Below the pieces are notes generated by a model. It saw only the letters and a list, made by a program, of their open reading frames with translations, was not told the DNA's origin and did no database searches. A DNA stretch of 64,000 nucleotides from Squalus acanthias (Eukaryota): contig JASTWF010000033.1 of the NCBI GenBank assembly GCA_030390025.1, positions 3,598,001-3,662,000 on the forward strand, given 5' to 3'. A program made the position numbers and the translations under genes. The first letter of the stretch is position 1. Every line of letters starts with the position of its first letter. Shown piece after piece: positions 1 through 64,000 of this stretch.

Positions 1-1707
1 AGAGTCTGTAAATGGAGCTTTCTGGGTCTGTAAATGGAGCTTTCTGGGTCTCTGAATGAGCTGTCTTTGACTGTTAATGGAGCTGTCTGGGTCTGTGAAT
101 GGAGCTGTCTGTGTCTGTGAATGGAGCTGTCTGGGTCTGTGAATGAGCTGTCTTGGTCTGTGACTGGAGCTGTCTGAGTCTGTGATTGGCTGTTTGGGTC
201 TGTGAATGGAGCTGTCTGGGTCTGTGAATGGAGCTGCCTGGGTCTGTGAATGGAGCTGTCTGAGTCTGTGAATGGAGTTGTCAGGGTCTGTGAATGGAGT
301 TGTCTGAGTCTTTAAATGGAGCTGTCTGGGTCTGTGAATGGAGCGGTCTGTGTCTGTGAATGCAGCTGTCTGGGTCTGTGAATGGAGCTGTTTGGGTCTG
401 TGAATGGAGCTGTCTGGGTTTGTAAATGGAGCTTTCTGGGTCTCTGAAAGAGCTGTCTTTGACTGTGAATGGAGCTGTCTGTGTCTGTGAATGGAGCTGT
501 CTGGGTCTTTGAATGGAGCTGTCTGTGTCTGTGAATTGAGCTGTCAGAGTTTGTAAATGGAACTTTCTGGGTCTCTGAATGAGCTGTCTTTGACTGTTAA
601 TGGAGCCTTCTGTGTCTGTGAATGGAGCTGTCTGGGTCTGTGAATGAGCTGTCTTGGTCTGTGACTGGAGCTGTCTGAGTCTGTGAATGGAGTTGTCTGG
701 GTCTGTGAATGTAGCTGTCTGTGTCTGTGAATGGAGCTGTTTGGGTCTGTGAATGGAGCTGTCTGGGTCTGTGAATGGAGCTGTCTGTGTCTGTGAAATG
801 AGCTGCCTGGTCGATGAAATGAGCTGTCTGTCTCTTTGAATGGAGCTGTCGGAGTCTGTAAATGGAGCTGTCTGGGTCTCTGAATGGAGCTGTCTGTGTC
901 TGTGAATTGAGCTGTCAGAGTCTGTAAATGGAGCAGTCTGGGTCTCTGAATGAGCTGTCTTTGACTGTGAATGGAGCTGACTGTGTCTGTGAAAGGAGCT
1001 GTCTGGGTCTGTGAATGAGCTGTCTTGGTCTGTGACTGGAGCTGTCTGAGTCTGTGAATGGTGCTGTCTGGGTCTGTGAATGAGCTGTCTTGGTCTGTGA
1101 ATGGAGCTGTCTGAGTCTGTGAATGGAGTTGTCTGAGTCTTTAAATGGAGCTGTCTGAGTCTTTAAATGGAGCTGTCTGGGTCTGTGAATGGAGCGGTCT
1201 GTGTCTGTGAATGGAGCTGTTTGGGTCTGTGTATGGAGCTGTTTGGGTCTGTGAATGGAGCTGTCTGGTTCTGTGAATGGAGCTGTCTGGTTCTGTGAAT
1301 GGAGCTGTCTGGATCTGTGAATGGAGCTGTCTGAGTCTGTGAATGGAGTTGTCTGGGTCTGTGAATGGAGCTGTCTGAGTCTTTAAATGGAGCTGTCTGT
1401 GTCTGTGAATGGAGCTGTCTGGGTCTGTGAATGGAGCTGTCTGGGTCTGTGAATGGAGCTGTCTGTTTCTGTGTCGGTGAATGAGCTGTCTGGTTCTGGG
1501 AATGGAGCTGTCTGGTTCTGTGAATGAAGTTGTCTGGATCTGTGAATGGAGCTGTCTGAGTCTGTGAATGGTGCTGTTTGGGTCTGTGAATGGAGCTATC
1601 TGTGTCTGTGTCGGTGAATGAGCTGTCTGGTTCTGGGAATGGAGCTGTCTGGATCTGTGAATGGATCTGTCTGGGTCTGTGAATGGAGCTGTCTGAATCT
1701 TTGAATG

Positions 1708-1804
1708 AATCTAACAACAGAAAACGCTGGAAAACTCTGCAGGCCAGGCACAATCCGTGGAGAGAGAAACAGAGTTAACGTTTCAGGTCGATGACCTATC
1801 GTCA
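1708..1804 (-). mobile_element. Penelope-like element terminal fragment (~97 bp) embedded in satellite, copy 1
   Basis: Non-satellite insert AATCTAACAACAGAAAACGCTGGAAAACTCTGCAGGCCAGGCACAATCCGTGGAGAGAGAAACAGAGTTAACGTTTCAGGTCGATGACCTATCGTCA; resembles the shark/fish Penelope-associated repeat as I recall it. Confidence 0.7.
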
Positions 1805-1805
1805 A
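1770..1805 (-). ncRNA. Degenerate minimal (Penelope-type, type I) hammerhead ribozyme core; representative of 12 amplified copies; probably inactive
   Basis: Minus strand reads UUGACGA-U-AGGUC-AUC-GACCU-GAAAC-GUU-AACUCUG. This is a (C>U)UGANGA box, 5-bp stem II, GAAA box and palindromic AACGUU in place of stem III. The 5' strand of stem I is replaced by satellite sequence. Confidence 0.6.
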
Positions 1806-3285
1806 TGGAGCTGTCTGGGTCTGTGAAATGAGCTGTCTTGGTCGATGAAATGAGCTGTCTGTCTCTTTAAATGGAGCTGTCGGAGTCTGTAAATAGAGCT
1901 GTCTGGTTCTCTGAATGGAGCAGTCTGTGTCTGTGAATTGAGCTGTCAGAGTCTGTAAATGGAGCTTTCTGGGTCTGTAAATGGAGCTTTCTGGGTCTCT
2001 GAATGAGCTGTCTTTGACTGTTAATGGAGCTGTCTGGGTCTGTGAATGGAGCTGTCTGTGTCTGTGAATGGAGCTGTCTGGGTCTGTGAATGAGCTGTCT
2101 TGGTCTGTGACTGGAGCTGTCTGAGTCTGTGAATGGAGTTGTCTGGGTCTGTGAATGGAGCTGTCTGAGTCTTTAAATAGAGCTGTCTGGGTCTGTGAAT
2201 GCAGCGGTCTGTGTCTGTGAATGGAGCTGTTTGGGTCTGTGAATGGAGCTGTCTGGGTCTGTGAATGGAGCTGCCTGGGTCTGTGAATGGAGCTGTCTGA
2301 GTCTGTGAATGGAGTTGTCAGGGTCTGTGAATGGAGTTGTCTGAGTCTTTAAATGGAGCTGTCTGGGTCTGTGAATGGAGCGGTCTGTGTCTGTGAATGC
2401 AGCTGTCTGGGTCTGTGAATGGAGCTGTTTGGGTCTGTGAATGGAGCTGTCTGGGTTTGTAAATGGAGCTTTCTGGGTCTCTGAAAGAGCTGTCTTTGAC
2501 TGTGAATGGAGCTGTCTGTGTCTGTGAATGGAGCTGTCTGGGTCTTTGAATGGAGCTGTCTGTGTCTGTGAATTGAGCTGTCAGAGTCTGTAAATGGAAC
2601 TTTCTGGGTCTCTGAATGAGCTGTCTTTGACTGTTAATGGAGCCTTCTGTGTCTGTGAATGGAGCTGTCTGGGTCTGTGAATGAGCTGTCTTGGTCTGTG
2701 ACTGGAGCTGTCTGAGTCTGTGAATGGAGTTGTCTGGGTCTGTGAATGTAGCTGTCTGTGTCTGTGAATGGAGCTGTTTGGGTCTGTGAATGGAGCTGTC
2801 AGGGTCTGTGAATGGAGCTGTCTGTGTCTGTGTCGGTGAATGAGCTGTCTGGTTCTGTGAATGGAGCTGTCTGGTTCTGTGAATGGAGCTGTCTGGATCT
2901 GTGAATGGAGCTGTCTGAGTCTGTGACTGGAGTTATCTGTGTCTGTGAATGGAGCTGTTTGGGTCTGTGAATGGAGCTGTCTGGGTCTGTGAATGGAGCT
3001 GTCTGTGTCTGTGTCGGTGAATGAGCTGTCTGGTTCTGTGAATGGAGCTGTCTGAGTCTGTGAATGGAGCTGTCTGGATCTGTGAATGGAGCTGTCTGGT
3101 TCTGTGAATGGAGCTGTCTGGATCTGTGAATGGAGCTGTCTGAGTCTGTGAATGGTGCTGTTTGGGTCTGTGAATGGAGCTATCTACTTCGGTGAATGAG
3201 CTGTCTGGGTCTGTGAATGGAGCTGTCTGGGTCTGTTAATGGAGCTGTCTGGGTCTGTGAATGGAGCTGTCTGAATCTGTGAATG

Positions 3286-3382
3286 AATCTAACAACAGAA
3301 AACGCTGGAAAACTCTGCAGGCCAGGCACAATCCGTGGAGAGAGAAACAGAGTTAACGTTTCAGGTCGAAGACCTATCGTCA
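3286..3382 (-). mobile_element. Penelope-like fragment, copy 2
   Basis: Same ~97-bp insert with the same junctions as 1708-1804. Confidence 0.7.
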
Positions 3383-3844
3383 ATGGAGCTGTCTGGGTCT
3401 GTGAAATGAGCTGTCTTAGTCGATGAAATGAGCTGTCTGTCTCTTTGAATGGAGCTGTCGGAGTCTGTAAATGGAGCTGTCTGGGTCTCTGAATGGAGCT
3501 GTCTGTGTCTGTGAATTGAGCTGTCAGAGTCTGTAAATGGAGCTTTCTGGGTCTGTAAATGGAGCTTTCTGGGTCTCTGAATGAGCTGTCTTTGACTGTG
3601 AATGGAGCTGTCTGTGTCTGTGAATGGAGCTGTCTGAGTCTGTGAATGGTGCTGTTTGGGTCTGTGAATGGAACTATCTGTGTCTGTGAATGAGCTGTCT
3701 GGATCTGTGAATGGAACTGTCTGAGTCTGAGAATGGTGCTGTTTGGGTCTGTGAATGGAGCTATCTGTGTCGGTGAATGAGCTGTCTGGGTCTGTGAATG
3801 GAGCTGTCTGGGTCTGTGAATGGAGCTGTCTGAATCTGTGAATG

Positions 3845-3941
3845 AATCTAACAACAGAAAACGCTGGAAAACTCTGCAGGTCAGGCACAATCCGTGGAGA
3901 GAGAAACAGAGTTAACGTTTCAGGTCGAAGACCTGTCGTCA
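3845..3941 (-). mobile_element. Penelope-like fragment, copy 3
   Basis: Same insert and junctions. Confidence 0.7.
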
Positions 3942-6900
3942 ATGGAGCTGTCTGGGTCTGTGAAATGAGCTGTCTTGATCGATGAAATGAGCTGTCTGTG
4001 TCTTTGAATGGAGCTGTCGGAGTCTGTAAATGGAGCTGTCTGGGTCTGTGAATGGAGCTGTCTGGGTCTGTGAATGGAGCTGTCTGGGTCTGTGAATGGA
4101 GCTGTCTGGGTCTGTGAATGGAGCTCTCTGAGTCTGTGAATGGTGCTGTTTGGGTCTGTGAATGGAGCTATCTGTGTCTGTGAATGAGCTGTCTGGATCT
4201 GTGAATGGAGCTGTCTGGGTCTGTGATTGGAGCTGTCTGGGTCTGTGAATGTAGCTGTCTGAGTCTGTAAATGGAGTTGTCTGGATCTGTGAATGGAACT
4301 GTCTTTGTCTGTGAATGAGCTGTCTGGGTCTGTGAAAAGTGCTGTTTTGGTCTGAAAATGTAGTTGTCTGGGTCTGTGAATAGAGCTGTCTAACGTTGTT
4401 CATGGAGCTGTCCTAGTCTGTGACCTGAGCTTTCAGAGTCTTTGAAGTCAGCCGTCTGGATCTTTGAATGGATCTGTCTGAGTGTCTGAAATGAGCTTTC
4501 TGAGTCTCTGAATGGAGATGTCTGGGTCTGTCAAATGAATTGTCTGAATCTGTTCGTGAAATGAGCTGTCTGTTTTTTTCAAATCAGATTTCCATATCTG
4601 TAAATGGAGCTGTCTGTTTTTTTGAATGGAGTTGTCTGGGTCTGTGAATGGAGCTGTCTGAGTCTGTGAATGTTGCTGTTTGGGTCTGTGAATGGAGCTA
4701 TCTCTGTCGGTGAATGAGCTGTCTGGGTCTGTGAATGGAGCTGTCTGGGTCTGTGAATGGAGCTGTCTGAGTCTGTGAATGGATCTGCCTGGGTCTGTGA
4801 ATGGATCTGTCTGGATCTGTGAAATGAACTTTCGGAGTCTGTGAATGGAGCTGTCTGGGTCTGTGAATGGAGCTGTCTGGGTCTGTGAATGGAGCTGTCT
4901 GGGTCTGTGAATGGAGCTGTCTGTGTCTGTGAATGGAGCTGTCTTAGACTGTGAATGGTGCTGTTTGGGTCTGTGAATGGAGCTATCTGTGTCTGTGAAT
5001 GAGCTGTCTGGATCTGTGAATGGAACTGTCTGTGTCTGTGAATGAGCTGTCTGGGTCTGAGAAATGTGCTGTCTGGGTCTGAAAATGGAGTTGTCTGGGT
5101 CTGTGAATAGAGCTGTCTGACGTTGTTATTGGAGCTGTCTGGGTCTGTGACCTGAGCTTTCAGAGTCTTTGATGTCAGCCGTCTGGATCTTTGAATGGAG
5201 CTATCTGAGTGTCTGAAATGAGCTTTCTGAGTCTCTCAATGGAGATGTCTGGGTCTGTCAAATGAATTGTCTGAATCTGTTCGTGAAATGAGCTGTCTGT
5301 TTTTTTCAAATCAGCTTTCCATGTCTGTAAATGGAGCTGTCTGTGTTTTTGAATGGAGTTGTCTGGGTCTGTGAATGGAACTGTCTGAGTCTGTGAATGG
5401 TGCTGTTTGGGTCTGTGAATGGAGCTATCTGTGTCTGTGAATGAGCTGTCTGGATCTGTGAATGGAGCTGTCTGGGTCTGTGATTGGAGCTGTCTGGGTC
5501 TGTGAATGTAGCTGTCTGAGTCTGTAAATGGAGTTGTCTGGATCTGTGAATGGAACTGTCTTTGTCTGTGAATGAGCTGTCTGGGTCTGTGAAAAGTGCT
5601 GTTTTGGTCTGAAAATGTAGTTGTCTGGGTCTGTGAATAGAGCTGTCTAACGTTGTTCATGGAGCTGTCCTAGTCTGTGACCTGAGCTTTCAGAGTCTTT
5701 GAAGTCAGCCGTCTGGATCTTTGAATGGATCTGTCTGAGTGTCTGAAATGAGCTTTCTGAGTCTCTGAATGGAGATGTCTGGGTCTGTCAAATGAATTGT
5801 CTGAATCTGTTCGTGAAATGAGCTGTCTGTTTTTTTCAAATCAGATTTCCATATCTGTAAATGGAGCTGTCTGTGTTTTTGAATGGAGTTGTCTGGGTCT
5901 GTGAATGGAGCTGTCTGAGTCTGTGAATGTTGCTGTTTGGGTCTGTGAATGGAGCTATCTCTGTCGGTGAATGAGCTGTCTGGGTCTGTGAATGGAGCTG
6001 TCTGGGTCTGTGAATGGAGCTGTCTGAGTCTGTGAATGGATCTGCCTGGGTCTGTGAATGGATCTGTCTGGATCTGTGAAATGAACTTTCGGAGTCTGTG
6101 AATGGAGCTGTCTGGGTCTGCGAATGGAGCTGTCTGGGTCTGTGAATGGAGCTGTCTGGGTCTGTGAATGGAGCTGTCTGTGTCTGTGAATGGAGCTGTC
6201 TTAGTCTGTGAATGGTGCTGTTTGGGTCTGTGAATGGAGCTATCTGTGTCTGTGAATGAGCTGTCTGGATCTGTGAATGGAACTGTCTGTGTCTGTGAAT
6301 GAGCTGTCTGGGTCTGAGAAATGTGCTGTCTGGGTCTGAAAATGGAGTTGTCTGGGTCTGTGAATAGAGCTGTCTGACGTTGTTAATGGAGCTGTCTGGG
6401 TCTGTGACCTGAGCTTTCAGAGTCTTTGATGTCAGCCGTCTGGATCTTTGAATGGAGCTATCTGAGTGTCTGAAATGAGCTTTCTGAGTCTCTCAATGGA
6501 GATGTCTGGGTCTGTCAAATGAATTGTCTGAATCTGTTCGTGAAATGAGCTGTCTGTTTTTTTCAAATCAGCTTTCCATGTCTGTAAATGAAGCTGTCTG
6601 TGTTTTTGAATGGAGTTGTCTGGGTCTGTGAATGGAACTGTCTGAGTCTGTGAATGGTGCTGTTTGGGTCTGTGAATAGAGCTATCTGTGTCGGTGAATG
6701 AGCTGTCTGGGTCTGTGAATGGAGCTGTCTGAGTCTGTAAATGGATCTGTCTGGATCTGTGAATGGAACTGTCTGTGTCTGTGAATGAGCTGTCTGGCTC
6801 TGAGAAATGTGCTGTCTGGGTCTGAAAATGGAGTTGTCTGCGTCAGTGAATAGAGCTGTATGACGTTGTTATGGAGCTGTCTGGGTCTGTGACCTGAGCT

Positions 6901-7207
6901 TTCAGAGTCTTTGAAGTCAGCCGTCTGGATCTTTGAATGGAGCTGTCTGAGTGTCTGAAATGAGCTTTCTGAGTCTCTGAATGGAGATGTCTGAGTCTCT
7001 CAAATGAATTGTCTGAATCTGTTCGTGAAATGAGCTCTCTGTTTTTTTCAAATCAGCTTTCCATGTCTGTAAATGGAGCTGTCTGGGGTTGTGAATGGAG
7101 CTGTCTGAGTCTGTGAATGGATCTGTCTGGGTCTGTGAATGGAGCTCTCTGGATCTGTGAAATGAACTTTCGGAATCTGTGAATGGAGCTGTCTGAATCT
7201 GTGAATG

Positions 7208-7302
7208 AATCTAACAACAGAAAACGCTGGAAAATTCTGCAGGCCAGGCACAATCCGTGGAGAGAGAAACAGTTAACGTTTCAGGTCGAAGACCTGTCGT
7301 CA
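7208..7302 (-). mobile_element. Penelope-like fragment, copy 4 (2-bp AG deletion)
   Basis: Same insert and junctions. Confidence 0.7.
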
Positions 7303-7966
7303 ATGGAGTTGTCTGGGTCTGTGAAATGAGCTGCCTTGGTCGATGAAATGAGCTGTCTGTCTCTTTGAATGGAGCTGTCGGAGTCTGTAAATGGAGCTGT
7401 CTGGGTCTCTGAATGGAGCTGTCTGTGTCTGTGAATTGAGCAGTCAGATTCTGTAAATGGAGCTTTCTGGGTCTGTAAATGGAGCTTTCTGGGTCTCACA
7501 TTGAGCTGTCTTTGACTGTGAATGGAGCTGTCTGTGTCTGTGAATGGAGCTGTCTGGATCTTGAATGAGCAGTCTTGGTCTGTGACTGGAGCTGTCTGAA
7601 TCTGTGAATGGAGTTGTCTGGGTCTGTGAATGGAGCTGTCTGAGACTTTAAATGGAGCTGCCTGGGTCTGTGAATGGAGCGGTCTGTGTCTGTGAATGGA
7701 GCTGTTTGGGTCTGTGAATGGAGCTGTCTGGGTCTGTGAATGGAGCTGTCTGTGTCTGTGTCGGTGAATGAGCTGTCTGGTTCCGTGAATGGAGCTGTCT
7801 GAGTCTGTGAATGGTACTGTTTGGGTCTGTGAATGGAGCTATCTGTGTCTGTGAATGAGCTGTCAGGGTCTGTGAATGGAGCTGTCTGGGTCTGTGAATG
7901 GAGCTGCCTGGGTCTGTGAATGGAGCTGTCTGGGACTGTGAATGGAGCTGTCTGAATATGTGAATG

Positions 7967-8063
7967 AATCTAACAACAAAAAACGCTGGAAAACTCTGCA
8001 GGCTAGGTACAATCCGTGGAGAGAGAAACAGAGTTAACGTTTCAGGTCGAAGACCTGTCGTCA
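7967..8063 (-). mobile_element. Penelope-like fragment, copy 5
   Basis: Same insert and junctions. Confidence 0.7.
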
Positions 8064-9392
8064 ATGGAGCTGTCTGGGTCTGTGAAATGAGCTGTCTTGG
8101 TCGATGAAATGAGCTGTCTGTCTCTTTGAATGGAGCTGTCGGAGTCTGTAAATGGAGCTGTCTGGGTCTCTGAATGGAGCTGTCTGTGTCTGTGAATTGA
8201 GCTGTCAGAGTCTGTAAATGGAGCATTCTGGGTCTGTAAATGTAACTTTCTGGGTCTCTGAATGAGCTGTCTTTGACTGTGAATGGAGCTGTCTGTGTCT
8301 GTGAATGGAGCTGTCTGTGTCTGTGAATGAGCTGTTTTGGTCTGTGACTGGAGCTGTCTGAGTCTGTGAATGGCGTTGTCTGGGTCTGTGAATGGAGCTG
8401 TCTGAGTCTTTAAATGGAGCTGTCTGGGTCTGTGAATGGAGCGGTCTGTGTCTGTGAATGGAGGTGTTTGGGTCTGTGAATGGAGCTGTCTGGGTCTGTG
8501 AATGGAGCTGTCTGTGTCTGTGTCGGTGAGTGAGCTGTCTGGTTCTGTGAATGGAGCTGTCTGGTTCTTTGAATGGAGCTGTCTGGATCTGTGAATGGAG
8601 CTGTCTGGTTCTGTGAATGGAGCTATCTGTGTCGGTGAATGAGCTGTCTGGGTCTGTGAATGGAGCTGTCTGACGTTGTTAATGGAGCTGTCTGGGGCTC
8701 TGACTTGAGCTATCGGAGTCTTTGAAGTCAGCCGTCTGGATCTTTGAATGGAGCTGTCTGAGTGTCTGGAATGAGCTTTCTGAGTCTCCGAATGGAGATG
8801 TCTGGGTCTTTCAAATGAATTGTCTGAATCTGTTCTTGACATGAGCTGTCTGATTTTTTTAAAATCAGCTTTCCATGTCTGTAAATGGAGCTGTCTGGGT
8901 TTTTGAATGGAGTTGTCTGGGTCTGTGAATGGAGCTGTCTGAGTCTGTGAATGGTGCTGTTTGGGTCTGTGAATGGAGCTATCTGTGTCTGTTAATGAGC
9001 TGTCTGGATCTGTGAATGAGCTGTCTGAGTCTGTGAATGAGCTGTCTGGGTCTGTGAAATGTGCTGTCTGGGTCTGAAAATTGAGTTGTCTGGGTCTGTG
9101 AATGGAGCTGTCTGGGTCTGTAAATGGAGCTGTCTGAGTCTGTGAATGGTGCTGTTTGGGTCTGTGAATGGAGCTATCTGTGTCTGTGAAGGAGCTGTCT
9201 GGATCTGTGAATGGAGCTGTCTGAGTCGGTGAATGAGCTGTCTGGGTCTGTGAATGGAGCTGTCTGGGTCTGTGATTGGAGCTGTCTGAGTCTGTGAATG
9301 GCGCTATCTGTGTCTGTGAATGAGCTGTCTGGGTCTGTGAAAAGTGCTGTCTGGGTCTGAAAATGGAGTTGTCTGGGTCTGTGAATAGAGCT

Positions 9393-9522
9393 ACGACGAT
9401 AGCAAAATACTGCGGATGCTGGAAATCTGAAATAACAACAGAAAACGCTGGAAAAACTCTGCAGGCCAGGCAGCATCCGTGGAGAGAGAAAGAGAGTTAA
9501 CGTTTCGGGTCGATGACCTTTC
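9393..9522 (-). mobile_element. Independent, longer Penelope-like fragment with 12-bp target-site duplication
   Basis: AGCAAAATACTGCGGATGCTGGAAATCTGAAATAACAACAG...GTTAACGTTTCGGGTCGATGACCTTTC flanked by GTGAATAGAGCT at 9381-9392 and 9523-9534. Confidence 0.8.
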
Positions 9523-10067
9523 GTGAATAGAGCTGTCTGATGTTGTTAATGGTGCTGTCTGGGTCTGAAAATGGAGTTGTCTGGGTCTGTGAATAGAGCT
9601 GTCTGACGTTGTTAATGGAGCTGTCTGGGTCTGTGACCTGAGCTTTCAGAGTCTTTGAAGTCAGCCTTCTGGATCTTTGAATGGATCTGTCTGAGTGTCT
9701 CAAATGAGCTTTCTGAGTCTCTGAATGGAGATGTCTGGGTCTGGGTCTGTCACATGAATTGTCTGAATCTGTTCGTGAAATGAGCTGTCTGTTTTTTTCA
9801 AATCAGCTTTCCATGTCTGTCAATGGAGCTGTCTGGGTTTGTGAATGGAATTGTCTGGGTCTGTGAATGGAGCTGTCTGAGTCTGTGAATGGATCTGTCT
9901 GGGTCTGTGAATGGAGCTGTCTGGATCTGTGAAATGAACTTTCGGAGTCTGTGAATGGAGCTGTCTGGGTCTCTGAATGGAACTGTCTGTGTCTGTGAAT
10001 GGTTTTATCTAGGTCTTTGAAATGAACTCTCTGAGTCTGTGAATGGAGCTGTCTGAATCTTTGAATG

Positions 10068-10164
10068 AATCTAACAACAGAAAACGCTGGAAAACTCTGC
10101 AGGCCAGGCACAATCCGTGGAGAGAGAAACAGAGTTAACGTTTCAGGTCGAAGACCTGTCGTCA
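10068..10164 (-). mobile_element. Penelope-like fragment, copy 6
   Basis: Same insert and junctions as 1708-1804. Confidence 0.7.
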
Positions 10165-10829
10165 ATGGAGCTGTCTGAGTCTGTGAAATGAGCTGTCTTG
10201 GTCGATGAAATGAGCTGTCTGTCTCTTTGACTGGAGCTGTCGGAGTCTGTAAATGGAGCTGTCTGGGTCTCTGAATGGAGCTGTCTGTGTCTATGAATTG
10301 AGCTGTCAGAGTCTGTAAATGGAGCTTTCTTGGTCTGTAAAAGGAGCTTTCTGGGTCTCTGAATGAGCTGTCTTTGACTGTTAATGGAGCTCTCTGTGTC
10401 TGTGAATGGAGCTGTCTGGGTCTGTGAATGAGCTGTCTTGGTCTGTGACTGCAGCTGTCTGAGTCTGTGAATGGAGTTGTCTGGGTCTGTGAATGGAGCT
10501 GTCTGAGTCTTTAAATGGAGCTGTCTGGCTCTGTGAATGGAGCGGTCTGTGTCTGTGAATGGAGCTGTTTGGGTCTGTGAATGGAGCTGTCTGGGTCTGT
10601 GAATGGAGCTGTCTGTGTCTGTGTCGGTGAATGAGATGTCTGGTTCCGTGAATGGAGCCGTCTGGTTCTGTGAATGGAGCTGTCTGGATCTGTGAATGGA
10701 GCTGTCTGAGTCTGTGAATGGTGCTGTTTGGGTCTGTGAATGGAGCTATCTGTGTCGGTGAATGAGCTCTCTGGGTTTGTGAATGGAGCTGTCTGGGTCT
10801 GTGAATGGAGCTGTCTGAATCTGTGAATG

Positions 10830-10926
10830 AATCTAACAACAGAAAACGCTGGAAAACTCTGCAGGCCAGGCACAATCCGTGGAGAGAGAAACAGAGTTAA
10901 CGTTTCAGGTCGAAGACCTATCGTCA
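10830..10926 (-). mobile_element. Penelope-like fragment, copy 7
   Basis: Same insert and junctions. Confidence 0.7.
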
Positions 10927-11237
10927 ATGGAGCTGTCTGAGTCTGTGAAATGAGCTGTCTTGGTCGATGAATTGAGCTGTCTGTCTCTTTGAATGGAGCT
11001 GTCTTGATCTGTGAATGGATCTGTCTGGGTCTGTGAATGGAGCTGCCTGAGTCTGTGAATGGATCTGTCTGGGTCTGTGAATGGAGCTGTCTGGATCTGT
11101 GAAATGAACTTTCGGAGTCTCTGAATGGAGCTGTCTGGGTCTCTGAATGGAACTGTCTGTGTCTGTGAATGGTTTTATCTAGCTCTTTGAAATGAACTCT
11201 CTGAGTCTGTGAATGGAGCTGTCTGAATCTTTGAATG

Positions 11238-11334
11238 AATCTAAAAACAGAAAACGCTGGAAAACTCTGCAGGCCAGGCACAATCCGTGGAGAGAGAAAC
11301 AGAGTTAACGTTTCAGGTCGAAGACCTATCGTCA
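11238..11334 (-). mobile_element. Penelope-like fragment, copy 8
   Basis: Same insert; 408 bp from copy 7. Confidence 0.7.
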
Positions 11335-11645
11335 ATGGAGCTGTCTGAGTCTGTGAAATGAGCTGTCTTGGTCGATGAATTGAGCTGTCTGTCTCTTTGA
11401 ATGGAGCTGTCTTGATCTGTGAATGGATCTGTCTGGGTCTGTGAATGGAGCTGCCTGAGTCTGTGAATGGATCTGTCTGGGTCTGTGAATGGAGCTGTCT
11501 GGATCTGTGAAATGAACTTTCGGAGTCTCTGAATGGAGCTGTCTGGGTCTCTGAATGGAACTGTCTGTGTCTGTGAATGGTTTTATCTAGGTCTTTGAAA
11601 TGAACTCTCTGAGTCTGTGAATGGAGCTGTCTGAATCTTTGAATG

Positions 11646-11742
11646 AATCTAAAAACAGAAAACGCTGGAAAATTCTGCAGGCCAGGCACAATCCGTGGAG
11701 AGAGAAACAGAGTTAACGTTTCAGTTCGAAGACCTGTCGTCA
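11646..11742 (-). mobile_element. Penelope-like fragment, copy 9
   Basis: Same insert; 408 bp from copy 8. Confidence 0.7.
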
Positions 11743-12407
11743 ATGGAGCTGTCTGGGTCTGTGAAATGAGCTGTCTTGGTCGATGAAATGAGCTGTCTGT
11801 GTCTTTGAATGGAGCTGTCGGAGTCTGTACATGGAGCTGTATTGGTCTCTGAATGGAGCTGTCTGTGTCTGTGAATTTAGCTGTCAGAGTCTGTAAATGG
11901 AGCTTTCTGGGTCTGTAAATGGAGCTTTCTGGGTCTCTGAATGAGCTGTCTTTGACTGTGAATGGAGCTGTCTGTGTCTGTGAATGTAGCTGTCTGGGTC
12001 TGTGAATGAGCTGTCTTGGTCTGTGACTGGAGCTGTCTGAGTCTGTGAATGGAGTTGTCTGGGTCTGTGAATGGAGCTGTCTGAGTCTTTAAATGGAGCT
12101 GTCTGGGTCTGTGAATGGAGCGGTCTGTGTCTGTGAATGGAGCTGTTTGGGTCTGTGAATGGAGCTGTCTGGGTCTGTGAATGGAGCTGTCTGTGTCTGT
12201 GTCGGTGAATGAGCTACCTGGTTCTGTGAATGGAGCTGTCTGTTTCTGTGAATGGAGCTGTCTGGATCTGTGAATGGAGCTGTCTGAGTCTGTGAATGGT
12301 GCTGTTTGGGTCTGTGAATGGAGCTATCTGTTTCGGTGAATGAGCTGTCTGGGTCTGTGAATGGAGCTGTCTGGATCTGTGAATGGAGCTGTCTGAATCT
12401 GTGAGTG

Positions 12408-12504
12408 AATCTAACAACAGAAAACGCTGGAAAACTCTGCAGGCCAGGCACAATCCGTGGAGAGAGAAACAGAGTTAACGTTACAGGTCGAAGACCTATC
12501 GTCA
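12408..12504 (-). mobile_element. Penelope-like fragment, copy 10
   Basis: Same insert and junctions. Confidence 0.7.
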
Positions 12505-13898
12505 ATGGAACTGTCTGGGTCTGTGAAATGAGCTGCCTTGTTCGATGAAATGAGCTGTCTGTCTCTTTGAATGGAGCTGTCGGAGACTGTAAATAGAGCT
12601 GTCTGGGTCTCTTAATGGAGCTGTCTGTGTCTGTGAATTGAGCAGTCGGAGTCTGTAAATGGAGCTTTCTGGGTCTGTAAATGGAGCTTTCTGGGTCTCT
12701 GAATGAGCTGTCTTTGACTGTGAATGGAGCTGTCTGTGTCTGTGAATGGAGCTGTCTGGATCTGTGAATGGAGCTGTCTGAGTCTGTGAATGGTGCTGTT
12801 TGGGTCTGTGAATGGAGCTATCTGTGTCGGTGAATGAGCTGTCTGGGTCTGTGAATGGAGCTGTCTGACGTTGTTAATGGAGCTGTCTGGGTCTGTGACT
12901 TGAGCTTTCCGAGTCTTATGAAGTCAGCCGTCTGGATCTTTGAATGGAGCTGTCTGAGTGTCTGAAATGAGCTTTCTGAGTCTCTGAATGGAGATGTCTG
13001 GGTCTGTCAAATGAATTGTCTGAATCTGTTCGTGAAATGAACTGTCTGTTTTTTTCAAATCAGCTTTCCATGTCTGTAAATGGAGCTTTCTTGGTTTTTG
13101 AATGGAGTTGTCTGGGTCTGTGAATGAAGCTGTCTGAGTCTGTGAATGGTGCTGTTTGGGTCTGTGAATGGAGCTATCTGTGTCTGTTAATGAGCTGTCT
13201 GGATCTGTGAATGGAGCTTTCTGAGTCTGAGAATGATGCTGTTTGAGTCTGTGAATGGAGCTATCTGTGTCGGTGAATGGAGCTGTCTGGGTCTGTGAAT
13301 GGAGCTGTCTGTGTCTGTGAATGGAGCTGTCTGAGTCTGTAAATGGAGCTGTCTGGATCTGCGAATGGAACTGTCTGTGTCTGTGAATGAGCTGTCTGGG
13401 TCTGTGAAATGTGCTGTCTGGGTCTGAAAATGGAGTTGCTGGGTCTGTGAATAGAGCTGTCTGACTTTGTTAATGGAGCTGTCTGGGTCTGTGACCTGAG
13501 CTTTCAGAGTCTTTGAAGTCAGCCGTCTGGATCTTTGAATGGAGCTGTGTGAGTGTCTGAAATGAACTTTCTGTGTCTCTGAATGGAGATGTCTGGGTCT
13601 ATCAAATGAATTGTCTGAATCTGTCCGTGAAATGAGCTGTCTGTTTTTTTTCAAATCAGCTTTCCATGTCTGTAACTGGAGCTATCTGGGTTTGTGAATG
13701 GAGTTGTCTGGGTCTGTGAATGGAGCTGTCTGAGTCTGTGAATGGATCTGTCTGGGTCTGTGAATGGAGCTGTCTGGATCTGTGAAATGAACTTTCGGAG
13801 TCTGTGAATGGAGCTGTCTGGGTCTGTGAATGGAACTGTCTGTGCCTGTGAATGGTTACATCTAGGTCTCTGAAATGATCTTTCTGAGTCTGTGAATG

Positions 13899-13995
13899 AA
13901 TCTAACAACAGAAAACGCTGGAAAACTCTGCAGGCCAGGCACAATCCGTGAAGAGAGAAACAGAGTTAACGTTTCAGGTCGATGACCTATCGTCA
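13899..13995 (-). mobile_element. Penelope-like fragment, copy 11
   Basis: Same insert and junctions. Confidence 0.7.
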
Positions 13996-15629
13996 ATGGA
14001 GCTCTCTGGGTCTGTGAAATGAGCTGTCTTGGTCGAAGAAATGAGCTGTCTGTCTCTTTGAATGGAGCAGTCTGTGTCTGTGAATTGAGCTGTCTGGGTC
14101 TGTGAATGAGCTGTCTTTGACTGTGAATGGAGCTGTCCGAGTCTTTAAATGGAGCTGTCTGGGTCTGTGAATGGAGCGGTCTGTGTCTGTGAATGGAGCT
14201 GTTTGGGTCTGTGAATGGAGCTGTCTGAGTCTGAGAATGGTGCTGTTCGGGTCTGTGAATGGAGTTATCTGTGTCGGTGAATGGAGCTGTCTGGGTCTGT
14301 GAATGGAGCTGCCTGGGTCTGTGAATGGAGCTGTCTTAGTCTGTAAATGGAGCTGTCTGGATCTGTGAATGGAACTGCCTGTGTCTGTGAATGAGCTGTC
14401 TGGGTCTGTGAAATGTGGTGTCTGTGTCTGAAAATGGAGTTGTCTGGGTCTGTGAATGAGCTGTCTTGGTCTGTGACTGGAGCTGTCTGAGTCTGTGAAT
14501 GGAGTTGTCTGGGTCTGTGAATGGAGCTGTCCGAGTCTTTAAATGGAGCTGTCTGGGTCTGTGAATGGAGCGGTCTGTGTCTGTGAATGGAGCTGTTTGG
14601 TTCTGTGAGTGGAGCTGTCTGGTTCTGTGAATGTAGCTGTCTGGATCTGTGAATGAAGCTGTCTGAGCCTGTGAATGGAGCTGTCTGACGTTGTTCATGG
14701 AGCTGTCTGGGTCTGTGACTTGAGCTTTCAGTGTCTTTGAAGTCAGCCGTCTGGATCTTTGAATGGAGCTGTCTGAGTGTCTGAAATGAGTTTTCTGAGT
14801 CTCTGAATGGAGATGTCTGGGTCTGTCAAATGAATTGTCTGAATCTGTTCGTGAAATGAGCTGTCTGTATTTTTCAAATCAGCTTTCCATGTCTGTAAAT
14901 GGAGCTGTCTGGGTTTTAGAAAGGAGTTGTCTGGGTCTGTGAATGGAGCTGTCTGAGTCTGTGAATGGTGCTGTTTGGGTCTGTGAATGGAGCTATCTGT
15001 GTCTGTGAATGAGCTGTCTCACTCTGTGAATGGAGCTGTCTGAGTCTGAGAATGGTGCTGTTTGGGTCTGTGAATGGAACTGCCTGTGCCTGTGAATGAG
15101 CTGTCTGGGTCTGTGAAATGTGGTGTCTGTGTCTGAAAATGGAGTTGTCTGGGTCTGTGAATAGAGCTGTCTGACGTTGTTAATGGAGCTGTCTGGGTCT
15201 GTGACCTGAGCTTTCAGAGTCTTTGAAGTCAGCCGTCTGGATCTTTGAATGGAGCTGTCTGAGTGTCTGAAATGAGCTTTCTGTGTCTCTGAATGGAGAT
15301 GTCTGGGTCTATCAAATGAATTGTCTGAATCTGTCCGTGAAATGAGCTGACTGTTTTTTTCAAATCAGCTTTCCATGTCTGTAACTGGAGCTGTCTGGGT
15401 TTGTGAATGGAGTTGTCTGGGTCTGTGAATGGAGCTGTCTGAGTCTGTGAATGGATCTGTCTGGGTCTGTGAATGGAGCTGTCTGGATCTGTGAAATGAA
15501 CTTTCGGAGTCTGTGAATGGAGCTGTCTGGGTCTGTGAATGGAACTGTCTGTGCCTGTGAATGGTTTTATCTAGGTGTCTGAAATGAACTTTCTGAGTCT
15601 GTGAATGGAGCTGTCTGAATCTGTGAATG

Positions 15630-15726
15630 AATCTAACAACAGAAAACGCTGGAAAACTCTGCAGGCCAGGCACAATCCGTGGACAGAGAAACAGAGTTAA
15701 CGTTTCAGGTCGAAGACCTATCGTCA
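15630..15726 (-). mobile_element. Penelope-like fragment, copy 12
   Basis: Same insert and junctions. Confidence 0.7.
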
Positions 15727-17899
15727 ATTGAGCTGTCTGGGTCTGTGAAATGAGCTGTCTTGGTCGATGAAATGAGCTGTCTGTCTCTTTGAATGGAGCT
15801 GTCGGAATCTGTAAATGGAGCTGTCTGGGTCTCTTAATGATGCTGTCTGTGTCTGTGAATTGAGCTGTCAGAGTCTGTAAATGGAGCTGTCTGGGTCTTT
15901 AAATGGAGCTGTCTGGGTCTCTGAATGAGCTGTCTTTGTCTGTGAATGGGGCTGTCTGTGTCTGTGAATGCAGCTGTCTGGGTCTGTGAATGAGCTGTCT
16001 TGGTCTGTGAATGGAGCTGTCTGAGTCCGTGAATGGAGTTGTCTGGGTCTGTGAATGGAGCTGTCTGGATCTGAGAAATAAACTTTCGGAGTCTGTGAAT
16101 GGAGCTGTCTGAGTCTCTGAATGGAACTGTCTGTGTTTGTGAATGGAGCTGTCTGGATCTGTGAATGGAGCTGTCTGGGTCTGTGAATGGAGCTGTCTGG
16201 ATCTGTGAAATAAACTTTCGGAGTCTGTGAATGGAGCTGTCTGAGTCTCTGAATGGAGCTGTCTGGGTCTGTGAATGGAACTGTCTGGGTCTCTGAATGT
16301 AACGGTCTGTGTCTGTGAATGGTGATGTCTGGGTCTGTGAATGGAACTGTCTGAGTCTGTGAATGGAGCTCTCTGGGTCAGTGAAATATGCTTTCTGCGT
16401 CTGTGAATGAGCTGTCTGGGTCTGTGAATAGAGCTGTCAGAGTCTGTGAATGGTGCTGTCTGAGTCTGTTACTGGAGCTGTCTTGGTCGATGAAATGAGC
16501 TGTCTGTGTCCTTGAATGGAGCTGTCTGGATCTGTGGAATTTGCTGTCTGGGTCTGCGAAATCAGCTGTCTGGTCTGTGAAGAAAGCTGTCTGAGTCTGT
16601 GAATGGAGCTGTCTGTGTCTGTGAATTGAGCTGCCAGAGTCTGTAAATGGAGCTGTCTGGGTCTGTGAATGGAGCTGTCTGTTTCTGTGAATGGAGCTGA
16701 ATATGTCTGTGAATTGAGCTGTCAGAGTCTGTAAATGGAGCTGTCTGGGTCTGTAAATGGAGCTGTCTCGGTCTGTAAATGGAGCTGTCTGGGTCTGTAA
16801 ATGGAACTGTTTGGGTCTGGGAATGGAGCTGTTTGGGTCTGTAAATGGAGCTGTCTGGGTCTGTAAATGGAGCTGTCTGGGTCTGTGAATGGAGCTGTCT
16901 GTGTCTGTGAATGGAGCAATCTGAGTCTGTGAATGGAGCTGTTTGGGTCTGTGAATGTAGCTATCTGTGTCTGTGAATGGGCTGTCTGGGTCTTTGAATG
17001 GAGCTGTCTGGGTCAGTGAATGGAGCTGTCTGGGTCTGTGAATGGAGCTTTCTGGGTCTGTGAATGGAGCTGTCTGGGTCTGTGAATGGAGCTGTTTGGG
17101 TCTGTAAATGGAGCTGTCTGGGTCTGTAAATGGAGCTGTCTGGGTCTGTGAATGGAGCTGTCTGTGTCTGTGAATGGAGCAATCTGAGTCTGTGAATGGA
17201 GCTGTTTGGGTCTGTGAATGGAGCTATCTGTGTCTGTGAATGGGCTGTCTGGGTCTGTGAATGGAGCTGTCTGGGTCAGTGAATGGAGCTGTCTGGGTCT
17301 GTGAATGGAGCTTTCTGGGTCTGTGAATGGAGCTGTCTGGGTCTGTGAATGGAGCTGAATATGTCTGTGAATTGAGCTGTCAGAGTCTGTAAATGGAGCT
17401 GTCTGGGTCTGTAAATGGAGCTGTCTCGGTCTGTAAATGGAGCTGTCTGGGTCTGTAAATGGAACTGTTTGGGTCTGGGAATGGAGCTGTTTGGGTCTGT
17501 AAATGGAGCTGTGTGTGTCTGTAAATGGAGCTGTCTGGGTCTGTGAATGGAGCTGTCTGTGTCTGTGAATGGAGCTTTGGGAGTCTGGTAAATGCGTTGT
17601 CTAGGTCTGTGAATGGAGATGTCTGGGTCTGTGCATTGAGCTGTCTGAGTCTGTGAATGGAGCTGTCTCGGTCTGTGAATGGAGATGTCTGTCTCTGTGA
17701 ATTGAGCTGTCTGAATCTGTGAAATGCGTTGTCTGGGTCTGTCAATGGAGCTGTCTTGGTCTGTGAAATGAGTGGTCTGGGTCTGTGAAGGGAAATGTCT
17801 GGGTATGTGAAATGAACTTCCTGTGTTTGTGAAATGAGCTGTCTTGGTTTTTGAAATCAGCTTTCCATGTCTGTGAATGGAGCTGTTTGGGTCTGTGAA

Positions 17900-18064
17900 A
17901 TCACATAATCACAGAACCCCCTAATGCAGATAGAGGCCATTTCGGCCCATCGAGCCTGCACATACACATATCCCACCCTATCCCCGTAACCACAATATTT
18001 AATCCCCCAAACACTAAGGGTCAATTTATCATAGCCAAATCAACCTAACCCGCACATCTTTGGA
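17900..18064 (-). mobile_element. 5'-truncated HE1/V-SINE-like SINE with CR1-type 3' tail
   Basis: Minus strand has the V-domain-like GTCCAAAGATGTGCGGGTTAGGTTGATTTGGCTATGATAAATTGACCCTTAGTGT and a CR1-like tail GCAGGCTCGATGGGCCGAAATGGCCTC...TTCTGTGATTATGTGA. Flanked by the 17-bp direct repeat CTGTTTGGGTCTGTGAA (17883-17899, 18065-18081). Confidence 0.8.
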
Positions 18065-19053
18065 CTGTTTGGGTCTGTGAATGGAGCTGTCTGGATCTGT
18101 GAATGGAGCTGTCTAGCTCTGTGAAGTGAGCTGTCTGGGTCTGTGAATGGAGCTGTCTGGGACAGTCAAATGAGCTTTCTGAGTCTGTGAAACTATCTGT
18201 CTTGGTCTGTGAATGGTGATGTCTGGGTCTGTGAAATGATCTCTCTGGGTCTGTGAATAGAACTGCCTGGGTCTTTCAATGGAGCTGTCTGGGTCTGTGA
18301 ATGGAACTGTCTGGGTCTGTGAATGGAGCTGTCTGTGTCTGTGAAATGAGCTGTCTGGGACTGTGAATGGATCTCTCTGGGTCTGTGAATGGAGCTGTTT
18401 GAGTCTGTGAATGGAGCTGCCTGGATCTGTGAATGGCGCTGCCTGTGTCTGTGAATGAAGCTCTCTGGGACTGTGAATGGAGCTCTCTGGGTCTGTGAAA
18501 GGAGCTGTCTGAGTCTGTGAATGGAGATGTCTGAGTCGGTAATTGAAGCTGCCTGGGTCTGTGAATGGAGCTATCTGTGTCTGTGAATGGAGATGTCTGA
18601 GTCTGTGAATGGAGCTGTCTGGGTCTGTGAATGGAGCTGTCTGTGTCTGTGAATGGAGCAGTCTGGGTCTGTGAATGGAACTGTTTGTGTCTGTGAATGG
18701 AGCTAGCTGGGCCTGTGAATGTCGCTGTCTGTGTCTGTGAATGGAGCTTTCTGAGTCTGTGAAATGAATTATCTGGGTCTGTGAATGGATCTGTCTGGGT
18801 CTGTGAATGGAGCTGTCGGAATATCTGGAATGAGTTGTCTTTCTCTGTGAATGGAGATGTCTAGGTCTGTGAAATGAACTCTCTGGGTTTGTGAAATGAG
18901 CTTTCTGAGTCTGTGAATGGAGCTGTCTGAGTCTGTGAATGCAGCTGTCTGGATCTGTGAATGGAGATGTCAGGGTCTGTGAATGGAGCTGTCTATGTCT
19001 CTGAAATGAACTTTCTGAGTTTGTGAAATGAGTTGTCTGTGTTTTTGAAATGA

Positions 19054-19851
19054 GCATTTTGGGAAGATTAACATGGGAAGGGAATACACAATGAATGGTA
19101 GGACCCTAGGAAGGAGGGAGGTTCAGAGGGACCTTGGTGTGCATGTACACAGATCCCTGAAGGCAGCAGGAGAGGTAGATAAGGTGGTTAAAAAGGCATA
19201 TGGGATACTTGCCTTCATTCGCCGAGGCATAGACTTTAAGTGCAGGGTGTTTACGACGAAGCTGTACAAAATGCTAGTTAGGCCACAGCTGGAATACTGT
19301 GTGCAGTTCTGGTCGCCACACTATAGGAAGGATGTGATTGCATTTGAAAGGGTGCAGAGGAGATTCACCAGGATGTTACCTGGGCTGGAGCGCTTCAGCT
19401 ATGAAGCGAATCTGGACAGGCTGGGGTTGTTTTCCTTAGAGCAGAGAAGGCTGAGGGGGGAACCTGATTGAGGTGTACAAAATTATGAGGGACATTGATA
19501 CGGTAGATAGAAAATAACTTTTCCCCTTAGTAGAGGGGTCAATAACCAGGGGGCATAGTTTCAAGGTAAGGGGCAGGAGGTTCAGAGGGGATTTGAGGAA
19601 AAACTTTTTCACCCAGAGGGTGGTTGGAATCTGGAACTCACTGCATGAAAGGGAGGTAGAGGCAGGAACCCTCACAACATTCAAGAAGCATTTAGATGAG
19701 CACTTGAAATGCCATAGCATACAAGGCTACGGACCAAGTGCTGGAAAATGGGATTATAATAGATGGAGCTTCATGGCCAGCGCGGACACGATGGGCCAAA
19801 GGGCCTCTTTCTGTGCTGTATAAATCTATGACTCTGTGACTATGACTATGA
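19054..19851 (+). mobile_element. 5'-truncated CR1 LINE, 3' end of ORF2 plus 3' UTR; disabled
   Basis: Translation RDLGVHVH...LVRPQLEYCVQFWSPHYRKD...NFFTQRVVGIWNSL is typical of the CR1 ORF2 C-terminus. Frameshift near 19460 and stop near 19516. Tail of (CTATGA)-type repeats. Confidence 0.93.
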
Positions 19852-21190
19852 CCTTCTCCCCAGGAATATTTGGTACCCAATCCTTTCCTTTTTTGAGCAT
19901 GTCTCCATTATCATCATGACAACATATTGCCATGTGGCCTGCAGCTCACCAACCTTATTAACCACACTTCATGCATTTACCCACATGCACTATAAACCTG
20001 TCTTGTATTCTCTTAGTCTGACCCCACATAGGACCTTATTATTTCTTACTCTTGTTCTATCCGTCTCTGCCAATCCTTTGTGCACCTTGATTCTCCTTTC
20101 TAATGCTACAGTCTGGAGCCCACCCACTGCCAAATTAGTTTAAAACCTCCCCAACACTACGAGCATCCCACCCCCCTCCCCGTCGAGGCCATTGGTTTCG
20201 GCCCTGTTGAGGTGCAAACTTACCGACCTGTACAGGCCCCACCTCCCCGAGAACCGGTCCCAATGTCCCAGGAATCTAAAGCACTCCCTAATGCACCATC
20301 TCTCCAGCCTCTCATTCATCTGCTCTATCCTCCTATTTCTATACTCACCAGCACAGGCACCGGGAGTAATCCGAACATAACTACCTTTGAGGTCCTGATT
20401 TTAATCTCTTTCCCAGCTCCCTAAAATCTGCCTGCAGGTCGTCATCCCTCTTTATACATATGTCATTGGTACCGATATGGACCACGACCTCTGGCTGTTC
20501 AACCACCCCCCTCAGAATGTTCTTCAGTCCTTGACCCTGGCACCAGGGAGGAAACATACCATCCTGGAGTCACGTCTGCGGCCGCAGAAACGATTGTCTA
20601 TTCCCCTAACTATTGAATCCTCGAACACTATTGCTTTCCTGATTTTTCTCCTACCACCCCCACCCCCCACTGTAGAGCTGATCCACCCGTGGTGCTCTGG
20701 ACTTGGCTCTGGAAATACTCGCCAGAGGAACCAACTCACTCTCCAGTATGTACCACTGAATACCGGTTAGAGAGTGAGATGCACTCAGGAGACTCCTGCA
20801 CTACCTGCCTGGTCCACCTTGTCTGTCTGGCGGTCACCCATTCCCTCTCTGCCTGCACACTCTTAGGTTGCGGGGTGACCATCTCCTGAAACGTGCTATC
20901 CAAGTAGCTCTCAGCCTCACGGATGCACCGCAGTGACGCCAGTTGCTGCTCAAGCTCCTAAACCCGGAGTTCGAGCTCCTCCAGCTGACGACACTTCCTG
21001 CATATGTGGTTGTCCAGGACACGGGAAGTGTACTGGAGTTCCCACATGGCACAAGATGTGTATTAAACGGGAATGAGGTGCCCTGCCATGCCTTTATTGA
21101 ATAGACCAATACTAACTTAAAAGAAATAAACACAAGACTTTTAAATGTAAATTTAAAATTTGCATTGTTAAACTGTTCAAATAATGTGTA
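19852..21190 (-). mobile_element. CR1 LINE 5' portion: 5' UTR, decayed ORF1 and start of ORF2 endonuclease
   Basis: ORF1 remnants at 20135-21089; below ~19995 a decayed APE N-terminus (VNA.SVVNKVGELQA...MET...DWV.NIPG). The 5' boundary is approximate. Confidence 0.88.
20135..21089 (-). pseudogene. CR1 ORF1 pseudogene (zinc-finger/leucine-zipper N-terminus plus SGNH esterase domain)
   Basis: ATG at 21089: MAGHLIPV*YTSCAMWE...NHICRKCRQLEELELRV*ELEQQLASLRCIREAESYLD; later AIVFEDSIVRGIDNRFCGRRRDSRMVCFLPGARVKD (degenerate GDS motif); ends LN* at 20135. In-frame stops are present. Confidence 0.88.
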
Positions 21191-24100
21191 CAATGAGTTG
21201 TTGTTAGCCTGGTAACCACCTCATGGAGTCTGGCAAGTGATATCCCATGCACTGTGACTTTGTGGGAACAGGAGATTACAGGACTTTGGACCAGAAAGGT
21301 GGTGTGCGGGTCTGTCTAATAGTTAGAGGAACTGTATAAGTCTGAGGAGCTGTATTATTTTGAGGTATTGTATTAGCTTGAGGGGCTGTATTAGTTTGAG
21401 GGGCTGTATTAGTTTGAGGAACTGTATTAGTTTGAGGGTTTGTATTAGTTTGTGGGGCTGTATTAGTTTGAGTGGCTGTATTAGTTTGAGGGTCTATATA
21501 AGTTTGAGGGTCTGTATTAGTTTGAGGAGCGGTATTAGTTTGAGGTACTGTATTAGTTTGAGGGTCTGTATTAGTTTGAGGGGCTGTATTAGTTTGAGGA
21601 GCTGTATTAGTTTGAGGAGCTGTATTAGTTTGAGGGGATGTATTAGTTTGAGGTTCTCTATTAGTCTGAGGGTCTGTATTAGTTTGAGGTTCTCTATTAG
21701 TTTGAGGGTCTGTATTAGTTTGAGGTTCTCTATTAGTTTGAGGGTCAGTATTAGTTTGAGGGGCTGTATTAGTTTGAGGGGCTGTATTAGTTTGAGGGGC
21801 TGTATTAGATTGAGGGTCTGTATTAGTTTGAGTGGCTGTAATAGTTTGAGGGGCTGTATTAGTTTGAGGTACTGTATTAGTTTGAGGGGCTGTAATAGTT
21901 TGAGGGGCTGTATTAGTTTGAGGTACTGTATTAGTTTGAGGGGCTGTATTAGTTTGAGGGGCTGTATTAGTTTGAGGGGCTGTATTAGTTTGAGGGGCTG
22001 TATTAGTTTGAGGTACTGTATTAGTTTGAGGGGCTGTATTAGTTTGAGGGGCTGTATTAGTTTGAGTGGCTGTATTAGTTTGAGGTACTGTATTAGTTTG
22101 AGGGGCTGTATTAGTTTGAGGGTCTGTATTAGTTTGAGGGTCTGTATTAGTTTGAGGGACTGTATTAGTTTGAGGGGCACTATTAGTTTGAGGGGCTGTA
22201 TTAGTTTGAGGGGCTGTATTAGTTTGAGGTACTGTTTAAGTTTGAGGGTCTGTATTAGTTTGAGGGGCTGTATTAGTTTGAGGGTCTGTATTAGTTTGAG
22301 GGGAAGTGTTAGTTTGATGTACTGTATTAGTTTGAGGAGCTGTATTAGTTTGAGGTACTGTATTAGTTTGATGTACTGTATCAGTTTGAGGGTCTGTATT
22401 AGTTTGAGGGTCTGTATTAGGTTGAGGGTCTGTATTAGTTTGAGGTTCTCTATTAATTTGTTAAAATGTTTTAGTTTGAGGGTCTGTATTAGTTTCAGGG
22501 TCTGTATTAGTTTGAGGGGCTGTATTAGTTTGATGGTCTGTATTAGTTTGAGGTGCTGTATTATTTTGAGGGTCTGTATTAGTTTGAGGGGCTGTATTAG
22601 TTTGATGGTCTGTATTAGTTTGTGGGTCTGTATTAGTTTGATGGACTGTATTAGTTTGAGGGTCTGTTTTAGTTTGTGGGGCTGTATTAGTTTGAGGGTC
22701 TGTATTAGTTTGAGGTACTGTATTAGTTTGAGGAGCTGTATTAGTTTGAGGGGCTCTATTAGTTTGAGGGTCTGTATTAGTTTGAGGGTCTGTATTAGTT
22801 TGAGGGGCTGTATTAGTTTGAGTGTCTGTATTAGTTTGATGGTCTGTATTAGTTTGTGGGTCTGTATTAGTTTGATGGACTGTATTAGTTTGAGGGTCTG
22901 TATTAGTTTGTGGTGCTGTATTGGTTTGAGGGTCTGTATTAGTTTGAGGTACTGTATTAGTTTGATGAGCTGTATTAGTTTGAGGGGCTCTATTAGTTTG
23001 AGGTTCTCTATTAGTCTGAGGGTCTGTATTAGTTTGAGGGGCTGTATTAGTTTGAGGAGCTGTATTAGTTTGAGGAGCTGTATTAGTTAGAGGGGATGTA
23101 TTAGTTTGAGGTTCTCTATTAGTCTTAGGGTCTGTATTAGTTTGAGGTTCTCTATTAGTTTGAGGGTCTGTATTAGTTTGAGGTTCACTATTAGTTTGAG
23201 GGTCAGTATTAGTTTGAGGGGAAATATTAGTTTGAGGAGCTGTATTAGTTTGAGGGGCTGTATTAGTTTGAGGGGCTGTATTAGATTGAGGGTCTGTATT
23301 AGTTTGAGTGGCTGTAATAGTTTGAGGGGCTGTATTAGTTTGAGGGGCTGTATTAGTTTGAGGGGCTGTATTAGTTTGAGGTACCTTATTAGTTTGAGGG
23401 GCTGTAATAGTTTGAGGGGCTGTATTAGTTTGAGGTACTGTATTAGTTTGAGGTACCTTATTAGTTTGAGGGGCTGTAATAGTTTGAGGGGCTGTATTAG
23501 TTTGAGGTACTGTATTAGTTTGAGGGGCTGTATTAGTTTGAGGTACCTTATTAGTTTGAGGGGCTGTAATAGTTTGAGGGGCTGTATTAGTTTGAGGTAC
23601 TGTATTAGTTTGAGGGGCTGTAATAGTTTGAGGGGCTGTATTAGTTTGAGGTACTGTATTAGTTTGAGGAGCTGTATTAGTTTGAGGTACCTTATTAGTT
23701 TGAGGGGCTGTAATAGTTTGAGGGGCTGTATTAGTTTGAGGTACTGTACTAGTTTGAGGGGCTGTATTAGTTTGAGGGGCTGTATTAGTTTGAGGGGCTG
23801 TATTAGTTTGAGGGGCTGTATTAGTTTGAGGTACTGTATTAGTTTGAGGGGCTGTATTAGTTTGAGGGTCTGTATTAGTTTGAGGGTCTGTATTATTTTG
23901 AGGGTCTGTATTAGTTTGAGGGACTGTATTAGTTTGAGGGGCACTATTAGTTTGAGGGGCTGTATTAATTTGAGGGGCTGTATTAGTTTGAGGTACTGTT
24001 TAAGTTTGAGGGTCTGTATTAGTTTGAGGGGCTGTATTAGTTTGAGGTACTGTTTAAGTTTGAGGGTCTGTATTAGTTTGAGGGTCTCTATTAGTTTGAG

Positions 24101-27100
24101 GGGCTGTATTAGTTTGAGGGTCTGTATTAGTTTGAGGTACTGTATTAATTTGAGGCGCTGTATTAGTTTGAGGAGCTGTATTTGTTTGAGGGGCTGGATT
24201 AGTTTGAGGGTCTGTATTAGTTTGAGAGGCTGTATTAGTTTGAGGGTCTGTATTAGTTTGAGGAGCTGTATTAATTTGAGGGTCTGCATTAGTTTGAGTG
24301 TCTGTATTAGTTTGAGAGGCTGTATTAGTTTGAGGGTCTGTATTAGTTTGAAGGGCTGTATTAGTTTGAGGGGCTGTATTAGTTTGAGGGGCTGTATTAG
24401 TTTGAGGTACTGTATTAGTTTGAGGGGCTGTATTAGTTTGAGGGGCTGTATTAGTTTGTGGGGCTGTATTAGTTTGAGGTACTGTATTAGTTTGAGGGGC
24501 TGTATTAGTTTGAGGGGCTGTATTAGTTTGAGGGGCTGTATTAGTTTGAGGGGTTGTATTAGTTTGAGGTACTGTTTAAGTTTGAGGGTCTGTATTAGTT
24601 TGAGGGGCTGTATTAGTTTGAGGGTCTGTATTAGTTTGAGGGGAAGTGTTAGTTTGATGTACTGTAGTAGTTTGAGGATCTGTATTATTTTGAGGGGCTG
24701 TATTAGTTTGAGGAGCTGTATTAGTTTGAGGAGCAGTATTATTTAGAGGGGCTTAATTAGTTTTAGCGGCTGTATTAGTTTGAGGTACTGTATTAGTTTT
24801 AGGGTATTAATTAGTTTTAGGGGCTGTATTAGTTTTAGGGGCTGTATTAGTTTGAGGATCTGTATTAGGTTGAGGGTCTGTATTAGTTTGAGGTTTTCTA
24901 TTAATTTGTTGGACTGTATTAGTTTGAGGGTCTGTATTAGTTTCAGGGTCTGTATTAGTTTCAGGGGCTGTATTAGTTTGATGGTCTGTATTAGTTTGAG
25001 GTGCTGTATTATTTTGAGGGTCTGTATTAGTTTGAGGGGCTGTATTAGTTTGATGGTCTGTATTAGTTTGTGGGTCTGTATTAGTTTGATGGACTGTATT
25101 AGTTTGAGGGTCTGTTTTAGTTTGTGGGGCTGTATTAGTTTGAGGGTCTGTATTAGTTTGAGGTACTGTATTAGTTTGAGGAGCTGTATTAGTTTGAGGG
25201 TCTGTATTAGTTTGAGGTACTGTATTAGTTTGAGGAGCTGTATTAGTTTGATGGACTGTATTAGTTTGAGGGTCTGTTTTAGTTTGTGGGGCTGTATTAG
25301 TTTGAGGGTCTCTATTAGTTTGAGGGTCTGTATTAGTTTGAGGGTCTGTATTAGTTTGAGGGGCTGTATTAGTTTGAGTTTCTGTATTAGTTTGATGATC
25401 TGTATTAGTTTGTGGGTCTGTATTAGTTTGATGGACTGTATTAGTTTGAGGGTCTGTATTAGTTTGTGGTGCTGTATTAGTTTGAGGGTCTGTATTAGTT
25501 TGAGGTACTGTATTAGTTTGAGGAGCTGTATTAGTTTGACGGGCTCTATTAGTTTGAGGGTCTGTATTAGTTTGAGGGTCTGTATTATTTTGAGGGGCTG
25601 TATTAGTCTGAGTGTCTCTATTAGTTTGAGGGTCTCTATTAGTTTGAGGGGCTGTATTAGTTTGAGGGGCTGTATTAATTTGAGGCGCTGTATTAGTTTG
25701 AGGAGCTGTATTAGTTTGAGTGGCTGTATTTGTTTGAGGGGCTGTATTAGTTTGAGAGGCTGTATTAGTTTGAGGGTCTGTATTAGTTTGAGGAGCTGTA
25801 TTAATTTGAGGGTCTGCATTAGTTTGAGTGTCTGTATTAGTTTGAGGAGCTGTATTAGTTTGAGGGGCTGTATTAGTTTAAGGAGCTGTATTTGTTTGAG
25901 GGGCTGTATTAGCTTGAGGAGCTGTATTAGTTTGAGGGTCTGTATTAGTTTGAGGGGCTGTATTAGTTTGAGGGGCTGTATTAGTTTGAGGGTCTGGATT
26001 AGTTTGAGGGTCTGTATTAGTTTGAGGGGCTGTATTAGTTTGAGGGGCTGTATTAGTTTGAGGAGCTGTATTTGTTTGAGGGGCTGTATTAGTTTGAGGG
26101 AATATATTAGTTTGAGGGGCTGTATTAGTTTGAGGGGATGTATTAGTTTGAGGGGATGTATTATTTGAGGGGCTGTATTAGTTTGAGGGGCTGTATTTGT
26201 TTGAGGGTCTGTATTAGTTTGAGGGGCTGTATTAGTTTGAGGGTCTCTATTAATTTGAGGGTCTGTATTAGTTTGAGGGTCTGTATTAGTTTGAGGAGCT
26301 GTATTAATTTGAGGGTCTGTATTAGTTTGAGGGGCTGTATTAGTTTGAGGATCTGTATTAGTTTGAGGGGCTGTATTAGTTTGAGGGGCTGTATTAGTTT
26401 GAGGAGCTGTATTAATTTGAGGGTCTGTATTAGTTTGAGTGTCTGTATTAGTTTGGGGAGCTGTATTAGTTTGAGGGGCTGTATTAGTTTGAGGAGCTGT
26501 ATTAGTTTGAGGAGCTGTATTAGTTTGAGGATCTGTATTGGTTTGAGGGGCTGTATTAGTTAGAGGGGCTGTATTAGTTTGAGGGGCTGTATTAGTTTGA
26601 GGGGCTGTATTTGTTTGAGGGGCTGTATTAGTTTGAGGAGCTGTATTAGTTTGAGGAGCTGTATTAGTTTGAGGGGCTGTATTAGTTTGAGGATCTGTAT
26701 TGGTTTGAGGAGCTGTATTAGTTTGAGGGGCTGTATTAGTTTGAGGAGCTGTATTAGTTTGAGGAGCTGTATTAGTTTGAGGGGCTGTATTAGTTTGAGG
26801 ATCTGTATTGGTTTGAGGGGCTGTATTAGTTTGAGGATCTGTATTGGTTTGAGGGGCTGTATTAGTTTGAGCGGCTGTATTAGTTTGAGTTACTGTATTA
26901 GTTTGAGGAGCTGTATTAGTTTGAGGAGCTGTATTAGTTTGAGGGTCTGTATTAGTTTGAGGGGCTGTATTAGTTTGAGGGTCTGTATTAGTTTAAGGAT
27001 CTGTATTATTTTGAGTTACTGTATTAGTTTGAGGAGCTGTATTAGTTTGAGGAGCTGTATTAGTTTGAGGGTCTGTTTTAGTTTGAGTTACTGTATTAGT

Positions 27101-28335
27101 TTGAGGAGCTGTATTAGTTTGAGGAGCTGTATTAGATTGAGGAGTTGTATTAGATTGAGGGTCTCTATTAGTTTGAGGGGCAGTATTATTTTCAGGGGCT
27201 GTATTAGTTTGAGGGGCTGTATTAGTTTGAGTTGCTGTATTAGTTTGAGGAGCTGTATTAGTTTGAGGAGCTGTATTAGTTTGAGGAGCTGTATTAGTTT
27301 GAGGGGCAGTATTATTTTCAGGGGCTGTATTAGTTTGAGGGGCTGTATTAGTTTGAGTTGCTGTATTAGTTTGAGGAGCTGTATTAGTTTGAGGAGCTGT
27401 ATTAGATTGAGGGGCTGTATTAATTTGAGGCTCTCTATTAGTTTGAGGGGCTGTATTAATTTGAGGCTCTCTATTAGTTTGAGGGGCTGTATTAGTTTGA
27501 GGAGCTGTATTAATTTGAGGATCTGTATTAATTTGAGGGTCTGTATTAGTTTGAGGGTCTGTATTAGTTTGAGGGTCTGTATTAGTTTGAGGAGCTGTAT
27601 TAGTTTGAGGAGCTGTATTAATTTGAGGGTCTGTATTAATTTGAGGGTCTGTATTAGTTTGAGGGTCTGTATTAGTTTGAGGAGCTGTATTAGTTTGAGG
27701 AGCTGTATTAGTTTGAGGGGCTGTATTAGTTTGAGGAGCTGTATTAGTTTGAGGGGCTGTATTAGTTTGAGGAGCTGTATTAGTTTGAGTGACTGTATTA
27801 GTTTGAGGAGCTGTATTAGTTTGAGGAGCTGTATTAGTTTGAGGTGCTGTATTAGTTTGAGGGTCTGTATTAGTTTGAGGAGCTGTATTAGTTTGAGTGA
27901 CTGTATTAGTTTGAGGAGCTGTATTAGTTTGAGGAGCTGTATTAGTTTGAGTGACTGTATTAGTTTGAGGAGCTGTATTAGTTTGAGGAGCTGTATTAGT
28001 TTGAGGGACTGTATCAGTTTAAGGGTCTGTATTAGATTGAGGAGCTGTATTAGTTTGAGGGACTGTATCAGTTTAAGGGTCTGTATTAGATTGAGGAGCT
28101 GTATTAGTTTTAGGGGCTGTATTAGTTTGATGTACTGTATCAGTTTAAGGGTCTGTATTAGTTTGAGTGACTGTATTAGTTTGAGGGTCTCTATTAGATT
28201 GAGGAGCTGTGTTAGTTTTAGGGGCTGTATTAGTTTGATGTACTGTATCAGTTTAAGGGTCTGTATTAGTTTGAGGGTCTGTATTAGTTTGAGTGTCTGT
28301 ATTAGTTTGAGGTTCTCTATTAATTTGTTGGACTG

Positions 28336-29663
28336 GACAGGATAGGATAGGACAGAGTCAACATGGATTTACAAACGGTAAATCGTGCTTGACTAATCTA
28401 TTGGAATTTTTTGAGGGAGTAACTGGTAAAATAGATGGGGGAGAGCCAGTAGATGTGGTGTACCTGGACTTCCAAAAGGCCTTCGATAAGGTCCCACATA
28501 AAAGATTAGCAGGGAAAATTGAAGCTCATGGGATAAAGGGGAAAGTATTGACGTGGATAGAGAACTGGCTGTCAGATAGAAAACAGAGAGTTGGAATAAA
28601 AGGCTCATTTTCTGAATGGCAGGCAGTAACAAGTGGGGTACCACAGGGATCTGTCCTGGGTCCCCAGCTGTTCACAATTTACATTAATGACCTGGATCAG
28701 GGAGTCGGATGCAGCATTTCCAAATTTGCAGACGACACTAAACTAGGAGGGGGGGTGGGCTCAGAGGAGGAGACCAGGAAGCTCCAGAGCGATTTGGACA
28801 GACTGGGTGATTGGGCGGATAAATGGCAGATGCACTATTATGTGGACAAGTGCGAAGTTATCCACCTTGGGTGCAGGAAAGGGAGGGCAAATTATTATTA
28901 AAATGGCAATAAATTGGGAGAGGGGGAAGTACAGAGAGACCTGGGTGTTCTTGTACACCAGTCACTGAAGGCGAGCATGCAGGTGCAACAGGCGATCAAG
29001 AAGGCAAACGGTATGCTGGCCTTCATAGCAAAAGGGTTGGAATACAGGAACAGGGATACCTTGCTGCAGCTGTACAGGGCACTGGTGAGACCACACCTCG
29101 AGTACTGTGTACAGTTTTGGTCGCCTCATCTGAGGAAAGATGTTCTTGCCATGGAGGGGGTGCAGCGGCGATTCACCAGGCTGATACCAGGAATGGCGGG
29201 ATTGACCTATGAGGAGAGACTATGTAGTTTAGGGATGTACACACTGGAGTTTAGAAGATTGAGAGGGGACCTCATAGAAGTGTATAAAATTCTGACAGGT
29301 CTAGACAGACTAGATGCAGAAGGAATGTTTCCCTTGGCGGGTGAGAACAGAACTAGAGGACATAATTTAAGGATAAGGGCTAAACCATTTAGGACAGAAA
29401 TGAGGGGGAATTTCTTCACTCAGAGGGTGGTGAACCTGTGGAACTCATTGCCACAGAGGGCAGTGTACGCCAGCTCATTAAATATATTTAAGAGGGAATT
29501 CGATATATTTCTACAGGCAAAAGGGGTTAAGGGTTACGGAGAGAAGGCGGGGACGGGATACTGAATTGGAGGATCAGCCATGATCTCATTAAATGGCGGA
29601 GCAGGCTCGAAGGGCCGGATGGCCTACTCCTGCTCCTATCTTCTATGTATCTATGTATCTATG
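28336..29663 (+). mobile_element. 5'-truncated CR1 LINE (RT domain to 3' tail), copy A, with nonsense mutation
   Basis: QHGF, YLDFQKAFDKVPH, GVPQGSVLGP and KFADDTKL motifs; TAA at 28899-28901; 3' UTR hairpin region and (TATCTATG)n tail. Confidence 0.96.
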
Positions 29664-32600
29664 TATTAGTTTGAGGGTCTATATTAGTTTCAGGGTCTGT
29701 ATTAGTTTGAGGGGCTGTATTAGTTTGAGGGGCTGTATTAGTTTGAGGAGCTGTATTAATTTGAGGTTCTGTATTAGTTTGAGGGGCTGTATTAGTTTGA
29801 GGAGCTGTATTAGTTTGAGGGGCTGTATTAGTTTGAGGGGCTGTATTAGTTTGAGGGGCTGTATTAGTTTGAGGGTCTGTATTAGTTTGAGGGGCTGTAT
29901 TAGTTTGAGTTACTGTATTAGTTTGAGGAGCTGTATTAGTTTGAGGGTCTGTATTAGTTTGAGGGGCTGTATTAGTTTGAGGGTCTGTATTAGTTTAAGG
30001 AGCTGTATTAGTTTGAGTTACTGTATTAGTTTGAGGAGCTGTATTAGTTTGAGGAGCTGTATTAGTTTGATGGTCTGTTTTAGTTTGAGGGGCTGTATTA
30101 GTTTGAGGGTCTGTATTAGTTTAAGGATCTGTATTAGTTTGAGTTCCTGAATTAGTTTGAGGAGCTGTATTAGTTTGAGGAGCTGTATTAGATTGAGGGT
30201 CTCTATTAGTTTGCGGGGCTCTATTATTTTCAGGGGCTGTATTAGTTTGAGGGGCTGTATTAGTTTGAGTTACTGTATTAGTTTGAGGGTCTGTATTAGT
30301 TTGAGGAGCTGTATTAGTTTGAGGGTCTGTTTTAGTTTGAGGGTCTGTATTAGTTTAAGGATCTGTATTAATTTGAGGGTCTGTATTAATTTGAGGGGCT
30401 GTATTAGTTTGAGGAGCTGTATTAGTTTGAGGAGCTGTATTAGTTTGAGGTACTGTATTAGTTTGAGGAGCTGTATTAGTTTGAGGATCTGTATTAGTTT
30501 GAGGAGCTGTATTAGTTTGAGGTACTGTATTAGTTTGAGGATCTGTATTAGTTTGAGGAGCTGTATTAGTTTGAGGAGCTGTATTAGTTTGAGGTACTGT
30601 ATTAGTTTGAGGAGCTGTATTAGTTTGAGGAGCTGTATTAGTTTGAGGGACTGTATTAGTTTGAGGATCTGTATTAGTTTGAGGGGCTGTATTAATTTGA
30701 GGAGCTGTATTAGTTTGAGGGTCTGTATTAGTTTGAGGAGCTGTATTAGTTTGAGGAGCTGTATTAGTTTTAGGCTATTAATTAGTTTTAGGGGCTGTAT
30801 TAGTTTTAGGGGCTGTATTAGTTTGAGGTACTGTATTCGTTTGATGTACTGTATCAGTTTAAGGGTCTGTATTAGTTTGAGGGTCTGTATTAGGTTGAGG
30901 GTCTGTATTAGTTTGAGGTTCTCTATTAATTTGTTGAACTGTATTAGTTTGAGGGTCTGTATTAGTTTCAGGGTCTGTATTAGTTTGAGGGGCTGTATTA
31001 GTTTGATGGTCTGTATTAGTTTGAGGTGCTGTATTATTTTGATGGTCTGTATTAGTTTGTGGGTCTGTATTAGTTTGATGGACTGTATTAGTTTGAGGGT
31101 CTGTATTAGCTTGAGGAGCTGTAGTAGTTTGAGGGTCTGTATTAGTTTGAGGGTCTGTATTAGTTTGAGGGTCTGTATTAGTTTGAGGGGCTGTATTAGT
31201 TTGAGGGGCTGTATTAGTTTGAGGAACTGTATTAGTTTGAGGGGCTGAATTAGTTTGAGGGGCTATATTAGTTTGAGGGGCTGTATTAGTTTGATTGGCT
31301 GAATTATTTTGAAGAACTATATTAGTTTCAGGGGCTGTATTAATTGGAGGGGCTGCATTAGTTTGAGTGTCTGTATTAGTTTGAGGGTCTGTATTAGTTT
31401 GAGGGTCTGTATTAGTTTGAGGGTCTGTATTAGTTTGAGGAGTTGTATTCGTTTGAGGAGCTATATTAGTTTGAGGGTCTGTATTAGTTTGAGGGGCTGT
31501 ATTAGTTTGAGGGGCTGTATTAGTTTGAGGGTCTGTATTAGTTTGAGGATCTGTATTAGTTTGAGGATCTATATTAGTTTGAGGGGCTGTATTAGTTTGA
31601 GTGTCTGTATTAGTTTGAGGGGCTGTATTAGTTTGAGGGGCTGTATTAGTTTGACGGGCTGTATTAGTTTGAGGGTCTGTATTACTTTGAGGTACTGTAT
31701 TAGTTTGAGGATCTGTATTCGTTTGAGGGGCTGTATTAGTTTGAGGGGCTGTATTAGTTTGAGAATCTGTATTAGTTTGAGGTTCTCTATTAGTTTGAGG
31801 GTCTGTATTACATTGAGATTCTCTATTAGTTTGAGGTTCTCTATTAGTTTGAGGATCTGTATTAGTTTGAGGTTCTCTATTAGTTTGAGGGGCTGCATTA
31901 GTTTGAGGAGCTGTATTAGTTTGAGTTTCTCTATTAGTTTGAGGGGCTCCATTAGTTTGAGGGGCTGTATTAGTTTGAGGGGCTGTATTAGTTTGAGGGT
32001 CTGTATTAGATTGAGGGGCTGTGTTAGTTTGAGGGGCTGTATTAGTTTGAGGGACTGTATTAGTTTGAGGGGCTGTATTAGTTTGAGGGACTGTATTAGT
32101 TATGAGTTTGAGGAGCTTTATTAGTTTAAGGGTCTGTATTAGTTTGAGGGTCTGTAATATTTTGAGGAGCTGCATTAGTTTGAGGTACTGTATTAGTTTG
32201 AAGTACTGTATTAGTTTGAGGGGCTGTATTAGTTTGAGGTACTGTATTAGTTTGAGGTACTGTATTAGTTTGAGGAGCTGTATTATTTTGAGGTACTGTA
32301 TTAATTTAAGGGTCTGTATTAGTTGAGGTGCTGTATTAGTTTGAGGGTCTGTATTAGTTTGAGGGTCTGTATTAGTTTGAGGGTCTGTATTAGTTTGAGG
32401 GGCTGTATTAGTTTGAGGGGCTGTATTAGTTTAAGGGTCTGTATTAGTTTGAGGGTCTGTATTAGTTTGAGGGGCTGTATTAGTTTGAGGGGCTGTATTA
32501 GTTTAAGGGTCTGTATTAGTTTGAGGGTCTGTAATAGTTTGAGGAGTTGTATTAATTTAAGGTGCTGTATTAGTTTGAGGCGTTGTATTAGTTTGAGGAT

Positions 32601-34516
32601 CTGTATTAGTTTGAGGGGCTGTATTAGTTTGAGGGGCTGTATTAGTTTGAGGGTCCATATTAGTTTGAGGGGCTGTATTAGTTTGAGGGGCTGTATTAGT
32701 TTGAGGGGCTGTATTAGTTTGAGGAGTTGCATTAGTTTAACGTGCTGTATTAGTTTGAGGATCTGTATTAGTTTGAGGAGCTGTATTAGTTTGAGGGTCT
32801 GACTTAGTTTGAGGAGCTGTATTAGTTTGAGGGTCTGTATTAGTTTGAGGGGCTGTATTAGTTTGAGGATCTGTATTAGTTTGAGGAGCTGTATTAGTTT
32901 GAGGGTCTGTCTTAGTTTGAGGGGCTGTATTAGTTTGAGGGTCTGTATTAGTTTGAGGGTCTGTCTTAGTTTGAGGGGCTGTATTATTTTGAGGGGCTGT
33001 ATTAGTTTGAGTTACTGTATTAGTTTGAGGAGCTGCATTAGTTTGAGGAGTTGTATTAGTTTGAGGGTCTGTTTTAGTTTGAGGGTCTGTATTAGTTTAA
33101 GGATCTGTATTAATTTGAGGGTCTGTATTAATTTGAGGGGCTGTATTAGTTTGAGGAGCTGTATTAGTTTGAGGAGCTGTATTAGTTTGAGGTACTGTAT
33201 TAGTTTGAGGGTCTGTATTAGTTTGAGGGTCTGTATTAGTTTGAGGAGCTGTATTAGTTTGAGGAGCTGTATTAGTTTGAGGAGCTGTATTAGTTTGAGG
33301 GTCTGTATTAGTTTGAGGAGCTGTATTAGTTTGAGGAGCTGTATTAGTTTTAGGCTATTAATTAGTTTTAGGGGCTGTATTAGTTTTAGGGGCTGTATTC
33401 GTTTGATGTACTGTATCAGTTTAAGGGTCTGTATTAGTTTGAGGGTCTGTATTAGTTTCAGGGTCTGTATTAGTTTGAGGGGCTGTATTAGTTTGATGGT
33501 CTGTATTAGTTTGAGGTGCTGTATTATTTTGATGGTCTGGATTAGTTTGTGGGTCTGTATTAGTTTGATGGACTGTATAAGTTTGAGGGTCTGTATTAGC
33601 TTGAGGAGCTGTAGTAGTTTGAGGGTCTGTATTAGTTTGAGGGTCTGTATTAGTTTGAGGGTCTGTATTAGTTTGAGGGGCTGTATTAGTTTCAGGGGCT
33701 GTATTAGTTTGAGGAACTGTATTAGTTTGAGGGGCTGTATTAGTTTGAGGGGCTATATTAGTTTGAGGGGCTGTATTAGTTTGATTGGCTGAATTATTTT
33801 GAAGAACTATATTAGTTTCAGGGGCTGTATTAATTTGAGGGGCTGCATTAGTTTGAGGGTCTGTATTAGTTTGAGGGTCTGTATTAGTTTGAGGGTCTGT
33901 ATTATTTTGAGGGTCTGTATTAGTTTGAGGAGTTGTATTCGTTTGAGGAGCTATATTAGTTTGAGGGTCTGTATTAGTTTGAGGGGCTGTATTAGTTTGA
34001 GGGGCTGTATTAGTTTGAGGGTCTGTATTAGTTTGAGGATCTGTATTAGTTTGAGGATCTATATTAGTTTGAGGGGCTGTATTAGTTTGAGTGTCTGTAT
34101 TAGTTTGAGGGGCTGTATTAGTTTGAGGGGCTGTATTAGTTTGACGGGCTGTATTAGTTTGAGGGTCTGTATTACTTTGACGTACTGTATTAGTTTGAGG
34201 ATCTGTATTCGTTTGAGGGGCTGTATTAGTTTGAGGGGCTGTATTAGTTTGAGGGGCTGTATTAGTTTGAGGAGCTGTATTAGTTTGAGGGTCAGTATTA
34301 CTTTGAGGTACTGTATTAGTTTGAGGATCTGTATTAGTTTGAGGGGCTGTATTAGTTTGAGGGTCTGTATTAGTTTGAGGGGCTGTATTAGTTTGAGGGG
34401 CTGTATTAGTTTGAGGAGCTGTATTAGTTTGAGGAGCTGTATAAGTTTGAAGGTCAGTATTACTTTGAGGTACTGTATTAGTTTGTGGATCTGTATTAGT
34501 TTGAGGAGCTTTATTG

Positions 34517-34630
34517 CATAGAAACATAGAAACTAGGAGCAGGAGTAGGCCATTCGTCCCTTCGAGCCTGCTCCACCATTCGCTACGATCATGGCTGATC
34601 ATCCAAATCCAGTACCCTGTCCCTGCTTTC
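34517..34630 (-). mobile_element. CR1 3'-terminal fragment
   Basis: Reverse complement encodes KAGTGY, followed by GGATGATCAGCCATGATC...CCTACTCCTGCTCCTAG and a (TTTCTATG)n tail. Confidence 0.9.
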
Positions 34631-34817
34631 CAACACAGAATCCCCATCGAGCCTGCACCGACACATATCCAAACCTATCCCCGTAACCCCACGTATTTAA
34701 TTCCCCCTAACATATCCCATCCAATCCTATCCCCGTAACCCCACTTATTTAATCCCCCCCTAACACTAATGTTCAATTTATCATTGCCAAATCAACCTAA
34801 CCCGCACATTTTTGGAC
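34631..34817 (-). mobile_element. Truncated HE1/V-SINE-like fragment with an internal tandem duplication (~52-bp period)
   Basis: Homologous to 17900-18064; CCTATCCCCGTAACCCCAC.TATTTAAT.CCCCCTAACA occurs twice. Confidence 0.8.
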
Positions 34818-37800
34818 ATTAGTTTGGGTTTCTGTATTAGTTTGAGTGTCTGTATTAGTTTGAGGGGCTGTATTAGTTTGAGGGGCTGTATTAGTTTGAG
34901 GGGCTGTATTAGTTTGAGGGGCTGTATTAGTTTGAGGTACTGTATTAGTTTGAGGGGCTGTATTAGTTTGAGCGGCTGTATTAGTTTGAGGCACTGTATT
35001 AGTTTGAGGGGCTGTATTAATTTGAGGGGCTGTATTAGTTTGAGGATCTGTATTAGTTTGAGGTTCTCTATTAGTCTGAGGGTCTGTATTAGATTGAGGT
35101 TCTCTATTAGTTTGAGGTTCTCTATTAGTTTGAGAATCTGTATTAGTTTGAGGTTCTCTATTAGTTTGAGGGTCTGTATTACATTGAGATTCTCTATTAG
35201 TTTGAGGTTCTCTATTAGTTTGAGGATCTGTATTAGTTTGAGGTTCTCTATTAGGTTGAGGGGCTGCATTAGTTTGAGGAGCTGTATTAGTTTGAGTTTC
35301 TCTATTAGTTTGAGGGGCTCCATTAGTTTGAGGGGCTGTATTAGTTTGAGGGGCTGTATTAGTTTGAGGGGCTGTATTAGTTTGAGGGGCTGTATTAGTT
35401 TGAGGTGCTGTATTAGTTTGAGGGTCTGCATTATTTTGAGGGGCTGTATTAGTTTGAGGGGCTGTATTAGTTTGAGGGGCTGTATTAATTTGAGGGGCTG
35501 TATTAGTTTGAGGGACTGGATTAGTTTGAGGGGCTGTATTAGTTTGAGGGGCTGTATTAGTTTGAGGGGCTGTATTAGTTTGAGGGACTGTATTAGTTAT
35601 GAGTTTGAGGAGCTTTATTAGTTTAAGGGTCTGTATTAGTTTGAGGGTCTGTAATATTTTGAGGAGCTGCATTAGTTTGAGGTAATGTATTAGTTTGAAG
35701 TACTGTATTAGTTTGAGGGGCTGTATTAGTTTGAGGTACTGTATTAGTTTGAGGTACTGTATTAGTTTGAGGAGCTGTATTATTTTGAGGTACTGTATTA
35801 ATTTAAGCGTCTGTATTAGTTGAGGTGCTGTATTAGTTTGAGGGTCTGTATTAGTTTGAGGGTCTGTATTAGTTTGAGGGTCTGTATTAGTTTGAGGGGC
35901 TGTATTAGTTTGAGGGGCTGTATTAGTTTGAGGGTCTGTATTAGTTTGAGGGGCTGTATTAGTTTGAGGGGCTGTATTAGTTTGAGGGGCTGTATTAGTT
36001 TAAGGGTCTGTATTAGTTTCAGGGTCTGTAATAGTTTGAGGAGTTGTATTAATTTAAGGTGCTGTATTAGTTTGAGGCGTTGTATTAGTTTGAGGATCTG
36101 TATTAGTTTGAGAGGCTGTATTAGTTTGAGGGGCTGTATTAGTTTGAGGGTCCATATTAGTTTGAGGGGCTGTATTAGTTTGAGGGGCTGTATTAGTTTG
36201 AGGGGCTGTATTAGTTTGAGGAGTTGTATTAGTTTAACGTGCTGTATTAGTTTGAGGATCTGTATTAGTTTGAGGAGCTGTATTAGTTTGTGGGTCTGAC
36301 TTAGTTTGAGGAGCTGTATTAGTTTGAGGGTCTGTATTAGTTTGAGCGGCTGTATTAGTTTGAGGATCTGTATTAGTTTGAGGAGCTGTATTAGTTTGAG
36401 GGTCTGTCTTAGTTTGAGGGGCTGTATTAGTTTGAGGGTCTGTATTAGTTTGAGGGGCTGTATTAGTTTGAGGGGCTGTATTAGTTTGAGGGGCTGTATT
36501 AGTTTGAGGGGCTGTATTAGTTTGAGGGTCTTTATTAGTTTGAGGAGTTGTATTAGTTTAAGGTGCTGTATTAGTTTGAGGCATTGTATTAGTTTGAGGA
36601 TCTGTATTAGTTTGAGGGGCTGTATTAGTTTGAGGGGCTGTATTAGTTTTAGGGTCTGTATTAGTTTGAGGGGCTGTATTAGTTTGAGCTGCTGTATTAG
36701 TTTGAGGGGCTGTATTAGTTTGAGGACTTGTTTTAGTTTAACGTGCTGTATTAGTTTGAGGAGTTATATTAGTTTGAGGGGCTGTATTAGTTTGAGGATC
36801 TGTATTAGTTTGAGGAGCTGTATTAGTTTGAGGGTCTGTCTTAGTTTGAGGAGCTGTATTAGTTTGAGGGTCTGTATTAGTTTGAGGGGCTGTATTAGTT
36901 TGAGGATCTGTATTAGTTTGAGGAGCTGTATTAGTTTGAGGGTCTGTCTTAGTTTAAGGGGCTGTATTAGTTTGAGGGTCTGTATTAGTTTGAGGGGCTG
37001 TATTAGTTCGAGGGGCTGTATTAGTTTGAGGGGTTGTATTAGTTTGAGGGTCTGTATTAGTTTGAGGGGTTGTATTAGTTTGAGGAGTTGTATCAGTTTA
37101 AGCTGCTGTATTAGTTTGAGGAGTTGTATTAGTTTGAGGATCTGTATTAGTTTGAGGGGCTGTATTTGTGTGAGGGACTGTATTAGTTTGAGGGTCTGTA
37201 TGAGTTTGAGGAATTGTATTAGTTAGAGGTGCTGTATTAGTTTGAGGGGCTGTATTAGTTCGAGGGTCTGTATTAGTTTGAGGTACTGTATTAGTTTGAT
37301 GAGCTGTATTAGTTTGAGGGGCTCTATTAGTTTGAGGTTCTCTATTAGTCTGAGGGTCTGTATTAGTTTGAGGGGCTGTATTAGTTTGAGGAGCTGTATT
37401 AGTTTGAGGAGCTGTATTAGTTAGAGGGGATGTATTAGTTTGAGGTTCTCTATTAGTCTTAGGGTCTGTATTAGTTTGAGGTTCTCTATTAGTTTGAGGG
37501 TCTGTATTAGTTTGAGGTTCTCTATTAGTTTGAGGGTCAGTATTAGTTTGAAGGGAAATATTAGTTTGAGGAGCTGTATTAGTTTGAGGGGCTGTATTAG
37601 TTTGAGGGGCTGTATTAGATTGAGGGTCTGTATTAGTTTGAGTGGCTGTAATAGTTTGAGGGGCTGTATTAGTTTGAGGTACCTTATTAGTTTGAGGGGC
37701 TGTAATAGTTTGAGGGGCTGTATTAGTTTGAGGTACTGTATTAGTTTGAGGGGCTGTATTAGTTTGAGGGGCTGTATTAGTTTGAGGGGCTGTATTAGTT

Positions 37801-40800
37801 TGAGGGGCTGTATTAGTTTGAGGTACTGTATTAGTTTGAGGGGCTGTATTAGTTTGAGGGGCTGTATTAGTTTGAGTGGCTGTATTAGTTTGAGGTACTG
37901 TATTAGTTTGAGGGGCTGTATTAGTTTGAGGGTCTGTATTAGTTTGAGGGTCTGTATTATTTTGAGGGTCTGTATTAGTTTGAGGGACTGTATTAGTTTG
38001 AGGGGCACTATTAGTTTGAGGGGCTGTATTAATTTGAGGGGCTGTATTAGTTTGAGATACTGTTTAAGTTTGAGGGTCTGTATTAGTTTGAGGGGCTGTA
38101 TTAGTTTGAGGTACTGTTTAAGTTTGAGGGTCTGTATTAGTTTGAGGGTCTCTATTAGTTTGAGGGGCTGTATTAGTTTGAGGGGCTGTATTAGTTTGAG
38201 GGTCTGTATTAGTTTGAGGAGCTGTATTAATTTGAGGGTCTGCATTAGTTTGAGGAGCTGTATTTGTTTGAGGGGCTGTATTAGTTTGAGAGGCTGTATT
38301 AGTTTGAGGGTCTGTATTAGTTTGAGGGGCTGTATTAGTTTGAGGGGCTGTATTAGTTTGAGGGGCTGTATTAGATTGAGGGTCTGTATTAGTTTGAGGT
38401 ACTGTATTAGTTTGAGGGGCTGTATTAGTTTGAAGGGCTGTATTATTTTGAGTGGCTGTATTAGTTTGAGGAGCTGTATTAGTTTGAGGAGCTGTATTAG
38501 TTTGAGGAGCTGTATTAGTTTGAGGGGCTGTATTAGTTTGAGGGGCTGTATTAGTTTGAGGGGCTGTATTAGTTTGAGGGGCTGTATTAGTTTGAGGGGC
38601 TGTATTAGTTTGAGGGGCTGTATTAGTTTGAGGTACTGTATTAGTTTGAGGGCCTGTATTAGTTTGAAGGGCTGTATTAGTTTGAGTGGCTGTATTAGTT
38701 TGAGGTACTGTATTAGTTTGAGGGGCTGTATTAGTTTGAGGGTCTGTATTAGTTTGAGGGTCTGTATTATTTTGAGGGGCTGTATTAATTTGAGGGGCTG
38801 TATTAGTTTGAGGGGCTGTATTAGTTTGAGGGTCTGTATTAGTTTGAGGGTCTGTATTATTTTGAGGGGCTGTATTAATTTGAGGGGCTGTATTAGTTTG
38901 AGGGGCTGTATTAGTTTGAAGGGCTGTATTAGTTTGAGTGGCTGTATTAGTTTGAGGTACTGTTTAAGATTGAGGGTCTGTATTAGTTTGAGGTACTGTA
39001 TTAGTTTGAGGGGCTGTATTAGTTTGAAGGGCTGTATTAATTTGAGGGGCTGTATTAGTTTCAGGTACTGTTTAAGATTGAGGGTCTGTATTAGTTTGAG
39101 GGGCTGTATTAGTTTGAGGTACTGTATAAGTTTGAGGGTCTGTATTAGTTTGAGGGGCTGTATTAGTTTGAGGGTCTGTATTAGTTTGAGGGGAAGTGTT
39201 AGTTTGATGTACTGTATTAGTTTGAGGAGCTGTATTATTTTGAGGGGCTGTATTAGTTTGAGGAGCTGTATTAGTTTGAGGAGCAGTATTATTTAGAGGG
39301 GCTCAATTAGTTTTAGCGGCTGTATTAGTTTGAGGTACTGTATTAGTTTTAGGGTATTAATTAGTTTTAGGGGCTGTATTAGTTTGAGGGTCTGTATTAG
39401 GTTGAGGGTCTGTATTAGTTTGAGGTTTTCTATTAATTTGTTGGACTGTATTAGTTTGAGGGTCTGTATTAGTTTCAGGGTCTGTATTAGTTTCAGGGGC
39501 TGTATTAGTTTGATGGTCTGTATTAGTTTGAGGTGCTGTATTATTTTGAGGGTCTGTATTAGTTTGAGGGTCTGTTTTAGTTTGTGGGGCTGTATTAGTT
39601 TGAGGGTCTGTATTAGTTTGAGGTACTGTATTAGTTTGAGGAGCTGTATTAGTTTGAGGGGCTCTATTAGTTTGAGGGTCTGTATTAGTTTGAGGGTCTG
39701 TATTAGTTTGAGGGGCTGTATTAGTTTGAGTTTCTGTATCAGTTTGATGATCTGTATTAGTTTGTGGGTCTGTATTAGTTTGATGGACTGTATTAGTTTG
39801 AGGGTCTGTATTAGTTTGTGGTGCTGTATTAGTTTGAGGGTCTGTATTAGTTTGTGGTGCTGTATTAGTTTGAGGGTCTGTATTAGTTTGTGGTGCTGTA
39901 TTAGTTTGAGGGTCTGTATTAGTTTGTGGTGCTGTATTAGTTTGAGGGTCTGTATTAGTTTGAGGAGCTGTATTAGTTTGAGGAGCTCTATTAGTTTGAG
40001 GGTCTGTATTAGTTTGAGGGTCTGTATTATTTTGAGGGGCTGTATTAGTTTGAGTGTCTCTATTAGTTTGAGGGTCTCTATTAGTTTGAGGGGCTGTATT
40101 ATTTTGAGGGGCTGTATTAGTTTGAGGGTCTCTATTAGTTTGAGGTACTGTATTAATTTGAGGCGCTGTATTAGTTTGAGGAGCTGTATTTGTTTGAGGG
40201 GCTGTATTAGTTTGAGAGGCTGTATTAGTTTGAGGGTCTGTACTAGTTTGAGGAGCTGTATTAATTTGAGGGTCTGCATTAGTTTGAGTGTCTGTATTAG
40301 TTTGAGGGGCTGTATTAGTTTGAGGTGCTGTATTAGTTTGAGGAGCTGTATTTGTTTGAGGGGCTGTATTAGCTTGAGGAGCTGTATTAGTTTGAGGGTC
40401 TCTATTAGTTTCAGGGTCTGTATTAGTTTGAGGGGCTGTATTAGTTTGAGGGGCTGTATTAGTTTGAGGGTCTGGATTAGTTTGAGGGTCTGTATTAGTT
40501 TGAGGGGCTGTATTAGTTTGAGGGGCTGTATTAGTTTGAGGAGCTGTATTTGTTTGAGGGGCTGTATTAGTTTGAGGGAATATATTAGTTTGAGGGGCTG
40601 TATTAGTTTGAGGAGCTGTATTAGTTTGAGGGTCTGTATTAGTTTGAGGGGCTGTATTAGTTTGAGGGTCTGTATTAGTTTGAGGGGCTGTATTAGTTTG
40701 AGGGTCTCTATTAATTTGAGGATCTGTATTAGTTTGAGGGGCTGTATTAGTTTGAGGGGCTGTATTAGTTTGAGGAGCTGTATTAATTTGAGGGTCTGTA

Positions 40801-42418
40801 TTAGTTTGAGGGGCTGTATTAGTTTGAGTGTCTGTAGTAGTTTGATGGTCTGTATTAGTTTGAGGAGCTGTATTAGTTTGAGGGGCTGTATTAGTTTGAG
40901 GAGCTGTATTAGTTTGAGGAGCTGTATTAGTTTGAGGGGCTGTATTAGTTTGAGGATCTGTATTGGTTTGAGGGGCTGTATTAGTTTGAGGATCTGTATT
41001 GGTTTTAGGGGCTGTATTAGTTTGAGCGTCTGTATTAGTTTGAGTTACTGTATTAGTTTGAGGAGCTGTATTAGTTTGAGGGGCTGTATTAGTTTGAGGG
41101 TCTCTATTAGTTTGAGGAGCTGTATTAGTTTGAGGAGCTGTATTAGTTTGAGGGTCTGTATTAGTTTGAGGGGCTGTATTATTTTGAGTTGCTGTATTAG
41201 TTTGAGGAGCTGTATTAGTTTGAGGAGCTGTATTAGTTTGAGGGTCTGTTTTAGTTTGAGTTACTGTATTAGTTTGAGGAGCTGTATTATTTTCAGGGGC
41301 TGTATTAGTTTGAGGGGCTGTATTAGTTTGAGTTGCTGTATTAGTTTGAGGAGCTGTATTAGTTTGAGGAGCTGTATTAGATTGAGGGGCTGTATTAATT
41401 TGAGGCTCTCTATTAGTTTGAGGGGCTGTATTATTTTGAGGGGCTGTATTAGTTTGAGGGGCTGTAATAGTTTGAGGAGCTGTATTAGTTTGAGGAGCTG
41501 TATTAGATTGAGGGGCTGTATTAATTTGAGGCTCTCTATTAGTTTGAGCGGCTGTATTATTTTGAGGGTCTGTATTAGTTTGAGGGGCTGTATTAGTTTG
41601 AGGGTCTCTATTAATTTGAGGATCTGTATTAGTTTGAGGAGCTGTATTAGTTTGAGGAGCTGTATTAGTTTCCGGAGCTGTATTAGCTTGAGGAGCTGTA
41701 TTAATTTGAGGGTCTGTATTAATTTGAGGGTCTGTATTAGTTTGAGGGTCTGTATTAGTTTGAGAAGCTGTATTAGTTTGAGGAGCTGTATTAGTTTGAG
41801 GGTCTGTATTAGTTTGAGGAGCTGTATTAGTTTGAGGGTCTGTATTAGTTTGAGGAGCTGTATTAATTTGAGGGTCTGTATTAATTTGAGGGGCTGTATT
41901 AGTTTGAGGGTCTGTATTAGTATGAGGAGCTGTATTAGTTTGAGGAGCTGTATTAGTTTGAGGAGCTGTATTAGTTTGAGGGGCTATATTAGTTTGAGGG
42001 TCTGTATTAGTTTGAGGAGCTGTATTAGTTTGAGTGACTGTATTAGTTTGAGGAGCTGTATTAGTTTGAGGAGCTGTATTAGTTTGAGTGACTGTATTAG
42101 TTTGAGGAGCTGTATTAGTTTGAGGAGCTGTATTAGTTTGAGGGACTGTATCAGTTTAAGGGTCTGTATTAGATTGAGGAGCTTTATTAGTTTTAGGGGC
42201 TGTATTTGTTTGATGTACTGTATCAGTTTAAGGGTCTGTATTAGTTTGAGTGACTGTATTAGTTTGAGGGTCTCTATTAGATTGAGGAGCTGTATTAGTT
42301 TTAGGGGCTGTATTAGTTTGATGTACTGTATCAGTTTAAGGGTCTGTATTAGTTTGAGGGTCTGTATTAGTTTGAGGGTCTGTATTAGTTTGAGGTTCTC
42401 TATTAATTTGTTGGACTG

Positions 42419-43746
42419 GACAGGATAGGATAGGACAGAGTCAACATGGATTTACAAAGGGTAAATCGTGCTTGACTAATCTATTGGAATTTTTTGAGGG
42501 AGTAACTGGTAAAATAGATGGGGGAGAGCCAGTAGATGTGGTGTACCTGGACTTCCAAAAGGCCTTCGATAAGGTCCCACATAAAAGATTAGCAGGGAAA
42601 ATTGAAGCTCATGGGATAAAGGGGAATGTATTGACGTGGATAGAGAACTGGCTGTCAGATAGAAAACAGAGAGTTGGAATAAAAGGCTCATTTTCTGAAT
42701 GGCAGGCAGTAACAAGTGGGGTACCACAGGGATCTGTCCTGGGTCCCCAGCTGTTCACAATTTACATTAATGACCTGGATCAGGGAGTCGGATGCAGCAT
42801 TTCCAAATTTGCAGACGACACTAAACTAGGAGGGGGTGTGGGCTCAGAGGAGGAGACCAGGAAGCTCCAGAGCGATTTGGACAGACTGGGTGATTGGGCG
42901 GATAAATGGCAGATGCACTATAATGTGGACAAGTGCGAAGTTATCCACCTTGGGTGCAGGAACGGGAGGGCAAATTATTATTTAAATGGCAATAAATTGG
43001 GAGAGGGGGAAGTACAGAGAGACCTGGGTGTTCTTGTACACCAGTCACTGAAGGCGAGCATGCAGGTGCAACAGGCGATCAAGAAGGCAAACGGTATGCT
43101 GGCCTTCATAGCAAAAGGGTTGGAATACAGGAACAGGGATACCTTGCTGCAGCTGTACAGGGCACTGGTGAGACCACACCTCGAGTACTGTGTACAGTTT
43201 TGGTCGCCTCATCTGAGGAAAGATGTTCTTGCCATGGAGGGGGTGCAGCGGCGATTCACCAGGCTGATACCAGGAATGGCGGGATTGACCTATGAGGAGA
43301 GACTATGTAGTTTAGGGATGTACACACTGGAGTTTAGAAGATTGAGAGGGGACCTCATAGAAGTGTATAAAATTCTGACAGGTCTAGACAGACTAGATGC
43401 AGAAGGAATGTTTCCCTTGGCGGGTGAGAACAGAACTAGAGGACATAATTTAAGGATAAGGGCTAAACCATTTAGGACAGAAATGAGGGGGAATTTCTTC
43501 ACTCAGAGGGTGGTGAACCTGTGGAACTCATTGCCACAGAGGGCAGTGTACGCCAGCTCATTAAATATATTTAAGAGGGAATTAGATATATTTCTACAGG
43601 CAAAAGGGGTTAAGGGTTACGGAGAGAAGGCGGGGACGGGATACTGAATTGGAGGATCAGCCATGATCTCATTAAATGGCGGAGCAGGCTCAAAGGGCCG
43701 GATGGCCTACTCCTGCTCCTATCTTCTATGTATCTATGTATCTATG
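42419..43746 (+). mobile_element. 5'-truncated CR1 LINE, copy B (duplicate of 28336-29663); reading frame still open
   Basis: Same junctions as copy A at a constant offset of 14083. ORF 42472-43647 (391 aa) holds the RT motifs but has no endonuclease or promoter. Confidence 0.96.
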
Positions 43747-46700
43747 TATTAGTTTGAGGGTCTATATTAGTTTCAGGGTCTGTATTAGTTTGAGGGGCTG
43801 TATTAGTTTGAGGGCTGTATTAGTTTGAGGAGCTGTATTAATTTGAGGTTCTGTATTAGTTTGAGGGGCTGTATTAGTTTGAGGAGCTGTATTAGTTTGA
43901 GGGGCTGTATTAGTTTGAGGGGCTGTATTAGTTTGAGGGGCTGTATTAGTTTGAGGGTCTGTATTAGTTTGAGGGGCTGTATTAGTTTGAGTTACTGTAT
44001 TAGTTTGAGGAGCTGTATTAGTTTGAGGGTCTGTATTAGTTTGAGGGGCTGTATTAGTTTGAGGGTCTGTATTAGTTTAAGGAGCTGTATTAGTTTGAGT
44101 TACTGTATTAGTTTGAGGAGCTGTATTAGTTTGAGGAGCTGTATTAGTTTGATGGTCTGTTTTAGTTTGAGGGGCTGTATTAGTTTGAGGGTCTGTATTA
44201 GTTTAAGGATCTGTATTAGTTTGAGTTCCTGTATTAGTTTGAGGAGCTGTATTAGTTTGAGGAGCTGTATGAGATTGAGGAGCTGTATTAGATTGAGGGT
44301 CTCTATTAGTTTGCGGGGCTCTATTATTTTCAGGGGCTGTATTAGTTTGAGGAGCTGTATTAGTTTGAGTTACTGTATTAGTTTGAGGGTCTGTATTAGT
44401 TTGAGGAGCTGTATTAGTTTGAGGGTCTGTTTTAGTTTGAGGGTCTGTATTAGTTTAAGGATCTGTATTAATTTGAGGGTCTGTATTAATTTGAGGGGCT
44501 GTATTAGTTTGAGGAGCTGTATTAGTTTGAGGTACTGTATTAGTTTGAGGAGCTGTATTAGTTTGAGGATCTGTATTAGTTTGAGGAGCTGTATTAGTTT
44601 GAGGTACTGTATTAGTTTGAGGATCTGTATTAGTTTGAGCAGCTGTATTAGTTTGAGGTACTGTATTAGTTTGAGGAGCTGTATTAGTTTGAGAAGCTGT
44701 ATTAGTTTGAGGGGCTGTATTAGTTTGAGGGGCTGTATTAGTTTGAGGGACTGTATTAGTTTGAGGATCTGTATTAGTTTGAGGGGCTGTATTAATTTGA
44801 GGAGCTGTATTAGTTTGAGGGTCTGTATTAGTTTGAGGAGCTGTATTAGTTTGAGGAGCTGTATTAGTTTTAGGCTATTAATTAGTTTTAGGGGCTGTAT
44901 CAGTTTTAGGGGCTGTATTAGTTTGAGGGTCTGTATTAGGTTGAGGGTCTGTATTAGTTTGAGGTTCTCTATTAATTTGTTGAACTGTATTAGTTTGAGG
45001 GTCTGTATTAGTTTCAGGGTCTGTATTAGTTTGAGGGGCTGTATTAGTTTGATGGTCTGTATTAGTTTGAGGTGCTGTATTATTTTGATGGTCTGTATTA
45101 GTTTGTGGGTCTGTATTAGTTTGATGGACTGTATTAGTTTGAGGTTCTGTATTAGCTTGAGGAGCTGTAGTAGTTTGAGGGTCTGTATTAGTTTGAGGGT
45201 CTGTATTAGTTTGAGGGTCTGTATTAGTTTGAGGGGCTGTATTAGTTTGAGGGGCTGTATTAGTTTGAGGAACTGTATTAGTTTGAGGGGCTGTATTAGT
45301 TTGAGGGGCTATATTAGTTTGAGGGGCTGTATTAGTTTGATTGGCTGAATTATTTTGAAGAACTATATTAGTTTCAGGGGCTGTATTAATTGGAGGGGCT
45401 GCATTAGTTTGAGGATCTGTATTAGTTTGAGGGGCTGTATTAGTTTGAGGGGCTGTATTAGTTTGAGGGTCTGTATTAGTTTGAGGATCTGTATTAGTTT
45501 GAGGATCTATATTAGTTTGAGGGGCTGTATTAGTTTGAGTGTCTGTATTAGTTTGAGGGGCTGTATTAGTTTGAGGGGCTGTATTAGTTTGACGGGCTGT
45601 ATTAGTTTGAGGGTCTGTATTACTTTGAGGTACTGTATTAGTTTGAGGATCTGTATTCGTTTGAGGGGCTGTATTAGTTTGAGGGGCTGTATTAGTTTGA
45701 GGGCTGTATTAGTTTGAGGGTCTGTATTAGTTTGAGGGCTGTATTAGTTTGAGGGTCTGTATTAGTTTGAGGGCTGTATTAGTTTGAGGGTCTGTATTAG
45801 TTTGAGGGTCTGTATTAGTTTGAGGGTCTGTATTAGTTTGAGGGTCTGTATTAGTTTGAGGGCTGTATTAGTTTGAGGGTCTGTATTAGTTTGAGGGGCT
45901 GTATTAGTTTGAGGGCTGTATTAGTTTGAGGGCTGTATTAGTTTGAGGGGCTGTATTAGTTTGAGGGTCTGTATTAGTTTGAGGGGCTGTATTAGTTTGA
46001 GGGCTGTATTAGTTTGAGGGTCTGTATTAGTTTGAGGGGCTGTATTAGTTTGAGGGCTGTATTAGTTTGAGGGACTGTATTAGTTTGAGGGGCTGTATTA
46101 GTTTGAGGGGCTGTATTAGTTTGAGGGCTGTATTAGTTTGAGGGTCTGTATTAGTTTGAGGGGCTGTATTAGTTTGAGGGCTGCATTAGTTTGAGGTACT
46201 GTATTAGTTTGAAGTACTGTATTAGTTTGAGGGGCTGTATTAGTTTGAGGTACTGTATTAGTTTGAGGTACTGTATTAGTTTGAGGAGCTGTATTATTTT
46301 GAGGTACTGTATTAATTTAAGGGTCTGTATTAGTTGAGGTGCTGTATTAGTTTGAGGGTCTGTATTAGTTTGAGGGTCTGTATTAGTTTGTTGGTCTGTA
46401 TTAGTTTGAGGGGCTGTATTAGTTTAAGGGTCTGTATTAGTTTGAGGGTCTGTATTAGTTTGAGGGGCTGTATTAGTTTGAGGGGCTGTATTAGTTTAAG
46501 GGTCTGTATTAGTTTGAGGGTCTGTATAAGTTTGAGGAGTTGTATTAATTTAAGGTGCTGTATTAGTTTGAGGCGTTGTATTAGTTTGAGGATCTGTATT
46601 AGTTTGAGGGGCTGTATTAGTTTGAGGAGCTGTATTAGTTTGAGGGTCTGTATTAGTGTGAGGGGCTGTATTAGTTTGAGGGTCTGTATTAGTTTGAGTG

Positions 46701-49700
46701 TCTGTATAGTTTGAGGGAGCTGTATTAGTTTGAGGAGCTGTATTAGTTTGAGGAGCTGTATTAGTTTGAGGTTCTGTATTAGTTTGAGGAGCTGTATTAG
46801 TTTGAGGACTGTATTAGTTTGAGGTGCTGTATTAGTTTGAGGAGCTGTATTAGTTTGAGGGTCTGTATTAGTTTGAGGGTCTGTATTAGTTTGAGGATCT
46901 GTATTAGTTTGAGGGTCTGTATTAGTTTGAGGTCTGTATTAGTTTGAGGAGCTGTATTAGTTTGAGGGTCTGTATTAGTTTGAGGGTCTGTATTAGTTTG
47001 AGGAGCTGTATTAGTTTGAGGAGCTGTATAGTTTGAGGGTCTGTATTAGTTTGAGCGGTCTGTATTAGTTTGAGGGTCTGTATTAGTTTGAGGTAGCTGT
47101 ATTAGTTTGAGGGACTGTATTAGTTTGAGGGCTGTATTAGTTTGAGGTGCTGTATTAGTTTGAGGAGCTGTATTAGTTTGAGGAGCTGTATTAGTTTGAG
47201 GGCTGTATTAGTTTGAGGGGCTGTATTAGTTTGAGGGGCTGTATTAGTTTGAGGGGCTGTATTAGTTTGAGGGTCTGTATTAGTTTGAGGGGCTGTATTA
47301 GTTTGAGGTGCTGTATTAGTTTGAGGGGCTGTATTAGTTTGAGGGTCTGTATTAGTTTGAGGGGCTGTATTAGTTTGAGGGGCTGTATTAGTTTGAGGGG
47401 CTGTATTAGTTTGAGGGTCTGTATTAGTTTGAGGGGCTGTATTAGTTTGAGGGGCTGTATTAGTTTGAGGGGCTGTATTAGTTTGAGGGTCTGTATTAGT
47501 TTGAGGAGCTGTATTAGTTTGAGGGGCTGTATTAGTTTGAGGGGCTGTATTAGTTTGAGGGGCTGTATTAGTTTGAGGGCTGTATTAGTTTGAGGGGCTG
47601 TATTAGTTTGAGGGGCTGTATTAGTTTGAGGGGCTGTATTAGTTTGAGGGGCTGTATTAGTTTGAGGGGCTGTATTAGTTTGAGGGTCTGTATTAGTTTG
47701 AGGGGCTGTATTAGTTTGAGGGGCTGTATTAGTTTAAGGGCTGTATTAGTTTGAGGTCTGTATTAGTTTGAGGAGCTGTATTAGTTTGAGGTGCTGTATT
47801 AGTTTGAGGGTCTGTATTAGTTTGAGGGGCTGTATTAGTTTGAGGGGCTGTATTAGTTTGAGGAGCTGTATTAGTTTGAGGGTCTGTATTAGTTTGAGGG
47901 GCTGTATTAGTTTGAGGTCTGTATTAGTTTGAGGGCTGTATTAGTTTGAGGAGCTGTATTAGTTTGAGGAGCTGTATTAGTTTGAGGGTCTGTATTAGTT
48001 TGAGGTCTGTATTAGTTTGAGCAGCTGTATTAGTTTGAGGATCTGTATTAGTTTGAGCAGCTGTATTAGTTTGAGGATCTGTATTAGTTTGAGCAGCTGT
48101 ATTAGTTTGAGGTACTGTATTAGTTTGAGGAGCTGTATTAGTTTGAGGATCTGTATTAGTTTGAGGAGCTGTATTAGTTTGAGGTACTGTATTAGTTTGA
48201 GGAGCTGTATTAGTTTGAGGATCTGTATTAGTTTGAGGAGCTGTATTAGTTTGAGGATCTGTATTAGTTTGAGCAGCTGTATTAGTTTGAGGATCTGTAT
48301 TAGTTTGAGCAGCTGTATTAGTTTGAGGTACTGTATTAGTTTGAGGAGCTGTATTAGTTTGAGAAGCTGTATTAGTTTGAGGGGCTGTATTAGTTTGAGG
48401 GGCTGTATTAGTTTGAGGGACTGTATTAGTTTGAGGATCTGTATTAGTTTGAGGGGCTGTATTAGTTTGAGGGGCTGTATTAGTTTGAGGGACTGTATTA
48501 GTTTGAGGATCTGTATTAGTTTGAGAAGCTGTATTAGTTTGAGGGGCTGTATTAGTTTGAGGGACTGTATTAATTTGAGGAGCTGTATTAGTTTGAGGAG
48601 CTGTATTAGTTTTAGGCTATTAATTAGTTTTAGGGGCTGTATTAGTTTTAGGGGCTGTATTAGTTTGAGGTACTGTATTCGTTTGATGTACTGTATCAGT
48701 TTAAGGGTCTGTATTAGTTTGAGGGTCTGTATTAGGTTGAGGGTCTGTATTAGTTTGAGGTTCTCTATTAATTTGTTGAACTGTATTAGTTTGAGGGTCT
48801 GTATTAGTTTCAGGGTCTGTATTAGTTTGAGGGGCTGTATTAGTTTGATGGTCTGTATTAGTTTGAGGTGCTGTATTATTTTGATGGTCTGTATTAGTTT
48901 GTGGGTCTGTATTAGTTTGATGGACTGTATTAGTTTGAGGGTCTGTATTAGCTTGAGGAGCTGTAGTAGTTTGAGGGTCTGTATTAGTTTGAGGGTCTGT
49001 ATTAGTTTGAGGGTCTGTATTAGTTTGAGGGGCTGTATTAGTTTGATTGGCTGTATTAGTTTGAGGAACTGTATTAGTTTGAGGGGCTGTATTAGTTTGA
49101 GGGGCTATATTAGTTTGAGGGGCTGTATTAGTTTGATTGGCTGAATTATTTTGAAGAACTATATTAGTTTCAGGGGCTGTATTAATTGGAGGGGCTGCAT
49201 TAGTTTGAGGGGCTGTATTAGTTTGAGGGGCTGTATTAGTTTGAGGGGCTGTATTAGTTTGAGGGTCTGTATTAGTTTGAGGATCTGTATTAGTTTGAGG
49301 ATCTATATTCGCTTGAGGGGCTGTATTAGTTTGAGTGTCTGTATTAGTTTGAGGGGCTGTATTAGTTTGAGGGGCTGTATTAGTTTGACGGGCTGTATTA
49401 GTTTGAGGGTCTGTATTACTTTGAGGTACTGTATTAGTTTGAGGATCTGTATTCGTTTGAGGGGCTGTATTAGTTTGAGGGGCTGTATTAGTTTGAGGAG
49501 CTGTATTAGTTTGAGGGTCAGTATTACTTTGAGGTTCTCTATTAGTCTGAGGGTCTGTATTAGATTGAGGTTCTCTGTTAGTTTGAGGTTCTCTATTAGT
49601 TTGAGAATCTGTATTAGTTTGAGGTTCTCTATTAGTTTGAGGGTCTGTATTACATTGAGATTCTCTATTAGTTTGAGGTTCTCTATTAGTTTGAGGATCT

Positions 49701-52448
49701 GTATTAGTTTGAGGTTCTCTATTAGTTTGAGGGGCTGCATTAGTTTGAGGAGCTGTATTAGTTTGAGTTTCTCTATTAGTTTGAGGGGCTCCATTAGTTT
49801 GAGGGGCTGTATTAGTTTGAGGGGCTGTATTAGTTTGAGGGTCTGTATTAGATTGAGGGGCTGTGTTAGTTTGAGGGGCTGTATTAGTTTGAGGGACTGT
49901 ATTAGTTTGAGGGGCTGTATTAGTTTGAGGGACTGTATTAGTTATGAGTTTGAGGAGCTTTATTAGTTTAAGGGTCTGTATTAGTTTGAGGGTCTGTAAT
50001 ATTTTGAGGAGCTGCATTAGTTTGAGGTACTGTATTAGTTTGAAGTACTGTATTAGTTTGAGGGGCTGTATTAGTTTGAGGTACTGTATTAGTTTGAGGT
50101 ACTGTATTAGTTTGAGGAGCTGTATTATTTTGAGGTACTGTATTAATTTAAGGGTCTGTATTAGTTGAGGTGCTGTATTAGTTTGAGGTTCTGTATTAGT
50201 TTGAGGGTCTGTATTAGTTTGTTGGTCTGTATTAGTTTGAGGGGCTGTATTAGTTTGAGGGGCTGTATTAGTTTAAGGGTCTGTATTAGTTTGAGGGTCT
50301 GTATTAGTTTGAGGGGCTGTATTAGTTTGAGGGGCTGTATTAGTTTAAGGGTCTGTATTAGTATGAGGGTCTGTAATAGTTTGAGGAGTTGTATTAATTT
50401 AAGGTGCTGTATTAGTTTGAGGCGTTGTATTAGTTTGAGGATCTGTATTAGTTTGAGGGGCTGTATTAGTTTGAAGGGCTGTATTAGTTTGAGGGTCCAT
50501 ATTAGTTTGAGGGGCTGTATTAGTTTGAGGGGCTGTATTAGTTTGAGGGGCTGTATTAGTTTGAGGAGTTGCATTAGTTTAACGTGCTGTATTAGTTTGA
50601 GGATCTGTATTAGTTTGAGGAGCTGTATTAGTTTGAGGGTCTGACTTAGTTTGAGGAGCTGTATTAGTTTGAGGGTCTGTATTAGTTTGAGGGGCTGTAT
50701 TAGTTTGAGGATCTGTATTAGTTTGAGGAGCTGTATTAGTTTGAGGGTCTGTCTTAGTTTGAGGGGCTGTATTAGTTTGAGGGTCTGTATTAGTTTGAGT
50801 GTCTGTCTTAGTTTGAGGGGCTGTATTATTTTGAGGGGCTGTATTAATTTTAGGGGCTGTATTAGTTTGAGTTACTGTATTAGTTTGAGGAGCTGCATTA
50901 GTTTGAGGAGTTGTATTAGTTTGAGGGTCTGTTTTAGTTTGAGGGTCTGTATTAGTTTAAGGATCTGTATTAATTTGAGGGTCTGTATTAATTTGAGGGG
51001 CTGTATTAGTTTGAGGAGCTGTATTAGTTTGAGGAGCTGTATTAGTTTGAGGTACTGTATTAGTTTGAGGGTCTGTATTAGTTTGAGGGTCTGTATTAGT
51101 TTGAGGAGCTGTATTAGTTTGAGGAGCTGTATTAGTTTGAGGAGCTGTATTAGTTTGAGGGTCTGTATTAGTTTGAGGAGCTGTATTAGTTTGAGGAGCT
51201 GTATTAGTTTTAGGCTATTAATTAGTTTTAGGGGCTGTATTAGTTTTAGGGGCTGTATTCGTTTGATGTACTGTATCAGTTTAAGGGTCTGTATTAGTTT
51301 GAGGGTCTGTATTAGGTTGAGGGTCTGTATTAGTTTGAGGTTCTCTATTAATTTGTTGGACTGTATTAGTTTGAGGGTCTGTATTAGTTTCAGGGTCTGT
51401 ATTAGTTTGAGGGGCTGTATTAGTTTGATGGTCTGTATTAGTTTGAGGTGCTGTATTATTTTGATGGTCTGTATTAGTTTGTGGGTCTGTATTAGTTTGA
51501 TGGACTGTATTAGTTTGAGGGTCTGTATTAGCTTGAGGAGCTGTAGTAGTTTGAGGGTCTGTATTAGTTTGAGGGTCTGTATTAGTTTGAGGGTCTGTAT
51601 TAGTTTGAGTGGCTGTATTAGTTTCAGGGGCTGTATTAGTTTGAGGAACTGTATTAGTTTGAGGGGCTGTATTAGTTTGAGGGGCTATATTAGTTTGAGG
51701 GGCTGTATTAGTTTGATTGGCTGAATTATTTTGAAGAACTATATTAGTTTCAGGGGCTGTATTAATTTGAGGGGCTGCATTAGTTTGAGGGTCTGTATTA
51801 GTTTGAGAGTCTGTATTAGTTTGAGGGTCTGTATTATTTTGAGGGTCTGTATTAGTTTGAGGAGTTGTATTCGTTTGAGGAGGTATATTAGTTTGAGGGT
51901 CTGTATTAGTTTGAGGGGCTGTATTAGTTTGAGGGGCTGTATTAGTTTGAGGGTCTGTATTAGTTTGAGGATCTGTATTAGTTTGAGGATCTATATTAGT
52001 TTGAGGGGCTGTATTAGTTTGAGTGCCTGTATTAGTTTGAGGGGCTGTATTAGTTTGAGGGGCTGTATTAGTTTGACGGGCTGTATTAGTTTGAGGGTCT
52101 GTATTACTTTGACGTACTGTATTAGTTTGAGGATCTGAATTCGTTTGAGGGGCTGTATTAGTTTGAGGGGCTGTATTAGTTTGAGGGGCTGTATTAGTTT
52201 GAGGAGCTGTATTAGTTTGAGGGTCAGTATTACTTTGAGGTACTGTATTAGTTTGAGGATCTGTATTAGTTTGAGGGGCTGTATTAGTTTGAGGGTCTGT
52301 ATTAGTTTGAGGGGCTGTATTAGTTTGAGGGGCTGTATTAGTTTGAGGAGCTGTATTAGTTTGAGGAGCTGTATAAGTTTGAAGGTCAGTATTACTTTGA
52401 GGTACTGTATTAGTTTGTGGATCTGTATTAGTTTGAGGAGCTTTATTG

Positions 52449-52749
52449 CATAGAAACATAGAAACTAGGAGCAGGAGTAGGCCATTCGTCCCTTCGAGCC
52501 TGCTCCACCATTCGCTACGATCATGGCTGATCATCCAAATCCAGTACCCTGTCCCTGCTTTCCAACACAGAATCCCCATCGAGCCTGCACCGACACATAT
52601 CCAAACCTATCCCCGTAACCCCACGTATTTAATTCCCCCTAACATATCCCATCCTATCCTATCCCCGTAACCCCACTTATTTAATCCCCCCCTAACACTA
52701 ATGTTCAATTTATCATTGCCAAATCAACCTAACCCGCACATTTTTGGAC
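52449..52749 (-). mobile_element. Composite CR1 3' end plus V-SINE fragment, duplicate of 34517-34817
   Basis: Near-identical sequence and junctions at offset 17932. Confidence 0.9.
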
Positions 52750-55700
52750 ATTAGTTTGGGTGTCTGTATTAGTTTGAGTGTCTGTATTAGTTTGAGGGGC
52801 TGTATTAGTTTGAGGGGCTGTATTAGTTTGAGGGGCTGTATTAGTTTGAGGGGCTGTATTAGTTTGAGGTACTGTATTAGTTTGAGGGGCTGTATTAGTT
52901 TGAGCGGCTGTATTAGTTTGAGGCACTGTATTAGTTTGAGGGGCTGTATTAATTTGAGGGGCTGTATTAGTTTGAGGATCTGTATTAGTTTGAGGTTCTC
53001 TATTAGTCTGAGGGTCTGTATTAGATTGAGGTTCTCTATTAGTTTGAGGTTCTCTATTAGTTTGAGAATCTGTATTAGTTTGAGGTTCTCTATTAGTTTG
53101 AGGGTCTGTATTACATTGAGATTCTCTATTAGTTTGAGGTTCTCTATTAGTTTGAGGATCTGTATTAGTTTGAGGTTCTCTATTAGTTTGAGGGGCTGCA
53201 TTAGTTTGAGGAGCTGTATTAGTTTGAGTTTCTCTATTAGTTTGAGGGGCTCCATTAGTTTGAGGGGCTGTATTAGTTTGAGGGGCTGTATTAGTTTGAG
53301 GGGCTGTATTAGTTTGAGGGGCTGTATTAGTTTGAGGGGCTGTATTAGTTTGAGGGTCTGCATTGTTTTGAGGGGCTGTATTAGTTTGAGGGGCTGTATT
53401 AGTTTGAGGGGCTGTATTAATTTGAGGGGCTGTATTAGTTTGAGGGACTGTATTAGTTTGAGGGGCTGTATTAGTTTGAGGGGCTGTATTAGTTTGAGGG
53501 GCTGTATTAGTTTGAGGGTCTGTATTAGTTTGAGGGGCTGTATTAGTTATGAGTTTGAGGAGCTTTATTAGTTTAAGGGTCTGTATTAGTTTGAGGGTCT
53601 GTAATATTTTGAGGAGCTGCATTAGTTTGAGGTACTGTATTAGTTTGAAGTACTGTATTAGTTTGAGGGGCTGTATTAGTTTGAGGTACTGTATTAGTTT
53701 GAGGTACTGTATTAGTTTGAGGAGCTGTATTATTTTGAGGTACTGTATTAATTTAAGGGTCTGTATTAGTTGAGGTGCTGTATTAGTTTGAGGGTCTGTA
53801 TTAGTTTGAGGGTCTGTATTAGTTTGAGGGTCTGTATTAGTTTGAGGGGCTGTATTAGTTTGAGGGGCTGTATTAGTTTGAGGGTCAGTATTAGTTTGAG
53901 GGGCTGTATTAGTTTGAGGGGCTGTATTAGTTTGAGGGGCTGTATTAGTTTAAGGGTCTGTATTAGTTTGAGGGTCTGTAATAGTTTGAGGAGTTGTATT
54001 AATTTAAGGTGCTGTATTAGTTTGAGGCGTTGTATTAGTTTGAGGATCTGTATTAGTTTGAGAGGCTGTATTAGTTTGAGGGGCTGTATTAGTTTGAGGG
54101 TCCATATTAGTTTGAGGGGCTGTATTAGTTTGAGGGGCTGTATTAGTTTGAGGGGCTGTATTAGTTTGAGGAGTTGTATTAGTTTAACGTGCTGTATTAG
54201 TTTGAGGATCTGTATTAGTTTGAGGAGCTGTATTAGTTTGTGGGTCTGACTTAGTTTGAGGAGCTGTATTAGTTTGAGGTTCTGTATTAGTTTGAGGGGC
54301 TGTATTAGTTTGAGGATCTGTATTAGTTTGAGGAGCTGTATTAGTTTGAGGGTCTGTCTTAGTTTGAGGGGCTGTATTAGTTTGAGGGTCTGTATTAGTT
54401 TGAGGGGCTGTATTAGTTTGAGGGGCTGTATTAGTTTGAGGGGCTGTATTAGTTTGAGGGGCTGTATTAGTTTGAGGGTCTTTATTAGTTTGAGGAGTTG
54501 TATTAGTTTAAGGTGCTGTATTAGTTTGAGGCATTGTATTAGTTTGAGGATCTGTATTAGTTTGAGGGGCTGTATTAGTTTGAGGGGCTGTATTAGTTTT
54601 AGGGTCTGTATTAGTTTGAGGGGCTGTATTAGTTTGAGCTGCTGTATTAGTTTGAGGGGCTGTATTAGTTTGAGGACTTGTTTTAGTTTAACGTGCTGTA
54701 TTAGTTTGAGGAGTGATATTAGTTTGAGGGGTTGTATTAGTTTGAGGATCTGTATTAGTTTGAGGAGCTGTATTAGTTTGAGGGTCTGTCTTAGTTTAAG
54801 GAGCTGTATTAGTTTGAGGGTCTGTATTAGATTGAGGGGCTGTATTAGTTTGAGGATCTGTATTAGTTTGAGGAGCTGTATTAGTTTGAGGGTCTGTCTT
54901 AGTTTAAGGGGCTGTATTAGTTTGAGGGTCTGTATTAGTTTGAGGGGCTGTATTAGTTCGAGGGGCTGTGTTAGTTTGAGGGGTTGTATTAGTTTGAGGG
55001 TCTGTATTAGTTTGAGGGGTTGTATTAGTTTGAGGAGTTGTATCAGTTTAAGCTGCTGTATTAGTTTGAGGAGTTGTATTAGTTTGAGGATCTGTATTAG
55101 TTTGAGGGGCTGTATTTGTGTGAGGGACTGTATTAGTTTGAGGGTCTGTATGAGTTTGAGGAATTGTATTAGTTAGAGGTGCTGTATTAGTTTGAGGGGC
55201 TGTATTAGTTCGAGGGGCTGTATTAGTTTGAGGGGTTGTATTAGTTTGAGGGTCTGTATTAGTTTGAGGAGTTGTATTAGTTTGAGGATCTGTATTAGTT
55301 TGAGGATCTGTATTAGTTTGAGGGGCTGTATTTGTGTGAGGGACTGAATTAGTTTGAGGGTCTGTATGAGTTTGAGGAATTGTATTAGTTTAAGGGTCTG
55401 TATTAGTTTGAGGGGCTGTATTAGTTCGAGGGGCTGTATTAGTTTGAGGGGTTGTATTAGTTTGAGGGTCTGTATTAGTTTGAGGAGTTGTATTAGTTTG
55501 AGGATCTGTATTAGTTTGAGGGGCTGTATTTGTGTGAGGGACTGTACTAGTTTGAGGGGCTGTATTAGTTTGAGGCGTTGTATTAGTTTAAGGTGCTGTA
55601 TTAGTTTGAGGCGTTGTATTAGTTTGAGGATCTGTATTAGTTTGAGGGGCTGTATTAGTTTAAGGGGCTGTATTAGTGTGAGGATATGTATTAGTTTGAG

Positions 55701-57779
55701 GGGCTGTATTAGTTTGAGGGGCTGTATTAGTTTGAGGGGTTGTATTAGTTTGAGGGTCTGTATTAGTTTGAGGGGCTGTATTAGTTTGAGGAGTTGTATT
55801 AGTTTAAGGTGCTGTATTAGTTTGAGGAGTTGTATTAGTTTGAGGTTCTGTATTAGTTTGAGGGACTGTATTAGTTTGAGGGTCTGTATTGGTTTGAGGA
55901 ATTGTATTAGTTAGAGGTGCTGTATTAGTTTGAGGGGCTGTATTAGTTTGAGGGGATGTAATAGTTTGAGGGTCTGTATTAGATTGAGGTACTCTATTAG
56001 TTTGAGTGTCTGTATTAGTTTGAGGGGCTGTATTTGTTTGAGGGGCTGTATCAGTTTGTGGGGCTGTATTCGTTTGAGGGTTTGTATTAGTTTGAGGTTT
56101 CTGTATTAGTTTGTGGAACTGTATTAGTTTGTGGTACTGTGTTAGTTTGAGAATCTGTATTAGTTTGAGGTACTGTATTAGTTTGAGGTACTCTGTTAGT
56201 TTGAGGGGCTGTGTTAGTTTGAGGTACTGTATTAGTTTAAGGTACTGTATTAGTTTGAGGAGCTCTATTATTTTGAGGTACTGTATTAATTTGAGGGGCT
56301 GTATTGGTTGAGGTGCTGTATTAGTTTGAGTGTCTGTATTAGTTTGAGGGTCTGTATTAGTTTGAGGGTCTGTATTAGTTTGAGGGGCTGTATTAGTTTG
56401 AGGGGCTGTATTAGTTTGAGGGTCTGTATTAGTCTGAGGGGCTGTATTAGTTTGAGGGGCTGTATTAGTTTGAGGGGCTGTATTAGTGTGAGGGTCTGTA
56501 TTAGTTTGAGGGGCTGTATTAGTTTGAGGAGCTGTATTAGTTTGAGGGGTTGTATTAGTTTGAGGTTCTGTATTAATTTGAGGGGCTGTATTTGTTTGAG
56601 GAGTTGTATTAGTTTAAGGTGCTGTATTAGTGTGAGGGTCTGTATTAGTTTGAGGGTCTGTATTAGTGCGAGGTTCTGTATTAGTTTGAGGGGCTGTATT
56701 AGTTTGAGGGGCTGTATTAGTTTGAGGGGTTGTATTAGTTTGAGTGTCTGTATTAGTTTGAGGGGCTGTATTAGTTTGAGGAGTTGTATTAGTTTAAGGT
56801 GCTGTATTAGTTTGAGAAGTTGTATTAGTTTGAGGTTCTGTATTAGTTTGAGGGACTGTATTAGTTTGAGGGTCTGTATTGGTTTGAGGAATTGTATTCG
56901 TTAGAGGTGCTGTATTAGTTTAACGGGCTGTATTAGTTTGAGTGGATGTAATAGTTTGAGGGTCTGTATTAGATTGAGGTACTCTATTAGTTTGAGTGTC
57001 TGTATTAGTTTGAGGGGCTGTATTTGTTTGAGGGGCTGTATCAGTTTGTGGGGCTGTATTAGTTTGTGGGTTTGTATTAGTTTGAGGTTTCTGTATTAGT
57101 TTGAGGAACTGTATTAGTTTGAGATTCCGTAATATTTTGAGAAGCTGTATTAGTTTGAGGTACTGTATTAGTTTGAGGTACTTTGTTATTTTGAGGGGCT
57201 GTATTAGTTTGAGGTACTGTATTAGTTTAAGGTACTGTATTAGTTTGGGGAGCTGTATTATTTTGAGGTACTGTATTAATTTGAGGGGCTGTATTAGTTG
57301 AGGTGCTGTATTAGTTTGAGTGTCTGTATTAGTTTGAGGGTCTGTATTAGTTTGAGGGGCTGTATTAGTTTGAGGGGCTGTATTAGTTTGAGGGGCTGTA
57401 TTAGTTTGAGGGTCTGTATTCGTCTGAGGGGCTGTATTAGTTTGAGGGGCTGTATTAGTTTGAGGGGCAGTATTAGTTTGAGGGTCTGTATTAGTTTGAG
57501 GGTCTATATTAGTTTGAGGCGTTGTATTAGTTTAAGGTTCTGTATTAGTTTGAGGCATTGTATTAGTTTGAGGATCTGTGTTAGTTTGAGGGGCTGTATT
57601 AGTTTGAGGAGTTGTATTAGTTTGAGGATCTGTATTAGTTTGAGGGGCTGTATTTGTTTGAGGCACTGTATTAGTTTGAGGGTCTGTATTGGTTTGAGGA
57701 AATGTATTAGTTTGAGGGGCTGTATTAGTTTGAGGGGATGTAATACTTTGAGGGTCTGTATTAGATTGAGGTACTCTAT

Positions 57780-58675
57780 GGGGTAAAAATTAGGTTGCGC
57801 CCCATTTTGGGCGCAAATATCGTCTGGACGCAAATATTAGCGCCTGGCGCTAATTATCGGCACTGACTGGAAACTTCACTTTTACCGCCCCGGGAGGTGA
57901 GTGGAGCGCTAAATCAGGGTCTGCACACCTGTCTTAAGGCGCAAAGGCCAAGGAGTGAGGCGCTAACTCAGAGCGCTGGCGAAGCTCATGTAATGTCAGT
58001 CAGCAATGGAATACACACACAATGGCACGGGCCAGTTCTTAAAGGGGATGGTTAATCTTGCTTTCCTTCCACATCCTGTTCATTGCAGCCTTGAATCTCG
58101 GCCTGGAGAGACTTGCACATCAAATGTGCTGGAAAGAACAATGGAGAGTACCAGGCAAAGAGCTCAGAGTGCAGCCCCCACAATCTCTGCTAAATCGATA
58201 CAAGGAATGGCAAATCAAAATGAACCTGCAAAGTGCTGCTCAGTACCCAAAACTCCTTCACACAACGTTGAATCTCTCCAGAAGTCTCTCCCTCTCTCTC
58301 TCAGAATGCGTAGTTCAAAAATGCCACCAACAATAAAAGATAGGAAGAGGCCCCCTTTAAATAGCCCCCCCCCCCCCAGCCCCACAGCGATTGATAGCGT
58401 TCCAGTCTTCTGGTTGTTGGATGCGCCAGGCGGTAAGGCTGGGGGCGCCACTCAATTTCTGCTCCGGGGAGCCACAAGGGCGTTGCACCATGGAATGACG
58501 TCACAATCTGCGCGCGCAGGTGGTCGCAGCGGTAATGTTTAGCACCACCGCACAATGTCAAGTTAAGTTCCCGAGCGGCGCAAACATCGCTGCGCCCGGG
58601 CGGTAGCGGATTTGCGCCCCATTAGCGCCCTCTTAAGGCGCTAACGCGAGGCGCAACCAACTGAATTTTTACCCC
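57780..58675. mobile_element. Non-autonomous DNA transposon (MITE), probably PIF/Harbinger
   Basis: Perfect 12-bp TIR GGGGTAAAAATT/AATTTTTACCCC, extending imperfectly to GGTTGCGCC. 3-bp TSD TAT (57777-57779, 58676-58678). Empty site GGTACTCTATTAGTTTGAGTGTC is present at ~55990 and ~56980. No transposase ORF. Confidence 0.88.
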
Positions 58676-60239
58676 TATTAGTTTGAGTGTCTGTATTAGT
58701 TTGAGGTACTGTATTAGTTTGAGGTACTGTGTTAGTTTGAGGGGCTGTATTAGTTTGAGGTACTGTATTAGTTTAAGGTACTGTATTAGTTTGAGGAGCT
58801 GTATTATTTTGAGGTACTGTATTAATTTGAGGGGCTGTATTAGTTGAGGTGCTGTATTAGTTTGAGTGTCTGTATTAGTTTGAGTGTCTGTATTAGTTTG
58901 AGGGTCTGTATTAGTTTGAGGGGCTGTATTAGTTTGAGGGGCTGTATTATTTTGAGGGTCTGTATTAGTTTGAGGGGCTGTATTAGTTTGAGGGGCTGTA
59001 TTAGTTTGAGGGTCTGTATTAGTTTGAGGGTCTGTATTAGTTTGAGGGGCTGTATTAGTTTGAGGCGTTGTATTAGTTTAAGGTGCTGTATTAGTTTGAG
59101 GCGTTGTATTAGTTTGAGGATCTGTATTAGTTTGAGGGGCTGTATTAGTTTGAGGGGCTGTATTAGTGTGAGGGTCTGTATTAGTTTGAGGGGCTGTATT
59201 AGTTTGAGGGGCTGTATTAGTTTGAGGGGTTGTATTAGTTTGAGGGTCTGTATTAGTTTGAGGGGCTGTATTAGTTTGAGGAGTTGTATTAGTTTGAGGA
59301 TCTGTATTAGTTTGAGGGGCTGTATTGGTTTGAGGAATTGTATTAGTTAGAGGTGCTGTATTAGTTTGAGGGGCTGTATTATTTTGAGGGGATGTAATAG
59401 TTTGAGGGTCTGTATTAGTTTGAGGGGCTGTATTAGATTGAGTGTCTGTATTAGTTTGAGGGGCTGTATTTGTTTGAGGGGCTGTATTAGTTTGAGGAGT
59501 TGTATTAGTTTGAAGATCTGTATTAGTTTGAGGGGCTGCATTTGTTTGAGGGACTGTATTAGTTTGAGGGTCGGTATTAGTTTGAGGAATTGTATTAATT
59601 CGAGGTGCTGTATTAGTTTGAGGATCTGTATTAGTTTGAGGGGATGTAATAGTTTGAGATACTCTATTAGTTTGAGGTTCTGTATTAGTTTGAGGTACTG
59701 TATTAGTTTGAGGAGCTGTATTACTTTGAGGGGCTGTATTAGTTTCAGGTACTGTATTCGTTTCAGCTACTGTATTAGTTTGATGTACTGTATTAGTTTG
59801 AGGTACTGTATTAGATGAGGGGTTGCATTAGTATGAGGATCCATCGACACAAATTCACCACTTTCATTGTTTAACTAAATGGCCACAGTTAACACGGACA
59901 GCCCCATCCCAGAGTGGAGCAGAGCAGCCCTGAGAGGACCCTCTAACTTTTGAAATGTAATTACTGAATGGCCACAGCAGAGCGAAGGACTTCACCGAAA
60001 CAATTTGAGGTCTGGAGATTGGTGGTGTTTGAAACAACAACCCCATTGCTGGGAGAATACAGCTGGCAATTGTCATTAGTTAATTAATGTGACCAGAATT
60101 CACCGGTCTTTGGGGTTTTCAATTACAATCTCAGCACTAAATATATTCCATCACAGCAGGGAATTAACTCGGCTGTCGTCATATGTTTGTTCAAATGTTT
60201 TTCTAAATAATATTTTCAGCGATGTTGCAACTTCAATCT

Positions 60240-60352
60240 CCCCGTGGATATCCCGCAGGGTATAAGTGAAAGGCTCTGGGAATGTCCCGCCTCAGAGTAT
60301 AATTCAGAGAGATTGCCTGCAGCACGAAGGGACACATCGCTTCACACAGAAA
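60240..60352 (+). promoter_or_regulatory. Putative core promoter of the GPCR gene: TATA-like boxes and a kB-consensus site
   Basis: TATAAG at 60261 and TATAAT at 60298. GGAATGTCCC at 60279-60288 is GGGACATTCC on the minus strand and matches GGGRNWYYCC. These are short motifs, supported only by their position. Confidence 0.4.
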
Positions 60353-60419
60353 ATGTTAAACACATTTGACAGTGTGGTGAAAATATACTACATGATCATT
60401 GCCGTCATTGGTGTTCCTG
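60353..60419 (+). CDS. Probable first coding exon of a GPR139/GPR142-like class A GPCR (N-terminus and first part of TM1); the rest lies beyond the window
   Basis: AAAATG start, MLNTFDSVVKIYYMIIAVIGVP plus one G, then a consensus donor G|GTAAGT (phase 1). The YY....(I/L)G(V/L)P|(A/V)N pattern and intron position match GPR139-family exon 1 as I recall it. Too short for the ORF track. Confidence 0.75.
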
Positions 60420-60742
60420 GTAAGTGATTATAACCATTGAAGTTGTGTAAATCTGTGTGTGAGCTGGTCTCTAGTTTTACTCTGTGACTGATAATGATAC
60501 ATCCTGATCTGGTGGTCACCGTTATACAGACACCCGATCAGTGATAGCATTTCGTTTAGACAAATGACCTGAATTATTTCTGAGGTTTTATTCCATTGCC
60601 TCAACTGAAAGTAAAACTTTGTTTGTAACTCACGGGCTCGCTGTGTTATGTAGTTATTGACTTTCGTGTAATATTGTGTACTGTTGAATCAGACCTCAGT
60701 GTAAGGAACTCTCTGAGAGAAGGTATTGGTGGAAGGGTCTCT

Positions 60743-60874
60743 CACTGTAGTACTACTGAGTGTGGGTCACTAACCGGAGTGGAACACCTGACCCCAGTGG
60801 CCATGTATTACTGGGAGTATCTGTCACTGTAGAATTGCACTGAGTGTGGGTCACTAACCGGAGTGGAACACCTG
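60743..60874. repeat. Two-copy direct repeat, period 84 bp; second copy interrupted by CR1
   Basis: ACTGAGTGTGGGTCACTAACCGGAGTGGAACACCTG is identical at 60755-60790 and 60839-60874. Confidence 0.85.
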
Positions 60875-62355
60875 TAGACTCTGGAACAGCTCCCATGGAT
60901 TGGAGGGTAGGTACTGTAACCCCACTATTATAAAAAGGTGGTAGAGAGAAAATGGGGAATTATAGACTGGTAAGCCTGACATCGGTAGTGGGGAAAATGC
61001 AAGAGTCCATTTTAACAGATTTAATAGCAGAGCACTTGGAAAACAGTGACAGGATCAGACAAAGTCAACATGGATTTACAAAAGTTAAATCATGTTTGAA
61101 TAATCTACTGGAATTTTTTGAGGATGTAACTGGTAGAATAGATTAGGGAGAACCAGTGGATGTAGTGTATTTGGAATTTCAGAAGGCTTTCGATAAGGTC
61201 CCGCATAAGAGATTAGCATGCAAAGGTAAAGCACACGGGATTGGGGGTAAGGTACTGTCTTGGATAGAAAACTGATTGGCAGACAGGAAGCAGAGAGTTG
61301 AAATAAACGGGACTTTTTCCGAGTGGCAGGCAGTGACTAGTGGGGTACCGCAGGGATCGGTGCTAGAACCCCAGTTATTCACAATATATATTAATGATCT
61401 AGACGAGGGAACTAGATCTAATATCTCTAAGTTTGAAGATGACACACAACTGGGTGGGCGTGTGTGCTGCGAGGAGAGAAACTCCAGTATTATTTGGACA
61501 GGTTGGGTGATTGGGCAGATGCACGGCAGATGCAGTATAATGTGGATAAATGCAAGGTTGTCCACTTTGGTTGCAAAAGCAGGAAGGCAGATTATTACCT
61601 GAATGGCAATAGATTGGGAAAAGGCTAAGTGCAAGGAGAGCTGGGTGACCTTGTGCGCAAGTCGCTGAAGGTAAGCATGCAGGTGCAGCAGGCGGTTAAG
61701 AAGGCAAATGGTATGTTGGCCTTCATAGCGAGAGGATTCGAGTACAGGAGCAAGGATGTCTTGCTGCAGTTGTACAGGGCCTTGGTGAGACCACACATTG
61801 AATATTGTGTGCAGTTTTGGTCGCCTTATCAAAGGAAGGATGTTCTTGCCATGGAGAGAGTGCAGCGAAGATTCACCAGACTGATACCTGGGATGGCAGG
61901 AATGACTTATGAAGAGAGATTGGGTCGATTGAGCTTGTATTCGCTAAAATTTAGAAGAATGAGAGGGGATCTCATTGAAACTTATAAAATTCTAACAGGA
62001 CTGGACAGACTAGATGCAGGAAGGATGTTCCCGATGGTGGGGGAGTCCAGAACCAGGGGTCACAATCTAAGGATAAGGGGTAAGCCATTTAGGTTTGAGA
62101 TGAGGAGGAATTTCTTCACCCAGAGAGTGGTGAACCTGTGGAATTCTCTACCACAGAAGACAGTTGAGTCCAATTCATTAAATATATTCAAGAAGGAGTT
62201 AGTTATATTTCTTAAGGCTAAGGTGATCAAGGGATATGGGGAGAAAGCAGGGACAGGGTACTGAATTTGGATGATCAGCCATGATCGCATTGAATGGCGG
62301 AGCAGGCTCGAGGGGCCGAATGGCCTACTCCTGCTCCTATTTTCTATGTTTCTAT
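60875..62355 (+). mobile_element. 5'-truncated CR1 LINE, decayed RT region plus 3' UTR
   Basis: DWRV..VTPL.KKG, NYRLVSLTSVVGKM, QHGF, GVPQGSVL and FEDD (for FADD) motifs; stop at 61144-61146 and frameshifts; (TTTCTATG) tail. Confidence 0.95.
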
Positions 62356-62362
62356 CCCAGTG

Positions 62363-62470
62363 GCAGGAAACGGCTATTGAGGTCGATGATCAGCCATGAT
62401 TTTATTGAATGGCGGAGCTGGTTCGAGGGGCCGAATGGGCTACTCCTGCTCCTATTTCTGATGTTCTTTT
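62363..62470 (+). mobile_element. Second, more diverged CR1 3'-UTR fragment
   Basis: GATGATCAGCCATGAT...GAATGGCGGAGC...GAGGGGCCGAATGG.CTACTCCTGCTCCTATTTCT repeats the CR1 3' UTR. Confidence 0.85.
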
Positions 62471-62729
62471 GTTCATATATAAGTTGAAATGCATTGATAA
62501 TGCTTTGGTTCCTACTGAACTGCACCAACAGAAACAGATGTTAACTAATTACTGACAGGTAAACAGCAGGACAGCAGTGTTACAGTATTCAAATCCTCTC
62601 TATATTGACTTATTCTTACTCTAAGTAGAGTTATTGTAATTACTTTAATTGTTTTGGTGCTGATTAATCACCTTCCCCCAACACCGCCCTGAGAATCTGT
62701 GGTTCATGAGAACTGAATTTCATTATGTT

Positions 62730-64000
62730 ACATAGAAGCATCGAAGATAGGAGCAGGAGTAGTTCATTCGGCCCATCGAGCCTGCTCCGCCATTTAATGA
62801 GATCATGGCTGATCATCCAAATTTAGTACCCTGACCCTGCTTTCTCCCCATATCCCTTGATCCCTTTAGCCTTAAGAAATATATCTATCTCCTTCTTGAA
62901 TATATTTGAAGAATTGGCCTCAATTGCCTTATGTGGTAGAGAATTCCACAGGTTCAACACTCTCTGGGTGAAGAAATTCCTCCTCATCTCAGTTCTAAAT
63001 GGCTTACCCCTTATCCTTAGACTGTGACCCCTGGTTCTGGACTCCCCCGCCACCGGGAACATCCTTCCTGCATCTAGACTGTCTAGTCCTGTTAGAATTT
63101 TATAAGTTTCAATGAGATCCCCTCTCATTCTTCGAAACTCTAGCGAATATACGCCTAATCGACCCTATTTCTCTTCATACTTCATTCCTGCCATCCCAGG
63201 TATCAGTCTGGTAAATCTTCGCTGCACTCCCTCCTAAGAAAGAACATCCTTCCTCAGATAAGGCGACCAAAACTGCACACAATACTCATGGTGTAACTCA
63301 CCAACTTGTACAACTGCAGCAAGACATCCGTGCTCCTGTACTCGAATGCTCTCGCTATGAAGGCCAACATACCATTTGCCTTCTTATCCGCCTGCTGCAC
63401 CTGCATGCTTACCTTCAGCGACTGGTGCACAAGGACTCCCAGATAACGTTGCACTTCCGCTTTTCCCAATCTATTGCCGTTCAGATAATAATCTGCCTTC
63501 CTCTTTTTGCAACCAAAGTGGATAACCTCGCATTTATCCACATTATACTGCATCTGCCATGCATCTGCCTAATCACCCATACTGTCCAAATCATACCGGA
63601 GTTTCTCTGCATCCTCCTCACAGCACACACGCCTACCCAGCTTTGTGTCGTCTGCAAACTTAGAGATATTACAACTAGTTCCCTCGTCTAGATCATTAAT
63701 ATATATTGTGAATAGCTGGGGTCCTAGCACCGATCCCTGTGGTACCCCACTAGTCTCTGCCTGCCACTCGGCAAAAGACGCGTTTATTCCAACTCTTTGC
63801 TTCCTGTCTGTCAACCAGTTCTCTATCCAAATCAGTACCTTACCCCCAATCCCATGTGCTTTAAATTTTCACGCTAATCTCTTATGCGGGACCTTATCGA
63901 AAACCTTCTGAAAGTCCAAATACACCACATCCACTATTTCTCCCTTATCTATTCTACCAGATACATCCTCCAAAAATTCCAGTAGATTAGTCAGGCATGA
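62730..64000 (-). mobile_element. CR1 LINE, decayed RT region plus 3' UTR, running off the window end
   Basis: Minus-strand GVPQGSVLGP, KFADDTKL and NFFTQRV...WNSLP...EKAGSGY*; broken into several ORFs; tail near 62730. Confidence 0.95.

Follow-up and report, generated by a model that had tools for sequence, protein, structure and literature searches.

The 64,000-nt stretch of Squalus acanthias DNA analysed here (the window) carries a short insert that recurs in a satellite array and whose minus strand resembles a hammerhead ribozyme. It had been proposed that a single Penelope fragment was captured by the satellite and amplified into a tandem array of ribozyme cores, perhaps an intermediate in how ribozyme satellites arise. 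This raises the question of whether the array multiplies a ribozyme or carries along a passenger, and by what route the fragment arrived.

Twelve copies of one insert in a 22-bp satellite array

The insert is hosted by an array of about 864 units of a 22-bp satellite with 72% matches (positions 4..19039, strand not applicable). When the minus-strand motif of the original prediction was searched at up to 3 mismatches, 12 matches were found between 1770 and 15727, all on the minus strand, versus 0 in 100 shuffles, and the junctions of all 12 inserts are identical; the predicted recurrence in one orientation was confirmed. Copy 1, an amplified stump of a Penelope 3' end at 1708..1805, contains about 93 nt of element proper (1712-1804), and the remaining letters of the 97-98 bp are target or filler. 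The reported non-satellite insert of about 97 bp is thus real, with a somewhat shorter Penelope-derived part. Its broken hammerhead lies at 1772-1805, with the equivalent of the cleavage site between 1777 and 1776. The other copies, likewise on the minus strand, lie at 3286..3383 (copy 2), 3845..3942 (copy 3), 7208..7303 (copy 4, with a 2-nt deletion immediately 3' of the motif), 7967..8064 (copy 5), 10068..10165 (copy 6), 10830..10927 (copy 7, the first in a trio spaced 408 bp), 11238..11335 (copy 8), 11646..11743 (copy 9, with a stem II mismatch), 12408..12505 (copy 10, with GAAA altered at A13), 13899..13996 (copy 11) and 15630..15727 (copy 12).

These copies had been described as part of a satellite higher-order repeat. 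From copy 1 to copy 12 the spacings are 1578, 559, 3363, 759, 2101, 762, 408, 408, 762, 1491 and 1731 bp, just two of them being 408 bp. Since the spacing is irregular and the co-linear flanks of the copies extend from 6 to about 1000 bp (maximum 1008 bp), the amplified insert forms a patchwork array and not a higher-order repeat of fixed period; the periods are local and short-lived. The same array also holds a thirteenth insertion, overlooked in the original prediction, at 9393..9522 on the minus strand. It belongs to the same Penelope family, is independent and unamplified, has other junctions, and is flanked by a 12-bp target-site duplication found in the sequence (plus strand, left copy 9381..9392, right copy 9523..9534). 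This insertion represents a younger subfamily, with the 35-40 nt tail present and the core cut off at N7/G8.

The count of 12 is correct for the window, and the insert occurs in hundreds of copies genome-wide, on many contigs and in several organisms. Three further copies stand immediately left of the window (locus L111). At least 86 exact 5' junctions, on 25 contigs, and at least 243 exact 3' junctions were found in the genome. The copy set comes from 104 BLAST hits, of which two were left out, the independent thirteenth insertion and a copy interrupted at the edge of a region; all 102 full copies so obtained have the same two junctions, and they fall into 62 distinct haplotypes. Contigs that bridge the junctions were found in four sequencing runs from coded organisms B, C, E and F. 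The same junctions on many contigs and in four other coded organisms suggest that one old insertion likely spread along with the satellite to hundreds of places, in agreement with the proposed single insertion followed by satellite turnover. The amplification itself is unexceptional: the array contains 12 inserts and 8-14 copies of each of six ordinary satellite variants, and in the next satellite CR1-type and other fragments are similarly duplicated (99.4% and 99.7% identical).

The parent family and the ends of its dispersed copies

Comparison with intact genomic relatives bore out the proposed descent from a minimal type I hammerhead of a Penelope element. Among 91 distinct descriptor hits at 99 dispersed loci (the hammerhead calls were made by descriptor, not with an Rfam model), 84 have C3 and at least 3 pairs of stem I, seven of them with C at position 4. 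The dispersed copies read CAGTT-CTGA, and stem I and CUGANGA are both present, so the refuting condition set out with the original prediction, relatives devoid of the two, did not hold. Upstream of the motif in five loci (L006, L015, L020, L021, L025) there is a frame with a reverse transcriptase (RT) motif, a CxxxxCxxC linker and GIY-YIG, and open frames of 400 aa carry YIDD and LYIGET motifs. In a Pfam search GIY-YIG scored 21.9 bits (E = 2e-4), 0.7 bit below the cut-off of 22.6; that search gave no RT hit, a PDB sequence search with the frame gave no match, and the RT call goes by motifs read by eye. Read from these features, the parent is shown to be a Penelope-like element: its frame has a predicted RT and, at the C-terminal end, GIY-YIG, and its terminal repeat holds an intact minimal hammerhead. 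The linker of the five loci, C-x4-C-x2-C, fits the CX2-5CxxC linker between RT and endonuclease that defines the Neptune clade in the accessible text of Craig et al. (2021; PMC8557442), and going by this motif the parent would be Neptune-type.

Penelope-like elements of metazoans carry minimal hammerheads (min-HHRs) in their terminal repeats (Cervera and De la Pena, 2014; PMC4209133), and the layout described there has the same short stem I, CUGANGA, bulged base before stem II, GAAA, palindromic 15.2-16.2 and NUH, as well as mostly solo truncated copies genome-wide. With the Neptune clade and with the Poseidon element PAc (Frangieh et al., 2024; PMC11167929) the parent shares, as far as the accessible text of the two articles goes, RT plus C-terminal GIY-YIG, the CX2-5CxxC linker, partial tandems, inverted 5' arms, an optional 30-40 nt tail, two 3' end points, a reading frame that starts at the hammerhead, and no sign of a self-cleaved RNA template. 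The partial tandem at L132 has two hammerheads 3189 bp apart, and target duplications in the family are mostly 11-15 bp.

The 5' ends of the dispersed copies were also mapped, all against all and then against 17 long natural copies, for 70 of 107 tail matches (nine on large contigs, plus C30 and small contigs, were excluded). A map against a single reference copy was set aside, since differences between subfamilies upstream of the motif look like truncations in such a map. Fifteen of 55 copies at risk stop 125-142 nt from the tail end, 7.9x background (P=2e-8), in a hot-spot interval that was picked after inspection of the data and takes in three inversion junctions as well as one possible internal deletion; five of the nine excluded large-contig matches are also short at the hot spot, as judged by eye. 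At the hammerhead cleavage site there are 0 of 59 5' ends. Such a pile-up at the 5' edge of the ribozyme is not described for the Neptune and PAc elements in the accessible parts of PMC8557442 and PMC11167929. If true, a pile-up at that edge and never at the cleavage site would mark the start of the template RNA or a stop in copying, an open point in Penelope transposition, and would explain the loss of the ribozyme in most stumps. For specialists this side result may outweigh the satellite copy.

State of the hammerhead in the amplified insert

All 102 full copies differ from the parent in lacking C3 as well as the 5' strand of stem I, in agreement with the original prediction that cis-cleavage is probably lost. 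Position 3 is U with G8 in 102/102 copies, as had been noted; this U is the last satellite base. With a satellite T at this position in every copy and CAGTT-CTGA in the dispersed relatives, U3 is a junction and not a C3U mutation. What is retained comprises GAAA, palindromic 15.2-16.2, NUH and stem II elements, and the substrate side (palindromic CG, GUU, AACU) is whole in most copies. In 89 of the 102 copies no core position other than 3 is changed, with stem II paired in 64. A descriptor scan of 27 array stretches found no complete hammerhead of the insert's family: 68 of 69 hits have U3 and zero stem I pairs, and the remaining hit is of a different family. What had been called a tandem array of ribozyme cores is an array without one complete core. 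An Rfam scan of 1-20000 at E<=10 returned five chance hits and no hammerhead model; such a scan is uninformative for minimal motifs, and the motif call is based on the descriptor scan together with the intact relatives instead of a curated model.

We found no excess conservation of the core. Parsimony gave 10 events on 10 core sites and 75 on 61 other insert sites (1.0 vs 1.23 per site, P=0.64), a comparison of little power over 10 core sites, and one stem II G has become T in 21 copies without compensation. Core conservation is thus shown to be not above background, and the copies decay regardless of the ribozyme core; the intact remainder would fit low divergence, and is compatible with weak constraint as well. 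With no core conservation, an uncompensated stem II and amplification no greater than that of neutral variants, the array does not look like an intermediate in how ribozyme satellites arise.

From these features the amplified insert is predicted to be catalytically dead. Our literature search for C3U data on hammerheads found none, and the effect of U3 combined with G8 is likewise a prediction. In the lizard Penelope hammerhead, C3 and G8 mutants abolish cleavage, the C3 mutant being C3G and not C3U (PMC11167929). Misfolding was considered as further evidence for inactivity and dropped: when folded, 79/102 copies form a hairpin at the native junction in which the core pairs with the cleavage-site strand, but 26/46 intact dispersed copies do so as well, and the single fold has z=-1.5.

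Origin of the stump, its spread and its meaning

We concluded that the insert is very probably the 3' end of a Penelope-like element cut at C3, likely inserted once into the 22-bp satellite, likely a neutral passenger and predicted to be dead. The endonuclease of the element would have nicked the satellite, and reverse transcription may have begun at the tail-less start site, where the inverted arms of the family also end. Copying probably halted at the 5' edge of the ribozyme, the point at which the 5' ends of the family pile up, and would thus not have reached the 5' strand of stem I. The stump would then have joined the target via one shared T, which left a satellite T in the place of C3. 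The identical junctions suggest that the marked segment was afterwards carried to further places in its own array and into other arrays by unequal exchange, conversion and block duplication, before the split of several related species, and the copies have decayed since.

Within the same passenger history, it is possible, as a tentative alternative, that the stump is the surviving tail-less inverted arm of a fold-back whose tailed arm was deleted between satellite units. The 3' end of the stump coincides with the point at which inverted arms stop, 35-44 nt short of the tail end, fold-backs centred on the hammerhead are known (L002, L047, L055, L077, L081, L098), and 28 of 36 tail-less ends at dispersed loci have an opposite-strand tailed partner beside them, so the stump could be such a remnant; the proportion is inflated by the choice of loci for tailed copies. 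The amplified insert also has no clean target duplication (7/9 letters, doubtful in a self-similar satellite). Against this origin, the deletion must have stopped exactly at the usual 5' end of the family, and the AG after the 3' junction shows the satellite phase found in the tailed thirteenth insertion. An assembly artefact that duplicated one insertion is hardly conceivable: satellite arrays on unplaced contigs are error-prone and some copies are identical, but the haplotype diversity, the spread over at least 25 contigs and the junctions in independent runs speak against it.

The remaining readings give the fragment a role. Co-option of the array, whose transcripts would feed anti-Penelope small RNAs or serve as trans substrate for intact hammerheads so that the fragment is kept, is unlikely. 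Hundreds of copies persist in several coded organisms, the substrate side is whole in most, and the left junction is spanned by one contig from a run tentatively taken as RNA, which is no proof of transcription; against this stand a copy number equal to that of neutral variants, no excess conservation, trans pairing limited to about 4 + 4 base pairs, and adjacent satellites that also hold duplicated fragments. Domestication of an ancient Penelope terminal fragment by a shark-type satellite, its substrate half being cut in trans or giving silencing small RNAs, is quite unlikely; if true, it would tie satellite RNA processing to retroelement activity. It is highly improbable that the Penelope enzyme uses the fragment as a handle to move satellite RNA to new sites by retrotransposition. 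The fragment does end where reverse transcription likely starts, and other sequence can be mobilised in trans by terminal repeats (PMC3846280), but retro-copies should stop at the 3' end of the insert against new flanks, and in all 102 copies the insert is followed by one and the same stretch of satellite.

An active or nascent ribozyme satellite, or non-LTR retrozyme, in which neighbouring copies cut as dimers (for dimer cleavage, Lunse et al., via PMC6765202), is very unlikely. Retrozymes and hammerhead satellites are reported from newts, axolotl, coral, mussel and Xenopus in the accessible text of PMC7229834 and of Li, Clavereau and Pollet (2026; bioRxiv 10.64898/2026.07.22.740005), and derive from Penelope terminal repeats according to the latter. 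The shark array likewise has Penelope-derived hammerhead sequence on one strand in tandem DNA, unequal-crossover expansion and clustering in few regions, and its spacings of 408 bp in the trio and 320-342 bp at loci L112 and L130 fall in the monomer range of 150-450 bp given in PMC7229834. As described in those sources, however, a retrozyme array repeats the terminal repeat itself, consecutive units hold a complete ribozyme, and monomeric and circular RNA is produced, whereas the shark unit is an unrelated 22-bp satellite with an incomplete ribozyme in every copy. A dimer too needs C3 along with the 5' strand of stem I, U3 occurs without A8, the pairing that is the sole natural position-3 variant named in the accessible part of PMC4209133, and stem II decays uncompensated. 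By the criterion of Li et al. (2026), a retrozyme consists of two or more tandem units in succession, each with a complete hammerhead; with no complete motif of the insert's family in the array stretches and an irregular spacing of 408-3363 bp, the amplified insert is not a retrozyme.

A known parallel to the passenger reading is the co-amplification of transposon fragments with tandem repeats, for example in rye subtelomeric heterochromatin (PMC4857426). The likeness lies in a transposon piece that is passively multiplied with its satellite surroundings; unlike the rye case, the shark array is a vertebrate minisatellite with a ribozyme-bearing stump traceable to one insertion. It differs from the published min-HHRs, in what is accessible of PMC4209133, as a remnant that spreads by satellite turnover and not by retrotransposition. 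No precedent for a Penelope hammerhead fragment in an unrelated satellite was found in a search of titles and abstracts outside subscription journals. The array may serve as a negative control for retrozyme searches, since a tandem array that resembles Penelope hammerheads is not necessarily a ribozyme satellite. As a passenger the insert is a clean marker of lineage: one insertion labels a satellite subfamily on at least 25 contigs and in several organisms, and it would permit the spread of satellite blocks between arrays and species to be measured.

Inserts in the 22-bp satellite and their junctions

The minus-strand hammerhead-like motif was found 12 times between positions 1770 and 15727 of the window (0 matches in 100 shuffles). 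Each match sits within a 96-98 bp insert in the 22-bp satellite (window 4-19039) and the junctions are identical among the 12, which bears out the original prediction of 12 same-strand copies. The satellite higher-order repeat it proposed was not confirmed: since the spacing (408 to 3363 bp) and the flank length common to copy pairs (6 to about 1000 bp) both vary, the array consists of duplicated blocks joined as a patchwork, without a fixed higher-order repeat. Rfam returned no matching hammerhead model for window 1-20000 (E<=10). A 13th copy of the family (9393-9522; 9381-9534 with its duplications) lies on the same strand and is a separate, unamplified insertion: its junctions differ, its 3' end is longer and it has a target duplication of 12 bp. 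It represents a younger subfamily with a 3' tail, is truncated in the same hammerhead core as the amplified insert, and has a similar satellite phase.

The element-derived part of the insert (the stump) runs from U4 of the core to the site at which the family's inverted arms also stop, 35-44 nt short of the tail end. The lizard element PAc has two 3' end points, which correspond to two start sites of reverse transcription (PMC11167929); by analogy, reverse transcription of the stump would have been primed at the tail-less site. At the 5' side of the insert, the base at position 3 comes from the satellite. C3 is indeed U, as predicted, but what looked like a mutation is a junction, because all 102 full copies have T there with satellite sequence upstream. 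Over the length of the insert, the nearest dispersed copies share 94.7% identity with it.

Genome-wide, the exact 5' junction gave 86 matches on 25 contigs, none on contigs C1-C28, and the exact 3' junction 243, the first 100 listed beginning at C29; reversed-sequence controls gave 0. For a satellite 36-mer there were 1853 exact matches, of which the 100 listed lie on C29 without exception, and the insert is absent from one satellite array sampled there (L137). Among the matches listed, both the satellite and its insert seem restricted to unplaced scaffolds and to the chromosome-scale contigs of smallest size (C29, C31). Junction-bridging contigs with at least 31 letters on each side occur in four sequencing runs coded as organisms B, C, F and E, one each (X8 record 24, X9 record 25, X12 record 1 and X15 record 9); two of the four differ by 0-1 letters. 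Taken at face value (run labels can be wrong), the insertion is older than the split of several related species.

The parent family and truncation at the ribozyme edge

A search of the same genome with the 13th copy gave at least 41 matches (best 40 of 1859 candidates scored), and 30 loci were fetched. In the longer copies among them, the same stem II is preceded by CAGTT-CTGA(C/T)GA, which shows that the family has both stem I and C3. A descriptor scan of 99 dispersed loci gave 91 distinct motif matches, of which 84 combine C3 with a stem I of three or more pairs; the stem I strand and CUGANGA expected of genomic relatives are therefore present. These motifs match the minimal hammerheads described in PMC4209133. 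Upstream, relatives carry open frames of ~400 residues in which a C-x4-C-x2-C linker separates a YIDD motif from a GIY-YIG domain (Pfam E 2e-4; score 21.9 bits versus a cut-off of 22.6); the Pfam search of the frame gave no RT family match and the PDB search no match. L132 contains a partial tandem whose two hammerheads are separated by 3189 bp, the frame reading through the upstream one. Inverted arms and target duplications occur among the family's loci, and the tail is optional. These features support the predicted Penelope origin, and the parent has the architecture of an endonuclease-bearing Penelope-like element (outlined in PMC3846280). The linker motif points to a putative Neptune type, for which PMC8557442 gives a CX2-5CxxC linker.

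Five loci (L056, L060, L062, L077, L089) belong to a subfamily with C at core position 4 (CCGACGA; 7 matches in the scan), in which stem I is intact and loop II measures 2 nt. Short fold-back insertions occur at L002, L047, L055, L077, L081 and L098, their arms meeting inside the hammerhead or at its edge. One Penelope insertion recurs with the same 3' flank on six unplaced contigs (L006, L007, L008, L026, L027, L029); therefore segmental duplication also multiplies whole insertions.

We mapped 5' ends for 70 of 107 exact tail matches (L041-L110, contigs C1-C29). Of the 55 copies that extend into the 5' part of the ribozyme, 15 have their 5' end at a distance of 125-142 nt from the tail end; C3 is at 134 nt. 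The truncation rate in this interval, picked after data inspection, is 7.9x background (P=2e-8); the runner-up 18-nt interval holds 6 ends. No copy ends at the cleavage site (0/59), in agreement with uncleaved RNA as template (cf. PMC11167929). Adjacent target duplications accompany seven of the 15 pile-up copies, inversion junctions three and a possible internal deletion one; both satellite insertions are truncated within this zone. Directly upstream, a run of pyrimidines is closed by CAG; this could act as a splice acceptor or, from the initiator consensus, as an initiator, candidate causes of the pile-up. An intron of Drosophila virilis Penelope ends at helix I (PMC4209133) and Penelope transcription start sites are located in the terminal repeat (PMC6765202). 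Four dispersed copies have G before AGTT, which could reflect cap copying or target homology.

Passenger or ribozyme satellite

The comparison covered 102 copies, representing 62 haplotypes, that were taken from the window and from 20 other stretches. Parsimony counted 10 events on the ten invariant core sites, 14 on 10 sites of stem II, 75 on 61 sites in the rest of the insert and 94 on 60 in the flanks; in this small test core and rest do not differ in conservation (P=0.64, 102 copies). The stretches were picked via a pattern covering the motif's 5' half, a bias that favours apparent conservation, yet none shows. One stem II position is altered in 21 copies without a compensating change. In the window the insert has 12 copies versus 8-14 for six ordinary satellite variants. 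What counts against a passenger is that the rest of the core is intact in 89 of the 102 copies. Misfolding is predicted for 79/102 stumps versus 26/46 intact copies, a poor separation of the two groups.

That the array acts as a ribozyme satellite is unlikely, since all 68 matches of this motif in 27 array stretches have U3 and lack a stem I pair. A dimer cannot restore the ribozyme because the missing parts are absent from every copy. The sole complete match in these stretches belongs to another family, and without a complete family hammerhead there the proposed intermediate on the way to a ribozyme satellite was not upheld. All 102 copies run on into the same 3' flank, which speaks against retro-copying from the insert's 3' end. 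One complete minimal hammerhead of a different family, differing in both stems I and II, was seen at L129 (G000 C3552:109001-119000), where the same 22-bp satellite is present.

Retrozymes originate from Penelope terminal repeats and expand locally as tandem arrays (bioRxiv 10.64898/2026.07.22.740005; PMC7229834). Their definition calls for a complete hammerhead in each of several consecutive units, and on that basis we rejected this identity for the array. It behaves like a transposon fragment co-amplified with satellite, of the kind described in PMC4857426. Capture and duplication are general here because the neighbouring 18-bp satellite contains two other pieces that are also duplicated with >99% identity: a 1319-bp CR1-type LINE 3' piece (28338-29656 and 42421-43739; 99.4%, same junctions) and a 296-bp composite repeat fragment (34520-34816 and 52452-52747; 99.7%). 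A relative of the latter occurs once in the 22-bp satellite (17900-18070), and between the two satellites lie a CR1-type LINE 3' end (19060-19830) and another repeat (19830-21310). Among the titles and abstracts listed there was no precedent for this particular case; supplements of the cited papers may list the family or similar arrays. The kind of phenomenon is already known; the motif was correctly detected, and the insert is well preserved.
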